This document shows, one piece after another, positions 1 to 64,000 of a stretch of 64,000 nt of DNA. Both the position numbers and the translations under genes were made by a program. The stretch is from Carcharhinus amblyrhynchos. Lineage: Eukaryota. The notes under the pieces are model-generated. The model saw only the letters and a program-made list of their open reading frames with translations, had not been told where the DNA came from and searched no databases. Each line of letters starts with the position of its first letter. Within the stretch, counting starts at the first letter, position 1. The stretch covers positions 41,106,001 through 41,170,000 of the forward strand of contig OZ336872.1 in NCBI GenBank assembly GCA_965287045.1, written 5' to 3'.

Positions 1-1344
1 GAATGATGGCATCTTCTTGCCTCAGGGTCCTTTTCAACTCCCAGCATGTCATCATATTGCCACGAAGTACTATGAGCAAAATGCTGGTAGTGTGACCATT
101 GGCTTCTTGCTTAACACCCCTACCCCTTACACCTCCCAAAATTTCCTCTTCTGAGCTTCTGCTTTCACATACTAAGAACTGTTGCTTGCCCAGCCTTAGT
201 AGCTCGAGGCAGAAGTGGAAAAACAGCAATAGCATAGCACTAATGACACAGTCCCATTACTTGATCTGACACTTACAGACACCAGCTTAGACACTAGCAC
301 TGCACATTTAGTAGTAAGAAGTTGGGATCAGCATATCTTTAGTCTTCCAGGCACAAATCGGCAGCAGCAAGCCAGGAGTAAGACATGTTTCATTTGCCTG
401 CTCTCAGGAGGTCAAGTTCTCAGATAAATGCTGTTGCGGTGTATCCTGAGGACCTTTATATAGCAGTGCCTCAGAAAACATTGATCAATCTGCACAGAGA
501 TGCTAGGTGCATTGGGTTACTTGACAAACAGCCTGCTGACTGTCAAGGAGCATGGAGGAGTCTGCTTCCAATTTGGTAATGGGCATAACTGTGAAGCTTG
601 TCATTTTTGCATTCTTGGCTTCATCCTGCCCTGCTGCAGATCCAAAGGCACTTACCTGTTACAACTTTTGACTACGCAGGTGACTTTCTCACTGAGAAAC
701 CAACAGTAGTCTCGGGCAAATATATTTAAAAAAAACTCTGAAAGCAGTACTTGCAGACACTTTCCAATGGGCAAAGTAAAATAAATTTTACGTGCTTGTA
801 ATCAGAGTGCCTGCTCCTTTACATTTTGGCCTATCTTGCTGCTTCATACTTTTTTTAAGGAATAGGATGGCACAGATGTTGCCAGGCCCTGTATTAATCA
901 ATTCTGGTATCTAGGTGTCACATCAGCTCATTGGGCTGCGTGACGTCAATATTGCATTGTTTTCACATGCTTGGCACACGTGCTTGATGCAGCTGGCTAC
1001 AGCATATTGATGATGGATGCTGTGGTGGTCATGCAGTGGCTCGGCCTGGCCTTTGTAGAAGAGAGGAAAGTTGACTGTGGCACAAAATTAAACAAATGAA
1101 AGTACAAACACAGTATTTTTCAGGTCTCCTTTACTTGCAGTCACAGGTTCAAAGTAGTAACATTTCTCAAAATTGTAATCGATGTCAGAAATAATAACTT
1201 GACTTTGGAATGAGCTCCATAATTGGAAGAGGATGACACTAAACTTTCAGACTGCCACACAGACTGCTTTGCTAAGCTAGTGAACTGTATTTGTATCCTA
1301 TTTCATGAAGCTTCTGGCTACAGGATTATCAGTCAAATTACAAC

Positions 1345-4160
1345 ATGTAAGATACCTGTGAAGCCTGCATTACCGTAATCAGTTTCTAGGATTATTGACC
1401 ACTTAGTCATGTGATGACGTGTTTGGAGCGCGGGCAGATGGAAGCATGTTACAGCCGCTCGGAGTACTTAATAAACTTGTTGTTATAAGTCCTTGGTCGC
1501 CAGTCATTGAAACCCAGTAGTTCTACCTTGTGGCAGGAGTTGGCTGTATCGCACAGGGACTTTGCTGCAACGATCTGCTTGTGGTCGATGAAAATTTTGT
1601 GGGCAGCTGGGCAAAGTTTGAAGAAGAGTGGCACACGCAATGCAGTGCTGGTTTATCGGATAAATGCAAAAGGGTACAGGCATACACTTTACTAAACTTA
1701 GTGGGCCTTAAGATCGTTTAGAAATTTGTGTCTTTTGTTTTCCAAATGTAGGAGGAAAAAGAAGACCCTTTCTTAAACAGATAATGTTTAAGAAAGTATG
1801 AGAACATGTGCTTGCCAGTGAGGAATATAATACTACATAAGCGTGTGTTTAGCAGTGCAAACCAAAGATCTGGTGAATTGATACAGCCCTATGCTGCAAT
1901 TTTTAAAAATCTTTGCAAAATAATGTGCTTTTGGCACCCTTACTAATGGATTATGCAGGGATTGCAGTCTGAAGGGATCCACAGTAATCTTGTCTGCACG
2001 CAGATTTTCAAATGAAAGAATTAACATTGCAATCAGGCATTTTCATTTGCATGTTAAACGTGCAGTTAGAAATAAAAAGCAAAGGGTTAAGGCAGTAAAC
2101 AGAAGTTTTTCTGGTGCAGGGCATATCCTGCACCAACTTCAGAACTGAATGTTTGGTAAATGCTGCAATGAACATGGCAAATTGAAGCATTTTACCAAAA
2201 GCTGCAGATCTAAGCCACCATCACTCTGTACTCTGAGAAGAGTACCCTTAGCCAAGAAGCAGGAATTAATTAATAAGTTGCACTGGATGATGATACTAGA
2301 TGTCATAACTGCCAAAGGTGAGGCTACGGACTGGAATTCAGCAATACTGGCTGTAGTAAATTAAGATGATGTGGTCAAGATTTGTATCAACCCAGTCCAT
2401 TCGAAGGCACTGCTCAGATGGTAAAGACGATTAAATAGGCCATAGCTAACTTGCCCAATGGAAGATTTTCAGCATCCTGGGTGTGAAATGTGGGTTCTGG
2501 CACATTTGGCTCGAAGAAGGATCCTTAAATCTCACTACATTCATCTCTGCAGTAGGCAGATACCATTTCATCTGCATCTCCAACGGCATCGAGCTTTTCC
2601 AACAATGCACAAGCAACTATTTGCAGCCCAACCCTGTGAGATCATCACCAATGATACCCTGCTGTGAGTTTGTGTAATGTAAGAAAATGATGCACGTCTT
2701 TAATACAGTAAAAAATGTATTTTTTAGTCAGAAGTAGGCTTACATTAACACTGTAATGTTACTGTAAAAATTCCTTAGTCACCACACACTCTGGCACCTG
2801 TTCGGGTACACTGAGGGAGAATTTAGCATGGCCAATGCACCTAAACCAGCACATCTTTTGGACTGTGGGATGAAATCGGAACACCCAGAGGAAACCCACA
2901 TTGACAGGGAGACTATGGCCCAAACTGGGAATCGAACCTGGGTCCCTGACTCTGTGAAGCAACAGTGCCAACTACTGTGCCGCCAATGCTGCTGTCTTTG
3001 TCTCATCTTGGATAGAATTAGGACCACACAGTTCAAGCTTAACCCTGCTAAATGCAGATTTAGGGTCAGCCGGGTTCCCTACGTGGGCCATATACTCACA
3101 GCGGATGGTGTGAAACCAGATCCAGACAAGAAAATGACTATATGACAGATGGCCATTCTTGTGGACAAGTACACTTTGCACTGTTTCCTTAGTATGACAA
3201 ATTATCTTTAAGTTCTTTAAAGTCACTGGATCTCTTTGTCAGCTCCTCTACCAAGATGTCAAATGATGTTGACAGGAGCATCACACAGCCTCACTTGGTG
3301 CTACAATACTTTGACATTTGCATGCCTTTGTTCCTATCAGCAGAAGCCTTCCAGCGTGGATTTTGTGCAGTTTACATTCAGAATGGCTCTTTTCATCAGG
3401 TGCCCTCACTGATACTGAGACTCATTATATCCAGATGAGGTTGATTTTCCATGAGCTCTGCGCATTCTTCACCATCAAAGATGACTTACCTGTACAGGAC
3501 AGACTGATACTACATGCCCAGCAATTTGTCATCCTCGTCTCCCTCTCCAAAAGTTTTATACCAGCAACTCTCCAAGGGCACCCAAATAGAGGGCAAAGGA
3601 ATCATTATACTGGGCCTCCAAGTATGCAGGCATGGAGAAGCACGTATCCAGATATGCACCATGCAATGCACTCGAGCCACATCAAGCCAAAGAACCAGGT
3701 CCACCCTACATGAGGTCCCTTACAGCAGCTGACATCTTCGAATGGAATAGTAAATAGCATTTGGTTTTAGCCTTGCGTTCCAGGTGGTTTGAACTTGACT
3801 ATCTGCCAAGCTCAAGAGATTCTTTGCCACATTCTTCAGAGGATGATGATGGATTCCTCCAGTGAGTTCAGGAACTTTGAACACACATGAGACTTTGAGC
3901 ATGTCACACATAGCCCCCAGTACCCAATGGCCTTGCAGAATACGCGGTGTGCTCAGCCAAGCATGTTCTAGAGATTACAGTTTACTCTACTGCACTCCTT
4001 ATGCTGAGACTCATCAACAAGGTGAATGTTCTCCAAGCACACCTGGGTCAAATTCCCCAGGACATGGGCAGACTGGAAACATGTAAGAGCTGCTCAGAGT
4101 TCTTAATTGTTGTTGTTATAAGACCTTGTTCATTAGTTATTGGGAACCCAGTCCTTCCAC
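1345..4160 (+). mobile_element. Degenerate, internally deleted Ty3/Gypsy LTR retrotransposon with both LTR ends
   Basis: Diverged direct repeats at ~1430-1528 and ~4065-4160 (gggcaga..ggaa.catgt....gctc.gagt.cttaat...ttgttgttataag.ccttg...aacccagt). Internal remnants: gag (WAKFEEEW..KRVQAYTLLNLVG), Zn knuckle (FGKCCNEHGKLKHFTKSC), RT (KLNPAKCRFRVSRVPYVGHILTADGVKPDPDK), RNase H (VLQYFD..ALTDTETHY) and integrase-like pieces; many stops and frameshifts. Left boundary approximate. Confidence 0.85.
2702..2990 (-). mobile_element. tRNA-derived V-SINE (HE1-like head/core, alternative tail) inserted in the Gypsy RT
   Basis: Minus strand reads GGCACAGTAGTTGGCACTG...GGTTCGATTCC (A/B boxes), then the V-core GTGGGTTTCCTCTGGGTGTTCCG, then tail ...AATGTAAGCCTACTT. 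It splits the RT peptide ENDARL|CLILDRIR. Confidence 0.85.
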
Positions 4161-4389
4161 AAGGATGAAGCCTATTACTCTCCTAATTATTTTTATTGTC
4201 TGCGTGGGCATTCAGCCTTCCCTTATCTGTGAAAAATAGGATGAGAGAACTTGTGATTCACATAGATGGATAAATCTTTGATCGGACTGAGAAGTATAGC
4301 AAAGGATTCCATGCAGTACCGTTTAAATAGCAATGATCCACAGAAGATCCAGATCCAGACAATATAAATATTTTATCGAGACTGGTTAG

Positions 4390-4770
4390 TCCCAGACAAG
4401 CTGTAAACCATTGCAGTACAGTACAAAGGGAGTGCTGTGCTTTCAGAAGCCTTGGATAACACGTTAAACCAAAGCCACAACTGTCTCCCTCGGATCGATG
4501 TGACAGACCCCATTCCACTATTTTGAAGAAGAGGAGATGAGTTCTGCCTAGTATTCTGTCTAATATTAATCACCCAGCTAACATTACTAAAACAAATTAT
4601 CTGGCCATTATCACTTAGCATTTATGTGAATTTGCTACGTGGTGATTGGCAGCTGCATTTTCTACCCTGCAACAATGATGAAAATGCAAAACCACTTAGT
4701 TGCTTGTAAAGTGTTTTGTGGTGTTCTGAGTGGTGAAAGGTAATTTATAAATATGAATCTTTCATTTTTT
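4390..4770 (+). mobile_element. Old Deu-domain SINE (SacSINE1-like)
   Basis: Deu-core-like cacgttaaacc...cactattttgaagaagag...ctaaaacaaattatctggccattatcac, and tail gtgaaagg...ataaatatgaatctttc. Confidence 0.7.
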
Positions 4771-6394
4771 TATTCAAAGTTGTTATGATGTTGCAAAGCT
4801 ATAAATTCCCAGAAGCTCTGCTTTTATATTGTTTTATGGAATAAGAGTTCAAATTAAAGAAAAATGGATTGACAGGTGTCAAAATAATAAAACTGTAAGG
4901 ATGTAGCAATTTTTAGACTAAAGTAGCCAAAGGTCTAGTTGCATATTTTTGCCTTTTTCTAAATGAACGAGATACTTTTAGGGTTAGATTGGCATTTTAT
5001 GTGTCAGGAAGTTCTGCTGGTGAAATTGTGCATGGTTAACTTATTTTTATTCAGGGAGAAAGGTTGTGCATTATTTTTGTCACAATGATATCTCTGGCAA
5101 GTGACACCGTGGTATGCTTCAGTGTATGTAATGCCATTTTAAAACCAAAAATCATTTTAGTCAAAATTTTTGTCATGAAACGGCTACTTCTGTTTTAGCA
5201 GTGAGTGTTGAAATTAAAAATAAAGATCATTTGTATAATAGGCTGTTCAAACATGCGAACTATTGAGTAAATTGACAATAGGTGAAATTATATTGACGTT
5301 CTTATAAAATTTCAATTAAAATAATTTTTTATCACCTGTGATAAATTTAGAAATGTTTCAAAGTGAAATTGAAGAAATGTTAAGTTTGAATATCCTGTAA
5401 AATTAAGTGCTGTTATAGATTGTTAAGAGATTTTTAGTTACTGCTAAACTGAATACAGTTGTGGGATTCTGTTCTGCACTAAGCAAAAGGCTGATTCTGG
5501 GAAAAGGGTGGGATAGAGGTGGGGCAAGCTGATGCTTCATCACTGGTTTATACAGGTTATTGGCTATCATGGTTCAATGCTCTAGAAGTGGTTTTCAAAT
5601 GCTTGAGTGACTGTATGGACAAACATGGCAGTAATTAACTCTATAAAGCCAATGAAAGTCTTTGTTTTGTTTGAAACCAATCTGCAATAAAACTTGGGTA
5701 GCAAGTTTTAATAATGTATGTATTTATTTACTTTTTACCCTTTCTAAACTTCTTTCAAGAAAACGTTTTCTTTAAAATTTTTGGACAACAAGAAATGATT
5801 ACAATATATTTTAGGATGTTCTTCATGTTAAATGTGTCGTCTAGTGTTTTAAATCAAAGTGTATCCTCATATTCTGGAAAATACTTGAAAAGAAATATTT
5901 AATTTACTATTGCTGTTTACAGGTCATAGCAACCCTATGCCATTGACAGAGAAAGAGAAAATCTGCCGTGGAGCCTTTGACTGTTACAGCTTGAAATAAC
6001 TATATATTTTCCGATCATGGAAGATCCGCACTGTTCGAAATCTCCGTTTGAATGAGATATTTTTGGTTGTTGTTATGGCTGCTGCAGGTTCACAGTATTG
6101 ATGTTTCTGATGCTAATAACATAATACTCATTAAAAGCTGGGAAAATAACATGAATTTTTAATTCAAATAATTATTATGTATCTTAAAGTGAAGACTAAG
6201 TTTTGACATTTCCTAGATAAAATGACATTAAAATTATGAATTATGATCTTCAAATTCATTTGTAATTTTTTAAAAAAGAAATGCCACTGTTGGTGTCTTT
6301 TCTGATGAGTAGTTGCACCTTACTTTGATGAATAATCTGACGACAGCAGAGTTGGTAATCAAATAATATAAATTGGGGGTCATTTTCTAAATTG

Positions 6395-6735
6395 TGGGAT
6401 GTGAGTGTTGCTGGCTGAATGAGCATTTATTGCCTATCGCTAATTGCCCTTCAAGGGCATTTAAAAGCCAACCACACTGTTGTGAATTTGGAGTCACATA
6501 TAGGCCAGACCAGGTAAAGATGGCAGATTTCCTTCCCTAAAGGACGTTGGCAAACCAGATGGTTTTTTCTGACAAACAACAATAGTTTCATAGTCATCAT
6601 TAGACTTTTTAAATTTCTGATTTTTTTATTAAATTCAAATTTCACCATCTGCCGTATTGTGATTCGAACCCAGGCAGTGACCTGGGTCTCTGGAGTACTA
6701 GGCCAGAGACAATATCATTATGCCATTGCCTCCCT
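6395..6735 (-). mobile_element. tRNA-headed SINE with a LINE-derived body and tail
   Basis: Minus strand: TGGCATAATGAT (A box) and GGTTCGAATCAC (B box), body TCCTTTAGGGAAGGAAATCTGCC, tail GGGCAATTAG..GGCAATAAATGC...CACATCCCA. Confidence 0.75.
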
Positions 6736-8494
6736 TAAATGTCAGAAATGTCACTCCCTCAGCATGTACCATTTAGTTGAATGCAGTTCACCATGCGATA
6801 TATATTGCATGTGGGTGAAGTTCTCTAATGGCAACATGTGCTTAGAAAATTACCCAATGATCCCAACGTTCTTGAGTTAGACATGATGAAAATTGGCCAG
6901 ACCCTAGCACAGAAACTGCTCGAAGATCATGTCTTAAGAATGCTGAAGGAGGACAGGAGAGAATGAATTGCAGACTGCTCCTTCTCTCAATCTCCCTTTT
7001 ATGAGGGGAGGAACCCATGCCAGATTATTTGGCAAAAATTAGTTTCTTCAATAGTATCTCCTACTGCTAGCAGTGAGATGCTAGTGATTCTATTATTGTC
7101 CTGTCTCAGTTAAATTAGCACAGATTTGGGACTTTACTGATCTTGATGTCTCAAGAGCTGAATACATCATTCACCTATGATTCATCAAGTTTAGTTGGAT
7201 AAATGATTCTCTGCATAATATAAACACTGACTTGGGTGAGTTTCAACAACGTGAATGCGTTGGCGCTGAGCTGAAGTTACTTACAAGATGGAACCAGTCA
7301 ACTTGTTCAGATAATATTTGAAAATCATTCAAAGTTTAGAACCTTATTCCTGCGGACTAACCTCCAGCTTACGTTATTATCCCTACATATATTTGCTTTC
7401 TCTGGATGCTCACCTTTTTAATGACAAAGTTTATATCTACTGTACTGGCGTCATTGCTTATCTATTTCCAGATAAAAGTAAGTGGCAATCTTATACACAG
7501 ATATTTCAATTCCACTTATACTACCACTTTACCTCCTTTTGTTTTTTAAAACAAACTTTTGATTTTTGATGTATGTGAACTTGGCTAAGGTTCCCAAGTA
7601 ATGTATGTTAGCTTCTGTTATCACTGTTTATTGATGGAAATGAAACAGTGTTGACATTTTATGAACATTTAATACACAACTCAACTTGCAGATAAGGTGC
7701 GCAGCTTGGCCTTTCTGTATAAATTTGTGTGACTTCAAATACAGTATTTGGGTGTTTGGTGCATTCAGTAACTGTTCACAGCAAATAGTATGGAATTTAA
7801 AAGTGCAGCTATAGTGGAGATTGTATCTCTTGATGTGGTTAAAAAAGCTAACAAATTTGAACACAATTAAGTGCAAAAAGAAATGTATCTTTGGACATGA
7901 CAGTAATTTACAATCAGTTGCACCTGATAAGCATGTATAAAGTGGATCGATGATCAGTATGCTGAATCATTCACAATTTGTTGCCCTGCTTATTTTTCTG
8001 TTCATACAGCCTTACTTCCATTTTGTCAACCTTCAAAAGGTGGTTCAGGAATTGTGATGCCTGTCCCTACCACATTTATTGTGAATGACCCATGAGGCTT
8101 GCTGCCATTTTTGTTACCTATTCTGCCTTTTCATAGGCTGAAATTTATACGTTAACTGCCATAAATGACTATCAACATATCTAATAACTTTTGAATGGCT
8201 ATTTTCTTTAAAGTTCTTTTAAACAGCTGTCACAGGCTTTTTACATCCTATTTTCAACCTCTCACTGCTGAACTCCAAACATCAGGCCTAGTAATGTCTT
8301 CAGCCTTATTCAGATCATGTAAATGAAGCTGACCTGCTAAATAAGTCACCAGACGCACCCTATCAGAAAATCAACTGAAGAAAATATAGGCCCATTAAAG
8401 TCAAAAAGCTAGATTTGCAAGTATTGTTTTATCAAATATAAATCATCAACAATCCTTTGTTAATTTAAATTGTTTTCTTAAAATAAAAGTTTCA

Positions 8495-9125
8495 TATCAA
8501 CATCCTGGGTGTTTCTATTGACCAGAAACAGAACTAGACAAGCCATATAAATATTATTGCTGCAAAAGCAGGTCAGAGGCAAGGACTGCTGCAACAAATA
8601 ACTCTCCTCCTGACTTCCTAAAGCATTTCCAGAAATCTACAAGGCACAAGTGAGGTGAAATACTTTCTCCTTGCCTGGATGAGTGTAACCTGTCATCCAG
8701 GACAAAGCAGTCCACTTGATTCGCACCCCTTCAGAAAACACTCACTCTGTCCATCTCCGATGAACAGTGGCAGCCATTGTACCATTTACAAAATGCACTG
8801 CTGGAACTCACCAAGGCACCTTAGGCAGCACTGTCCAAACCCATAACCGCTGTCATCTCGAAGGACAAGGATAGCACACCAAATGGGAAATTCCCCTCCA
8901 AGTCACTCAGCATTTTGACTTTGAAACATGTTGCCATTCCTTCACTGTCACTGGGTCAACATTCTGGAACTCCCTCCTTAATACCACAGTGATGTACCTA
9001 CACCACATGGACTGCAGCAGTTCAAGACAATAGCTCACCACCACCTTCTGAAAGGCAATTAGGGATGAGCAGTAAATACTAGTCTCGTCAGCAATGCCCA
9101 AATCCCATGAATGAAGTTCAAAAAA
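8495..9125 (+). mobile_element. 5'-truncated CR1/L2-group LINE 3' end
   Basis: Decayed end of ORF2, then tail GGCAATTAGGGATGAGCAGTAAAT...CCCATGAATGAA shared with the SINE at 6395. Confidence 0.75.
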
Positions 9126-9344
9126 TCATATCTGCTTTGGAACTGTACTGTTTCTGTTTGTATGAAGCAATATATTTACTGTTCTACTAAGTGTATGATA
9201 ATGGGTCATTTTTGTTTAAATTGTTAAGTTAAATGTAAATTAATGCGGATTACATAATTTAACCTGTTTTCAGATGGCCTAAACTGCCCTGTCAATTAGA
9301 GTTGTTGCTAAGAGTTGTTGTCAATTAGAGTTGTGATCTTAGCT

Positions 9345-9630
9345 GAAGTGACTGATGTGGAAAGACATCAAGGTCTTGCTGAGTATCCATCTCTCTCAAT
9401 TTATACCCATTCAAGTAATAATCTGCCTTCCTACTTCCGCTACTGAAGCGGATAACCTCACGTTTATCCACATGGTGCTGCATCGTCCACATGGTGGACA
9501 AGCCCACTCAGTCACCCTGTCCAACTCATGCTGAAGCATCTTTCTCACAGTTCACTCTCCCACTCAAGTTTGTATCATACACAAATTTGGAGATTTAGCT
9601 TCCTCATCCAAATCATTAACCTATGATGTG
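9345..9630 (-). mobile_element. CR1 LINE RT fragment
   Basis: Minus-strand ORF DKREVIRFSSGSRKADYYLNG..QQDLDV is typical of the CR1 ORF2 C-terminal region. Confidence 0.75.
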
Positions 9631-10439
9631 CAGTGCAATTTAAATTCATTTCTCGTAATTGTTTCAGCCTGTTAACTGCTAACTACTGCAGCATTGTTAG
9701 GAAGAAGTGATAAAGTTAAGTGTGTTCTGGAGTTGAAAAATATTAACTTCAGCAGTAAACTGATCATAAATGATTATTTGAACGTCTGATTTGATTGAAT
9801 AGATGCAATTCAATCAAATATAGGAAGAGACAAACAAGATCAAATGAAAAACTGCAAATACTGGAGATTTCAGATAAACATAAGTGCTGAAAATGCACGG
9901 AAGGTATATTAGCACCTGAAATAAAGGAGAAAGGTGAACCGATGATTCATTACACTTACTTAAGCATTAAAATGCAGCTGTGGATATGTTTCTGTTAAGG
10001 TTTTAAATTCTGTAATATTGAGTCTTTTTTTCCCACTAACAGTACAAAGGTAACAGTACAGTGGCTGAAATCCCTATTGAAAGTAACGCCAAATTAAATA
10101 GTGTACCATTTGCATTTTATGATATAGAACTGAAGTAAAGAAATCTTAGTCAAATCAGAGGAACTCTCTTTTCCCAACCCGATGTATGGCGGCAATAGTA
10201 GGATTCAGGTGGTTCAGTTGTATGCTTGTTGTAATCGTATAAATATAGATTACATTGGGTGAAGGTTTGTAATATTTACCATCTTGATGGTTTACAGATA
10301 TTTCAGTGTTACTGAACTTGATTACATTACTGTAGATGGATTTATATAATATAGCCAGCATTAATTAACAAGGCATAAGGGTGTGTATTAAGTGGTGAAG
10401 GTCTGTAAAATTATTCTTTAGATGATATTGCGAACATAA

Positions 10440-10661
10440 ATTTACACTCTGGTAGAGCCGGCCCATTGTGTCACATGCAGGTGCTGGATTGAACAGGTTG
10501 AGTGCTGCAGACAGACAGTAGGCACCACTTAGACATAGAGCTGTGCTAGGATTGGAGTTGCCAGGGCCTTATCTGGAGCCACCCCCAGTGACACATATAC
10601 TGCTGTACAGTTTGACTTTCACTGTTCTCCAAGGGCTTGCAGAACACCTTTCAGGGAAAAA
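10440..10661 (+). promoter_or_regulatory. Putative promoter/5'UTR of the MITF 1H-type exon
   Basis: Non-repetitive sequence directly upstream of the 1H ATG. Contains E-boxes CACATG (10472) and CAGGTG (10478), NK-type CACTTA (10526) and GATA site CTTATCT (10568). The stretch TTTGACTTTCACTGTTCTCCAAGGGCTTGCAGAACACCTT resembles the human 1H 5'UTR as recalled. Confidence 0.6.
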
Positions 10662-10717
10662 ATGGAGGCTGTTGGAGTGCAAATGTTCAGACCATGTTCA
10701 TTCCAGAGCTTTTACGT
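10662..10717 (+). CDS. mitf: MITF alternative first exon, 1H (heart-isoform) type; coding part
   Basis: ATG at 10662 reads MEAVGVQMFRPCSFQSFY+GT, followed by a consensus donor GTAAGT (10718-10723). It closely resembles the human MITF-H N-terminus MEALRVQMFMPCSFESLYL as recalled. The 56 coding nt end in phase 2, matching the phase-2 acceptor of the exon at 45254 (GT|C = Val). Confidence 0.88.
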
Positions 10718-12414
10718 GTAAGTACTTTGTAACTTTTAAGAAGTTTCTAACTGAAAAGTTAAAAACAATTTTTTCTACTCGTAAATACGTTAAGGCAAGA
10801 GCTCTACGGGGGGAAAAAAAAGCAGGTTGTGAGAGTTTAAAGATCACTCAGAATCTGCTTTATGATTATTTCCATTCCCAATTTGCCAATGTATTGCGAA
10901 CGGATTTTTAAAAATTTAAGACCCCTTCGCAGTTTTGTGTTTTACTTGACTCTGATCATTTATGATTACTTCTTGTTCCCAAATCTTTTAGATTGTCCAG
11001 TAAACGTGTCTGTACACAACACATTACATTCGTCAGTGAGAACAAAGCTAAATATAAATATTTAAATACATTGGTGTGAGCTCAAAAATCTCAAACATTT
11101 CAACTAGCTGTATAGTAATGTCTGCAAACTTGCTTCAACCTTTGTGTTGCATCCGATGGTAAAATAGTAAAGTTATAAAAACTGGACATTTCTGGCAGCT
11201 AAAATGTGAAGATGTATCATTTGGATCTGAGGATACCTTGTCAAGCACGTGCTCATTTTGGAACATGAAGATTTACAGCATTTTTTTAATACTTTGCCAT
11301 GCTGGAGCCGAGAAATTCCAAGTATTTGTCTTTAAATAAAAGAGTACTGAAGCGAATCATCATTGTGGCCGTTTATTAAGTTCAAACTGAAGCAAATATC
11401 CAGCAGTTCAACTTATTAATTATTTACTGAGTAGTCATGGGTCAAAAGAGAAGGTTTTCTTGAACGAAATTAACATCGTCTTGTGGTGGTAAGGTTCCAG
11501 TGATTGTGTTGGGATTTGTATCAAAAAATAGCGCAAAACAGAAGTATGCCATTACTATCTAGATTTTTTTCATTGTTGTGGCACTTATCAGAAGGCGAGA
11601 TATGATGTTTGAAGTTTTTAGTAAATAAGTAGTTGTTTAAGAAGGAGCTTAAACGTGAATTATAGTTGAACCAAAAGTATCACTGTGAAGGAAAATGTCA
11701 CATGCTGCCATGTGTAATTGGAGTATTAGAATGTAACATTTATACAACTTTTCCTCCAGAATAAACCAAATCACCATGTTAATATTTGTACTCCTGGACC
11801 TTTTTTATGGGCAATAACAACACTTTTTTAATGAAAACCTCCAAGTTTTAGTCTCATGTTTGGTAGAGGTTTGCTAAACTAATGGCATTGATGTAAAGGT
11901 GAGCCGTTTTAATCTTTAATTATCAGAAAAAGGCTGTAAGTCCTCACCTGTGGTTATTATGCACTTCATCCACCTCCAGTGTGTTGTCTGCCATTTCCAC
12001 TAGGTTTATTGGCAAAGACACAGACATTTTACCTTAAATGTGTTAAACTAAATGTTTCTTATTAATGCTGCAGCAGGCTCTTTTTGAACAATGAAATGTA
12101 TTTTCAAACACACAACGCAGGACTGCAGAAATGATCTAAACGCCATTTATTGCTGACAGCAATTTTATATGTTGCACTGTCACAGTCAGTATGAACAGTT
12201 TGTATCCATTGTGGTAATTTATTAATACCTTCCTGCTGTTGATTTTTGGCCTGTCTAGAAATTGAAACCTAGAAAGCTGTCTGCTGAAATAACTAGATAT
12301 TTTCATTGTGTTTCAGCAGTTGTTAGTTTAACATCCAGTAATTAATCTGATATGGTGAGATATCAGAAGGTGACTTTAAAACAAATTGGTAACGTTAAGT
12401 AGTCTAATGTTCTT

Positions 12415-13320
12415 TGGGTGATTCTCCAATCTCATTGTGCCTGGCGCGGATCCCAGAGAATAGTGCATGGGTCTAAAAATCAGTTTTGCACCCACTGCCA
12501 AACAGTTTGCAATTCTCCCTTCTAAGGGCACGAACTGGATCGAACCCAGAAAGGGTGCAAGGCAGATTTGCATGAGATTGACTGGATTTTGATCTCATTA
12601 GCTAGTTTGGCACCCAAAGCTTTTCCTTCCCAGAATGTTCTCACCTCTGCGGCGAGTGGACACACCAGTGTCAATCACTACTAGTCTCGACTAGCGGAGA
12701 CCTGGCACGATGGTCACGCTGGAGGACCTGGGGGCCGTTAAAGTGTGGAAGGGGGCATTGTCAGGCAGTGCCCACCTGGCACACTGGCAATGCCCATCAG
12801 ACAGCCTGGTAGTGGCCACCAGACAGCTGGCACTGCCAGTCTGTTGGGGCAGTGTTGAGAGGGTAGGACATGAGTTGCGGGCATGATGGGGGTTGTGCAG
12901 GCGGGGGGAACCGACCAGGGTTTGTACCGAGCTGGATCATTAAGATAGTCATGAAAGCAGGTGGGGTCAAGAGTAAGGCAGGCTGACTCACCAGGATGAC
13001 CCTGATGGCCAATGACCCATGTCAGGGAGGGGTTGGGGGAATGTGGTGCTGATAGGATGGTGTGGGGAGGGAGTTCTGATGTCTGTGGGAGGGAGGGGGT
13101 CTCCCAGTGCACTGAGATCTGGCCTTGCAAAATGGTGCTCAGAATACAGGATCATGGATGTATTTAGCCCCCTCCCCAGTAGCAGCATGCAACCTCCAAC
13201 TTTCCAGAAAAGTGACTGAATGTGGGAGGATTGCATTCTGGAGCATCCTGAGAAACCATTGCAGATTGCTCCGTTATTTTCACCGTTAAGACCCTTAAAA
13301 TGTTTGGGAGATTCTGCTCC
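12415..13320. mobile_element. GC-rich non-autonomous DNA transposon (MITE-like)
   Basis: Ends GGGTGATTCTCC.../...GGGAGATTCTGCTCC form an imperfect TIR. The GC-rich interior with gtgcc/ggcac motifs resembles the elements at 42825 and 55273. Confidence 0.6.
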
Positions 13321-15354
13321 TTGTTTCTCAGTTAATCTCTGTGCTGTGTCAAGATGAAGGTTATCAATCCTGGAGAATTGACTAGTTTTCTCTAACTCCG
13401 TCGTCAGACATTCCTAACTTTCCACTTCCCATTGCAGCTGGGGCTCCTTTAGCGATATTGGCAATTGGTGCTATGATATGAGCACTTTTTTGTTGTGACC
13501 TTGGGTGTATTTTTAAATGATTTAAAGGAAACTACATAATTTTTCTTTGCAAGTTTTTAAACCTTAATGCTTTGATTAATTTTCATGTTACTTTCAGCTT
13601 CAAAACTGCATATTTTCCAGATGAACAGTAGGCAATTAATTTCATGCAAATAGGTAGCAGTAAATATTGAGATATAGATGTAGTAGAGATGTTTTTCAGT
13701 GTATTGTTGGGAATGATTCACATCTTGTCCCTTGCAGCTTTCTAATCTGAAGGCTAGATCCAGTGGTACCATGTGCCCGCTGGTTTGCAGTGGGTGAAGG
13801 GGAGTTACAGAACTGGAGAGTAGGTACAGTCCCCATTTCCTACTGGGCGCAGTTTGGTTGTTTTCTACATTTGGTGGACTGACGTACTTACAGTCATAAA
13901 GTGCCAAATTTAATGCAGAATATTTAAATAAAAACCTACTGCAATTAGCTTCATGCCATACATACTGCTTTCCTTCCTTCAAACTGAAGCAAGAGAAGCC
14001 TTTTAGATTACTGGAAGATTTATCTTTTATTGGAAGTTTTCCTTTTCTGTCAATGATTTAGTTAAAAGTGACTCTATATCCTATTGTTTTATGGAAGGGG
14101 AATCAAAACCAAGTATTGTCTTTAAGTGTGGTACAGTTATGGGGAATAATTGGACTAGAGTGTGCAGTTGCAATGCCTTTACCATTTTGAAGTCATATAG
14201 TCTGCCTTTCCTTAATTGATCTGCAGCAACGACACTTAGAGCCAACATTTAACATGAGATTACCACTTCTAGCGATTGACAAGATCATCACTGCCACCAA
14301 TCGTTGACCCAATTTTGGCTACCATCTCAAAGCTAATTCATGTACTATCTGCACCAAACAGATGACTGATATTTGATAGTCAGTGTGTGCTGCCATCTTT
14401 CTCACTGAAATACATAATGTAGCTGCTGCATTTCCAAAAGTATTGGAAGGAGCTAAGTGGAATATCATTGAGGATTGTCGTTTTCATCCAGCATTGCAGT
14501 CGGTGATCATATTTGTAATAACAGTTTTATATGCAAAGTTGTGGAATGTGTGTCTGGTTAGGTACGTTGCATCGTAACAGTGTGCTGTGCTGAGGCCTTA
14601 ATTTGCATAATTGAAAAGGAACTTTGCATACAAAATTATGTGTAACTTAGTCAACAGTGCTTTATTGCTGTAGAATTTTGGGCTAACTACCATCCACACT
14701 ATTAATTACCAAATTCCCTCAATGTGTTATCTTGTTTTATATCTATTCTCAGATTTGAACTCAGTGAACCCCGTTACTGAATCTAGTTATTATTTCCTGG
14801 TAGGCATGGCGCTAATTGCTGCGGAATGTTTCAATAAGGGGAACCTTCTTGTGGTCACAAGTCCTTTTGCCCAATACTGTGCTGCACCATGAGTTTCCCA
14901 CAGATTTGTTTTGTGCCATGTTAGATTTATTTCTTATTGATCTCACCCAACACTTCTTCCTTTGGATTTGATTACTTTTTGTTTTCTAACAAGTACCAAC
15001 CATTTTAAGGGGCTGCATCTCTCTACATTTAAAAGGACTGTGTGCTTATAATAGATTATTATGCTAAGTCACATTCCCTGTTCAAGTTCTAAGTGGCACA
15101 GGATGTGATTGGCTGTCAATTAGACTTATAGAGTCTGGTGAAACCTGTTCCATTGACATCGAACTTGGGACTCTGATTTCTAGCCAAGGATCTTGAATAA
15201 AGCCTTGGAAGCAAATTTTCTTTAGGTACCAAGATTAAGCATAAAATGATTAATGGACAAGCATTAAGCCATTTGATTTTGAATTGTGGATGTAGTTGTA
15301 GGGAGGATATGGATAGTTTTATCTTTGAGCAGTAGGGTAAAATGAGCAATACTG

Positions 15355-16942
15355 TATAAGAACATAGATAGGAGCAGGAGTAGGCCATCTGGCCCTTGAG
15401 CCTGCTCTGCTACTCAGTAAGATCATGGCTGATCTTTTTGTGGACTCAGCTCCACTTACCTGCCCACTCACCATAACCCTTAATTCCTTTACTGTTCAAA
15501 AATTTATCTATCCTTGCCTTAAAAACATTCAATGAGGTAGCCTCAACTGCTTCGCTGGGCAGGGAATTCCACAGATTCACAACCCTTTGTATGAAGAAGT
15601 TCCTTCTCAACTCAGTCCTAAATCTGCTTTCCCTTATTTTGAGGCTAGTTCTAGTTTCACCTGCCAGTGGAAACGTCATCCCTGCTTCTATCTTAGCTAC
15701 TCCTTTCATAATTTTCTATGTTTCTATAAGATCTCTCTTCATTCTTCTGAATTCCAATGAGTATAGCCCCAGTCTCCTTAGTCTCGCCTCATAAACCAAC
15801 CCTCTCAAATCCAGAATCAACCTAGTGAATATCCTCTGCAACCCCTCTAAAGTGCTAGTATATCCTTTCTCAAGTAAGGAGACCAAACCTGTATACAGTA
15901 CTCCAGGTGTGGCCTCACCAGCACCTTATACAGCGGCAACATAATCTCACTGTTTTTCAACTCCATTCCTCTAGCAATGAAGGACAAAATTCCATTTGCC
16001 TTCTTAATTACCTGATGCACCTGCAAATTAATTCCTTGATATTCCTGCACAACTCCTTGAGATTCTGTGCCCCTCTGCACAGCAGCATGGTGCAATTTTT
16101 TACCATTTAAATAATAGTCCATTTTACTGTTATTCCTACCAAAATGAATGATCTCACATTTATAAACATTGTATTCCATCTGCCAGACACTTGCCCACTC
16201 ACTTAGATTATCTATATCCCTTTGCAGAGTTTCAGTGTCCTCTGCACACTTTGTTCTTTCACCCATCTTAGTGTCATCTGTGAATTTTGACACACAACAC
16301 TTGGTCCCCAACTCCAAATTATCTATGTAAATCGTAAACAATTGCGGTCCCAACACTGATCCCTGAGGCACACCACTAGTTACTGATCGCCAACCAGAAA
16401 AACACCCATTTGCACCCCCTCTTTGCTTTCTGTTAGTTAACCAATCTTCTATCCTTGCAAATACATTACCCGAAACACTGTGCACTTTTATCTAATGTAG
16501 CAGTCTTTGGTACGGCACCTTGTTAAATGCCTTCTGGAAATCCAGATACACCACATCCACAGGTTCCCCATTGTCCACTGCACATGTAATACTCTCAAAG
16601 AATTTCACCAAATTAGTCAAACATGACCTGCACTTCATGAACCCATGCTGCGTCTTACCAATGGGACAATTTATATCCAGATGTCTCGCTGTTCCCTTGT
16701 TGATGATAGATTCAAGCATTTTCCATATTGCAGAAGTTCAGCTAACCTCCTTTATATCTACCTCCTTTTTTAAACAGCGGCGTCACATTTGCTGTTTTCC
16801 AATCTTGGGAGCCACCCCAGAGTCCAGCAAATTTTGGTAAATTACCACTAATGCATTTGCTATTTCTCCTGCCATCTTTTTTAGTACCTTGGGATGCATT
16901 CCATCAGGACCAGGAGACTTATCTACCTTTAGCCTCATTAAC
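15355..16942 (-). mobile_element. 5'-truncated CR1 LINE (RT domain plus 3' tail), relatively young
   Basis: ORFs 16492-16719, 15847-16485 and 15446-15709 give QHGFMKCRSCLTNL, VDVVYLDFQKAF, SGVPQGSVLGPQLF, KFTDDTK, RPHLEYC and RVVNLWNSLP; tail GGCCTACTCCTGCTCCTAT..GTTCTTAT. Confidence 0.95.
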
Positions 16943-18924
16943 TTATTTCATTGTCTTATACGCCTCGCTCATTTAAGTCACTGGTCAGGCAACTTCTTAA
17001 GGTCTATAACAAGTGAATGATGTGAAATTATCATAGTGTTTTAGTGCCAAAGTTAAAATTTCCCAACTTTAAATTGATTTAAAATGTTGATGCTCCCTGA
17101 ACAGGCAATTTTATTTGATAACACTGATAAAACACCCAAAATATGAGAAATAGAATCTAAAAATATTCGCAAGCTTTGCCTGTCATGTATCCATTTTTCA
17201 TGTTAATTAGTGATGACGATAGCTATCTAAAATAAAACTATTATTTTACTGATATGTAACAGTGATTCAAAATTAATGCTTAATCAGCAAATCACACACA
17301 AACTGCTACCTGTTTTTTGCATCAAATTTTAATTTGACCCTGTGCTAATGTCAATACAGAAAGCAGTGATGTTACAGCAGAATTAGACTCATAGCTAAAA
17401 CAAGAACCAACAATAGAAATAATTTTGATCCACAACTGTGTCTTTCCCTTGATTGCATTGTTCCCCAACCAATTTTGGCTTTAATGTTGAAAGTTTGTAT
17501 GAAATACATTTTGACTAACTGGTTGATCTCACTTGACATTGTTCATGGATATTTTGGGATTTGGACACAGGTTTGTGATGTCTGTTGCAGTTCTGTTCCT
17601 GACCAGAGAGGGTAACAAAGTGCAGCACCCAGGGTTTGGAACGCCGTGTGGCTGGAGATCAGCGTACACACTTTGAAATTAAAACTAATAATATTAAAAG
17701 AGTCAGGAGTTACCTGTTTCATTACAACAAATATTAAACCAGTGCTGATTTAGACAATACCTTCAATAAACTCATGGACCTAATCATTTAGGCAGAAATA
17801 TGGGACATGAGTTGTACATTCTTAGAGAAACAGGAATAGGAGGGAAACAAGTTTAAAAACTTGCTGATTAAACTAGTCTCTATATTCATAGCTGTACTAT
17901 TTTAGTATGAACCAACTGCTGAGTACGTCATCAGTTACTTCTAGGATCTGTCCTATGCCCAAGTATAATGCAATTTGTACAGTGGGTCATGGACCTAATG
18001 TTGTGGCAAACTATTAGTGCATATATATCGTAAATCTACTTTAAATGCGAACATTTGGCTGTCAAGATGATGATGAAGATGCTAATTATTGCTATTTCTA
18101 ACCTTCACATTTTGGAACAAATTGCAAGGCCTACTTACCAAAGGAATAGGCTGTCAACAATGAAAAGAACATTTCATTAAATCCCACAAAATGTAGTCAA
18201 ACTTGTTTCATTTTAACGATCTGGCCTGCTGTTGCTCTTGGAAAAACAGATAGGCATACTGGTATCAGTGCTACTCAAAGGGTGTCCCCTGTTTTACCTT
18301 GAAAATGCTGGTTTTAGTCAAACACTTATTTTACATTCAGATAAAGGCAAGGAATCATAAAATCAGGGATGGGAGGGGGCTGGGTGGGTGGTACAAATTG
18401 GGTCTGACCCATTTCAAAGACTTGAAACCAGATGCTTTCACCACATATAATTGTGTAAATAATTGTTGATTGGCAGAAGCAGAAACCTGAGCTTCATTTA
18501 ATTCCTGAGTAAACACAGTCTCCCATGCAGCAAATAAAAATCATGCCATTGATCATATATGAGATATTCACCAAACATTAATGAGCAGGATATGGTTTCT
18601 CTTTTTTACAATTTCCAGTGTTCATAATGCCAAGGTGTCCTGTTTCTTTTTCAGGTTATCTTTTTAAATTTTTATCTGTGCGGCAAGTTTATCTGCTTTT
18701 CTTTCTGATATATTTATAAAAATATAAATACGCCATGCAGTTTAAAAGTTGTTGCACGAATATGGGAACTGTGGCCTATTGCACTGATGTATATAGGGTA
18801 GTAGCTCCACGTATTTTTCGGTGAAGAAATTCAAAGCCACCTTGTTAACTCATGCTTTTAGTGCTTAACAATATAGCATGTACACAGACCTGACCACCTG
18901 AGATTCTTCATTATATTTTAGAAG

Positions 18925-19205
18925 TAAAGTTTATTTATTAGTCACAAGTAGGCTTACATTCACACTATAATGAAGTTACGGTGAAAATCCTCTGGTCACC
19001 AAACTCCAGTGTCTGTCTGGGTACGCTGAAGCAGAATTTAGCATGGCCAATGCACCTAACCTGCACATCTTTGGATTGTGGGAGGAAACCCACACAGACG
19101 CAGGGAGAATGTGCAAACTCCACACAGACAGTGACCCCAGCGGGAATCAAACCTAGGTCCTTGGTGCTGTGAGACAGCAGTGCTAACCACTGTGCCACCG
19201 TGCTG
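18925..19205 (-). mobile_element. tRNA-derived V-SINE (HE1-like head/core, alternative tail)
   Basis: Minus strand: CACGGTGGCACAGTGGTTAGCACTG, core GTGTGGAGTTTGCACATTCTCC, tail CCGTAACTTCATTATAGTGTGAATGTAAGCCTACTTGTGACTAATAAAT. Confidence 0.9.
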
Positions 19206-19225
19206 TGAAGGATCTTCCTAATATC

Positions 19226-19410
19226 CAAGGAAATCTGCCGTCTTTACCTGGTCTGGCCTACACTTGACCCCAGATCCACACCAATGTGGTTGACTCTCAG
19301 CTGCCCTCTGAAATGGCCTAGCAAGCCATACTGTAAGGGCAACTATGGACAGACAATAAATGCTGGCCTGCCAATGATGTCCATGTCCCACGAACAGATT
19401 AAAAAAAAGT
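19226..19410 (+). mobile_element. 3' half of the SINE family seen at 6395
   Basis: GGAAATCTGCCGTCTTTACCTGGTCTGGCC...GAAATGGCCTAGCAAGCC..AATAAATGCTGGCC, ending in an A-rich run. Confidence 0.75.
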
Positions 19411-19737
19411 CAGCAGCCTGTTTGCTGGTTGGTGGCCCCTGATCTCTTAACCTCAGCCCTATAGTGATGTCACCGCATCATACTTAATGAAATAATGAAA
19501 TGAGCTGCCCTTCCCTTCAAGTTCTTCTACACAGCTAGCATTGGATTATTGTTCACCACATGTGCAAGGAGTGTCAATATCTGCTAACCCAGCCAAGCAA
19601 CGTTCCTTTTCACAGAAGTTCTTTGGTTAGTACAGCTATTGATAGTTTGAAAACTGATTTTCTGATTATGACATTGGATCTAAAAATGATGGAAGTTTGC
19701 TGCGAAATGTGAATCAGTTAATTTGGTGAAAACTTTC

Positions 19738-21630
19738 CCACATAGAAGCAGGAGTAGGCCAGTTGACTCCTTGAGCCTGCTGCACCATTCAACTAGATTA
19801 TGGCTGATCTTCTAACTCAGTGCCGCTTTCCTGTAATATCTTTATTCTATATTTAGGATAAATAGATCCCTAAATATCTTTAAGATCTAGAAATCTATTC
19901 ATTCTGTCCTGAATGTACTTGATGCGTAAGTCTCTACAGCCCCCTGGGGTAGAAAATTCCAAAGAAATATTGCCTCACCTCATGACCTTGTCTGTTATTG
20001 TGAGACCTTGTTCCTAACTTTTACACCTCAGTCAGGGGAACATATTTCCTGCATCTACTCTATAGAGCCCTGTAAGAATTTTATGTGCTTCAATGAGATC
20101 ACCTCTCATTCTTCTAAACTCTTGTGAAATATAGGCCTCATTTTCTCAATCTCTCCTCATAAAACAAGCCCGCTATCTCGGGAATCAGTCTGGTGAATCT
20201 TCATTGATCTCCCTCTATGGCAAGTGTAATGTCCCTGAGGTAAGGAGACAGAAACTGCACTTGAAATCTAGGCACTGTCTCTCTAAGGCTCTATATACTT
20301 GCAGAAAGACTTCTTTACACCTGTATTCAAATCTTCTTACAATCAAGGCCAACATACCATTTTCCTTCATAGTTACTTGCTGTACCTACATATTAGCTTT
20401 CAGTGACTTGTGAACAAGAACCTCCAGGTCCCTTTGGACACCAACACTTCCCAATCCCTCATCAGTTAAAAAATATCCTGTTTTTATTTGTCCCATCAAA
20501 GTGGAGCATTTCACATTTTTCCATGTTATATTTCATCTGCCATGTTGTTGCCTACTCACTTAGCTTGTACAATTCCCTTAAAACCTTTTTGCATCCTCCT
20601 CACAACTCTCATTCCCACCCAGTTTTTGTATCATCAGCAAACTTAGAAATATTACATTTGGCATCTACATCCAAAAGATTGATATAGACTGTGAATAACT
20701 TAAGGACTGATAACTTACAGTAATTCACTAGTCACAGCCTGTCAAGCTGGCAATGACCCATTTATTCCTACTCTCTCTTTTCTATCTGTTAACCAATTCT
20801 CAGTCCATGCCAGATCACCCCTGTCCCATGTACTCTAATTTTGCTCACTGACCTGTTTGAGAACTTTTTGAAAGCTTTCTGGAAATCCAAATGCATCTCA
20901 TTCACTGGTTCCCCCTTCTGCTAGTTACATCCTCAAAAAAAACTGAAACAAGTTTGTCAAATATGATTTTCTTTTTGTCCAAATTGATTCTGTCTATTAT
21001 TTTCTAAGCATCCAGTTATCACAACTTTTATAATAGATTCTAGCTTTGTCCCTATTGCTGATGTCAGGCTAAACAGGTCTATAGTTCCCCACTTTCTCTT
21101 TCTCCCCTTTCTTAAAAAGTGCGTTTACCTTCCAGTTTGCAGGAACAATTCCAGAATCTGTAGATATTTGGCAGATGACCACCAACACATCCATTATCTC
21201 CACAACTAACCCTTCCAGCACTCCGTGATGTAGATAATCAGGTCCAGGAGGTTTATCAATTTAAATTCCCATTAATTTCTCCAGTAGTATTCCAGCTCCT
21301 CATTCTCCTAGTCCTATGTTTCTGTAGTATACCAGGAAGGTTTTTTATTTCTTCTCCCTGAAGACAGACACAGAGGGAGGAATTTTCCGGCCCTTCCTGC
21401 TAGCTAGCTCTTCTAGTTGTATCATAATCGACTCTCTGTTGCAGGTTATCCGCTGGTAGGGCTGGTGATCCATGCTGAAGTCCCTAAGCCTTAGTGGGAC
21501 CAAAAGATTTTGCCGGTGGCTAATGGCTCTGTAGTCACCAGAGGAAATACTGGCCAAAGTATTTGTTTACTTTCAGACACTTCCCTCTTCCCTACTATAC
21601 ATTTGGGAATCTCTGATTGTAATGGGGCCC
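19738..21630 (-). mobile_element. Older CR1 LINE fragment containing a small MITE-like insertion (~21376-21556)
   Basis: Tail CATAGAAGCAGGAGTAGGCC at the left end and RT remnants (gtatcatcagcaaactt = KFADDT on minus strand). The inner insert is bounded by GGGAGGAATTTTCC.../...GGAAATACTGGCC. Confidence 0.85.
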
Positions 21631-23783
21631 ATGTTTGGGATTCCATGAAAAGTTATAACTAATGCCATCAGTTACGACTGAGTCTTTAACAATCTGAATA
21701 TTAGTTGTTGCTCAACAGTAGACCTAGCCCAGAAAAAATGCTTTGTTTGTACATTGTTGTTAAATATCTCTTATGATTTATGAAAATTTTTAAGCTAATT
21801 GTTTTTAAATCTGATTGCATACCTATTCTTCTGCTCTGTTTTAAAAAAAAATATCTGATTATTAATACTTTGCTGCTTGGCTAGCTGTGAGAATTCTTTA
21901 GTGTGATTGGCTCCTTTGACTGCTTGATACTGTCACCTCAGCACCATGCTGGGAATCTCCAACAATAGACAACACTACGATCCATTGCATGGCATGAGAT
22001 GCAAGATCTTTCAGTAAGCTTGCTTCAAGGTCAGCAGCACACGCCCTTGCTTTGCCATTTGGAAAATCCAGATCATCATGTCACTTAATGTAAAAATATA
22101 TATAAAAGAGACACAGAGGTTTTATATGGTGCATTTATTTTGTTGGAATATATTGGTTTTATTTGAAAGTAACATTCAAGTTGATTAGTAGAAGCTGCTA
22201 ACAGATTAACATTTCTGGCGCTCCATTTCAAGTTACTCTGCTTGTAGCCAAAAACAACTGTTGTTATGGGCCTGAGCACATGGAACCTGTAGCTGTGTTG
22301 GCTTTGCCTTAATTGTTATTTAGCCCTATGCTACTACAATTCTGCACACAAGTGCTGGATAATGAACTTAACTGACATTTCCTACTAGTTACGTGACTCC
22401 TCATGAAGGGGAGGGGACATTATTTCAAGCAATTATTGTTTGGCTGTTATTCTTGCTACGAATAAAGTGGCATTCACGGGTGGTGTTAGCAATTTGATGC
22501 TTATTGCAATACTTTCTAATTGCAGGCAGTTGAAGGAAGCACTGCAAAACTCTGTGTTGGATTGTCTCATTTATGCAGTTTTTGGATCAATGAAAATGCT
22601 TTCTAAGAATTTAAAAGCTACCTTGCTATTTCAAGCATTTCCACTCTATACTGTTCCTCTTTGCCACTGAAACCCATTTGGTTCATTAATGTCCTTTAAG
22701 GAAGGAAATCTGCTGTCCTTGCTTGGTCCTGCCTACACATGACTCTGACCCACAGTAATATATTGACTCTTACATGCTCTCTGAAATGGCCTAGCAAGCC
22801 ACTCTGTTGTGTCCAACCACTGTGAAGAAAACGCAAAGGAATGAAACTGGATGGACAACACGGCACCAACCTAGGCACTGGAAATGACTATGGCAAACCA
22901 GCTCTGTCAACCCTGCAAAGTCTTCCTTACTAACATCTGAGGGCTGGTGTAAAAGTTCAGAGAGCTATCTCACAGACTAGTCAAACAACAGACTGACACA
23001 GTCATACTCGTGGAATCATACCTTACAGATAATGTCCCAGACACCATCATCATCATTCCTGGGCGTGTTCTGCCCCACCATTAGGACAGACCCAGCAGAG
23101 GTGGCAGCACCCTAGTGTACAGTCAGGAGGGACGTTTACTGGCATTCCTCAAGATCAACTCTGGACTCTGAAGTTTCATGGCACCAGATCAAAAATGGAC
23201 AAGGAAACATCCTGCTGATTACCACAGACTGTGCCCCTCAGCTGATGAATCAGTACTCCTCTGCATTGAACACCACTTGAAGGAAATATTAAGAGTGGCA
23301 AGGCCACAGAATGTTTTCTGGATAGAGGACTTCAACATCCATCACTAAGAGTGACTCAGTACTACCACCACAGACTGAGTTGGCCAGGTACTAAAGGACA
23401 TAGCTGCTAGACTGGAACTGCAGGAGGGGCTGAGAGAACCAACAAGAGGGAACAACATACTTGACCTCATCCTCACCAAGCTCTCCTACAACAGATGCAT
23501 CTGACAGTATTGGTAGGAGTGACCACCACACAGGTCTTGCGGAGGTGAAATTCCGTCTTCACGTTGAGGATATCCTCCACTGTGTTGTGTGGCATGGTTA
23601 CTGTGCTGAAGGATAGACTTCAAATAGATCTAGCAACTCAAGGCTGGACATCCATAAGGCACTGTGAGCCATCAGCAGTAGCAGAATTGTACTTGACCGC
23701 AATCTCTGATCTCATGGCCTGGCATATCTCCCACTTGACCATTACCACCAAGCTCAGGGATCAATCCTGGCTCAATGTGGAGT

Positions 23784-24011
23784 CAGTAAAAAGTCTGACA
23801 ACACCAGGTTTTAGTCCAACCGATTTATTTGATAGTAAACTCACAAGCTTTCGGGTTAGCCTCAGATAGAGGCCAGAACTCTCCATTCACCTGACGAAGG
23901 GGCTAACCCGAAAGCTTGTGAGTTTACTATCAAATAAATTGGTTGGACTAAAACCTGGTGTTGTCAGACTTCTTACTGTGTTTACTCCAGTCCAATGCCG
24001 GCACATCCACA
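23784..24011 (+). mobile_element. Short Penelope-like (PLE) insertion with an inverted 5' segment
   Basis: Flanked by a 12-bp duplication TCAATGT(G/A)GAGT (23772-23783 and 24012-24023). Arms 23784-23861 and 23901-23978 are 76/78 reverse-complementary. The 3' end AATAAA..GTTGGACTAAAACCTGGTGTTGT...CCAGTCCAATGCCGGCACATCCACA resembles shark PLE terminal repeats as recalled. Confidence 0.8.
23886..23922 (+). ncRNA. Minimal type-I hammerhead ribozyme motif
   Basis: UUCAC-CUGACGA-A-GGGGCUAACCC-GAAA-GC-UU-GUGAG: core boxes CUGANGA and GAAA, stem II GGG/CCC, stem I UCAC/GUGA, and a loopless palindromic stem III (AGCU). Predicted cleavage after 23917. Confidence 0.7.
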
Positions 24012-24404
24012 TCAATGTAGAGTGCCAGAGGGCATGCCAGAAGTAATACTGGGGATAATTAAAAATGAGATGACAACCTTTGAAGCTACAACACAGGAAT
24101 ACTTGTGCGCCAAGCAGCATAGGTAGCAACTGATAGAGCTAAGCGATCCCACAACCAAAGGATGAGATCCAAGTTCTGAAGTCCTGCCACATTCAGCCGT
24201 GAATAGTGAATGAACAGATAAACAACTCACTGGAGAAGACTCCACGAATAGCCCTATCTTCAATGAAAGAGGACTCCACATCTGTGCAAAAGATAAGGCT
24301 GAAGCATTCACAATGAACTTCAGCCAAGTGGATGATCCATCATGGCCTCCTCAGGAAGTCCAAGTTCCACAATGTCAGTTTTCAGCCAGTTTGGTTCACT
24401 CCAT

Positions 24405-24522
24405 GGCTCTGATTTTACCGGCACAGTTGCCTGAGGTTCTTAAGATCATGCCCGAGGCTAATGGGGAATGCCATTCTGCGAGCCTGGATTTTCGGAGCTG
24501 CCGTGCCAGTAAAATCAGGGCC
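24405..24522. mobile_element. 118-bp MITE-like insertion in the LINE
   Basis: TIRs GGCTCTGATTTTACCGGCAC and GTGCCAGTAAAATCAGGGCC (18/20 complementary); LINE sequence resumes on both sides. Confidence 0.7.
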
Positions 24523-26042
24523 TGCATGATATCAAACAGCTGAAGGCACTGGATACTGAAAGACTATGGGCCTTGACAATAATCCAGCAATAGTCCTGAA
24601 GACTTGTGCTCCAGAACTTGCCGTGCCCTTAGCCAAGCTGTTCCAGGACAGCTACAACATTGAGGGAACCATGGCTATCCATGCTGGCTTCTTGATTGTT
24701 CGTGTTTCTACTTCTTTTTTCCTTTTAATATTGCAATCCTGGTTCTTTTGAGTATGCCCGTTTTGTGCCTACTTCGGGTCTCTGCTTTACACATATTTCT
24801 CTCCTTTTCTTTTGAATAGGCTTTTGGTATTCTGCCAATAGTGGGGCATAAATGGTATTGTGAAACAGTTGAAGTGGCAGTAAAGGTTGATAACATCTGG
24901 TTAATGTCAACTGGAGCTCGTGTGTCCAAGTTGCTTCACTATAAAGGCTAAAACCAAGTGGAGGTCAAATCATATAAAATTGAAACAAAACACTGCGCTT
25001 TGCTCTGCTTCGCTTTCTGCTGCTGTTTTTATTGTTTTGCATTAACTTAATTACGATGATAGATTAGAAACCAGTGGGGGTAGTGAGAGGAAAATGATGA
25101 CAATGCTGAGCCTTTGCAGGTACTCAAAAATATTATACGTTACCAGTGTAACAGTTAATAATTCAAGTTTCAAGTTACATTTTGAGTTTGAATCAGTGCA
25201 GACTGCTGTGTTATTAGGGCAAGTAATAAAAACATAACTGAAATAGTGTGGGGTCAGTAAAAGTAATTTGGACGCTGCAAAGTCCTTGAAATTATTGTTA
25301 TAATGAGTATAACAACCATGGAGAGCTGAAAGTTATCTGATGCTGTTTATGGCAGAGTTGCGATTTGTCTGAAATATTTTACTTTTTCAAATTACTTAAT
25401 GGACAAAACACTTGGAATCATTTTAGAACTAGTTACAGCACAGAAGGAGACCATTTGAGCAGTTGAGGACATGTTGGCTTTCTGCAAGAGCAATTTGGCT
25501 TGTCTCACACCCCTGACTTTTCCTCATTGCCATGTGAAATGAGGAACGTTGGTAGTTTTGCTACACAGCTTCAGTGCTAATTTTAACGACAAGTTCAGTA
25601 ACTCTGACTGTGGGTCAATTTTTGTGTAATCCACAGTGATGCACTTACATTTGTTTTGTGTTATACAATAGGATGATGTAAACTTTATACAAAGATGTAC
25701 CAGGGTTTAAAACAAGAGGTAGCTGGAGCAATGACTATATTGTTTTTCATTTTTAGCTCTTCCTAATTTGCAGTAATATTTCCAGAAGTTTACATTATTC
25801 CTAATTTAATTTTGACTAAATTTTACAAAAAAAAGCAAATTTACAAATCCCCTCAATTTTCAACAATCCCCATGCTTTTTCCATGCACATAAAGATTTGG
25901 TTGTGTGCATCTTTGAGCTTTACCTGGAGATAGCATCTGATGGGACCTGTTGTGTTTATCCTTGTGTCTTTAAGTATGCTACCAAATGATAAGTCCAATT
26001 AAATTTCAAAAATGATAACTCTTCAATTACTTCATGCTTCGT

Positions 26043-26326
26043 GGGCGGCACGGTGGCACAGTGGTTAGCACTACTGCCTCACAGCACCAGGGACCTGGGT
26101 TCAATTCCTGGCTTGGGTGACTGTGCGGAGTCTGCATCTTCTTCCTGTGTCTGCGTGGGTTTCCTCCAGGTGCTCCAGTTTCCTCCCACAGTCCAAGGTT
26201 AGGTGCAATGGCCATGCTAAATTTTCTCTGTGTACCTGAACAGACACTGGCATGTAGTGACTAAGAGATTTTCACATTACAGTGTTAATATAAGCCTACT
26301 TGTGACACTAATAAATTTGAAACTTA
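26043..26326 (+). mobile_element. tRNA-derived V-SINE (HE1-like head/core, alternative tail)
   Basis: GGGCGGCACGGTGGCACAGTGGTTAGCAC..GGTTCAATTCC, core GCGTGGGTTTCCTCCAGGTGCTCC, tail GTGTTAATATAAGCCTACTTGTGACACTAATAAA. Confidence 0.9.
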
Positions 26327-26934
26327 AATGTTTAGCAACCAGGTTCCTCCATTCCTCCTGATTTTGACTTATTTCTTTACTATGTCCGGATGTACTCTAT
26401 CAACCACTCAAACTAATTCAAAGCAACTGCTGTGGAGAAAGAAATTTGGAATAGATTGCTAGCAGGCTCTTTCACCCAGAGAATGTCAGAGAGCCTGGTT
26501 TTAGATTTCCTCTCTGATGTCAAGGGACATAATAAACTTTCAAAAAAAAAGGTTATACAGTAGTAAAATAATAAAACATTCTAAGTAAAATCAGATTGGA
26601 AAATTTAAATTGCAGAGTCAGTGGAAAAATAACTCCATATATTTGTTCCTGTTGTGAATTTTATGACGTGGTAATTTCCCCTGATTTTCACATGGAAGAT
26701 CTCTCTCTCTCTGTCTCTCATTTCCCTGCCTCAACTTTTACTTTTGTAGGCAACTGAAAAATTTAAGGGTAAATTGGGGTAAAAACAGAAAATCTTGAGT
26801 ATTATTTAACAACGTATGGGCATATCCCTCCCGATGTTTTTTTCTTGAAAAAGTATAAATTATATTTTCACAGTTTGCTCCCTTGGTTTATGCATGGGTG
26901 TAAAAATTCATTAGTCATTAAAGAGATTGAGAGA

Positions 26935-27585
26935 CCATGGGTTAATAAAAGTATCCAGCATCCTTAGCTTTATCAACAGGCATTCAGAAGCAAGGAAATT
27001 ATGTTAAACTTAGGGAAAACACTGGTTCTGCCTCAACTGGGGTATGTTACATCCAGTTCTGGATGCCATAGTTAGGAATAATGCAAAGGCAACAGAGCGG
27101 GCACAGAAAACATTCACAAAGAATGCTTCCAGCTCAGAGAAACTTCAGTACTGTTGTTAGATTGGAGAAGTTGGGATTGTTTTCTTTGGATAAGGCAAGG
27201 TTGAGAGGAGATTTAAGAGGTGTCTGGACAGAGTGGATAGCCATTAAAAAGCATGGCATGAGACCAATTGAGTCGTTGTATTCCATCTTCCTGATTTTAG
27301 AGGCAATTTTCTGAGGACTTGGTACAGATTTAAGATAATTGGCATGAGAAGCAGTTAAGCACTCACTGCATAAAATAATTTCTTGTTTCTTAAGATCTGC
27401 AATGCACAGCCTGAGGGTGTGGTGGAGGCGGGTTCAATTGAGACATTTAAGAGGGAATTAGATAATCGTCTGAAAGGGAAGAATGTGCAGATTAATGGGG
27501 AAAAGGCAGACAAATGGTACTAGTTGAATTACTCAGAGAGCCAGTACGGAATGGTCTCCGTCTGTGCTTTAACCATTCTGTGATC
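26935..27585 (+). mobile_element. Old CR1 3' fragment
   Basis: RLEKLGLFSLDKARLRGDL in ORF 27081-27314, followed by a decayed CR1 3' tail. Confidence 0.75.
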
Positions 27586-29499
27586 TTCGGAAGATTGTAG
27601 ATAAGTAGGTTGTATGTGTGGAAGAGGGAATGCCAACAATTGTAAATGTAGCTTTAATCATTTGGAACATTCTTCAACCATAGATGTTCCCCCAAAACTG
27701 TTGCATTGTCATGACAATTGTAGGTTTAGTGGACACCTTGCTCTCTCAGCCTGGGCCTCAGGATGTCCGAGCACTCCTTGCATTAAAACAGGAAACACTA
27801 AGACATTGAATGGTCTCCTTAATCTCTCTTACGTACATGTCCCTAATAAAACTCCTTTGTAGCTATTTTATTTGAAAATAGCGAGAACCTGTACATGCCA
27901 TAAACCTTCCCATATGTGTGGGGTACAACTGCATTATTGTTAAAAGAGCTGAAATGAATCATTTTACAGCACCCAAACTGTAACGACGCAAACTATCTAT
28001 GTTATATAGCATTTAAAATCTACATTCCTATCAATTAATGAGTAAACTTTAAACTTTGAATGTTCCATTGGAGAAAGAGTTGGAAATTTTGTTACCTGAC
28101 AAAAATGGAGTTCCAATGCTGATTCATTTTAGAAGAGCTATTTATGAGTTGGGAATGGCAATCAGAAACAATGCAGCCTGCGTGCATATGGTGCTGACCT
28201 TTGTTGTGCCAGAGGCACAGCCAGAAATTAGTGGAGCAAAGCAGAGGTCAGATTCTTCTGTTAACAAAACACGCATTTCTCATTCTTTCCAGAAGTATCT
28301 TAAAAACGTATCTTGCCTGAAATGCAAATTTTGACTATTGAATTGCATTATGGAGTTCCAGGTCTTTGGGGTGAGGGGAGGGGAAGTCTGTGGCATGGGA
28401 AGGTGATGTTATGAAATTAAAAGCAGTATGCTACTTCAGATGAAATATTTTCATATATTTTGAAGAACGGAACTCCATCCGTATTGCAACATTATCCTCG
28501 GTAATGACAAGTTCTTGTTATACTTAGGGTTTAACAGCGGAGGAGGGATGGGTAGTTGTGGTTGTAGTGTTGTAGTGTATGTTCTACTATTTTTGCTAAT
28601 GGAAATAGTAACGTGGCCAGCACAGTTTTTCAGGCTCCTGCTATGCAAGTGCACTTTACCTTCTGATCTATGCTGTCAGAGTTTTTATTTTCATTTTTGT
28701 GTGACAGTAATAAGTACCTCTAAAAATGTAATACTTTTGTAGCCATACTTAAGTGGCACTATTTGTATTTACAGTAGGACCCCAGCTTGTTTTATTGAGC
28801 TATGTGTAAACATTTCATGGCAGTTATAGTGTTTTGCATTATCAAGTTAGACCTTCATATTGGCTGCTGTGTAAACACTGTAAATATTAGAAGCTGCAAC
28901 TTCAGAACAATGTGACCTTCAGCAAAAGCTTTTTGTACTCTCTGAATTCTGCAAGTCTAGTTGTGCATGAGATTTGCCCTTGAAGGTGGCGTGTAAGACA
29001 TTGTTAACATTGGTGGTCTCAAAAAAAATTGGCAGATTCAATCTGGTTCAACTTGGATTGCTTTACTAAATCTTTAAAAATGCATATGCTTTGGAAAGGC
29101 TGTACTGTATTTGTTCCACTCATAGACACATTTGCTTCTGTTAAAAATGGATGCCTAATATTAATGATATGAAATCTACATCCAGCTTTTTAAGATTATA
29201 CTCTATTTCCTCCTGTATTATCCTGTGGGACATGCACAGTTGTTTTGCTTGCTGTGCCATTCTGTGACAGCAACGGTTCGAGAAATCGTCATAGATATTT
29301 GCACACTGTCTCCATGTTGCTCTCATTAGTGTGAGGATAGTAGCTGGTGTTTCTTTTTAACTTTGCACATTGTATTTATTCTTTTGACTGAAGGAATTAG
29401 AAAATAAATTTCCATGTCCCCTTAAGGTGAGATTGTGCAGCTGTCCCATGGCTACTCTAATTGTTTGGAAGTTTGTAAGGCCAGCCCAGTATTTATTTA

Positions 29500-29800
29500 C
29501 GTTTATTCTGGGGATCCGACAGCACCTTTGGCAAAGACAGCATTTATTGTCCATCTGTAATTGCACTGCAGGAAGTGGTGGTGAGCTGTATTTTTAAACC
29601 ATTGTGATCCATGTGATGAAGGGGATCTCACAATACTTGTTAGGTAGGGAATTTGAGGATTTAACTATGATGATGAGAGAATATTTTAGTATTCAAATTT
29701 AGGATGTTGTGTGACTTGGAAGCAAATATGGAGGTAATTGTGTCCTCATCTGTCTTCTGCCCTTGCATTATTAAGTGGTAGAGATTGAGGGTTTGGGAAG
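29500..29800 (-). mobile_element. Decayed LINE 3' end (family of 8495)
   Basis: gcatttattgtccatc..taattgc...gtggtggtgagctg is the reverse complement of the shared tail. Confidence 0.6.
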
Positions 29801-31074
29801 TATGATTTGGCTTCATATTATTCCATGCCCTTTTCCTTACTTCCTAGCTGAAAAAGTGTGGAAATGGATTAGGAAAGGTTTGGAAAAGAGTGGTAGCATT
29901 CATTCCAGGCCTCCAATGTCTAGGGAGTGCTTTTGGATGTTAGACTGAGGCATGCTTCAATGCCGCAGGACATCTGAAAATGCTTTACAACCATGAAGTA
30001 GTTTTGAAGTGTTGTTCACAGTTGTAGTGAAAGAAACACAGCAGCCAATGGCGTGCAACAAGTGCTTGATAGTTATACAATGATGAACAGTACTATTTGA
30101 CTTTCTTAAGTGGAAGGAAGGAAGAACTTATTTTCAAAATTAAGGGATTATCAGAGTTGGGTAAATGGTATGCTAAATAGGCAGTGTAAAGACCACTTTA
30201 AAATATTGCACTTTTAAGTGTGATACTTGGGATGACACAGGTATTGACAGACCATAATAATGAACTTGGGATTGCCAGATTTAGCTGCCAAGAGTCTGGC
30301 ACATGAGACAGTGACTCCTCTATCATTCAGTACGATCATGGCTGATCTCACTGTGGCCTTAACCCTGCGGCACCTACCCAACCCATTCTCCTTAATTCCC
30401 CTGTAGACCAAAAATCTGCCTAATTCTCCTTTGTCTGATTCTTCCAGATCCTGATTTCCTGCTGCCCTTGAACCTCGTCTTCTAGGAATCTGATTGCTGA
30501 TATTGCTTATGGCCAGACATGTGCATTTTGAATTACTGCTCAACAGTAACTTTAAAGCCAGGTCCTCAGTGTGGTCCACCCCAAATGGTAGTAGTGGTGC
30601 TAATGGTACTGGTAACCCAAACTTGTAACTTTAATCCCATTTTACTTTACATTCATTCATGCATTCTTAAATTGCTTCTCTCAGTTTCTATTTCTCTGTG
30701 CTGATTTATTTTAGTCCTTTCTATGCGTCCTTTCCTTTTTACAATGGTTCCTTCTATTACTACAACAAGAAGATATTTACATCTCTGTCCCTAGACAGAT
30801 TTCTGGCTCTTCGACTATAGCTCACCCTCTGGCTAGGTTGCAGACTTACTGTCTGATTCCAGTTTGCTCAGGTTAGACTGAACCTCGGCTTCTCTGGCGC
30901 CCTCTCCAGGTCCTATTAGTACATTGAATGGCTTCAGTTACACTATGGAGATGTTCAGTGAAACAGTATATATTTTTTTCTATTGAGCACAACTCTCTTC
31001 CTGACCAGTGAGAGATTGGATAGGTCACATCTTCAATAGCATCAGATCATCATTTCCTCATCTGGGAAGGGGAG

Positions 31075-32386
31075 AGATTTTAAAGTGATTTATATAATAT
31101 GTGTCATTTGTCAACCAGTTATGAGATGCAAACTATCCTTATCGGAACACATTCAGCAATGCCTCTGGCCTCTACTGACCAACCTTGGTTCACGGTCTCC
31201 TAATGAATCTTATTTAAAGTTCTCATTCTTGTACTTTTATGACTTCACCTCCTTATGTCTATAACCTCTTCTAGCTTACAATCTCCACTTCCTCCTCTCT
31301 CTCTCTCTCTCTCTTTCTCCCCCCCCCCCCCCCCCACCTCCCCCAGCCCAAAGAAAGACTCAATAAAATAGCTGGCCTGAAGGCACTTGATTCAGATGCA
31401 CTCAGAAAGTGATACAGGAAAATTGTCCAGCTGCTGTCTGAGACCAAGAAACCTATCCAGCAACAGAGTCTATATTGGAATATCAATGATGACATCAACA
31501 ATAATATTGGATGAAAGGTTCCTATGTCGATCGTGATCCAGTTCAGAAATTGGAGTCACAAGCTATGGCTATGGCATCCGTGGAACTGAGATTGAATTTT
31601 GACAGCTGGAAGGCCCCTTTAATTTTTTTTCTTTTTTTTCTGATAGTGGGCATGGCTTAATAATCTGGTCTCTGAGGCCCAATTTCTGATCCAACCAGAG
31701 CCTGTAAATTGGTGGGTCTTTTTTTTGTGTACACCCTGCTTTTTCAACATGTCGGCCCCTGGTCAATAACTCCCCTTGCCCCGCTCAACAATCTTAAGTA
31801 TCCTTCTATCCCCTAACAATCCCCAGGGTTTTACTATGGGGCCACACAAAATCTGTAACATTCAAATGGGGTCTCATTGGGAAAATCTTTGGGAAGCACT
31901 ATTACAGAGTATCTGTTAGTGGGAGGAAACTGTCTTGAGGTGCTTCACGGAGGCAGGAGTTAAATTTAAGCAAATCTAGAGATCATTTGATGTGGTCAGA
32001 TGCTTGTTCGAAGAGGTAGTCCTGATAAAGGAGCCGCTTGATGGAAAGGCAGAGGAGTTCGGGGGGGTAATTCACTTCCTTGGTTCTGGACAGTTGAAGG
32101 CATAACTGTCTGCGGCATGATAAAAAGAAACATAGATGTAGAGACTGGGCTCAAAGTAAATGAAGATTTGGGCATGGTGGGGAGGATTGTAGGCTAGAAG
32201 AGGTTATAGACATAAGGAGGTGAAGTCATAAAGTATAATAGTGAGAACTTTAAATATGAGACATGAGGAGACCATGAACCAAGGTTGCTCAGTAGAGGCC
32301 AGAGCATTGCCGAATGTGTTCCAATAAGGATAGTTTGCATTTCATAACTGGTTGACAAATAACATGTATAAATCACTTTAAAATCT
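31075..32386. repeat. Local inverted repeat: arms 31075-31283 and 32185-32386, spacer ~900 bp
   Basis: For example atgacttcacctccttatgtctataacctcttctag and ctagaagaggttatagacataaggaggtgaagtcat are exact reverse complements; similarity extends over ~205 bp with small indels. Confidence 0.92.
31288..31345. repeat. (CT)n microsatellite plus poly-C pyrimidine tract
   Basis: ctctctctctctctctctctttctcc followed by a long C run. Confidence 0.9.
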
Positions 32387-35300
32387 TTGGATTAACTGAA
32401 GTTAATGGATAGTGGTGGATGGGAGGATGACCAGGAGCATTTTGCAGTATAATCATAGTCTTGATGTAATGAAAGCATTTTATGAACGGCTTCAGTGAAG
32501 TGTTGTCAGAAAGGCAGCTTTAGATCTTTGAGGCTTGTAGTTATTATGTGTTATTGGTTGCTGATGGGTGTGAGGATTATCTATTTGCATTCTGGCTGGT
32601 GGGGGAAAATGTCTTTGCTTGTCCTATAGTAATCCTCCCAAGACCCTTTGGGCATAACTTACTCCTTGTTCCTGAAGGGTGGTACCCAGCAAGCATTGTA
32701 TAAGGAAATTTGGGAAGAGGGTGCATTCAGATGTCTCAGCCTGTTCCAATTGCCTGTGCATGTAGCTGCTAGAAGCTTAGATCCATGATTCCATGAAGGA
32801 ATTTTCAAACATTCCAAAGAAGTATAAAAGGGAGGGAGAGATCTGATAACTTTGGCGTCCTTTTTTACCTGACCTTTGACCAGTGTTGGAAAGTAACACA
32901 ATAGGTGTGTATCTCTATAGTGCCTTTCACGTAGTAAAATGTCCTAAGGCATGTCACAGGAAAGTTTAAAAGGAAATCAATGTTTGATATAGACACATAA
33001 GGCACAATACAAAGATGACCAAAATCTAAATTGAGAGAGGGAAGATTTAAGGAACAGCTTTGAGTGGTTGAGCGAGATGGAGAATTTTAACTAAGGTTAA
33101 GAAAAATGCCACTTTTGCCTTGAGTGGCCGTAATTTGTTCTGGAGTTTAGGTTCGGTGGTGGATGTGGAAGTGGGAGTGATTTCTGTTGTGAGGTAGCAA
33201 AGCTGACCATGTACAATCTTGTGCTGTTCAGCTTATTACATATGCATCCTCAAGGACTAGGAGGGAGGCCTGGGCTGGAGTTGAGAACCTGGGTCATGGA
33301 CTCCCTCGACTACTTCCCAGGTATGACTGCAGAGGTCATTAGTGCATGGCAAGGCTTAGGAAACAGGTGACATCACACACAGCATGGTAGCCTAATGGAG
33401 CTGCAGTGCTGGATCCTCACTCGGTTCAGTTCCGCCGACCTCACTGGCTAGCTGAATTGTTCTCTCCTCGGAGTTTAAGGACCTTTAGTTCTCAAACTAA
33501 AGCAGTGAGGTGATGAGGACGGAACTCACACAGGAGATGAGGATGCATCTGGGAGAGTTAGCGATGGTGTGCCTTGAGCTGGCATTGAGAGATCCCTGTG
33601 TGATGAGACTGTGAGTTTGAGAGTTGAGTGATGAGAATGGAACACAAGAACTAAGAGCAGGAGTAGGCCATCTGGGCCCTCGAGCCTGCTCTGCCATTCA
33701 ATAAGATCATGATAGATTCTTATCCTGGTGGGACAGAGACAAAAATTCATCCTTTTGTGGCACTGGACAGCTGTGCACATCTGTGGGGCATTGGCATTGG
33801 CTGCCTGTGCCTCCCATGCTGGATTTGTCACCTTGGTTGCAGATCTTTGCCTAAAATGTGGTATGAGGAATCGTGGTGGGTCTCCTGTGTGTCTGTAAAC
33901 TTGGGTGTAGAAGGTTTAGTGCACCTGGCAGCCATGACTGCCATCAAACTCAAAAGTGTGATAGCTGTGTGCGGGGGTGACCTTTTTAAATATGGCACCC
34001 AGAACATTGAATTGCTGAATTGATGGCTGGCCAGGCAAATAAGAAGCTGCCTGCCAGCAATACAGCATGGAATCTATGTCTGTACAGTTGTTTCACTCAG
34101 TGCCACACTAAATGGCAGAAAAGGCTGTCATTGCTCTTGGCAGGCTTAGTGCTGCTTTCCCTGCCCAAAATTGCATTATGACAAGTTCTGAATTGATTTT
34201 GGTCTAAGAATTTTAAAAATTATTTTGCGAAATATTATAAAATCTATATAACAGCTAATAACCAGCAGTTACATACATCTCAAGAATGTTTCTTCTTGAA
34301 CTGTGCCTGTTTTTCAAATTTGAAGCAAGTTAAGTTGTTGTTTTTGTTCAGCAAGTAAGCACCCAAGGAAACAATGCAAATTGAGTTCATGTATGGTGTT
34401 GAAATAATAAACTGTTGGGTTTAAATGGAAAAAATAATGATGAGATTATCAGGTTTTCCTGCCAGCAGAGTCTTATGCGAGGAACTATTCTGTTGAATCT
34501 TCTTGCTGAGAATGTTTGCTGCATGATATTACTTACCATTATTGGAAAAGGAAAAAAAACAAAGTCAACCATGAACAATTTGTGTTATGGTGTATTCTGA
34601 GGAATCTCTTCTAACTTTATTAGGCCATCATTGGAAATATTCTGTTAGTATTCCATTTAGAATTGTGGTTTAATGCATTTCTGGCTTAGCCGCAAGCCAC
34701 ATGTGCCTAATTGGAAATCCTGATATTGTAAATTGCATTTCTGATCAGTAATGGACATGTGATCTCATATTTACAGCAGGTATGTATGTGTATTTAGCTT
34801 TGTTTGAATGTTTGTTGGTAAAATTGTGAGAGCGAAAAAACATTCCAGTCCAATCCTAAATGCAGACTCATGTTTATAAGAGGTGGACAATAGTACTGTG
34901 ACTTTGCATCATAGAAGTGAGGAATTAAACTGTGTTCTTGATCTAGTGGGAGAGCAGGATGTTTCCAGCATGGCATTATTTTGCCAGCATCGAAGTTAGT
35001 GTTCTTGACCACCATACATTATCATTATCGTCCCTAGAAGTGTGGAGAAAGCTTGTTTCAGAGTACAGGTTGTGTGTACTGGTTGATAATGTGGGGAGGC
35101 TGTTGTGCTGCAGCTACCAGGAGGCTGACCAAGGGACTGTCCAATTTTTAGTACTGGCAGTTGATGTATTGGAAGGATTTGCAGATTGACAGCCTCTTTA
35201 GTCAGCTACATTTTGTGGCTTCTGGCTTCAAGGCAGGGGTACTATCCACTGCACCACAAGACCTCCAATCACCACACATGTTTTATTGGCTGTTAAGGAT

Positions 35301-35552
35301 GTTATTGCTCAGGAATAATATATTATTAGAATTATAAATGATGGTACACTGCTGTTGTGTGATACAGTATTAGTATTGACAGGACCTACAGCAACTATGG
35401 TTTGATTTTGTGACAATCTTTGACCCAAAAGCAGTAATAATGATCAATAACAAAAGTAACAGAAAACAGCAACAATCCCTGGGAAATCTGTAATTGTTTT
35501 AAAAATGATTGGAAAAGAAATTTAAAAGTTTGTGTAAATTGCAAAGGGGTCA

Positions 35553-35720
35553 ACCATAGAATCCCTACAATGCAGCAGGAGGCCATTTCGTCCATCAAGT
35601 TAGCACTGACTATCTGAAAGAGCATTTTACCCAGACTGCCATTCCACACAGACAGTTCCCAAGGTTGGAATTGAACCCATTGTGAGGCTGCAAGGCTAAC
35701 CACTGTGCCCTGATGCTGCC
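35553..35720 (-). mobile_element. Internally deleted HE1-like SINE
   Basis: Tail accatagaatccctacaatgcagcaggaggccatt and head gctaaccactgtgcc. Confidence 0.65.
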
Positions 35721-36789
35721 TTCCCCCTTTTGCTGCTGCCAGAGCTCAGAGCTTGTGCAGCTCCTGGAGCTGGGGGAGGCCATTTGGCTGCTTCGATATG
35801 GGACAGCCCACCTTTCAGACAGTTTATCCCTTGTCTGATGTTGGTGAGCTTTGTGTGTGTTATTTTTATTCAAGGGTCATTAACAATGTGCACATTCACA
35901 CAGACTGTATGTTACTGGGTCACCAATGTTGCTGATCTTCCCCCTCAGCTGGGACACTCACAGTAAGGGAACAGCCTTCTCACCCTAAATACTCAGTCCA
36001 CGTGACCTTGTGACTTCAACCTGGAAACAGTACCAGATTGAGTTGAGATATGGAAGCCAAGTGGCCAGACACAAAGGAGAATTGGAGGACAGGAGAGCTA
36101 GAGGCGGAAGGTGATCAGCACACAGGTGGACAGAAAATGAAGTGAAGTAGAGGCAAAAACACTGGAGAGGAGTTGAGTTTTGAAAGCAAGTGTGCCATGC
36201 TGGGGAGAATGCAAGGGCAGAACCTTGTTTGCATGGAAACTGCTGCCTGTGGAAAATCGACTAAGTTCTTGAAGGGAATGGATTGGAATTCTGCTTGGAT
36301 GAACTGTGTGACTGAAATTGGGTCCCTACGGTTGCAGTGAGCTTTCTAACAATTCAGTGAGATTTCTGTTGTATCTGTTATCCCTGTCGAAATGCAGTTT
36401 GTCAGTGCTTGACTTCAAAAATGCAGTGCATTTTAGAGAGCTGTTTGGGGAAAAATGAATATGTTCATGTAAACAATTTAAAAAATCCAGCAGCTCCTGC
36501 AATAACTTGCCACTCCTGCAAAAGCCAAAAAAAAAACAATGTTGGCTTTGTCAACAAGTTGAAATTGGTTCACGTCCCTTGAAATCTGCCTGAATACATA
36601 AAAAGCTGATTGTGTGGGATTCATCGACTATTTTTATGCAATGAAAATTTACTGACGGGGTGATTGGATTTTCTCTGGAAAAAATTGGATACTAAAGAGC
36701 CTCCGAAGGTGGTCAAGTTAGGATATTAAGCTGAAGCATAAGGTTTCATCCACATTTTTGCTCAAGATTCTTGCATAAGGACAGCATGA

Positions 36790-36970
36790 TGGGCTCTCAG
36801 TGCCAGGCACCCTGTTCAATTCTGTCTTAGGTAAATGAGTGGAGTTTGCGTGCTCTTCCTGTGCGGGTTTCTTTGGGTGCTCTGGTTTCCTCCCATTGTT
36901 GAAAGACATGTAGATTAGGTGGATTATCCATGGTAAATGTGTGGAGTTGCTGGGGAGAGTATCTGGGAGG
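36790..36970 (+). mobile_element. Degenerate V-SINE fragment
   Basis: gtggagtttgcgtgctcttcctgtgcgggtttctttgggtgctctggtttcctccca core. Confidence 0.65.
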
Positions 36971-39900
36971 ATTTTTGCTGATTTGAAGAGGACTTTTGCT
37001 GGTTTAAAGACAATTTTTGAAAAACACTGAAAGAAGCTGTCAAGACTGTACCATCATTCTATCAATTCTGGAAAATCTGAGTATTTCACCTAAAAATATG
37101 TAATTGCTGTGCTCCTTTATTCAATATTTTAAGGAGTCACCTAGAGAAGGGTATTAGCACCTTGCTAGGGGGGTCTCCTCAGTCTGTGTGAGAAGGACAT
37201 GAGATCAGGTAGAGCAGCACTGGCTAATGCAAAAGAGGGGGGAAACGTGGGAAAGTGGATACTCCCTGCTACAGGGCAAAACTTCTCTGAACCAATGCCC
37301 CGTCCAAGGAGTGCATGCCCTCTTGGTCTCTATAAGTCATCCTGAAATGTGATACTGTATATCAGCCTATTTAGGCAAATCAGATAACCAATTAAAATAC
37401 ATAAAGGGATGCTGTCTTAAACAAAAACAAATCACAAATGAAGCTTAAAACATCGAACCAAAATGTGATTCTGTGCCCAATTGGCACCCAGTTCCTGCAG
37501 TGCCCATTGGGCACAAAAGGCATTGTATATAAACCAGTATGCTGACAGTGGAAGTAAGTGCAGCCCACATATATAATGCCCAAAGCAAATTGCATCTAAT
37601 TAGTGCTTGAGGTGCCAAATCTTTGGATGTCTCTGTTTTAGCATCTCCAGGCAAGATCTAATGATAATCAATAACTCAAGGCCATACTGGTGTTTTAAAC
37701 CTAGACTTTTCAAACAGGTATGCTTTATTAACATGACACCCATTTAGCACATTTTCACCCATTAACCAAAAGTAATTTCTATGGTGCCTTGTAAGAGTTA
37801 AGCCCATTTTCAGATTTCAATAGTTGAATGAGCAGTGAACTTTGACAGTGGCTGATCCTGTATGAATGTTTTCCCGCAGTAAAAATTTGGAAACCTTCAG
37901 AATATTACATTGACTGTTTTCTTCTGGAAAATGGGTTCTATATCTGGACGCTGTTTATAGGGCCAAGTTTTCCAACTACATGCTTTTTGGAGCCTTAATA
38001 ACGAGGAGGGCATGTTGAAAATTTAGGTAAATATTAAGAGAGAAGTTTTCATTTGTGTTACAGGGATAATGTTAGACTTTTGTCTCTGGGGGTGTGAGTT
38101 TCAGATATGTATGTGAAAATCTTAATCTGATAGCCGATATTAAAGTTTTATGAAAGAGTCAGAAAGTTGTTAGAAAATAAATCAACGATGGAGCCATTAA
38201 TTATTTTAAATGTTAACTACGTAGAGTTCAATGGAAGTTAATATCATTAATGAAAAGGAGATCTCTTCAAGATGATCATTTCAGTGAGGTTAAGTAGGGA
38301 TATACGTTGGCATAAGAGATTAGTGTAAGATAGTCGAACAATATATGAAAGGTCAAAGTTTATTAAGATGAGAATTAGGAGATAAAAAGAATAACTTGAA
38401 AACAATTTATTGCTGACAATATAGGGATACTGAAAATAGCACCATAGACCAACCAGTTTGAAAAGAGAGGATTTGGTACTGCACTCAAATATATGCATCC
38501 AAAATATTAATTCATCCTTCAATTTGTCAGATGTCTAGCAGTCTCAATATTTTTATTTTTGTACTAGTGCTAAGAAATATTGAACTGGAACTTCCTCTCA
38601 GTGGTAATCACCACTGGGTTGCCACTCCATTCCTTTTGACTTACCTAAGTCAGGAGCTGCACATTTTTCACTTGATCTTCCATTGTGGGTCTGGTAATAA
38701 ATGTTTCAACCAGTTGGTCTGGACCTATTCCAGTGTAGCACAGCAATGTCAGGGGAGATGAAGTTATGTCCTCTTCTTGTGGCACTGCTGTTGGGAGATG
38801 GGTGTCAGTGGTGGAGGTTTGGGACTGCTTGGGGGGTTGGAGTTGGGTGGACACAGAGGAAGGGCTCAGGAGGGTAGTGAAAGATTTGGGGATGAGGGAT
38901 AGCATTCAGTCTTGTACTTACCAGGAGTTAGAAGTGGTTTTAATCCTTCCAATTGTTAACTATTCTGTTAAGAAAGTTGGAACCATCAGATGTCTTTGAT
39001 TTAAATCGTAGTATTGGATGGCTTCAAGCGTAGTATAATTGCCCATTGGAAATTTTAACTTCCTGGGCAATTTCTATGCAGCCCAGGTGGCGGACTTCCA
39101 GGTGGTGCCCCTGCATACTTTCTGGGGTATGTCCAGGGTACAAACCCCATGGAGATGGAAAATTCTGGGCCAATTTGCATTGTACAGGGCAAACATAAAA
39201 AAAAAGTCAGTGAAGCGAAAGATCCTACTGTACCTCATTGCTGAAGATTATGAAAAGCTAAGAAAAATAATGTTTATTCATAATAAATAAATACCATTAA
39301 ATGACCTGGAAAGTAACCTGAATTCATAAGATTAAGACAGACATTTTTCGTGTTATTATTCATACTATGTGGCAATGTTCTAGTTAATTCTCCTTTAGAC
39401 TAATTTTATAACCTACCCACAATGTAGCTTTATCGAGCAGTCTGTTGGGTGATGCTCCTGTTTTAATAGATACAAAGAGGTAGATGTATGAAGATGCAAG
39501 GCACACTTGAGCATTTGAAAGCTACAAGGAGTTCACATCAACTCTCCAACTCAAATATTATTTTACACTTGAATACAAAATAGCCAAGATTCTTTTTTAA
39601 CTATGGAAGTTCAATTATGCAAACCCTTACACATTATTCCAATTTTCAATGATTTTAAACTGTCCTTTCTTTGGGTTCATATGTGCTTCAGAAAATGAAC
39701 TGGATTCAAACTTTCCTACATAAGTTCATTCGAAACATTTGTTCTGTCTTATTTTGACACATTACAGATTGTTTTGCTATTCTTAACATATTTTGAAAAA
39801 GATGGTTGTAATCTACCCTTTTTACTGACTTGATCTTTCCCTTATCCCATTTTAACTACACCAAAAAATTGTCTTTTTGTGCGCATGACTTGAGCACTAC

Positions 39901-42294
39901 AGAAACTGATAAGGTCAAAGTTGTTTGGGTGATGTTTAATCCCCTTTATCACAATTGATTGCATTGCAAAATTAATATTGAATATAAGAGGAGGACCATG
40001 TAGTATAGTAACATGTTGTAGATTTGACTGGGTACACTGTTTATTTGTTCTAACGCTGAAGGAGAAAAGCATTTTTAAATGTGACTATTTTTCTGGAATA
40101 TTTTAAGCAGAGTTTTAAGTAGTATTTTGAAAATTCTTTCTCCATAGCCTGATGGAAAATAACTCCATCAAGAATTTGGAATGTTAGGTTTATTGCATGT
40201 TTTGGAATGCCTATGACACAACTTTGCAGTTTGCTGCAACCTTTAGAGGCATTTTTATTTAAAAGCACAACTGCATATGATATCCTTACTAAAATTCTCC
40301 ATTAAATTGTTTAGTGCACAATTTTAAACTAGTAATGTCGAAGGTAACTTTGATTTGTTTGACAACCCTAAATACTAGTGTCTGGCTGCACTTTAAGACT
40401 ATAATAATTTATGCACTGACTTAGGAGCTAATTAGTCTGATTATACACTAGCCGCATTTGTTGTGGCACAGAAGTATTCCATTCACTTCATGTAAAGGAT
40501 TAGTGGCTCTGGGAATGTTTCAAACTGACAGATCTTGAATAGAAAGAGAGCTTTTATTTTTGTATATAGTGTGCACAAAAAAAATCAAGTGTTTGTTGCT
40601 ATTGGATTATCTGTTATATAAGGAAACATTTTTAAAAGCTACGAGTTGGGTTAAATATGTTATTACTTTTGCTTCCTTTAATGTAAAAAAGAACTCATGG
40701 TTTAATCGCATAAATTGTAAACAAATAATTTGCAAGTGACAACAGAATAAAGGATTATTATCAGAACAAAGTAAACTTTCTGATTACCTCAGCTGTGTAT
40801 AGATACCTGACTAAAATAAGCACATGGCTCTTGATATGGCATTTAGACATCCGACACCTGCTTTAGGATCACCAATAGGAAAATATTGTTCCTTGATTTT
40901 CCTCTGAGCCACTCAATATCCTTCCTTAAAAATGCCAGCTGATTGATGTTCTTTGTTCATCACTGGATCAAAATGTTCCAACATACATAAGTGACAGTCT
41001 TTCTTTCCATGCTTTCCTCTCTCCTCACTCTCACTGTCTTCTCTTCCACCCATAATGGTCCTCTTTTCTCCAACTGAGCTCCCGCCCTGCCCCGCCCCAT
41101 GTCGTTTCAGCACTTCTGTGCTGATGGCTGTCCATAGCAGTCTCCTTTTGCTGTTTTTCCAGTTGCTGAGCAGGCTGTCCTCCTCTCTGGGTTCTTCAGC
41201 CATTCTCACCTCCTCACATCATCTGTCCCTCCTTGGACATATTGAATCCTGTAGGTGTAAACAAGATTGTCCCATCGTATAGACATATAAAATCAACAGT
41301 TTTACATTTTGACCTGGATGTTTTCATCTAATTTCAAGGTGCTGTATAAAAGTATTTTAAAATAGATTCTACGTAATACAACAATGTCATTTCCTGTGTG
41401 ACCTATAAAAATGAATGTGTTTGAAACATGTGTATCGGTTTATACATTCACTTTACTGCCTTAGAATGCAGGTTTTCTTTTAAAGATTTCCATGTGGTAA
41501 TTGACCACAGGAGAATAGTTTTAATTATTTTGCTGCTGTCATCTGTAAAATTAGAAATGTCGAGCACTGTTCAAAGTCTGTAAGGATGACTGTGGCATCG
41601 GAAGGAAATGATTTATGTGAAACAATGCTGTAGATGACACATCATCTGGCCTGTCAAAATTTGTGATTTTTGTGAATGAATCAGCAAATATAAAAAAGGA
41701 AACAGAATTCTCAATTTGTAATGCTTGAACATAGTGTAGGGTTATACCAGAAAGTAGCTCAAGTATAATATTGCCCATGTTAATGATGATCAAATACTTT
41801 GTGCATGCAGATCTTCGAGTTTATGGCTTAATAACTGAAGACAGATCAGGACCGAATGCCTCACAATGGGTTATGTCTTAATTGGACCTCTGCACTAAAG
41901 CCAATATGCTACTGGTATACATAGTAAAATGCATTTCATTTCAAACTCTTGGTGGGTAATTTAATTCACACCATAAACATCAGCTTCTCTGCTGGAGATT
42001 TGTTTGGAAATTTCCATTAGTGAGCGTCGGTCCTTCTGACAAATGCATTTACAGGCAAACCTCTGTTTGGAATATATACCTGATATCCTAAATGTTTTTC
42101 TAAAAATATCTTGATAAATATTTTTTTCAAATTAATTAATGGTTCATTCATAAGAATATGATGTACTTTACCTTTATTCCTCTCCCCATCGTATATATGT
42201 TTTAAAATATCTTCCACTTGTTCGAGCCATGCAAGATTACTTGGTTGCAGGGGTGAATAGTTGACATTGCCCCACTCAATGATCCATTCTTCTT

Positions 42295-42790
42295 ATTCAT
42301 TCATGGGATGTGAGCGTCACTGGCAATGCCAGCATTTGCTGCCCATCCTTAATTGCTTCAGAGAATGTGGTGGTGAGCCAATTTCTTGAACTGCTGCAGT
42401 CTGTGTGCTGTAGATATAACTACAGTGCTGTTGGGGAAGGCATTCCAGGATTGTGACCCAGTGATAATCAAAGGTTTGCGATATAGTTCCAAGTCAGGAT
42501 AGTGTGTGGCTTAGAGGAGAAGTTGCAACTGGCACTGTTCCCCATGCTATCTTGTTCTTCTAGATGGAAGAGTTTGCTAGTTTAGAAAGTACTGTTGAGG
42601 GTGCCTTGGTGAGATGCTGCACTGCATTTTGTAGATGTGCATCTTGTAGGTGTTTCACATTGCTGCCATTTTGTGCTGATGAGAGTATTGATCAAGCAGA
42701 CTGCTTTAATCTCAATGTATTTGAGTTTGTTGAGCGCTAGAGCTGCCTTAAACCCCTTATTTGTGCAATATTTGTGGTGGGCGAGCTTTG
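42295..42790 (-). mobile_element. LINE 3' end (family of 8495)
   Basis: attcattcatgggatgtgagcgtcactggc..gccagcatttgctgcccatccttaattgc is the reverse complement of the tail. Confidence 0.75.
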
Positions 42791-42824
42791 AGGTGTTGCA
42801 AGTTAATCACACAAAGTTAGTTGT

Positions 42825-43560
42825 GTGAAAACTGGAATAAATCATGCTATTTTTTCAGTGGGAGTTCAGAGAAGAATCTCCCACACTTTGTGCACTGCAC
42901 TGCACTAGTGTAAATCCTGTTAAAAATCAGGAGGCGGGGTCTACTTCCACTGGAGACACCGGCAGCATAGCGCTGAGCAGGCCACTGCACATGCAGCAAT
43001 CTGTCAGCACCGAGATGGCTGCTCCTGTCTGCCAGTCTCCCGATCACTGGCCAACCATGTGATCTCCGCACTGTGGGCCCCCCTCTTTCCCCCCCAAGGC
43101 CTGATTGCTGGTCCCCAGTCGTGCCCAGGCCCAGTCCCAACCCCACTCTGTCCCCCTCCAACTAGCCTCGATCATTACCCCCCCCACCCCACGGCAGTGT
43201 GATTGCTGGACTCTCTCCCTTTGTTTGCGATCCCAAATGCAGAATGGCAGCAGGTCCCCCCACCCCACCGATTGCCCCATAGGCCCTTCCCCCATCAGCC
43301 CCTGCTGTCTTGACACTGCTCACAGCCCAGAGGGCAGTGCCAAGGTGCCCCCTGGACAGTATGAGTGTGCCCAGTCTTGTACTGCCGAAGTGCCAATGCC
43401 TGGGGGCAACCGCCTCGTCAACTGACCCTTTGGTGACGCCCCTTATTGCTCCCCTGTTCACTCCAGCAGGATGTGTAGTATCACACCCTGCCAACACACC
43501 CACCCCTCACCAATCCCCAAAACCCTGCCATTCCCTACTTATCACGCTAAGCATCCTTCC
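42825..43560 (-). mobile_element. GC-rich MITE-like element, inverted relative to the copy at 55273-56240
   Basis: tgaaaactggaataaatcatgctattttttcagtgggagttcagagaagaatctccca is the near reverse complement of 56132-56202; ccggcagcatagcgctga mirrors tcagcactatgctgccgg. Confidence 0.75.
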
Positions 43561-43962
43561 CCTGCAGTATCTTCCGGACAAACAATTTTAATGGTTGGGG
43601 AAGTTCCTCTTGGCCTCTTTGGTTGATGTTAGCATATTATTGAGACCTGACCGTTAAAATGACATTTCTTGCTGTCAAACCTCACGGAAGTCAAAATTGC
43701 CCTATGTACCTGAAATGTTTTGGATTGTTGATAGCCACGCCTGTGCAGAATAAAGCTTGCCTTATCTAGCTTTAATGTGAGGTTTGTAACTGAACTTAAT
43801 ATCTGTTCTCTGTTAGCAGTATTTGTAGCACATAATTGACAGAGGTTAACCTGACTATCGGATTACTGTGTCCTACAGAATTGTTTTGGTACTTAGTTTA
43901 ACTGTTTCAGAACAGAATATTTCCATTCATACTGAGTGAAGCTGAGAATATTGTATGTTCAT

Positions 43963-44287
43963 AGATTCATAGCATCATACAATGCAGAAGGAGGCTATTC
44001 GGCCCATCAAATCTACACTAACCACAATCTCACCTAGGCCATATTCCATTAACCCCATGTATTTACCCTGCTAATTTCTCTGACACTGAGGAACAATTTA
44101 GCATGACCAATCCAACTAACCTACACACCTTTGGACTGTGGAAGGAAACTGGAGCACCTGGAGGAAGCCCATGCAGACAATGGGGAGAATGTGCAAACTC
44201 CACACAGACAGTGACCCAAGCCGGGAATTGAACTCGGGTTTCGAGCGCTGAAGCAGCAGCGCTAACCACTGTGCCACCATGCTGCCC
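43963..44287 (-). mobile_element. Full-length HE1-type SINE with an 8-bp target-site duplication
   Basis: Head GGGCAGCATGGTGGCACAGTGGTTAGC, V-core, CR1-type tail GATGGGCCGAATAGCCTCCTTCTGCATTGTATGATGCTATGAATCT; TSD ATGTTCAT at 43955-43962 and 44288-44295. Confidence 0.92.
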
Positions 44288-45253
44288 ATGTTCATGTAAT
44301 TAAAATGGTTATTGCTCCAGTATAATATTTGAAAAGGTCCTTCAAAGGTTCTTTAGTCTGCTACTTCCTCTTTGAATTTGTACTGAGCACTTTGCAGCTT
44401 TTAAAGTTCATGCTTTACTCTAGAGTCTAGAGAAGGCAGTTGTCATCATTTAAATGACCCATGAATACTTCTGGCTTTTGCCATTTAGAGTATTTACGGG
44501 CTTTTAAGTTTTTTAATTTCAGGAGGCTTCTCAAGTTTGAAACATAAGTCATCAATGAAATAACAGGTTAGAAGGCAACATTGAATACCTTCTCACTGTT
44601 AAAGATCAGCTGCTCTATAGGAATATTCTGATATTTTGGATGGTCTGTCTGTTGTAGAATGATGCAGCACTGAAGGAGGTCAGCCAGCCCCCTAGCCTGT
44701 GCCAGCTCTTTGAAAGAATTAACCAAATTAGTCACACTTGCCCCACTCTTTCCCCACATCTTAACTTTAATTCAAGGGATGAAAGAGAAGGAAGGTCTGA
44801 TTTGCTTTGACTAGGCTCAACTTTGTATTGTAGTTTATATAATGTTTCAAAGAGCCATGTGAAGGGATTCTGGTTTATTGGGTAAGACAACTGCAGATAT
44901 CAATGCACGTGGATCCCAGAGCAGAAAACACATACATTTGTCATTTTATTGCAATTCCCTGAGAAAAAGTTAAAACACACATTCAGCTTTTACATTTAAC
45001 CATGTGAAGATTTCCTTTGACTCTTAGCAGCTATTCAACTTATTATGGTTTAAGTATTAAAAAATTACCTTGGAAGCGTGTACGCTGCATATTGTCAAAC
45101 TGTGTGTGCCAGCTCTTAACTTTGTGTCAATAATAATCACAATCACTAGCACACTGAATCGTGTTCTGTAGCTAACAAGCATATTTTTTTCTGCTCATCT
45201 GTTGTCAGAATCTAATAGAAGCCTGTTTTCTCCATTATTGGTTTCCACCACAG

Positions 45254-45503
45254 CAATTCATCAGAGCCGCAAGGATCAGCTAAACCCCCATTAACCTCCT
45301 CCAATATGACATCACGAATACTGCTACGACAGCAGCTCATGCGCGAGCAAATGCAAGAGCAAGAACGACGAGAACAGCAGCAGCAGCAGCAGGCAGCACA
45401 GTTCATTCAGCAACGAGTGCCAGTCAGCCAGACACAGGCCATCAACGTCAGCGTCCCCACCAGCCTACCCACAAATACCCAGGTGCCAATGGAAGTCCTC
45501 AAG
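45254..45503 (+). CDS. mitf: MITF common exon 1B1b (second exon of non-melanocyte isoforms), N-terminal Q-rich MiT/TFE region
   Basis: Acceptor ...ttccaccacAG|C and donor AAG|GTATAG; length 250 nt. Translation NSSEPQGSAKPPLTSSNMTSRILLRQQLMREQMQEQERREQQQQQQAAQFIQQRVPVSQTQAINVSVPTSLPTNTQVPMEVLK matches recalled human MITF (SSSAEHPGASKPPISSSSMTSRILLRQQLMREQ...TQVPMEVLK). QRVPVSQT and VPMEVLK favour MITF over TFEB/TFE3/TFEC. Confidence 0.96.
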
Positions 45504-48349
45504 GTATAGCTTAATCCTTTACATCTATATTCCTGATCAGACTGTGTATTACCCAAGATATCAGACTTTTTGAAGAGATGTTCATTAAGCTAACAAAGAG
45601 AATAATATTCTCCCTATTTTAGATTAACCAGATGAACAGCAGGAGAATTATGCACAGTATAAATATTTTTCAATCCTAACAGTTAATGATTGGTTGAAAT
45701 TAAAAGCAAATATATATTTGCTACAGTGCATTGTCCTTGAAAATGATAACAGGGCAAATTTGATTCCAATACAGCTGTTGCATTCATTTTCAAAGTTATT
45801 TTTCGGCAAGTACTTTTTATCAGCTGCCCTGAATTGAAGCTCTTCACAGAAATGACTGCACTATCTAATACATGCTGGGCTTTCAACTCTTTGCCAATGG
45901 TCACATTTAATCCAATTTCCTCCAATGAGTTGACATCTTCTAATCAACCTGATTCTTCATCAGACAAGGAACTACAGGAGCTTGTTAGTATCTCCCTATT
46001 ATAGGGGATAGAGTAAATACCTTCCTAATGACCACAGGATCTCCATTTGTGTAATACAAGAATTTTGATTGTTCTTGTTGTGAATCTGCATCTTGATTCA
46101 AGTATTTGAAATGTCACTTGAAATGTTTGGATTTTGATCATTTGTTTCACTTAGAATACAAAAGCACAAATTAAAAACAACTGCACAACAAGGTTAATTT
46201 CATAGTGGCTGAATACTATTATACATAGGTCTGTTATTTATCTGCTCTGTGCATTAGATCTTTGATCAATTTTATCATTTCTGAAGCTCGTCCCAAAAAA
46301 ATTCCAGAAAGATTCCATCCTGATCTCTACCTCTGTTTAATATGCTAATTTTGAAGGGATTTTTTTCATTGAATGCTTCAAATGATGCACAGTTTCACCT
46401 TTAAACAATAAGATTTGTGTTGTTCTGTTTCCATTTTGTCTGAAACCTGTAATCAGCTTTGTAAAAGCAGACATGACAAGTTTCACTTGAATGAGAGAAA
46501 CTGAGAAACAGCAAGGTAAAGCAACTTGACATGTTTTGAATTTTACTTTGCTGTAATTTCCATTTTGTTCCTTAGCAAAAGGACCTGCTAAGTAAGTAAG
46601 AATCGTATGAACTGGGCAATACTTAAGACCAGAATTCTCAAACAAGTGTGTGCTATTTTTGTTTCAACTGAAGTTGGTCACAGGTTTTGAATATTTTATT
46701 CATCCTAATTACCACTACAATCCTGTCTGTTGGTAGTAAAACCTCAAATTCCTGCAGCTGGAACTTTATAATATAACTACAGTGGAATCCCAATAAGTTA
46801 TTTTGACGTTTGTGTCAAAAGGGCTGTAAGGGTGTCTGTGAGTGTGGGATTGGGGGGCGGGGGGGGATGGGGTCGGAGGAGTTTTTGATGTCAAAGATTG
46901 ATAAAAAAAATCTACAATTGAGTTTCAAAGCTATAATATTGGGAAGGCTGGATTTTCCCTCTGGGGAAAGGAAAGAGGAGTTAGAATTATTTCCAAACTC
47001 TGAACTCACCTTGAGGTCCAAACAGTCACTCTTAAAGGTTTTCACAGAGGCAACCACTTATGAAGACAGATTCCTTATCCAATTAAGCATGGTGGGACCT
47101 TTCAACATGACAGGAGCAGCAGGTTGCAGTGGATTGCAAGTAACTAAGAGGGCCCTTCCACATGGAGATGCTGTCACACCAACTTTTTAAAAAAGTTCAA
47201 TAAAAACAAGTACAATATCCAGTCTCCTTTTAACTGTTGTTAACTAAGCCTTTAACAAGTCCATTTGGCTGCAGGCTTCGTGGAGACAGCTAACCCTCTG
47301 ACCCCACCTCAACAAAAGTTCCTTGTGCCAGGAACAGATTTGGGAAATGGGCATGCCAGCTGGCACTGGTACTTCTGGGCTCCATCTGCCTCTGTTCCAT
47401 GTGGATCCATGATGCCTGAAAAGCCACCCCAGCGTGCTGAACAAATTCCCGGCATGAAGCTCCTGTGTGTTAGATGGTTCAGACGACGCATCGCTTCTCC
47501 ACATAGACCAAGACAGTTCCAGGTCCAATTTTTGGCCTATTCCAAGTTAGCTTGTCTGAGCCCAGGGAGGAGTCAAGAGCTGCTCATTCATGTCCAGCAC
47601 CTCCTGTTTGAAGTATACATGTTGAAATAACAGGTGAGAAAAAGATCCTGGTGGTATTCATGGTCAAGTAGCTGATTGAAAGACAGCCTATACTTTTGGA
47701 TATTGGTTACGTGGCCAAGTTATCAGAGAGCATCTAGATTGTGTAATTATATTAAAAAAATGTGAAAACTTAAAAAAGAGGCAGCACTGTATGAAAGTTT
47801 AGTCAGAGCTTCCAGGTTGAATAGAAACCTTATAGAATATTGTATAGCATGGATAGTTTTCAAATATGTAATGGAAAAGTGTGCTGTATGTGAAAGGATT
47901 GAGGAGGTATTGATGATATCTTACCTGGTGGTACATAGTTTCGCATGACCAGCACAAAGTTTTTTTTTGAACAGTGTTTACAAACAAAGTAATAGACATT
48001 ATTGTGCTTTGTTCACTGAGAATAAATACTTGCCTAGATACATTTTTTTTCATGGACGGACTTCTGGCAATAATATCTATTTAGTAAAGCTGCTTCTTGT
48101 GTTGTTTTTTGTATGTCAAGCAGTGACCTGTTTGCACTATGGTCATTTGTTAATTTGTACAGATTACTATTAAACTGGCCAATCAAAGGTCAATTTCTTA
48201 GTTAACTCCTTAATTGGTCCCTTTATTTTCGGCGGTCAAAGGACTCGTCTGACTCAGGCAGGAGGCCTCACTCATATATGATGATTAGGTGAGATGTCAA
48301 AAACTTTCCATAGTGTGGCTAGGAGCAGAATTATTTTTCCAGGCCCCAC

Positions 48350-50090
48350 AAGGCAAGTGTTTGGAAAGGTGTCTTTGTGCACTGTGTCTTGCCATTGTCA
48401 TATGACCTCTGTCATCATTTTGTGTATAAAGGCTTGAGAGTAGAAGTCTGCTATCATGGAGTGTGCAGTTGAAATTGAGTAGATTTTGGTAGCTGGAAGA
48501 AAGTCAGCCACTGTAAGAAACAGCAGAGTAATCAAATTTCAGTCTCCAACTTTGTACAGGACATTGACTGTTGGGTGTGCCTGTGTGGCTTTAAATATTC
48601 CAGCACCAGTCCTATCAAGATGAAGGGAGATTTGAAAATAAATTGTAAATTCTTCCAGTCTCCATGAAAGAACTATGAGAAACTATGATAACAAGATACC
48701 TGAACCAAAAAAAAGTAGAACCATAGAATCTCTACATCCAATTGAGTCTACACTGATTCTCTGAAAGAGCATCTCACCCAGGTCCTCCCCTCTGCACTAT
48801 CTCTGTAACCTCAAGCACATTTATCATGTTTAATCCACCTAACCTACACATCTTTGGACACTAAGGGGAAATTTAGCATGGCCAATCCACCCATCCTGCA
48901 CAACCTTGTCAGTGTTCGAGAAATTGCGCTCTAGACCTCAATGAGGAGGAGAAAATCCTGTCTTTTGAAATTTTGGAAGCCATGGCCCACTTTGAGCCCT
49001 CTACTAATGTTACTCATGAATACCACTGGTTCAACACCAGTGCTCAGGGAGAGGGGGAAAATTTTGATCAGTACATGACCCCCATTGAGACCTCCTGCTG
49101 AATTTGGTGAGTGAACCACTGAAGGATGATCTGCTTAGAGATAGGATTGTCTTGCAAGCAAGAGATCCTACTGAGAGATGAGAAACTTACTCTCGAAAAA
49201 GCTATTGACATGTGCAGAACTCCAAAGTGGAGAATCATCAGATGAAGAATATTGATGGGAGAACTGATATGGCCCTGTTCTATGATGGGAGGCAGTTCAG
49301 GCCTCCCGAGCACAACACAATGGAGATAAGGAAGAACTATTTACAGAAGGGTTCAGGACAGAGAACTGGATGTAAATATTGGAGAGGACACCCATACAAG
49401 AAAAGGAAACATCTCCAATGTAGAGAATTCAGTGGCCTATCTGCAAGAATCTAACTCACTTTGCACACAAGTTTTTCATTGGAAAGAATTAAAGCATAAA
49501 GATGGTTGCTGGAGAGATGTCGGACAATATTCCTGCTGAATTACTCTGCATCCTAGAGTAGGTTGGCATCCTCCAATCTCGAGGGAAACAAATGGTTTGT
49601 GACAATTGGAAAGATTACTGTTAAAGAATGCATTGTTTTGCGTGGATGAGATTTAGTGGACTGCACTGGTTGCAGTGTTGTCTGCCCCAACTCTTATTTC
49701 AACCCACCTTCACCACCAACCCACCCTCCTCCCGCCCCTGACAGAAGATCCAGCCTGCAGATGGACGTTTTAACATTGAGCCAAGAAACCTCTACAAACC
49801 CAACCCCAGGTCAAAATTCTGGGCCTATTTGTGCAATGTGTATGTTGGAACAGACGCAAGTGGCACAGACGCAAATGAACAGACAGTTTTCTGTACATAC
49901 TTGATTATTTTATTTGTAGACCATGTATGTGCCTGACTTAAAACTGTAAATAGTTGTGTAATCTCTGTTGTTTCTGATGAAAAGGGGCTTGTTTGGAGAA
50001 GTGTCTTTGTGGATTGCATTGGGCTTGTCATACCCATGTGACCTCTAATGTCATCTTTTGTGCATTAAGGCTTGAGAGCAGAAGCTATTT
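48350..50090 (+). mobile_element. Heavily deleted Gypsy remnant (LTR pieces plus gag), interrupted by SINE/MITE insertions
   Basis: Direct repeats ~48358-48447 and ~49989-50086 (gtttgga..gtgtctttgtg...atgacctct...aaggcttgagag.agaag); gag-like DLLRDRIVL..EILLRDEKLTLEKAIDMCR at ~49128-49220. Confidence 0.7.
48717..48904 (-). mobile_element. 3' part of an HE1-type SINE
   Basis: agaaccatagaatc tail, then aatccacctaacctacacatctttggacactaagggg.aatttagcatggccaatccacc. Confidence 0.75.
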
Positions 50091-51884
50091 TATCTACCAC
50101 TTGGAACAGGAAGCAAGGGTTTCTGTTGCACGAGATTCTTATCCTTCATAATCATGAAATGGCCCTCCTTTACAAGCCCCTGTCTTTCTTCACTTTTTAG
50201 ACATGGTCACAGTTGTCAATTCACTACATCATTTAAATCATGCTTGGTTTGAAAATGATTGAGTGCAATGCCTTGTTGAGAGTTTTACAAATAGACAGTT
50301 GCACATATTGGCAAGTTCATAGTTGTTACAATCATACCTTGTGTTTTTTTTAATAGTCACGTGCTTTCTCTCAAAATGCACTTTCGGAAGCTCATCTTTG
50401 TAATATGATTATTGGAGTATGTTGGATTATTTTCTGTCCGAAATACTGTTTTTAATTAAACCTCTGGACCAAAAGTTGTTACACGATTAGCTACATTGCA
50501 TTCACATATTGGAAAGCTCTTTTGTTCACTGATGTTGCCAATCAATCACTTCTTGTGATGATCAGCTGAGCATTTCTTCTTCCTCTTGTTCTACTCTGAG
50601 GAATAGTCTTTAACCATCTTGAATCTGTTCGCTATAACACTCGTATTAAATGGCTTTCTTTCCTTTTCTCCTTGCATCTTTAAAAAACTTTGTCTAATCC
50701 TGCCTCTCCATATGTGATAACCAGTGCATTCTCAGGACATTAGTTGCATTCAGCATTGCTATAGCAGGATTGATGGAATTGTAATGCCTGATGCCCAGCT
50801 ACTATTGCACCACACATGTTAACATCTGGCAGGACGTCTCAGTGATTTAAAAGAGCAGGGAAAATGGTTCCTCAAATGATTTCACATCCTCAACTGCTCA
50901 ATTACAGTTCTAAAATACAATGGAGAACCCTACCTGCTGTCTTTCCAAAGATTTATGCTGATATAGCCACATGTTTAGTCAGTTTGGATCAATGGTTCAC
51001 TCCATGGAAACCTCATAAAAAATTTAATTTGCCAAATGTAATTGTGCTGCTTCGTCAGCAAAATTGGCAAACAGGACACAAAATTGAGCTTTTTTAAGAC
51101 TACATACAGCAGAAGTTCCCACCCTGGGTGCCATAACAATTGGTGTGCCATGGAACAAGATTCAAAATTGATGTGAATAATATAAATCTAATCTTCGTTT
51201 TCAGCTCCATGGTTGGCATCTCCAAGTCCTGATGAACCTTAGACTTTCCATGCCTGTGCTGGCCAGGAAAGGGTGCCACATGTGCATGCTTCAGATTTTT
51301 TTACATTGGTCAGGTATATGCGCAAACGAGCTGCAAAAAGTCTGGAAGAAGTGAGGGAGAGGTTAAAAAAAAAACAGGATAGAAAGAGAAATAAAAAACA
51401 GAATTCTCAGAAAGGGAAGAACATCGGGCTAAGAGACAGGAAGGAATAAAGTTAAGAAAAGGAAAAACAGCACCAATTAGAGAAAGGACTACAAAGAGAA
51501 GTGAGGTGGGCTTGGGAGAAACTCTAGTAGTTGAAGGGACCCCAAAAGATGCTGCAAAAATCCGTGAAGGCAACTGAAAGCTGGTAATTCTGTTGCATGA
51601 TATTGGGACAAGGATACACTTTGGTACGGTCAAAGAAATGAGCTTGAGGGACTTTACCGTATTGTATGTTTGATCATAGTTTGCAATAGATAAGTTCTAG
51701 AAAGGAAGTGAAGAATCCTGCTCTGATTCGGATCTGGCCAAAAGAACAGAACCTCAAGAAAAAAAAGGATTTATACACAGACAGTACTGTGACATCTACC
51801 TGGCCTTTAGATTTTCGTGGACTAGTGATGCTTCTTTCCCTGTGCCTGAATACCTAATTTACTATGTGTGACATAGAATCAAAA

Positions 51885-52445
51885 TGGTAAAATAGGGCCA
51901 TAAGTGCTGAGCAAACTTGAAAGTGGGAGTGTTTCAGATCTGACTTTTAGACTTATTCTGAGGCACCCCCATTTACACTCTGCCTGAAAAAATATCAGCG
52001 ATTCCAAATTGTGCTGCAGAAGCCTGTGGGCGAGACTTAACACGCCCGAAACCCTGCAGCTCCAATCGGTGCCCCCAACTATGCATGCGCAGAAAAGAAA
52101 TGATAAAATGCGGCTCCTCTGCTATATCCCTCCTGGGCTGGATAATGTATCCCCTTGACCCCCACAGACATCTCCACAGCATTACTGACCCCCTTATTTC
52201 ACACACACACCCCCCCCCCCCCACCCCGGTAACGTAATGGTAAAGGGGGAAGTGCTTGTGAAGTTGGGCATGCAACCCATTAAGTCAATTTAAATGCATG
52301 CAAATATATTTATATGGCCATTGCACCCATTTCAGGCACAGTTCCAATCGTGGCTATTTTCAGGCCTTGCTAAAGGGGGAACGGTGCAGAGGCCAGGGCA
52401 GATTGTGTCACTTGCCTCGCGCAATGCATTGGTAAAATCGGGCCG
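51885..52445. mobile_element. MITE-like element
   Basis: GC/CpG-richer island with GGTAAAATAGGGCC (~51886) and terminal GGTAAAATCGGGCC (~52431-52444), the same terminal motif as the 24405 insert; left boundary uncertain. Confidence 0.5.
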
Positions 52446-52589
52446 TTGGTGTCAAATTCTGATTTATAATGGTTCTGTGAAGTTTTGTGGAACATTTTCT
52501 TATGTTAAATACAAATTGTTGTTGCATTACCTGTTTGATTTCTTGGTGACTATCTTATGTTGATGGTCTCCGCTTTTGTTCTTCCCCAC

Positions 52590-53045
52590 AAGTAGAAATA
52601 TATTTTGTACCTACTTGATAGATACATGCATAATTCTAAAGGCCCCTTTCAGGCCACTCCTCAGTCGTCTTTGTTCAAGAGAAAGTAAATGCAGCCAGCT
52701 CAATTTTCGCTGATTCACTTGCCAATCATGTGCCTATTTAGCAAGTTTATTATTGTCATCTTGTAATTAATTGCAGCCCCTCCCAGCTTCGCGTCATCCA
52801 CAAATTTAGTAATTGTGTCTTTGATTCCAAAGCCTGAACCATTAATATAAATTGTGAACAAGACCAGCCTCTGCACTTGATCTGTGAGATCCCACTCCCA
52901 CCTTCTGTCAATCTGAATAGCTACCCTTTACCAAAGCCAGCCAGCTATCCATTCTGTTACTTGTCTCCAGACTCCATGTGCTGATTTCATTCTTTGCTCT
53001 ATTATGTGATGCTATAGTAAAAGCCTTTTGGAAAACTAGATCTGT
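52590..53045 (-). mobile_element. Old CR1 fragment
   Basis: gcgtcatccacaaattt (KFVDD on minus strand) and aaagccttttggaaaactaga remnants. Confidence 0.55.
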
Positions 53046-54989
53046 TAATTCTAATGGCTTTTATGTCTGTGTTCAACTTTATCTGTTACAATTGAGGTTT
53101 ATAAGATGATAATGTTTTGGAAGTTAAAATGAAGGGAGTCGTGTGACAATTCTGAACTCTGGTTTATTTGAAGGACTGGCTGAACAACATCCAAAGTTGT
53201 CATCTAGGAACAAAGGGAAAAGGCAGTAAATAGACTTGCTGGCCCCAGTTTTTAAGGCAGAAGGGAAAGAGAGATAGGAAAAGAGCAATAGTTTGTTTGA
53301 GCAGCAGAGGGAAGAGGCTGCAGGGTCTTGGCAAGCTAGTGAAGCTGGATGCAGATGGGAGACAATCTTTAGCTAGGACATTCCACAGCTACCTAAAGAT
53401 TCTGGGAGATTCGTCTTGATATGGCCAGAGAGGAAAGGTCAAATAAAAGGACTTTACTGCTGTTAGTGGATATGAGAAACTTCAAAAGCTGAGGGAAGCA
53501 CCTGGGGATGATCATTCAAAGTTACGACTCAATGAAATGAGGAAAAATTGAGCCCACTGGAAGCTAGAAGCAACTGTGCTCTCCACAGAGTTCCAATCCA
53601 TCCAACAATGTGTAATAAGTATAAAAGAGGACTGTCCCTTTGTGTAGTTTGAAGTATAAGTCACCTACAAAAATACATAGACAATAATATTTTAGTTGTT
53701 TGTTATTTGTCATGTCATCCTTTTCAGCTATTAATTGGAAGTTGCAATTTCTTTTTAAAATGTTATCTGTCTCTATGGGAATCTAAACATATCCAATATT
53801 TACGTATGGACTTGGAGCCAGATTCGTGAGGCTATTGGACTCTACTGTTTGCTCACTTGGTTTTTAACATTGAATAAAGATTCATTCACTAAGAAGATAT
53901 TTTGATAACATTAATGAAGCATTTTGGAATATTTATTACAACTATAGAGACGGGGTGACTGTGATTTCATATCAGTCTGAAAACACTCTGGGGTTCACCC
54001 TGGGAAACCACATTATAAACCGTCAATGCAAATCCTCCAGAGTGTAATGAGATTTTGAGTTTCACTACTGCCTTCTCTGCAGTGGTCCTATTCAGAATAC
54101 ATGTTATTTCTCTGTAGTTGGCATCATTAGAATGACTTGTCAGTAAAGATGACACTTCCTGAGAATCTTCATGTCTGCCTTAAGATAGAACTTGGTTAAA
54201 TATCAATCAAGTTCATTCATCCTTGATATACAAAGTGGGAGTATTTTGCACAATAAGCACTTTTCTTGCTCTTGTGCCATTTAAGATGGATTTTGCTTTG
54301 TGGATGGATCCACAGTTAGTAAGAATAGACTTATTTAAGCAGCACCTTGCTGGAAATTAAAGACAGAAAAGAGCATTCCCATCACTTCTAAGGAATTTGT
54401 TTTAAGATGTGAAAGTGAAAACGGTGTTCTAGCTTGGAGTTAAGTATTTATATTATAAACTGTTTAAGATTAATTTTGTTTTAGAGTAATTCAGGAATTG
54501 TGATCTGTATTTAGTTTCAAGTTTTAATTAAGTGATTACCAATTTTTAAAAATAGAAATATCTTGAACAAATAAATACTTTTGTAAACAAGTGATAAAAT
54601 ATACAATTCATTAAGCTTTTTCATCATGTTTGCAATTCACAACTATTCGTTCAATTCAGAAACAAGTGGTGCTAATCTGTTAAGATAATGTTAGCAGAAT
54701 GTAGTAAATTGTTTCTAATGCAATACAAATCGTAACTGATATCACAGCATTAGAAGGTAACTGATTGTAATACATATCCAAACTGCAGACTTCATAAACA
54801 TTAACCTGAAAAGATAAGTAGTTTAGATTAGTTATATATATATATAGATATCATTGACATTTCTGCGTTTTGTATTACCAAAACATATGATAGCTTGTTC
54901 AATGTTTTATGCCAGTACTGATGCCTTTGTATATAATTTTGTTAATCCAAAATGAAAGTCACTGATAAATGTAAAAGCTTATATTTGTT

Positions 54990-56735
54990 GTGTATTTTGC
55001 TGGCCAGGCCAGCAATTGTTGCCCATTTCAAATTACCCTTGAGAAGGTGGTGGTGAGCTGCTGCCTTGAGCCACTGTAGTTCATGTGGTGGAGGTACACC
55101 CACAGTGCTTTTCGGGAGGGACATCCAGGTTTTTGATCCAGTGAAAGATCAATGATATATTTCCAACTTCAGATGTTGAGTGGCTTGGAGGGAAACTTGC
55201 AGATGTTGGTGTTTCCATGTATCTGCTGCTTTAGTCCTTTAGATGGTAGTGGTTGCGAGTTTGGAAGATGTTGGCTGCGATTCTCCCATTCTGCTACACT
55301 AATTTTTAATGCAGTGGGCTGGGAGATTCTTGCCTCGGCCAATTCGCGGTGTTTGTGCATGCGTTCCATCGCAATAGCATATCCCAGCTCTGCGCCGGAA
55401 GTTGGCAGAGAGGCATGAAAATCATTTCGATGGTCATTTGAATCTCATTTAAATGAGATTAGTGGGCCCGGGACTGAAATCTGAGACTGCTGACATCTCC
55501 TCCCCTTCCCAGAGTGGTTCACGTCAGCAGGTTTACAGAGCTTTTCACCAGAGTGAAGAGGGGGCAATTGGGGTCCCCCAGAGGGTTGGGCAGTCGGAGT
55601 GCCTCCTGGGCATTGACACCTTAGCAATGCCAGCCTGGTCCCCCAGTACTGCCCAAGGGGCAAAGTGCCAATGCCCAACGGCAAGGGCAGTGCCTAAGGG
55701 ACAGGGCCTGATGTGGCCTCAAGGGGCGATCTGTGGAGGTGGGGATCCTGCTGCCACACAGCATTGGTAGGAGAAGGAGGGAGGCCAGTGATCAGGATGG
55801 GGGGGGGGCATCAGTCTGGTTGGGGGGGATTACACTGCAAGGATATTTGTCGGGGAAGGCTGGGCTGGAGATCGGGGTGGGCCAGGCAGGGGGGTTCCGG
55901 GGCTGGCCTGGGAATGGGTGGGGGCAGGCCAACGATCAGGCTGTGGGATAGCTCGGAGAGCTGGCAACGCAGGGATTGTGGGGCTGGTCAGCAATCAGGA
56001 GGCACACACTGATCTCGGCGCTGAGAGATCGGCGCATGTGCTGTGGCCCATTCAGCACTATGCTGCCGGCCTCTCCAGCGGAAATGGATCCTGCCCCCAG
56101 CTTTATAATATGCATGGTAGTGACCTCAGTAGTGCACAGGGCGTGGGAGATTCTTTTCTGAACTCTCACTGGAAAAAAACAGCGTGAATTACTCCAGTTT
56201 TCATGCAAATTCGACACAGAATTTTTTTGGGAGAATTCCGTTGTTTGAAGAGCCTTGAGAGTTTGTCCTCAAGTTTCTACTACTTAAGTTTCTACTAAGC
56301 TGCTACTCAGTATCAGTGGTGAGGGTGTAAGTGTTTGTGGGTGGGGTGCCAGTCAGGTTGGCTGTATTATCCTGGATGGTTTCAAGCTTCTTGAGTGTTG
56401 TTGGAGCCGCATTCATCCAGGCAGCTGGATATTCCATCACACTGCTAATTTACGCCTTGTAGATTCTGGATGACTTTTGGGGAGTTAGAAGGTGAGTTAC
56501 TTGTCACAGAATTTCTCACCTCTGACCTGCTGTTGTAGCTGTGGTAGTTATATGGCTGGTCCAGTTCAGTTTCTGGTACATGGTATCCCTCAGGATGTTG
56601 ATCGTGGGTGATTCAGCGATGGTAATGCCATTGAATGTGAAGGAGCAATGGGTAGATTCTCTATTGCTGGGGATGGTTATTGCCTGGCACTTGTGTGGTG
56701 TGAATGTTACTTGTCCCTTATCAACTGAACCCTGG
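54990..56735 (-). mobile_element. LINE 3' portion (family of 8495) split by a MITE-like insertion
   Basis: Tail ccttgagaaggtggtggtgagctg at 55035; LINE sequence stops at ~55272 and resumes at ~56241. Confidence 0.75.
55273..56240 (+). mobile_element. ~970-bp GC-rich non-autonomous DNA transposon (MITE-like, possibly PIF/Harbinger-derived)
   Basis: Ends GGCTGCGATTCTCCCA and TGGGAGAATTCCG are imperfect TIRs; cleanly interrupts a LINE; related copies at 42825 and 12415. Superfamily is inferred. Confidence 0.75.
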
Positions 56736-57559
56736 GGCCACCAGCTCTCTTATTTGTGACCTGTGCAATAATTCTTGAGTGAGAAAATATTTTTCAATAA
56801 ATCAAATGAAAAACTGACACAAATTGCTGACTTCGGTATGATTTTTCACTACTAAATAAAAGCTTAATAATCTTTAAGTTAATGTATTAATGGCTGAAAT
56901 CATCTACGCAGTGCAAGTTACAACCAGAAGATGATTTAAAATGATAATTGTGTAACCAATATCAAATAATTGGTTACACTTAATAATGGAAAGATCATAG
57001 TTATATTTTTAGCTCATTGGTAATTTTCCATTGCTTATACAGCAATGTTAAATGTGACCCTGCCATTCCCTGTGTTGGAGAGAACACCATCCTTGAGCTA
57101 CACTTTAGAACGTCTTACCATACTGTCAGCAGCAGTCTCTGGCTTTTTGCCAACCAGTGGAAAAGTACTGTGAATAAGTGAAGTTTGTTGTTCTATGCAG
57201 TTTTAAGTAACTTTCCTGTGGAATTTTTTTTTGCATTGTGACAGTTCAAAGTCATTAAGTGAAATTTAAGGACAACTTAAATTTAGAACAGTTTTTGGAC
57301 CCCCATAGTTGCCTCAAGTACTCAATTTCTTAGGTAATGTACTCAATCTGTGTGTACAGATTCTTACAGCACTGAGGAAAAAAATGATTAGATGGCCAAT
57401 CATTAGTCAGCTGTTAATCATTTTTTGGGAGAATCAAAGCCTCATTTTACAAACTTTATGACTGTCACAGTGATATCCTCATGTTATTACTTGTGTCAAC
57501 TTCAGAATATTCCTTCATTTTTGAAGTAGCCCCTGCCTATCTACGACAGGATCTGAATA

Positions 57560-58275
57560 ACATGTCGATTTAGGATACAAATGGTAGTCAACATTTGTGC
57601 CAATTAAGTGCGAATCTCAAACAAGAGGAAGTCAAGTCATCTCATTATAATCTTCAATAGTAACACTGACATCATTCACCCATCATTAACATCCTGCAGG
57701 TCACCTTTGACTAGGACTGTACCAGCAATGTGGTACAAAATTGGAGAAAGACTGTGTAGTTTGCCACATGTGACTCACTTTCTGATCCCTGAAAATCTTG
57801 CCACCATCTACAAAGGTTCAAATCAACTGCGTGATGGATTGCTCTCCACATGCCTGGCTGGGAGTAGCCACAAATAAATTCAAGAAACTTGACACCATTC
57901 AGGACAGAGCAGTTAACTTGATTAATTGCCTTGTTATTGGAATCCATATCCACCCTCTCAGCAATCGTATGCTGTGGTTGCTGTATGTATGATTTACAGA
58001 AATCAGCCATTCACTAAAGTTAATTGACAGCATTTTTTCTTTTGACCATCAAGAGGAACAAGACCAGCAATATTTTGGGAACATAGTTCCAAAGCTTTCA
58101 CTACTTATGCATTGTCCATTGCTTAATCACTGCTGGAAAAGAATCTTGGAACTCCTGATCAAACAGCACTGTTGCACCAGTGGCTCAAGGGGAAACCCAG
58201 CCATCGCCATCTTTGGGCAACTAGAAATGGGCAATAAATGTGGCTTATCCATATCTCCCACATTCATAGATGAAA
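57560..58275 (+). mobile_element. Old LINE 3' end (family of 8495)
   Basis: KKLDTIQDRAVNLI remnant and tail gggcaactagaaatgggcaataaatg. Confidence 0.7.
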
Positions 58276-58629
58276 AGAAATGACAAAAGTATTTAGATCT
58301 TCCTGCTTTTTATGAAATATTAATATTTCTATATCAGAGAATATTGGAACCATTAGTGGAACAGGGACTCTATTATAATAATGAGATTTATATGATTGTT
58401 ACGTTTTGGGACTTTTTAATTTAGAAGTCTGCCTGATAGACCTGGGTGAGAAGCCAGTTAAAGATTCATGGGAGGCCCAGGTTGTCTTGCTGAGGAGAAG
58501 GTATATGGGGTTCACACTTGGATGCAATGGCAGCAATATCTATGTATAGAATGGTTCAATTGGTAGTCTCCAAAATTCCAGGGAAGTTTTGACAATGTCA
58601 CTTTGTAAACCACCATGCTATAAACTGTC

Positions 58630-60413
58630 CACTTAGTTCCAGGATTGGAAAAGAGCAAATGTGATGCCAATGTTTAAAAAAAGGAGGTAGACCATAGATG
58701 GTTAACTATAAGCTGGTTAGCTTAATCTTTATAGGGGGGAAAATGCTTGAATCTAACATCAAGGAAGAAATAGTGAGACATCTGGATAGAAATTGTCCCA
58801 TTGGGCAGACACAACGTGGGTTCATGAAGGGCAGGTCACGTTTAACTAATTTACAGGAATTCTTTGAGGACTTTATGAGCATGGTAGACAACAGGGAACT
58901 GGTGGATGTGGTTTATCTGGATTTCCAGAAGGCATTCAATGAGATGCTGCACAAAAGACTGCTGCATAAGGTGCAGGAGTTCTGGGTAATCTATTAGTAT
59001 CGATAGAGGATTGGTTAATTAACAGAAAGCAAAGACTGGGAACAAATTGTTGTTTTTCTGGTTCGGTGACTAATGGTGTGCCTCAGAGATCAGTGTTGGG
59101 ACCGCAATTGTTTACGATTTACATTGATGATTTGGAGTTAGGGACCAAGTGTAGTGTGTCAAAGTTTGCAGATGTCACTAAGATGAATGGTAGAGCAAAG
59201 TGTGCAGAGGACACCGGAAGTCTGCGGAAGAATATAGATAGTTTAAGTGAGTGAGCAAGGGTCTGGCCGATGGGATACAATATTAGTAAGTGTGAGGTCA
59301 TCCATTTGGATAGGAATAATAGCAAAATAGACTATTATTTAAATTGCAGCATGTTGCTGTGCAGAGGGGGCCTGTGTGTCCTTGTGCATGAATTGCAAAT
59401 AGTTGGTTTGCAGGTAATTAAGAAGGCAAATGGAAATTTGTCCTTTATTGCTAGAGGGATAGAGTTTAAAAACAAGGAAGTTATGTTGCAGCTGTAGAAG
59501 GTGCTGGTGAGGTCACACCTGGAGTACTCTCTACAGTTTTGGTCTGCTTACTTGAGAAAGGATACAAATCATACAATCCCTATGGTGTAGAAGGAGGCTA
59601 TTCGGCCCATCGAGTCTGCACTGACCACAATCCTACCCAAGCCGTATTCCTGTAACCCCAATACAGAAATAGGGCCTGCTAATAATACCCTGCTAATTTA
59701 CCCCTGACGCTACAGTCCATTTAGCATAGCCAATCAACCTAACCTGCACATCTTTGGAGTGTGGGAGAAAACCGAGCACCAGAAGAAAACCCACGTGGAG
59801 GTGGGAAGAATGTGCAAACTCCACACAAACTGACCCAAGGCCAGAATTGGACCAGGTCCCTGGCGCTGTGAGGCAACAGTGCTAACACTCTGCCATCGTG
59901 CCGTCTGAATGTTCTGGCAGTGGAGGGGGTGCAGAGGAGAGTCACTGGAATTTAGAGGATTGGCTTATGAGGAGAGACTGAGTAGATTGGGACTATACTC
60001 ATTGACGTTTAGAAGAATGTGGGGTGATCTTATAGAAGCATATTAAATTATGAAGTGAATAGATAAGATAGAAGCAGGGAGGTTGTTTCCACTGGCAGGT
60101 GAAACTAGAACTAGGGGGCATAGCCTCAAAATAAGGGTGAACAGGTTTAGGACTGAATTGCTGATGAACTTCTTCACCCAAAGGGTTGTGAATCTGTGGA
60201 ATTCCCTACCCAGTGAAGCAGTTTAGGCTCCCTCATCGAATGTTTTTAAGGCAAGGATAGATAGGTTATTGAGCAGTAAAGGAATTAAGGGTTATGGTGA
60301 GTGGGCGGGTAAATGGAGCTGAGTCCACAAAAAGATCACCCATTTATCTTATTGAATGGTGGAGGAGGCTCGAGGAGCCAGATGGCCTACTTCTACTCCT
60401 AGTTATGTTCTTA
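58630..60413 (+). mobile_element. 5'-truncated CR1 LINE, same subfamily as 15355-16942 but opposite strand
   Basis: HLDRNCPIGQTQRGFMKGRSRLTNL, VDVVYLDFQKAF, GVPQRSVLGPQLF, KFADVTK; tail GATGGCCTACTTCTACTCCTAGTTATGTTCTTA. Confidence 0.95.
59567..59903 (-). mobile_element. HE1-type SINE nested in CR1
   Basis: Tail aatcatacaatccctatggtgtagaaggaggctattcggcccatcg, V-core, and head gctaacactctgccatcgtgccg. Confidence 0.9.
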
Positions 60414-61254
60414 AGATATAATAGAGCTGGGAGCTAAGGAATAGATAATTAGCATTTCTGCTTGGATTCTAGGTCTATGTGTTTCATGTTATCTTAGACA
60501 TGAGCTTTGAGAGGGGAAAAATTTGTAAGATATCCCTGAAACAAGCAGATTAGTTACCCTGCTGAGATCCAGAAGAGAGGGAGAAGCTAAAGGCCAAAGT
60601 CTCTGTGGTTAATTACACTTGGATTGAGAAAACCAAATTCATAAGGATTGGAAAATGAACTTCACAGAAGAGAGAATCACCAGGGAAATCCTTCACTGTG
60701 AAAGACAGTTCAGGAATTAAATGTTCACAGGCTGGGAAAGGAAACCCTTGTGAGCTGAGAATCGCTTCGACCTGTGGAGAAAATCAAATATCTGCTGAAG
60801 GGACAGTGTAAAGTATACTGATAAATTGTACCTTTTTTCAGTCACATATAAAGCAAAAGGGGAAAGTTTTGTAGTTTAAAACATAAATTACCTGCAAAAG
60901 AGTGTTTAGTCAATCGTGCTTTTGCTGTTCAGTAAAAGTTGTAAAACATGAAATCTTGTCATGTCGTCCTCCTTATACATATTAACTGGAAGTTTGAATT
61001 TATTTTTTAAGGTTATTGCTTTCTATGGGGACTGTAACAATTAGAAAGGAGAGTGTAGTTAAGCATTATAGTTTTCTTCCCATTGTTTTGGTTTTTATTA
61101 TGAAGTAAACTTTGTACAAGCTAAAAATATTTGTTCACGCCAAGACTGTACATATTCAAAAAGACTATTTTCATTCTAACACTCTTCGTCTAGGTTATCT
61201 CTACCATCCTTGTGATCATGAACATTATAAGCACAATATCCTAGTGACTATGAT

Positions 61255-61500
61255 ACTGGACTGGGCGTTTGATGTCTGATGTTCAAGTTGAATAAAGTAA
61301 ATCTGATAATTTGTGGGTTAGCACCTGAAGCCAATCATGAAAACTGTAACATCCCAACTTGTTTGCTTTTCAGGGAAGGAAACCTGTCACCATACCTCAT
61401 CTGGCCCAAATGTAATTCTGATATGTGGTTGACTTTTAATGCCTCAAAGATTTGCAAGTAATGCTGTCTTGTTCGTGTTGCATATGCCCACAAGGACGAT
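61255..61500 (+). mobile_element. Degenerate copy of the SINE family at 6395
   Basis: ttcagggaaggaaacctgtcaccatacctcatctggccc...atgtggttgacttttaatgcc. Confidence 0.55.
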
Positions 61501-62099
61501 TTCGACATTGATTGAAGGGATAATATGCAAATGATAAGTAGCCAGGATGTAAACCATGTGACCAACAGAGGTGCTTTCAGTTGAGTTAGTAGCATGCTGT
61601 GTGAAGGAATTGCAGCTCTACTTTTCTGTTAACAATAGCTGTTGAATCCTTACAGTATATCTGTACCTCATCTTCAAATAAATCAAATCTATGTTTAGTT
61701 TCAGTCCTGTGCGAGACTCGTAAACATAAGCAAATATAGAAATGCAACATGGAAAGTAGAAGTGGTTCCTTCTAAACAGATTGATGAAGTTTGAAGATCA
61801 CAGGCAAGATTTGCACTGTGCAAAGGATGTATATGCATTGAAGACCCTGAGAGGCTGATGCCCTTTACAGACAGTGATTCACAGTGCAGTTAGTACCTGA
61901 TTAGGGTGTTTGCCAGATTGGTAGTGAATTGAGCAGTTGAATTTAAGTTGGACAGTGCAAGCTGCAGGGCTTAGGTGCGATCCCTGTGCAAAAGACAGCA
62001 AGCAAAACAGAAAAAAAAACTGAACTGCTGCAGAAAAGAAAACCACACAGTAGCTGCGTTGTTGAATCTCCCCACAGAGTTGATAAGCTGTGAACCCCC

Positions 62100-64000
62100 T
62101 GCACATCGACAGCAGCATCGTATACGGCAGAAAGCATCAGGAAGGTGACCATCAAATTCCCCAGCATAAATTGGAAGGATGTCCAAATTCAGGCCTTTTA
62201 AAGAAAAGACAGATATATTTTTAGATTTATCTGAAATGGGATGGATAAACAAATCTTGAAAATCAAGATACTACTGAAAGTGAGAGATGCGCAAAGTAAA
62301 CACTTTGGGCCTATCTGACAAGGATCAGAAGGATCCTGCCAAGCTGTGGAACATTCTGGAGGATCAGCTTGGTGTAAAGACTAAATTTTAAATGCATTAT
62401 TTGGAGCTGATGGCTTACAGAAAACATCTCCAAGAAGCAATTGATCAATTCATCATCAGATACTTTAAGGGTAAGTGGTGTGATTTCTTGAAAGCCAAGC
62501 TATCTGAATGAATCGTGGAGCAGGTTATAGCTTGAACACCAATTGAAGCTTTCCAAAAAGATCTTTTGCAGTGAAAGAAAGCTCATGATAGTGACATAAA
62601 AGATGGCAAAACATTGTAGCTGGATAATAATATCTGGAAGCATTAGGTGCAACTGTCAGTATCAATGTGATGGCAAGGATGCAGAAAGCTTGCAAGTCAT
62701 ATGGGAAATGCAGTTCGCTGCACCCACTGTGAAGCTGCCCTGCATTCCAAGATCTTTAAGTTAAGTGGCGTAAAAGGACATAGGGCTCATCTATTGCTGG
62801 AAATTATATTCCAGAAGTAAGATGCAACCAAACAAAAAGTGCATACAGCCTGCTTGTCACAACAATGGAGAGATCCACTTAAGCCCTAGCACATACGCAA
62901 GATTAGTGGCAAGTCGGAGCAGGGTGAAGAAGTAGATCAGAAATATCAACTGGAAAATGAACAGGCTTTTACACATTGATTTTGTTCACAAGTTGTGAAC
63001 GTTCATAAACAGTTGAAACCTTTGCTACTATCAACATCATATGCCCAATAGCATCAAACGGTTCATAAACAGAATTGACACAGGTGCAAATGCAAATATC
63101 TTACCAGTTGGAATCATGAAGAATATGTATATGGATCATTGGAACCTATGATTTACAAACTAATTGCATGCAATGAGTTACTCATTCACTGCATTGGTAC
63201 ACTAACACTGAAATGCAGCTATGGCAAGTCTGCATGGAAACCACTAGTATTCTATCCAGTGGACATGAGCGGACCAGCTGTAGCTAGGTTATCAACATGT
63301 TTAGAATTCAACATTATGACCATGCGTAAGATTGCCAAGTTACCAATCACAGCAGAAGACGCTGAGAAGAATCTCATTGAATCAATCCATGACCTACAGC
63401 AGATGTACCCAGACACATTCAATGCCATAGGGAACTTCAGAGGTGTGATTATGTTACACCTCAGAAGTGCAGTCCATAAGTCAACCCTTCTCGAAAGTAT
63501 AGTTTGCAGGTACAGAAAGAACTAAAGAGTGAACTGAATGACATGGCGCATTTGGCATTATATTTTGTGTGCACCAACACACCGACTGATGCAGTTACAG
63601 ATGTGTGCACTGAGAAAAGATGGCACAGTGTGGGCGTGACACAAAATGCCAAAATCTCTCTCCAAGAAGATGCCCACATAAGATTCTAGCATTGGAAGGA
63701 TTGAATTCCAAAGTCACAAGAGCAAAGTTTTTGATATGTCAGTTCATTTGGCAGAGTCATCTTAAGAAATCCTTAGTTCCAGGGCACCATTTCGAAAATA
63801 CTGCTTCCCAGAGATTACCTGTTAGTTGATCCATCAGTCAGGATCTGTTCCAGCAGCATATAGGCAGAATTACAGAAAACGTTATTCAATGGTATTATGT
63901 TGATGGGCAAAACCAAAGAAGAGTATGTTGGTAAGCCAGCTACAGCTGGTCTGCTCATGACCATTGGATAGAATACTTGTGGTTTCCATGCAGACTTGCC
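62100..64000 (+). mobile_element. Degenerate Gypsy gag-protease-RT region running off the window end
   Basis: gag-like LELMAYRKHLQEAIDQFI, Zn-knuckle remnant CPAFQD, aspartic protease motif IDTGANANILP (63074-63106), DLQQMYPDTFNAIGNF, and RT-like SQDLFQ; many stops. Confidence 0.85.

What the first reader, a model, noticed from the sequence alone, without database searches (positions are those of the whole stretch)
10662..10723. Hidden 56-nt exon: a mammal-like MITF-H first exon in a shark
Seen: ATG..MEAVGVQMFRPCSFQSFY-GT|GTAAGT, too short for the ORF track and phase-compatible with exon 1B1b 34.5 kb downstream. Known: MITF uses alternative first exons spliced to 1B1b, and the heart-enriched H isoform starts MEALRVQMFMPCSFESLYL in human (recalled). 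Inference: the H promoter, exon and peptide predate the chondrichthyan-osteichthyan split and are under purifying selection, implying an unexplained function for this short N-terminus (conserved VQMFxPCSFxSxY).
Basis: partly seen in the sequence, partly recalled or inferred. Interest (0 to 1): 0.75.

Follow-up and report, generated by a model that had tools for sequence, protein, structure and literature searches.

The report
Shark MITF exon 1H, confirmed spliced
This shark has a spliced copy of the mammalian "H" first exon of the gene regulator MITF, whose start region is 93% identical to mouse in two blocks and whose short peptide is moderately conserved, likely giving a longer-lived form of the protein; databases already predict this form in other sharks and rays.

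Summary
The exon is real. ATG 10662, 56 coding nt and the GTAAGT donor are as described. In 4 of 4 likely-RNA runs (4 studies, 3 organisms) a contig leaves the window at the donor and continues into exon 1B1b at 45254. The exon is at least 194 nt, because it carries a 5' leader. It is the orthologue of mammalian 1H: same 56 coding nt, phase, donor, partner exon and collinear leader as mouse. RefSeq already predicts this N-terminus, unnamed, in chimaera (19/19 identical), sharks, rays, bony fishes and tetrapods.

Two refinements. The strongest conservation is non-coding: 91/98 nt identical to mouse in two promoter/leader blocks, against 36/56 in the coding part. The peptide does show protein-level constraint (11/17 third versus 2/18 second positions differ), but the proposed motif fits only 9 of 29 taxa; the core is P-C-S-F.

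Likely role: a tissue promoter that yields a Rag/mTORC1-regulated MITF lacking the A-isoform degron. Heart expression in shark and any peptide function are untested.

The parts
10479..10537 (+). Proximal promoter, collinear with the mouse sequence upstream of exon 1H; holds a 12-nt identical block (10506-10517) with two tandem CAGAC boxes (SMAD-element-like, motif recalled)
   Evidence: By-eye comparison with mouse annotation: 40 of 59 nt identical, no gaps; the annotated mouse 1H start maps to about 10532
10524..10717 (+). Exon 1H as far as RNA contigs cover it (true 5' end not determined)
   Evidence: contigs from 10524 (X16), 10540 (X15), 10645 (X20), 10648 (X17)
10538..10595 (+). Conserved non-coding block 1, with a WGATAR site on the minus strand at 10569-10574 that stays WGATAR in mouse
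   Evidence: 53 of 58 nt identical to mouse (by eye). Independent support: 5'-extended bird and bear protein models match translations of this DNA in two different frames. It lies just upstream of the annotated human 1H start.
10611..10650 (+). Conserved non-coding block 2 in the 5' leader (22-nt perfect run, 10629-10650)
   Evidence: 38 of 40 nt identical to mouse (by eye); also matches the human S1 row and two pig primers labelled exon 1H
10662..10717 (+). Coding part of exon 1H: 18 codons plus 2 nt (19-residue H peptide after splicing)
   Evidence: 19/19 identical to chimaera XP_042195667.1
10694..10717 (+). Alternative-frame ATG (ACC-ATG context) giving 8 codons and a phase-0 end at the same donor; in frame with exon 2 if 1B1b is skipped
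   Evidence: S. canicula model XP_038666569.1 (P0125) begins with the matching peptide joined to exon 2. This junction was not tested by RNA here.
10718..10723 (+). 5' splice donor GTAAGT (same hexamer in mouse)
10718..45253 (+). Intron of 34,536 nt (about 11.1 kb in mouse, about 13 kb in human by the annotated join positions)
45254..45503 (+). Exon 1B1b. Its Met at 45306 aligns with TFEB Met1 and is followed by the SR..QL Rag-binding residues.
   Evidence: 5' end shown by RNA, 3' end inferred from homologous proteins

Best explanation
This is the shark orthologue of MITF exon 1H, a first exon spliced to exon 1B1b, and it likely works as a tissue-controlled promoter that makes a MITF predicted to stay under Rag/mTORC1 control while lacking the N-terminal degron of MITF-A, so likely longer-lived. 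Shown: the exon, the junction, the orthology, conservation of promoter and leader at DNA level, conservation of the peptide at codon level, retention of the Rag-binding residues in 1B1b, and absence of the ESGIVxD stretch from the H peptide. Inferred: transcription factors (GATA-type, perhaps SMAD) bind the conserved blocks; expression is enriched in heart or retinal pigment epithelium as in mouse; the isoform is more stable; the P-C-S-F core acts as a weak short linear motif that tunes this behaviour.
For: Junction in 4 of 4 runs. Same coding length, phase, donor and partner exon as mouse, with a collinear leader. Non-coding blocks 91/98 identical against 33/53 in the coding part without the start codon, Fisher p 8e-6 (from by-eye counts). 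Coding differences fall at codon position 3 (11/17) rather than 1 (7/18) or 2 (2/18), p 0.008 for 3 against 1+2; about 9 of 9.7 synonymous and 11 of 43 non-synonymous sites differ. Codons 11-14 (P, C, S, F) all differ synonymously from mouse. The leader does not fold unusually (z 0.15) and has no Rfam match, which favours DNA-level elements. ESGIVPD is present in the two A-type N-termini tested (shark, camel) and absent from the two H-type ones. A degron in the MITF-A amino end is reported second-hand; a degron-less, Rag-competent TFE3 isoform from an alternative start is a direct precedent. 1B1b confers Rag binding, and the needed residues are in human isoform 2 (H).
Against: No tissue, protein or stability data for any shark. 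That ESGIVxD is the degron is recalled; the primary paper was not held. Rag binding was tested for MITF isoforms 1 and 7, not H, in the passages read. The DNA comparison is one species pair, made by eye, on 56 nt, with a fast-evolving rodent. The two leader blocks were delimited after seeing the alignment, so their p value is optimistic. Goding and Arnheiter state there is no direct in vivo evidence that different N-termini or leaders have specific roles, and Mitf-H compensates for loss of 1D. Motif matches are not evidence of binding.
Confidence: 0.62

Rival explanations
1. The H peptide has a dedicated biochemical function of its own, such as a docking motif or a modifiable cysteine (S-acylation or redox) in the P-C-S-F core, and this is the main reason the exon is kept.
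For: PC is kept in 26 of 29 taxon rows and in mouse and human. Four consecutive synonymous-only differences lie across P-C-S-F against mouse. The peptide is 19/19 identical to chimaera while 1B1b is 73/83. Residues 1-12 are identical in 8 of 9 chondrichthyan rows and in lungfish.
Against: Cys is lost in bichirs and goose, Pro in herring; in-frame deletions occur in passerines and the coqui frog. Mouse keeps only 9 of 19 residues. In 20 of 21 taxa compared the peptide is less conserved than 1B1b, and exon 1A is better conserved (28-33 of 34 in 9 comparisons).
Confidence: 0.27
2. Peptide similarity is only a by-product of DNA or RNA constraint (promoter, start context, splice signals) spreading over a short exon; the peptide is a neutral in-frame spacer.
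For: The non-coding leader, read as a pseudo-peptide, is as similar to bear (28/43) as the real peptide is (12/18 without Met), Fisher p 1.0. Radical substitutions are common.
Against: Synonymous sites in the coding part are close to saturated against mouse, while the leader blocks differ at 7 of 98. DNA-level constraint would hold third positions too.
Confidence: 0.1
3. A chance ATG-donor pair in an intron.
For: 10 donors upstream of 1B1b fit the same pattern.
Against: RNA junction in 4 of 4 runs; orthologous models across jawed vertebrates.
Confidence: 0.01

Closest known systems
Mammalian MITF exon 1H / MITF-H (isoform 2)
   Same: 56 coding nt, phase 2, GTAAGT donor, spliced to 1B1b, collinear leader (134 nt in mouse), 13/19 residues shared with bear and 9/19 with mouse
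   Different: Intron about three times longer; G-V-Q-M-F-R in place of the mammalian R-V-Q-M-F-M; an open alternative frame to the donor that mouse lacks (no ATG at that place); tissue pattern unknown
RefSeq predicted chondrichthyan MITF isoforms (XP_042195667.1 chimaera, XP_067907639.1 horn shark, XP_078399823.1 basking shark, XP_060691679.1 epaulette shark, XP_059800299.1 stingray)
   Same: Same N-terminus, 16-19 of 19 residues, same join to 1B1b
   Different: Named only 'isoform Xn'; not labelled H and not experimentally characterised in the records seen
TFE3-S versus TFE3-L (PMC12852735), and TFEB
   Same: An alternative start yields an isoform that keeps Rag/mTORC1 regulation and lacks the N-terminal phosphodegron; TFEB Met1 aligns with the 1B1b Met
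   Different: TFE3-S and TFEB begin at or near the Rag-binding Met; MITF-H adds 36 residues in front, 19 of them isoform-specific

Membership tests
MITF exon 1H | Lies in MITF upstream of exon 1B1b | tested here: met
   The downstream exon is 81-100% identical to MITF 1B1b in the top hits; exon 1A and exon 2 are not in the window
MITF exon 1H | Spliced directly to 1B1b, in frame | tested here: met
   4 of 4 runs; frame open
MITF exon 1H | Own start codon and H-type peptide | tested here: met
   First ATG of the covered exon; tblastn E 1e-18 to 1e-5 with H-type N-termini; human residues 1-15 and mouse peptide read
MITF exon 1H | Homologous leader and promoter DNA | tested here: met
   53/58, 38/40 and 40/59 identity to mouse, by eye
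MITF exon 1H | Own transcription start (true first exon) | tested here: inconclusive
   None of the 4 contigs has an upstream loose end, and two begin at 10524 and 10540, either side of the mapped mouse start (about 10532); the tool states that contigs cannot show a start
MITF exon 1H | Heart-enriched (and RPE) expression | not testable with these tools
   Run tissues not on record
Rag-regulated MiT/TFE isoform | SR..QL residues after the 1B1b Met | tested here: met
   MTSRILLRQQL at 45306; residues defined in PMC3575543
Rag-regulated MiT/TFE isoform | Binds active Rag GTPases and is held in the cytoplasm | not testable with these tools
   Needs cell assays
Structured RNA element in the leader | Unusual folding or an Rfam match | tested here: not met
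   z 0.15, 108 of 200 shuffles fold as well; 0 Rfam matches at E<=1; the hairpin over about 10622-10646 loses two pairs in mouse (by eye)

The most novel reading that the evidence does not exclude
The P-C-S-F core of the H peptide is an isoform-specific switch as old as jawed vertebrates (for example a modified cysteine that sets lysosomal recruitment or stability), which would be the first specific function for a MITF first-exon peptide other than the A degron. In sharks the exon is also dual-coding: skipping 1B1b and starting at the alternative-frame ATG makes an M-like, Rag-independent MITF from the H promoter.
Probability: 0.2. Interest if true: 0.68.

Novelty: new member of a known kind. 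Interest (0 to 1): 0.36.

Why it matters
[quoted passage not shown] This comparison dates exon 1H to at least the last common ancestor of jawed vertebrates and narrows the targets: two non-coding blocks (58 and 40 nt) and a four-residue core. The fish paper read here describes only exons 1a, 1b and 1m (PMC3677685), yet H-type models exist in bichir, sturgeon, gar and herring. The existence of the isoform is not new to databases, so this is a refinement, not a discovery of a new system.

Tried and rejected
No genome is held for the window, so exon 1A, 1M and exon 2 could not be mapped; none lies in the window.

Two metagenome scans for orthologous DNA found 0 matches each, so no alignable DNA of other species was obtained and dN/dS rests on one by-eye pair.

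The run search listed no holder on record as RNA. Of 6 runs guessed to be RNA, 4 were laid (X15, X16, X17, X20); X18 and X19 were not. One low-depth X16 contig at 9741-9788 (48 nt, loose at both ends) was ignored as an unrelated match.

An RNA-structure role for the leader was not supported. No informative repeats lie near the exon. The bacterial promoter scan is irrelevant to this organism.

I first leaned to pure DNA-level constraint, from the pseudo-translation match to bear, and dropped it after the codon-position count.

No H-type N-terminus appeared among the listed cluster members for coelacanth (4 of 4), alligator (4 of 4) or monotremes (10 of 10, most unrelated fragments); the herring-seeded search returned only herring and gar among 4 candidates. 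These blanks do not show loss. Lamprey, hagfish and the paralogues TFEB, TFE3 and TFEC were not searched for an H-like exon.

Earlier scan findings: none. No structure or complex was predicted.

Literature: 10 searches listed no paper describing exon 1H in cartilaginous fishes. The library lacks most subscription papers. Nardone 2023, Altschmied 2002 and a cardiac MITF paper sought by a recalled DOI were not held. Hallsson 2007 on Mitf evolution (recalled) was not looked up and may already cover non-mammalian 1H.

Full report
OBSERVATION. The sequence is as described: ATG at 10662 in a strong context, 18 codons plus 2 nt, donor GTAAGT at 10718. The acceptor AG ends at 45253 and the next exon encodes MITF 1B1b, 83/83 identical to basking shark and cloudy catshark models. 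The spliced frame has no stop. The pattern alone is weak: 10 distinct donors upstream of 45254 have an open phase-2 ATG frame.

SPLICING. One search listed 24 runs, none on record as RNA and 6 guessed to be RNA. I laid 4 of the 6 (X15, X16, X17, X20; 4 studies; organisms F, G, A, A) on 9600-11800. Each has one contig on the exon. Three leave the window at 10717, and their 30-letter loose end equals window 45254-45283, which occurs once in the window. X16 leaves at 10715 because its last two exon bases differ, then continues into the same 1B1b start. No contig enters the intron. Contigs begin at 10524, 10540, 10645 and 10648, so the exon is at least 194 nt; the 138 nt before the ATG hold no ATG. 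Contigs cannot give the start site, strand, level or tissue.

DISTRIBUTION. A search with 1B1b returned 545 proteins, 120 listed. Two region searches and two cluster look-ups brought the total held to 287. From these I picked by eye one H-type row per taxon, 29 rows, dropping duplicates and near-duplicates: chimaera, 5 sharks, 3 ray rows, lungfish, bichir, sterlet, paddlefish, gar, herring, coqui frog, 2 lizards, 2 turtles, 6 birds, 3 mammals. The chimaera peptide is 19/19 identical to the window's. These are predicted models named 'isoform Xn'; the isoform is therefore in databases but not labelled H.

ORTHOLOGY. Supplement S2 of Goding and Arnheiter 2019 (PMC6672050) gives annotated mouse exon 1H. 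Compared by eye, it has the same 56 coding nt, the same donor hexamer and the same partner exon. Upstream, window 10479-10537 matches at 40/59 without gaps, 10538-10595 at 53/58 and 10611-10650 at 38/40; a poorly alignable 15-nt stretch separates the two blocks. The mouse start maps to about 10532, between the two longest shark contig ends. The annotated human start maps to about 10600, so block 1 is promoter in the human annotation and leader in the mouse one. Tool-made support for DNA-level conservation: 5'-extended bird models match this DNA in two frames (12/12 and 10/12 residues), a bear model matches 28/43 pseudo-residues, and a herring model 10/18. The shark leader has stops in the frames running into it and no ATG, so it is non-coding.

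WHAT IS CONSERVED. Two signals separate. Non-coding blocks: 91/98 identical to mouse. Coding part: 36/56. Coding differences lie at codon positions 1, 2 and 3 in 7/18, 2/18 and 11/17 sites (p 0.008 for 3 against 1+2; p 0.002 for 3 against 2). About 9 of 9.7 synonymous and 11 of 43 non-synonymous sites differ (from by-eye counts). Codons 11-14 all differ from mouse synonymously. So the leader is held at DNA level and the peptide at protein level. The protein constraint is moderate. Mouse keeps 9/19 residues, goose 8/19 and herring 10/19; the peptide is less conserved than 1B1b in 20 of 21 taxa. Apparent invariance of residues 1-4 is partly built into how I located the rows. All length changes are in frame, but models are selected for an open frame. 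Limits: one species pair, 56 nt, blocks delimited after the fact.

The leader shows no unusual fold (z 0.15) and no Rfam match. A WGATAR site at 10569-10574 differs from mouse only at the W position. Two tandem CAGAC boxes lie in a 12-nt identical block; block 2 holds an ACTTTCACT stretch resembling IRF/PRDM1 sites. These motif names are recalled, and binding is untested.

MECHANISM. In mouse, 1A is ubiquitous and 1H accumulates in heart; 1B1b allows lysosomal recruitment and mTORC1 phosphorylation; no in vivo role is shown for the different N-termini or leaders. H and D isoforms matter in the retinal pigment epithelium. The Rag-binding residues are present in human isoform 2 (H), though binding was tested for isoforms 1 and 7. 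They are present here after Met 45306, which aligns with TFEB Met1. A degron lies in the amino end of MITF-A (citing Nardone 2023, which I could not read). The ESGIVPD stretch, which I recall as that degron, is in both A-type N-termini tested, including a shark's, and in neither H-type one. TFE3 uses an alternative start to make a degron-less, Rag-regulated, constitutive isoform. I therefore infer that exon 1H is a tissue promoter producing a more stable, still nutrient-gated MITF (0.62). A dedicated function of the P-C-S-F core as the main reason is the chief rival (0.27). A neutral spacer is unlikely (0.10).

SIDE FINDING. A third ATG at 10694, in another frame, reads 8 codons to the same donor in phase 0. 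A small-spotted catshark model (XP_038666569.1) starts with the matching peptide joined to exon 2, which implies skipping of 1B1b. The main ATG would then be out of frame, so this may be an unproductive transcript with the longest frame chosen by the annotator, or a minor M-like isoform. Mouse has no ATG at that place. All 4 contigs here show the 1B1b junction, and contigs drop rare forms.

NOVELTY. New member of a known kind. Ten searches listed no paper on exon 1H in cartilaginous fishes, but the library lacks most subscription papers, and the review already notes blocks of exonic and non-exonic homology across vertebrates.

PAPERS SEEN. PMC6672050: passages, section 5 in full, supplement legends, part 14 of 25 of S2, search rows of S1 and S2. 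Passages only: PMC3575543, PMC12852735, PMC11467436, PMC11257520, bioRxiv 2024.07.24.605021 (31; its supplements are closed and were not seen), PMC3677685, PMC6002570. Passages with nothing bearing: PMC13201563, PMC4450477, PMC3407046. Not seen: Nardone 2023, Altschmied 2002, the cardiac MITF paper, Hallsson 2007 (recalled). The organism is a shark by protein similarity; the species was not determined.

VERDICT. Observation confirmed, interpretation partly supported, interest 0.36.

Noticed in passing
window 10694-10717: Alternative-frame ATG in exon 1H, in frame with exon 2; a S. canicula RefSeq model (P0125) begins with the matching peptide joined to exon 2, implying 1B1b skipping.
   Followed up: partly
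window 11504-11524: 6 of 7 residues similar to the short first exon of S. torazame isoform X3 (P0122), 0.8 kb past the H donor; the window has TTG for the ATG, no donor at the matching place and no RNA contig there.
   Followed up: partly
proteins P0130, P0271, P0287, P0197, P0277 (not located in the window): A tiny 5-6 residue first exon spliced to 1B1b recurs in horn shark, sawshark, electric ray, paddlefish and herring models; possibly another old alternative start. Three pattern searches did not find it in the window.
   Followed up: partly
proteins P0010, P0014, P0022, P0284 (not in the window): A basic cassette exon of about 15 residues between 1A and 1B1b in sawshark, skate and chimaera models, with a longer insert in electric ray; no match in the window.
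   Followed up: partly
proteins P0124, P0126, P0285: A further short first exon joined directly to exon 2 (M-T/K-T-N-x) in basking shark, catshark and electric ray models, besides the 1M-type one; not found in the window.
   Followed up: no
   Followed up: no
window 10470-10478: E-box TCACATG, an M-box-like site (motif recalled), just upstream of the conserved promoter; a possible autoregulatory site, not matched in mouse by eye.
   Followed up: no
window 52715-52927, 56516-56759, 58698-59497, 63079-63525: Intronic reading-frame fragments that look like decayed LINE/CR1-type or other retroelement reverse transcriptase pieces (resemblance recalled).
   Followed up: no

Follow-up and report, generated by a model that had tools for sequence, protein, structure and literature searches.

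The closest described relatives of the insert reported here are Penelope-like elements (PLEs) and the minimal hammerhead ribozymes that they carry; the comparisons drawn below follow the accessible parts of the cited papers. In EN+ PLEs, the 5' end bore a copy that was both inverted and 5'-truncated, only one of the two ends had a tail (30–40 bp), and a hammerhead lay inside the terminal repeat (bioRxiv 10.1101/2021.04.23.441226). In rotifer PLEs, the inverted pLTR was shorter than the direct one, the tail measured 31 bp, the target duplications were 8–10 bp long, and head-to-head was the commonest arrangement (PMC3846280). Some minimal hammerheads have been described 100–700 bp apart on opposite strands. 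Every vertebrate lineage surveyed has been reported to contain PLEs, a chimaera among them. Minimal hammerheads are abundant, with about 4,000 in the coelacanth and about 9,000 in Xenopus, mostly inside truncated PLE copies (PMC4209133).

Poseidon of Anolis carolinensis (PAc) gives the biochemical reference. Its ORF starts at stem II and its RNA is cut 26 nt in, while an AC-rich stem loop 111–118 nt in is where reverse transcription starts, the accessible text not stating which of two starts is meant (PMC11167929). The PAc protein nicked and extended both strands, and the tail corresponded to the span between two reverse transcription starts (PMC11167929). A second related group, the PLE-related non-LTR retrozymes, was reported from one chondrichthyan genome, and about 43% of the Xenopus retrozyme copies overlapped introns (bioRxiv 10.64898/2026.07.22.740005). 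Host-adopted intronic ribozymes such as that of CPEB3 are conserved and need no partner to fold and cut.

The locus lies in a 64-kb stretch of Carcharhinus amblyrhynchos DNA, which was analysed as a whole and is called the window here. The insert occupied 23784–24011, and its length of 228 nt was upheld. Two arms of 78 nt each, the left one inverted and the right one forward, enclose a spacer of 39 nt, and beyond the forward arm a further 33 nt stay unpaired. The inverted arm (23784–23861, minus strand) was a 5'-truncated copy of the element end, which contained the 3' half of a hammerhead only and no CUGANGA box. The spacer (23862–23900, plus strand) formed the loop of a hairpin and held the inversion junction, the 5' strand of stem I, and the CUGACGA core. 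The forward arm (23901–23978, plus strand) was complementary to the left arm at 76 of 78 positions (97%), so that the two arms formed a head-to-head inverted repeat taking up 156 of the 228 bases. This inverted repeat is the main feature of the insert and was overlooked in the initial annotation. The extension on one side (23979–24011, plus strand) had an AC-rich end and is taken as the PLE tail; the point where it gives way to the target duplication can be placed only to within a few bases.

The insert was flanked by a target duplication, with the left copy at 23772–23783 (TCAATGTGGAGT, 12 bp) and the right copy at 24012–24023 (TCAATGTAGAGT), both given on the plus strand. The 12-bp duplication first described was therefore present, but it was imperfect, with 11 of 12 positions identical and one mismatch. 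In 200,000 random trials with 61 offsets allowed, a match of at least 11/12 turned up 87 times. The last six bases of the left duplicate (23778–23783) were complementary to 23984–23989 of the tail, a match expected in 0.3–0.9% of random 12-mers, and these six bases include the one position at which the duplicates differ. A further complement of seven bases joined the left duplicate to the end of the tail. The six-base complement may reflect microhomology used for priming or joining, or may be a chance match seen post hoc.

The arms diverged at 2 of 78 positions (2.6%, 95% interval 0.3–9.0%). We give no absolute age for the insert, because two differences are too loose a measure and palindromes can be homogenised. 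Searches of the window for further copies gave only matches of at most 24 nt with blastn (E ≥ 0.59), and nhmmer recovered the two arms together with one match at E 6.6. With two mismatches allowed, the 13-mer search matched nothing in the window except the two arms. Prokaryotic genomes were scanned twice by pattern for stray copies, with 0 matches each time. One minus-strand frame of the insert gave two candidates in a protein search, neither of them at E ≤ 1, and the longest forward frame had no Pfam match. A stop-free frame of 58 codons (23870–24046, plus strand) crossed the forward copy and the tail into the surrounding LINE; it lacked a start codon at stem II and had no Pfam match. We presume that a repeat resembling the insert is widespread in shark genomes, and this presumption was given no evidential weight.

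The hammerhead described in the initial annotation (CUGACGA and GAAA boxes, stems I and II, and a loopless AGCU) was borne out at 23885–23923 on the plus strand by the published descriptor for PLE minimal hammerheads. Stem I (23885–23890/23918–23923) had 6 bp, AUUCAC/GUGAGU, including one G-U pair. The CUGACGA core was located at 23891–23897 and was followed by a bulged A at 23898. Stem II (23899–23901/23907–23909) was formed by GGG/CCC and had merely 3 bp, closed by the 5-nt loop GCUAA. The GAAA box (23910–23913) ran into the loopless palindrome AGCU (23913–23916), and H17 was U23917, which placed the predicted cut after 23917. All catalytic nucleotides were intact. The 3' flank (23924–23940) was AU-rich, and the 5' flank (23873–23884) was C-rich, with no more than 12–23 nt left before the junction.

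The RNAMotif-type search that had been suggested was run with the published descriptor (PMC4209133 Fig. S7, RNAmotif: stem I 3–7 bp, CUGANGA(N), stem II 3–7 bp, loop 3–10, GAAANNUH). Over both strands of the 64 kb it gave a single match, at 23891, that is, at this hammerhead. The same descriptor produced six matches over 1000 dinucleotide shuffles, equal to 0.006 per 64-kb window. Three traits of the family were also present, namely the bulged A23898, the G10.1–C11.1 pair (G23899–C23909), and the palindromic 15.2–16.2 positions (G23914/C23915), and the bulge, the pair and the palindrome jointly gave 0 matches in 1000 shuffles. The loose CUGANGA...GAAA pattern occurred at 11 sites in the window, of which one satisfied the descriptor. 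The covariance-model (Rfam) search, also suggested earlier, did not bear the motif out: no hammerhead reached the gathering score in the window, and none was found among the five matches with E ≤ 10 in 23700–24100. As the motif has no stem III, this miss is probably unsurprising. The left arm was also considered as a possible minus-strand hammerhead and rejected, as it contained the 3' half only and had no CUGANGA box.

Compared with published PLE minimal hammerheads, the motif shared CUGANGA with one bulge, G10.1–C11.1, the palindromic 15.2/16.2 positions, and the missing loop 3 (PMC4209133). The short stem I and the AU-rich downstream flank were also common to both (PMC4209133). Read by eye from the published alignment, a loopless AGCU occurred in 4 of 56 examples, including Sm1 of S. 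mansoni and that of the turtle Chrysemys, and just one of the 56 had a stem II as short as 3 bp (PMC4209133). Over the short stretch left before the junction, the upstream flank was pyrimidine-rich here and U-rich in the published examples, from which the adjacent antisense copy over the 3' half also set this motif apart (PMC4209133).

A donor-like GTGAGT was observed at 23918, directly at the predicted cut. In the tail, an acceptor-like pyrimidine tract with CAG ended at 23990; the two would bound a 73-nt intron with the scissile bond as its 5' splice site. PLEs may bear introns beside the hammerhead (PMC4209133). This pair (23918–23990) is likely due to chance, because the plus strand of the window contained 22 donors and 243 acceptors of this kind and stem I dictates the first three bases of the donor.

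By its anatomy, the insert matched the EN+ PLE signature with a hammerhead in the terminal repeat, a head-to-head inverted and truncated copy, a 33-nt tail at one end, and a target duplication. The inverted copy and the one-sided tail fit the published signature and thereby made the PLE assignment stronger. The proposed PLE-type insertion thus gained support beyond the grounds on which it was first suggested, the parentage being read from anatomy. With the rotifer PLEs the insert shared the shorter head-to-head 5' copy, the tail at one end, the duplication, and a non-LTR target (cf. Pen2); it differed in its 12-bp duplication against 8–10 bp and in having no long palindrome at the junction (PMC3846280). 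Unlike EN+ PLEs, it had no ORF and comprised two end fragments only (78 nt and at most 150 nt) (PMC3846280, bioRxiv 10.1101/2021.04.23.441226, PMC8969392). Without an RT and GIY-YIG ORF, this 228-nt fragment is not an autonomous element, and it would more readily be explained as an insertion product truncated twice at the 5' side than as a non-coding family of its own.

Measured to the end of the tail, the distance was 94 nt from the predicted cut and 113 nt from where stem II starts. The insert resembled PAc in having its hammerhead about 85–95 nt upstream of the element end, an AC-rich end, and a tail of 30–40 nt (PMC11167929). This likeness is one of geometry and not of sequence; the insert had no start codon at stem II, and its target was not AT-rich, whereas PAc prefers AT-rich targets (PMC11167929). 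The 6-nt complementarity between target and element RNA was another difference, as PAc initiates without homology (PMC11167929).

From this geometry we infer a two-strand route. A PLE endonuclease would have nicked the two strands of the decayed LINE at sites about 12 bp from each other. Reverse transcription on the element RNA would then have been primed at both nicks, with a distal start at about 24011 and a proximal start 33 nt earlier (23978), and two short cDNAs that stopped early would have been joined head to head. Priming on two strands followed by joining would account for the duplication, the head-to-head copies, and the one-sided tail together.

We consider a fold-back route with an unchanged PLE origin to be somewhat the less probable of the two. 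Here the first cDNA would have snapped back at the spacer and been copied in a DNA-dependent manner, and microhomology would have joined it to the left flank. Self-priming from palindromes at inverted junctions is the mechanism favoured in the accessible text of PMC3846280, and it would yield the same anatomy. The first four bases of the spacer (TCAG) were complementary to the CTGA of the core, the nhmmer reverse match continued to 23777, and the six-base complement between the left duplicate and the tail would suit such joining, although it was spotted post hoc. Against this, the junction showed no true palindrome, just a largely unpaired spacer of 39 nt, and fold-back does not predict an arm that stops 33 nt short, which is the length of the tail. 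Because of this stop and the absent palindrome, we place two-strand priming slightly ahead of fold-back. A single locus is unable to separate the two, and the functional verdict on the hammerhead is the same under either.

The insert was located about 13 kb inside a 34.5-kb MITF intron. Upstream, an alternative first coding exon of MITF (10662–10717, plus strand) with a GTAAGT donor was identified by tblastn to chondrichthyan MITF N-termini, and its product was 84% and 89% identical over 19 aa to 2 of the 18 shark, ray, and chimaera proteins tried. This alternative first exon, which we take to be exon 1H, was kept in sharks and rays. Most MITF isoforms in the databases have a longer first exon further upstream, which was absent from the 64-kb window. 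Downstream, the common N-terminal exon (1B1b equivalent) lay at 45254–45503 on the plus strand (Pfam PF15951, E 1.5e-18); its protein was 100% identical to a Cetorhinus maximus MITF entry and 99% identical to three carpet-shark entries, among the 120 listed of 545 matches. MITF alternative first exons splice onto exon 1B1b (PMC6672050, PMC2869019). Both exons were on the plus strand and gave an in-frame junction on splicing, which upheld the sense orientation of the insert relative to MITF pre-mRNA.

Within this intron the insert was hosted by a decayed LINE (22900–24665, plus strand, outer limits judged by eye) with an AP-endonuclease domain at about 23256–23507. PF14529 matched the domain with E 9.6e-5, short of the curated cut-off and in just one of six read-through frames, and 10 short fragments of the LINE had no Pfam match at E < 0.05. 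The ESM Atlas returned leads only, with endonuclease clusters scoring 0.77–0.78. Homologue searches with the LINE gave one weak repetitive match, which was not used, and otherwise none. The insert together with one duplicate measured 240 nt, and its excision preserved the reading frame of the LINE. A second small insert was observed in the same LINE at 24405–24522 (118 bp), which was MITE-like with 20-nt terminal inverted repeats (90%).

Other repeats were noted along the window. Two segments of the MITF intron, 31075–31283 and 32185–32386, formed an inverted pair of about 209 nt with 89% identity, about 900 nt apart, and are a second potential intronic duplex. A further inverted pair (63223–63298 and 63925–64000, at least 76 nt, 91% identical) ran off the end of the window. 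A stop-free frame of 148 codons at 63079–63522 had no Pfam match. Two inverted copies of the 3' part of a LINE (15357–16808 and 58639–60413) were about 79–83% identical, and the first of them matched the RT domain PF00078 with E 1.1e-10.

Folding was computed with an equilibrium nearest-neighbour model, which leaves out proteins, helicases, and editing. The whole insert folded as one long hairpin of −144.2 kcal/mol (z = −20.5), and none of 200 shuffles was as stable. It is apparent from this fold that the hairpin duplex and the ribozyme compete for the same bases: the forward arm begins inside stem II, and the duplex takes in the 3' strands of both stems together with the GAAA box, the AGCU, and the scissile bond. 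Forcing the hammerhead in the whole insert cost +34.7 kcal/mol at 37 °C and +40.6 kcal/mol at 20 °C. When the left arm was absent, the cost was only 1.5–1.6 kcal/mol (37 °C), and the probability of stems I and II reached about 0.6–0.85.

Transcript prefixes gave the same picture, with the hairpin favoured over the hammerhead in 16 of 16. Pair probabilities of stems I and II were 0.0 in all nine prefixes ending at 23915–23978, and in the seven prefixes ending at 23909–23915 the stem II probability was at most 0.0015. Already in the prefix ending at 23909, with nine bases of the forward arm out, arm pairing had a value of 0.97 against 0.0015 for stem II. On MITF, RNA polymerase is predicted to reach the antisense arm before the ribozyme. 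The emerging 3' half of the ribozyme would then pair with this arm into a 78-bp duplex, to be removed with the intron. The usual fate of long intronic duplexes is A-to-I editing and decay. From such general knowledge, editing and decay would be the likeliest fate of this duplex also, with little effect on MITF.

Considering its stability, the 78-bp duplex might serve as a functional miRNA or siRNA precursor in the MITF intron, and rotifer Penelope copies are described as yielding small RNAs. We hold this to be improbable. The best Rfam match was the plant MIR841, whose 60 bits fall far short of its gathering score of 200 and point to a generic long stem. Animal pre-miRNAs do not resemble a near-perfect duplex with a 39-nt loop.

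That the hammerhead cuts, or can cut, MITF pre-mRNA and so alters its isoform output, as is reported for the intronic CPEB3 ribozyme, is very improbable. The intact catalytic nucleotides, the sense orientation, and the formation of stems I and II in the absence of the left arm speak for such cleavage. Conserved intronic hammerheads occur in amniotes. Host genes can be tuned by ribozymes in their introns (PMC10919898), and the insert shares with CPEB3-type ribozymes a self-cleaving motif in sense orientation within a long intron of a regulatory gene. CPEB3-type ribozymes are conserved and act as monomers, whereas the hammerhead of the insert has no stem III, belongs to one transposon nested in another, and would be blocked according to the predicted fold. 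Its position in an insert within the decayed LINE is outside conserved sequence. Transcription from the upstream MITF exon always produces the left arm first, and the 34.7 kcal/mol penalty then applies.

No dimer partner for the hammerhead was found in the 64-kb window, and the intermolecular AGCU duplex contributed just −2.5 kcal/mol. According to the accessible text of PMC4209133, a schistosome minimal hammerhead with AGCU showed no cleavage as a monomer and weak cleavage as a dimer or trimer; the 3-bp stem II, rare in the same alignment, is a further point against activity. Among the Xenopus retrozyme dimers described, eight of nine showed no cleavage. The PAc ribozyme cut only with its protein, and according to the accessible text none of the RNA-seq reads ended at its cut site (PMC11167929).

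The suggestion of a potential self-cleaving motif in MITF pre-mRNA was thus not supported, as the upstream antisense arm wins by the computed margin and the window holds no partner; the inverted arm, by pairing over the 3' half of the ribozyme, undoes the functional suggestion. The fragment proposed for a cleavage assay (23870–23940) omits the blocking arm, and cleavage of that fragment would therefore be uninformative on the pre-mRNA. Host adoption as an intronic ribozyme is improbable on the same computed folding in host pre-mRNA, with pair probabilities of about 0 in all 16 prefixes.

A MITE with 78-bp terminal repeats and an incidental hammerhead match is still more improbable. The long near-perfect inverted arms with a short core would suit such an element, and other inverted-repeat elements were present in the window. 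What excludes a MITE is the lack of a duplication next to the arms: no direct repeat of 2–12 bp was found at boundary shifts of −3 to +3, and the sole duplication lay 33 nt beyond the right arm. A strict hammerhead is moreover expected by chance in fewer than 1 in 1000 windows.

A retrozyme array was also excluded, because the tandem search found no tandem array at the locus; a single core was present in the window. The insert is, like the non-LTR retrozymes, non-coding and pLTR-related with a type-I hammerhead, but retrozymes form head-to-tail tandem arrays, whereas the insert is a single head-to-head inversion with a target duplication (bioRxiv 10.64898/2026.07.22.740005). The least probable explanation is an assembly or library artefact from a fold-back read. 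Inverted duplications are a familiar type of artefact, and complex PLE insertions are described as hard for assemblers, but the arms differ at 2/78 positions and the duplicates at 1/12, and the host LINE runs on at both sides.

Taken together, the insert is likely a dead, doubly 5'-truncated PLE end. Its hairpin is predicted to trap the minimal hammerhead, so that cutting of MITF pre-mRNA likely does not occur. A more far-reaching reading is that inverted PLE copies act as an antisense lock, which lets sense copies persist in introns, and that the junction records top-strand priming guided by the six-nucleotide match between target and element RNA, a kind of guidance not seen in the in vitro Anolis work. 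We regard this reading as doubtful. It is rated low because monomeric minimal hammerheads seem to be nearly inactive, so there is perhaps little to select against. If it were true, sense intronic copies would be enriched for arms that extend past the cut site, compared with antisense or intergenic copies.

PLE hammerheads are already known and abundant, and a single locus is of small weight. Among the titles listed by our literature searches, none described a PLE hammerhead from a shark, antisense blocking by an inverted pLTR, or twin priming in PLEs. The family of this insert may already be recorded in the chondrichthyan data of the 2026 preprint (bioRxiv 10.64898/2026.07.22.740005) or in the Anolis sequence file.

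The insert adds a shark example to a motif class whose published alignment of 56 examples has no cartilaginous fish (PMC4209133). It is also a compact and clean record of the unexplained inversion-plus-tail signature of PLEs, which makes it useful for weighing two-strand priming against fold-back across copies. As this insert carries its own blocker, calls of intronic ribozyme motifs need the upstream context. If cleavage of MITF pre-mRNA occurred despite the hairpin, it would be surprising, and it would be relevant to the control of MITF isoforms.
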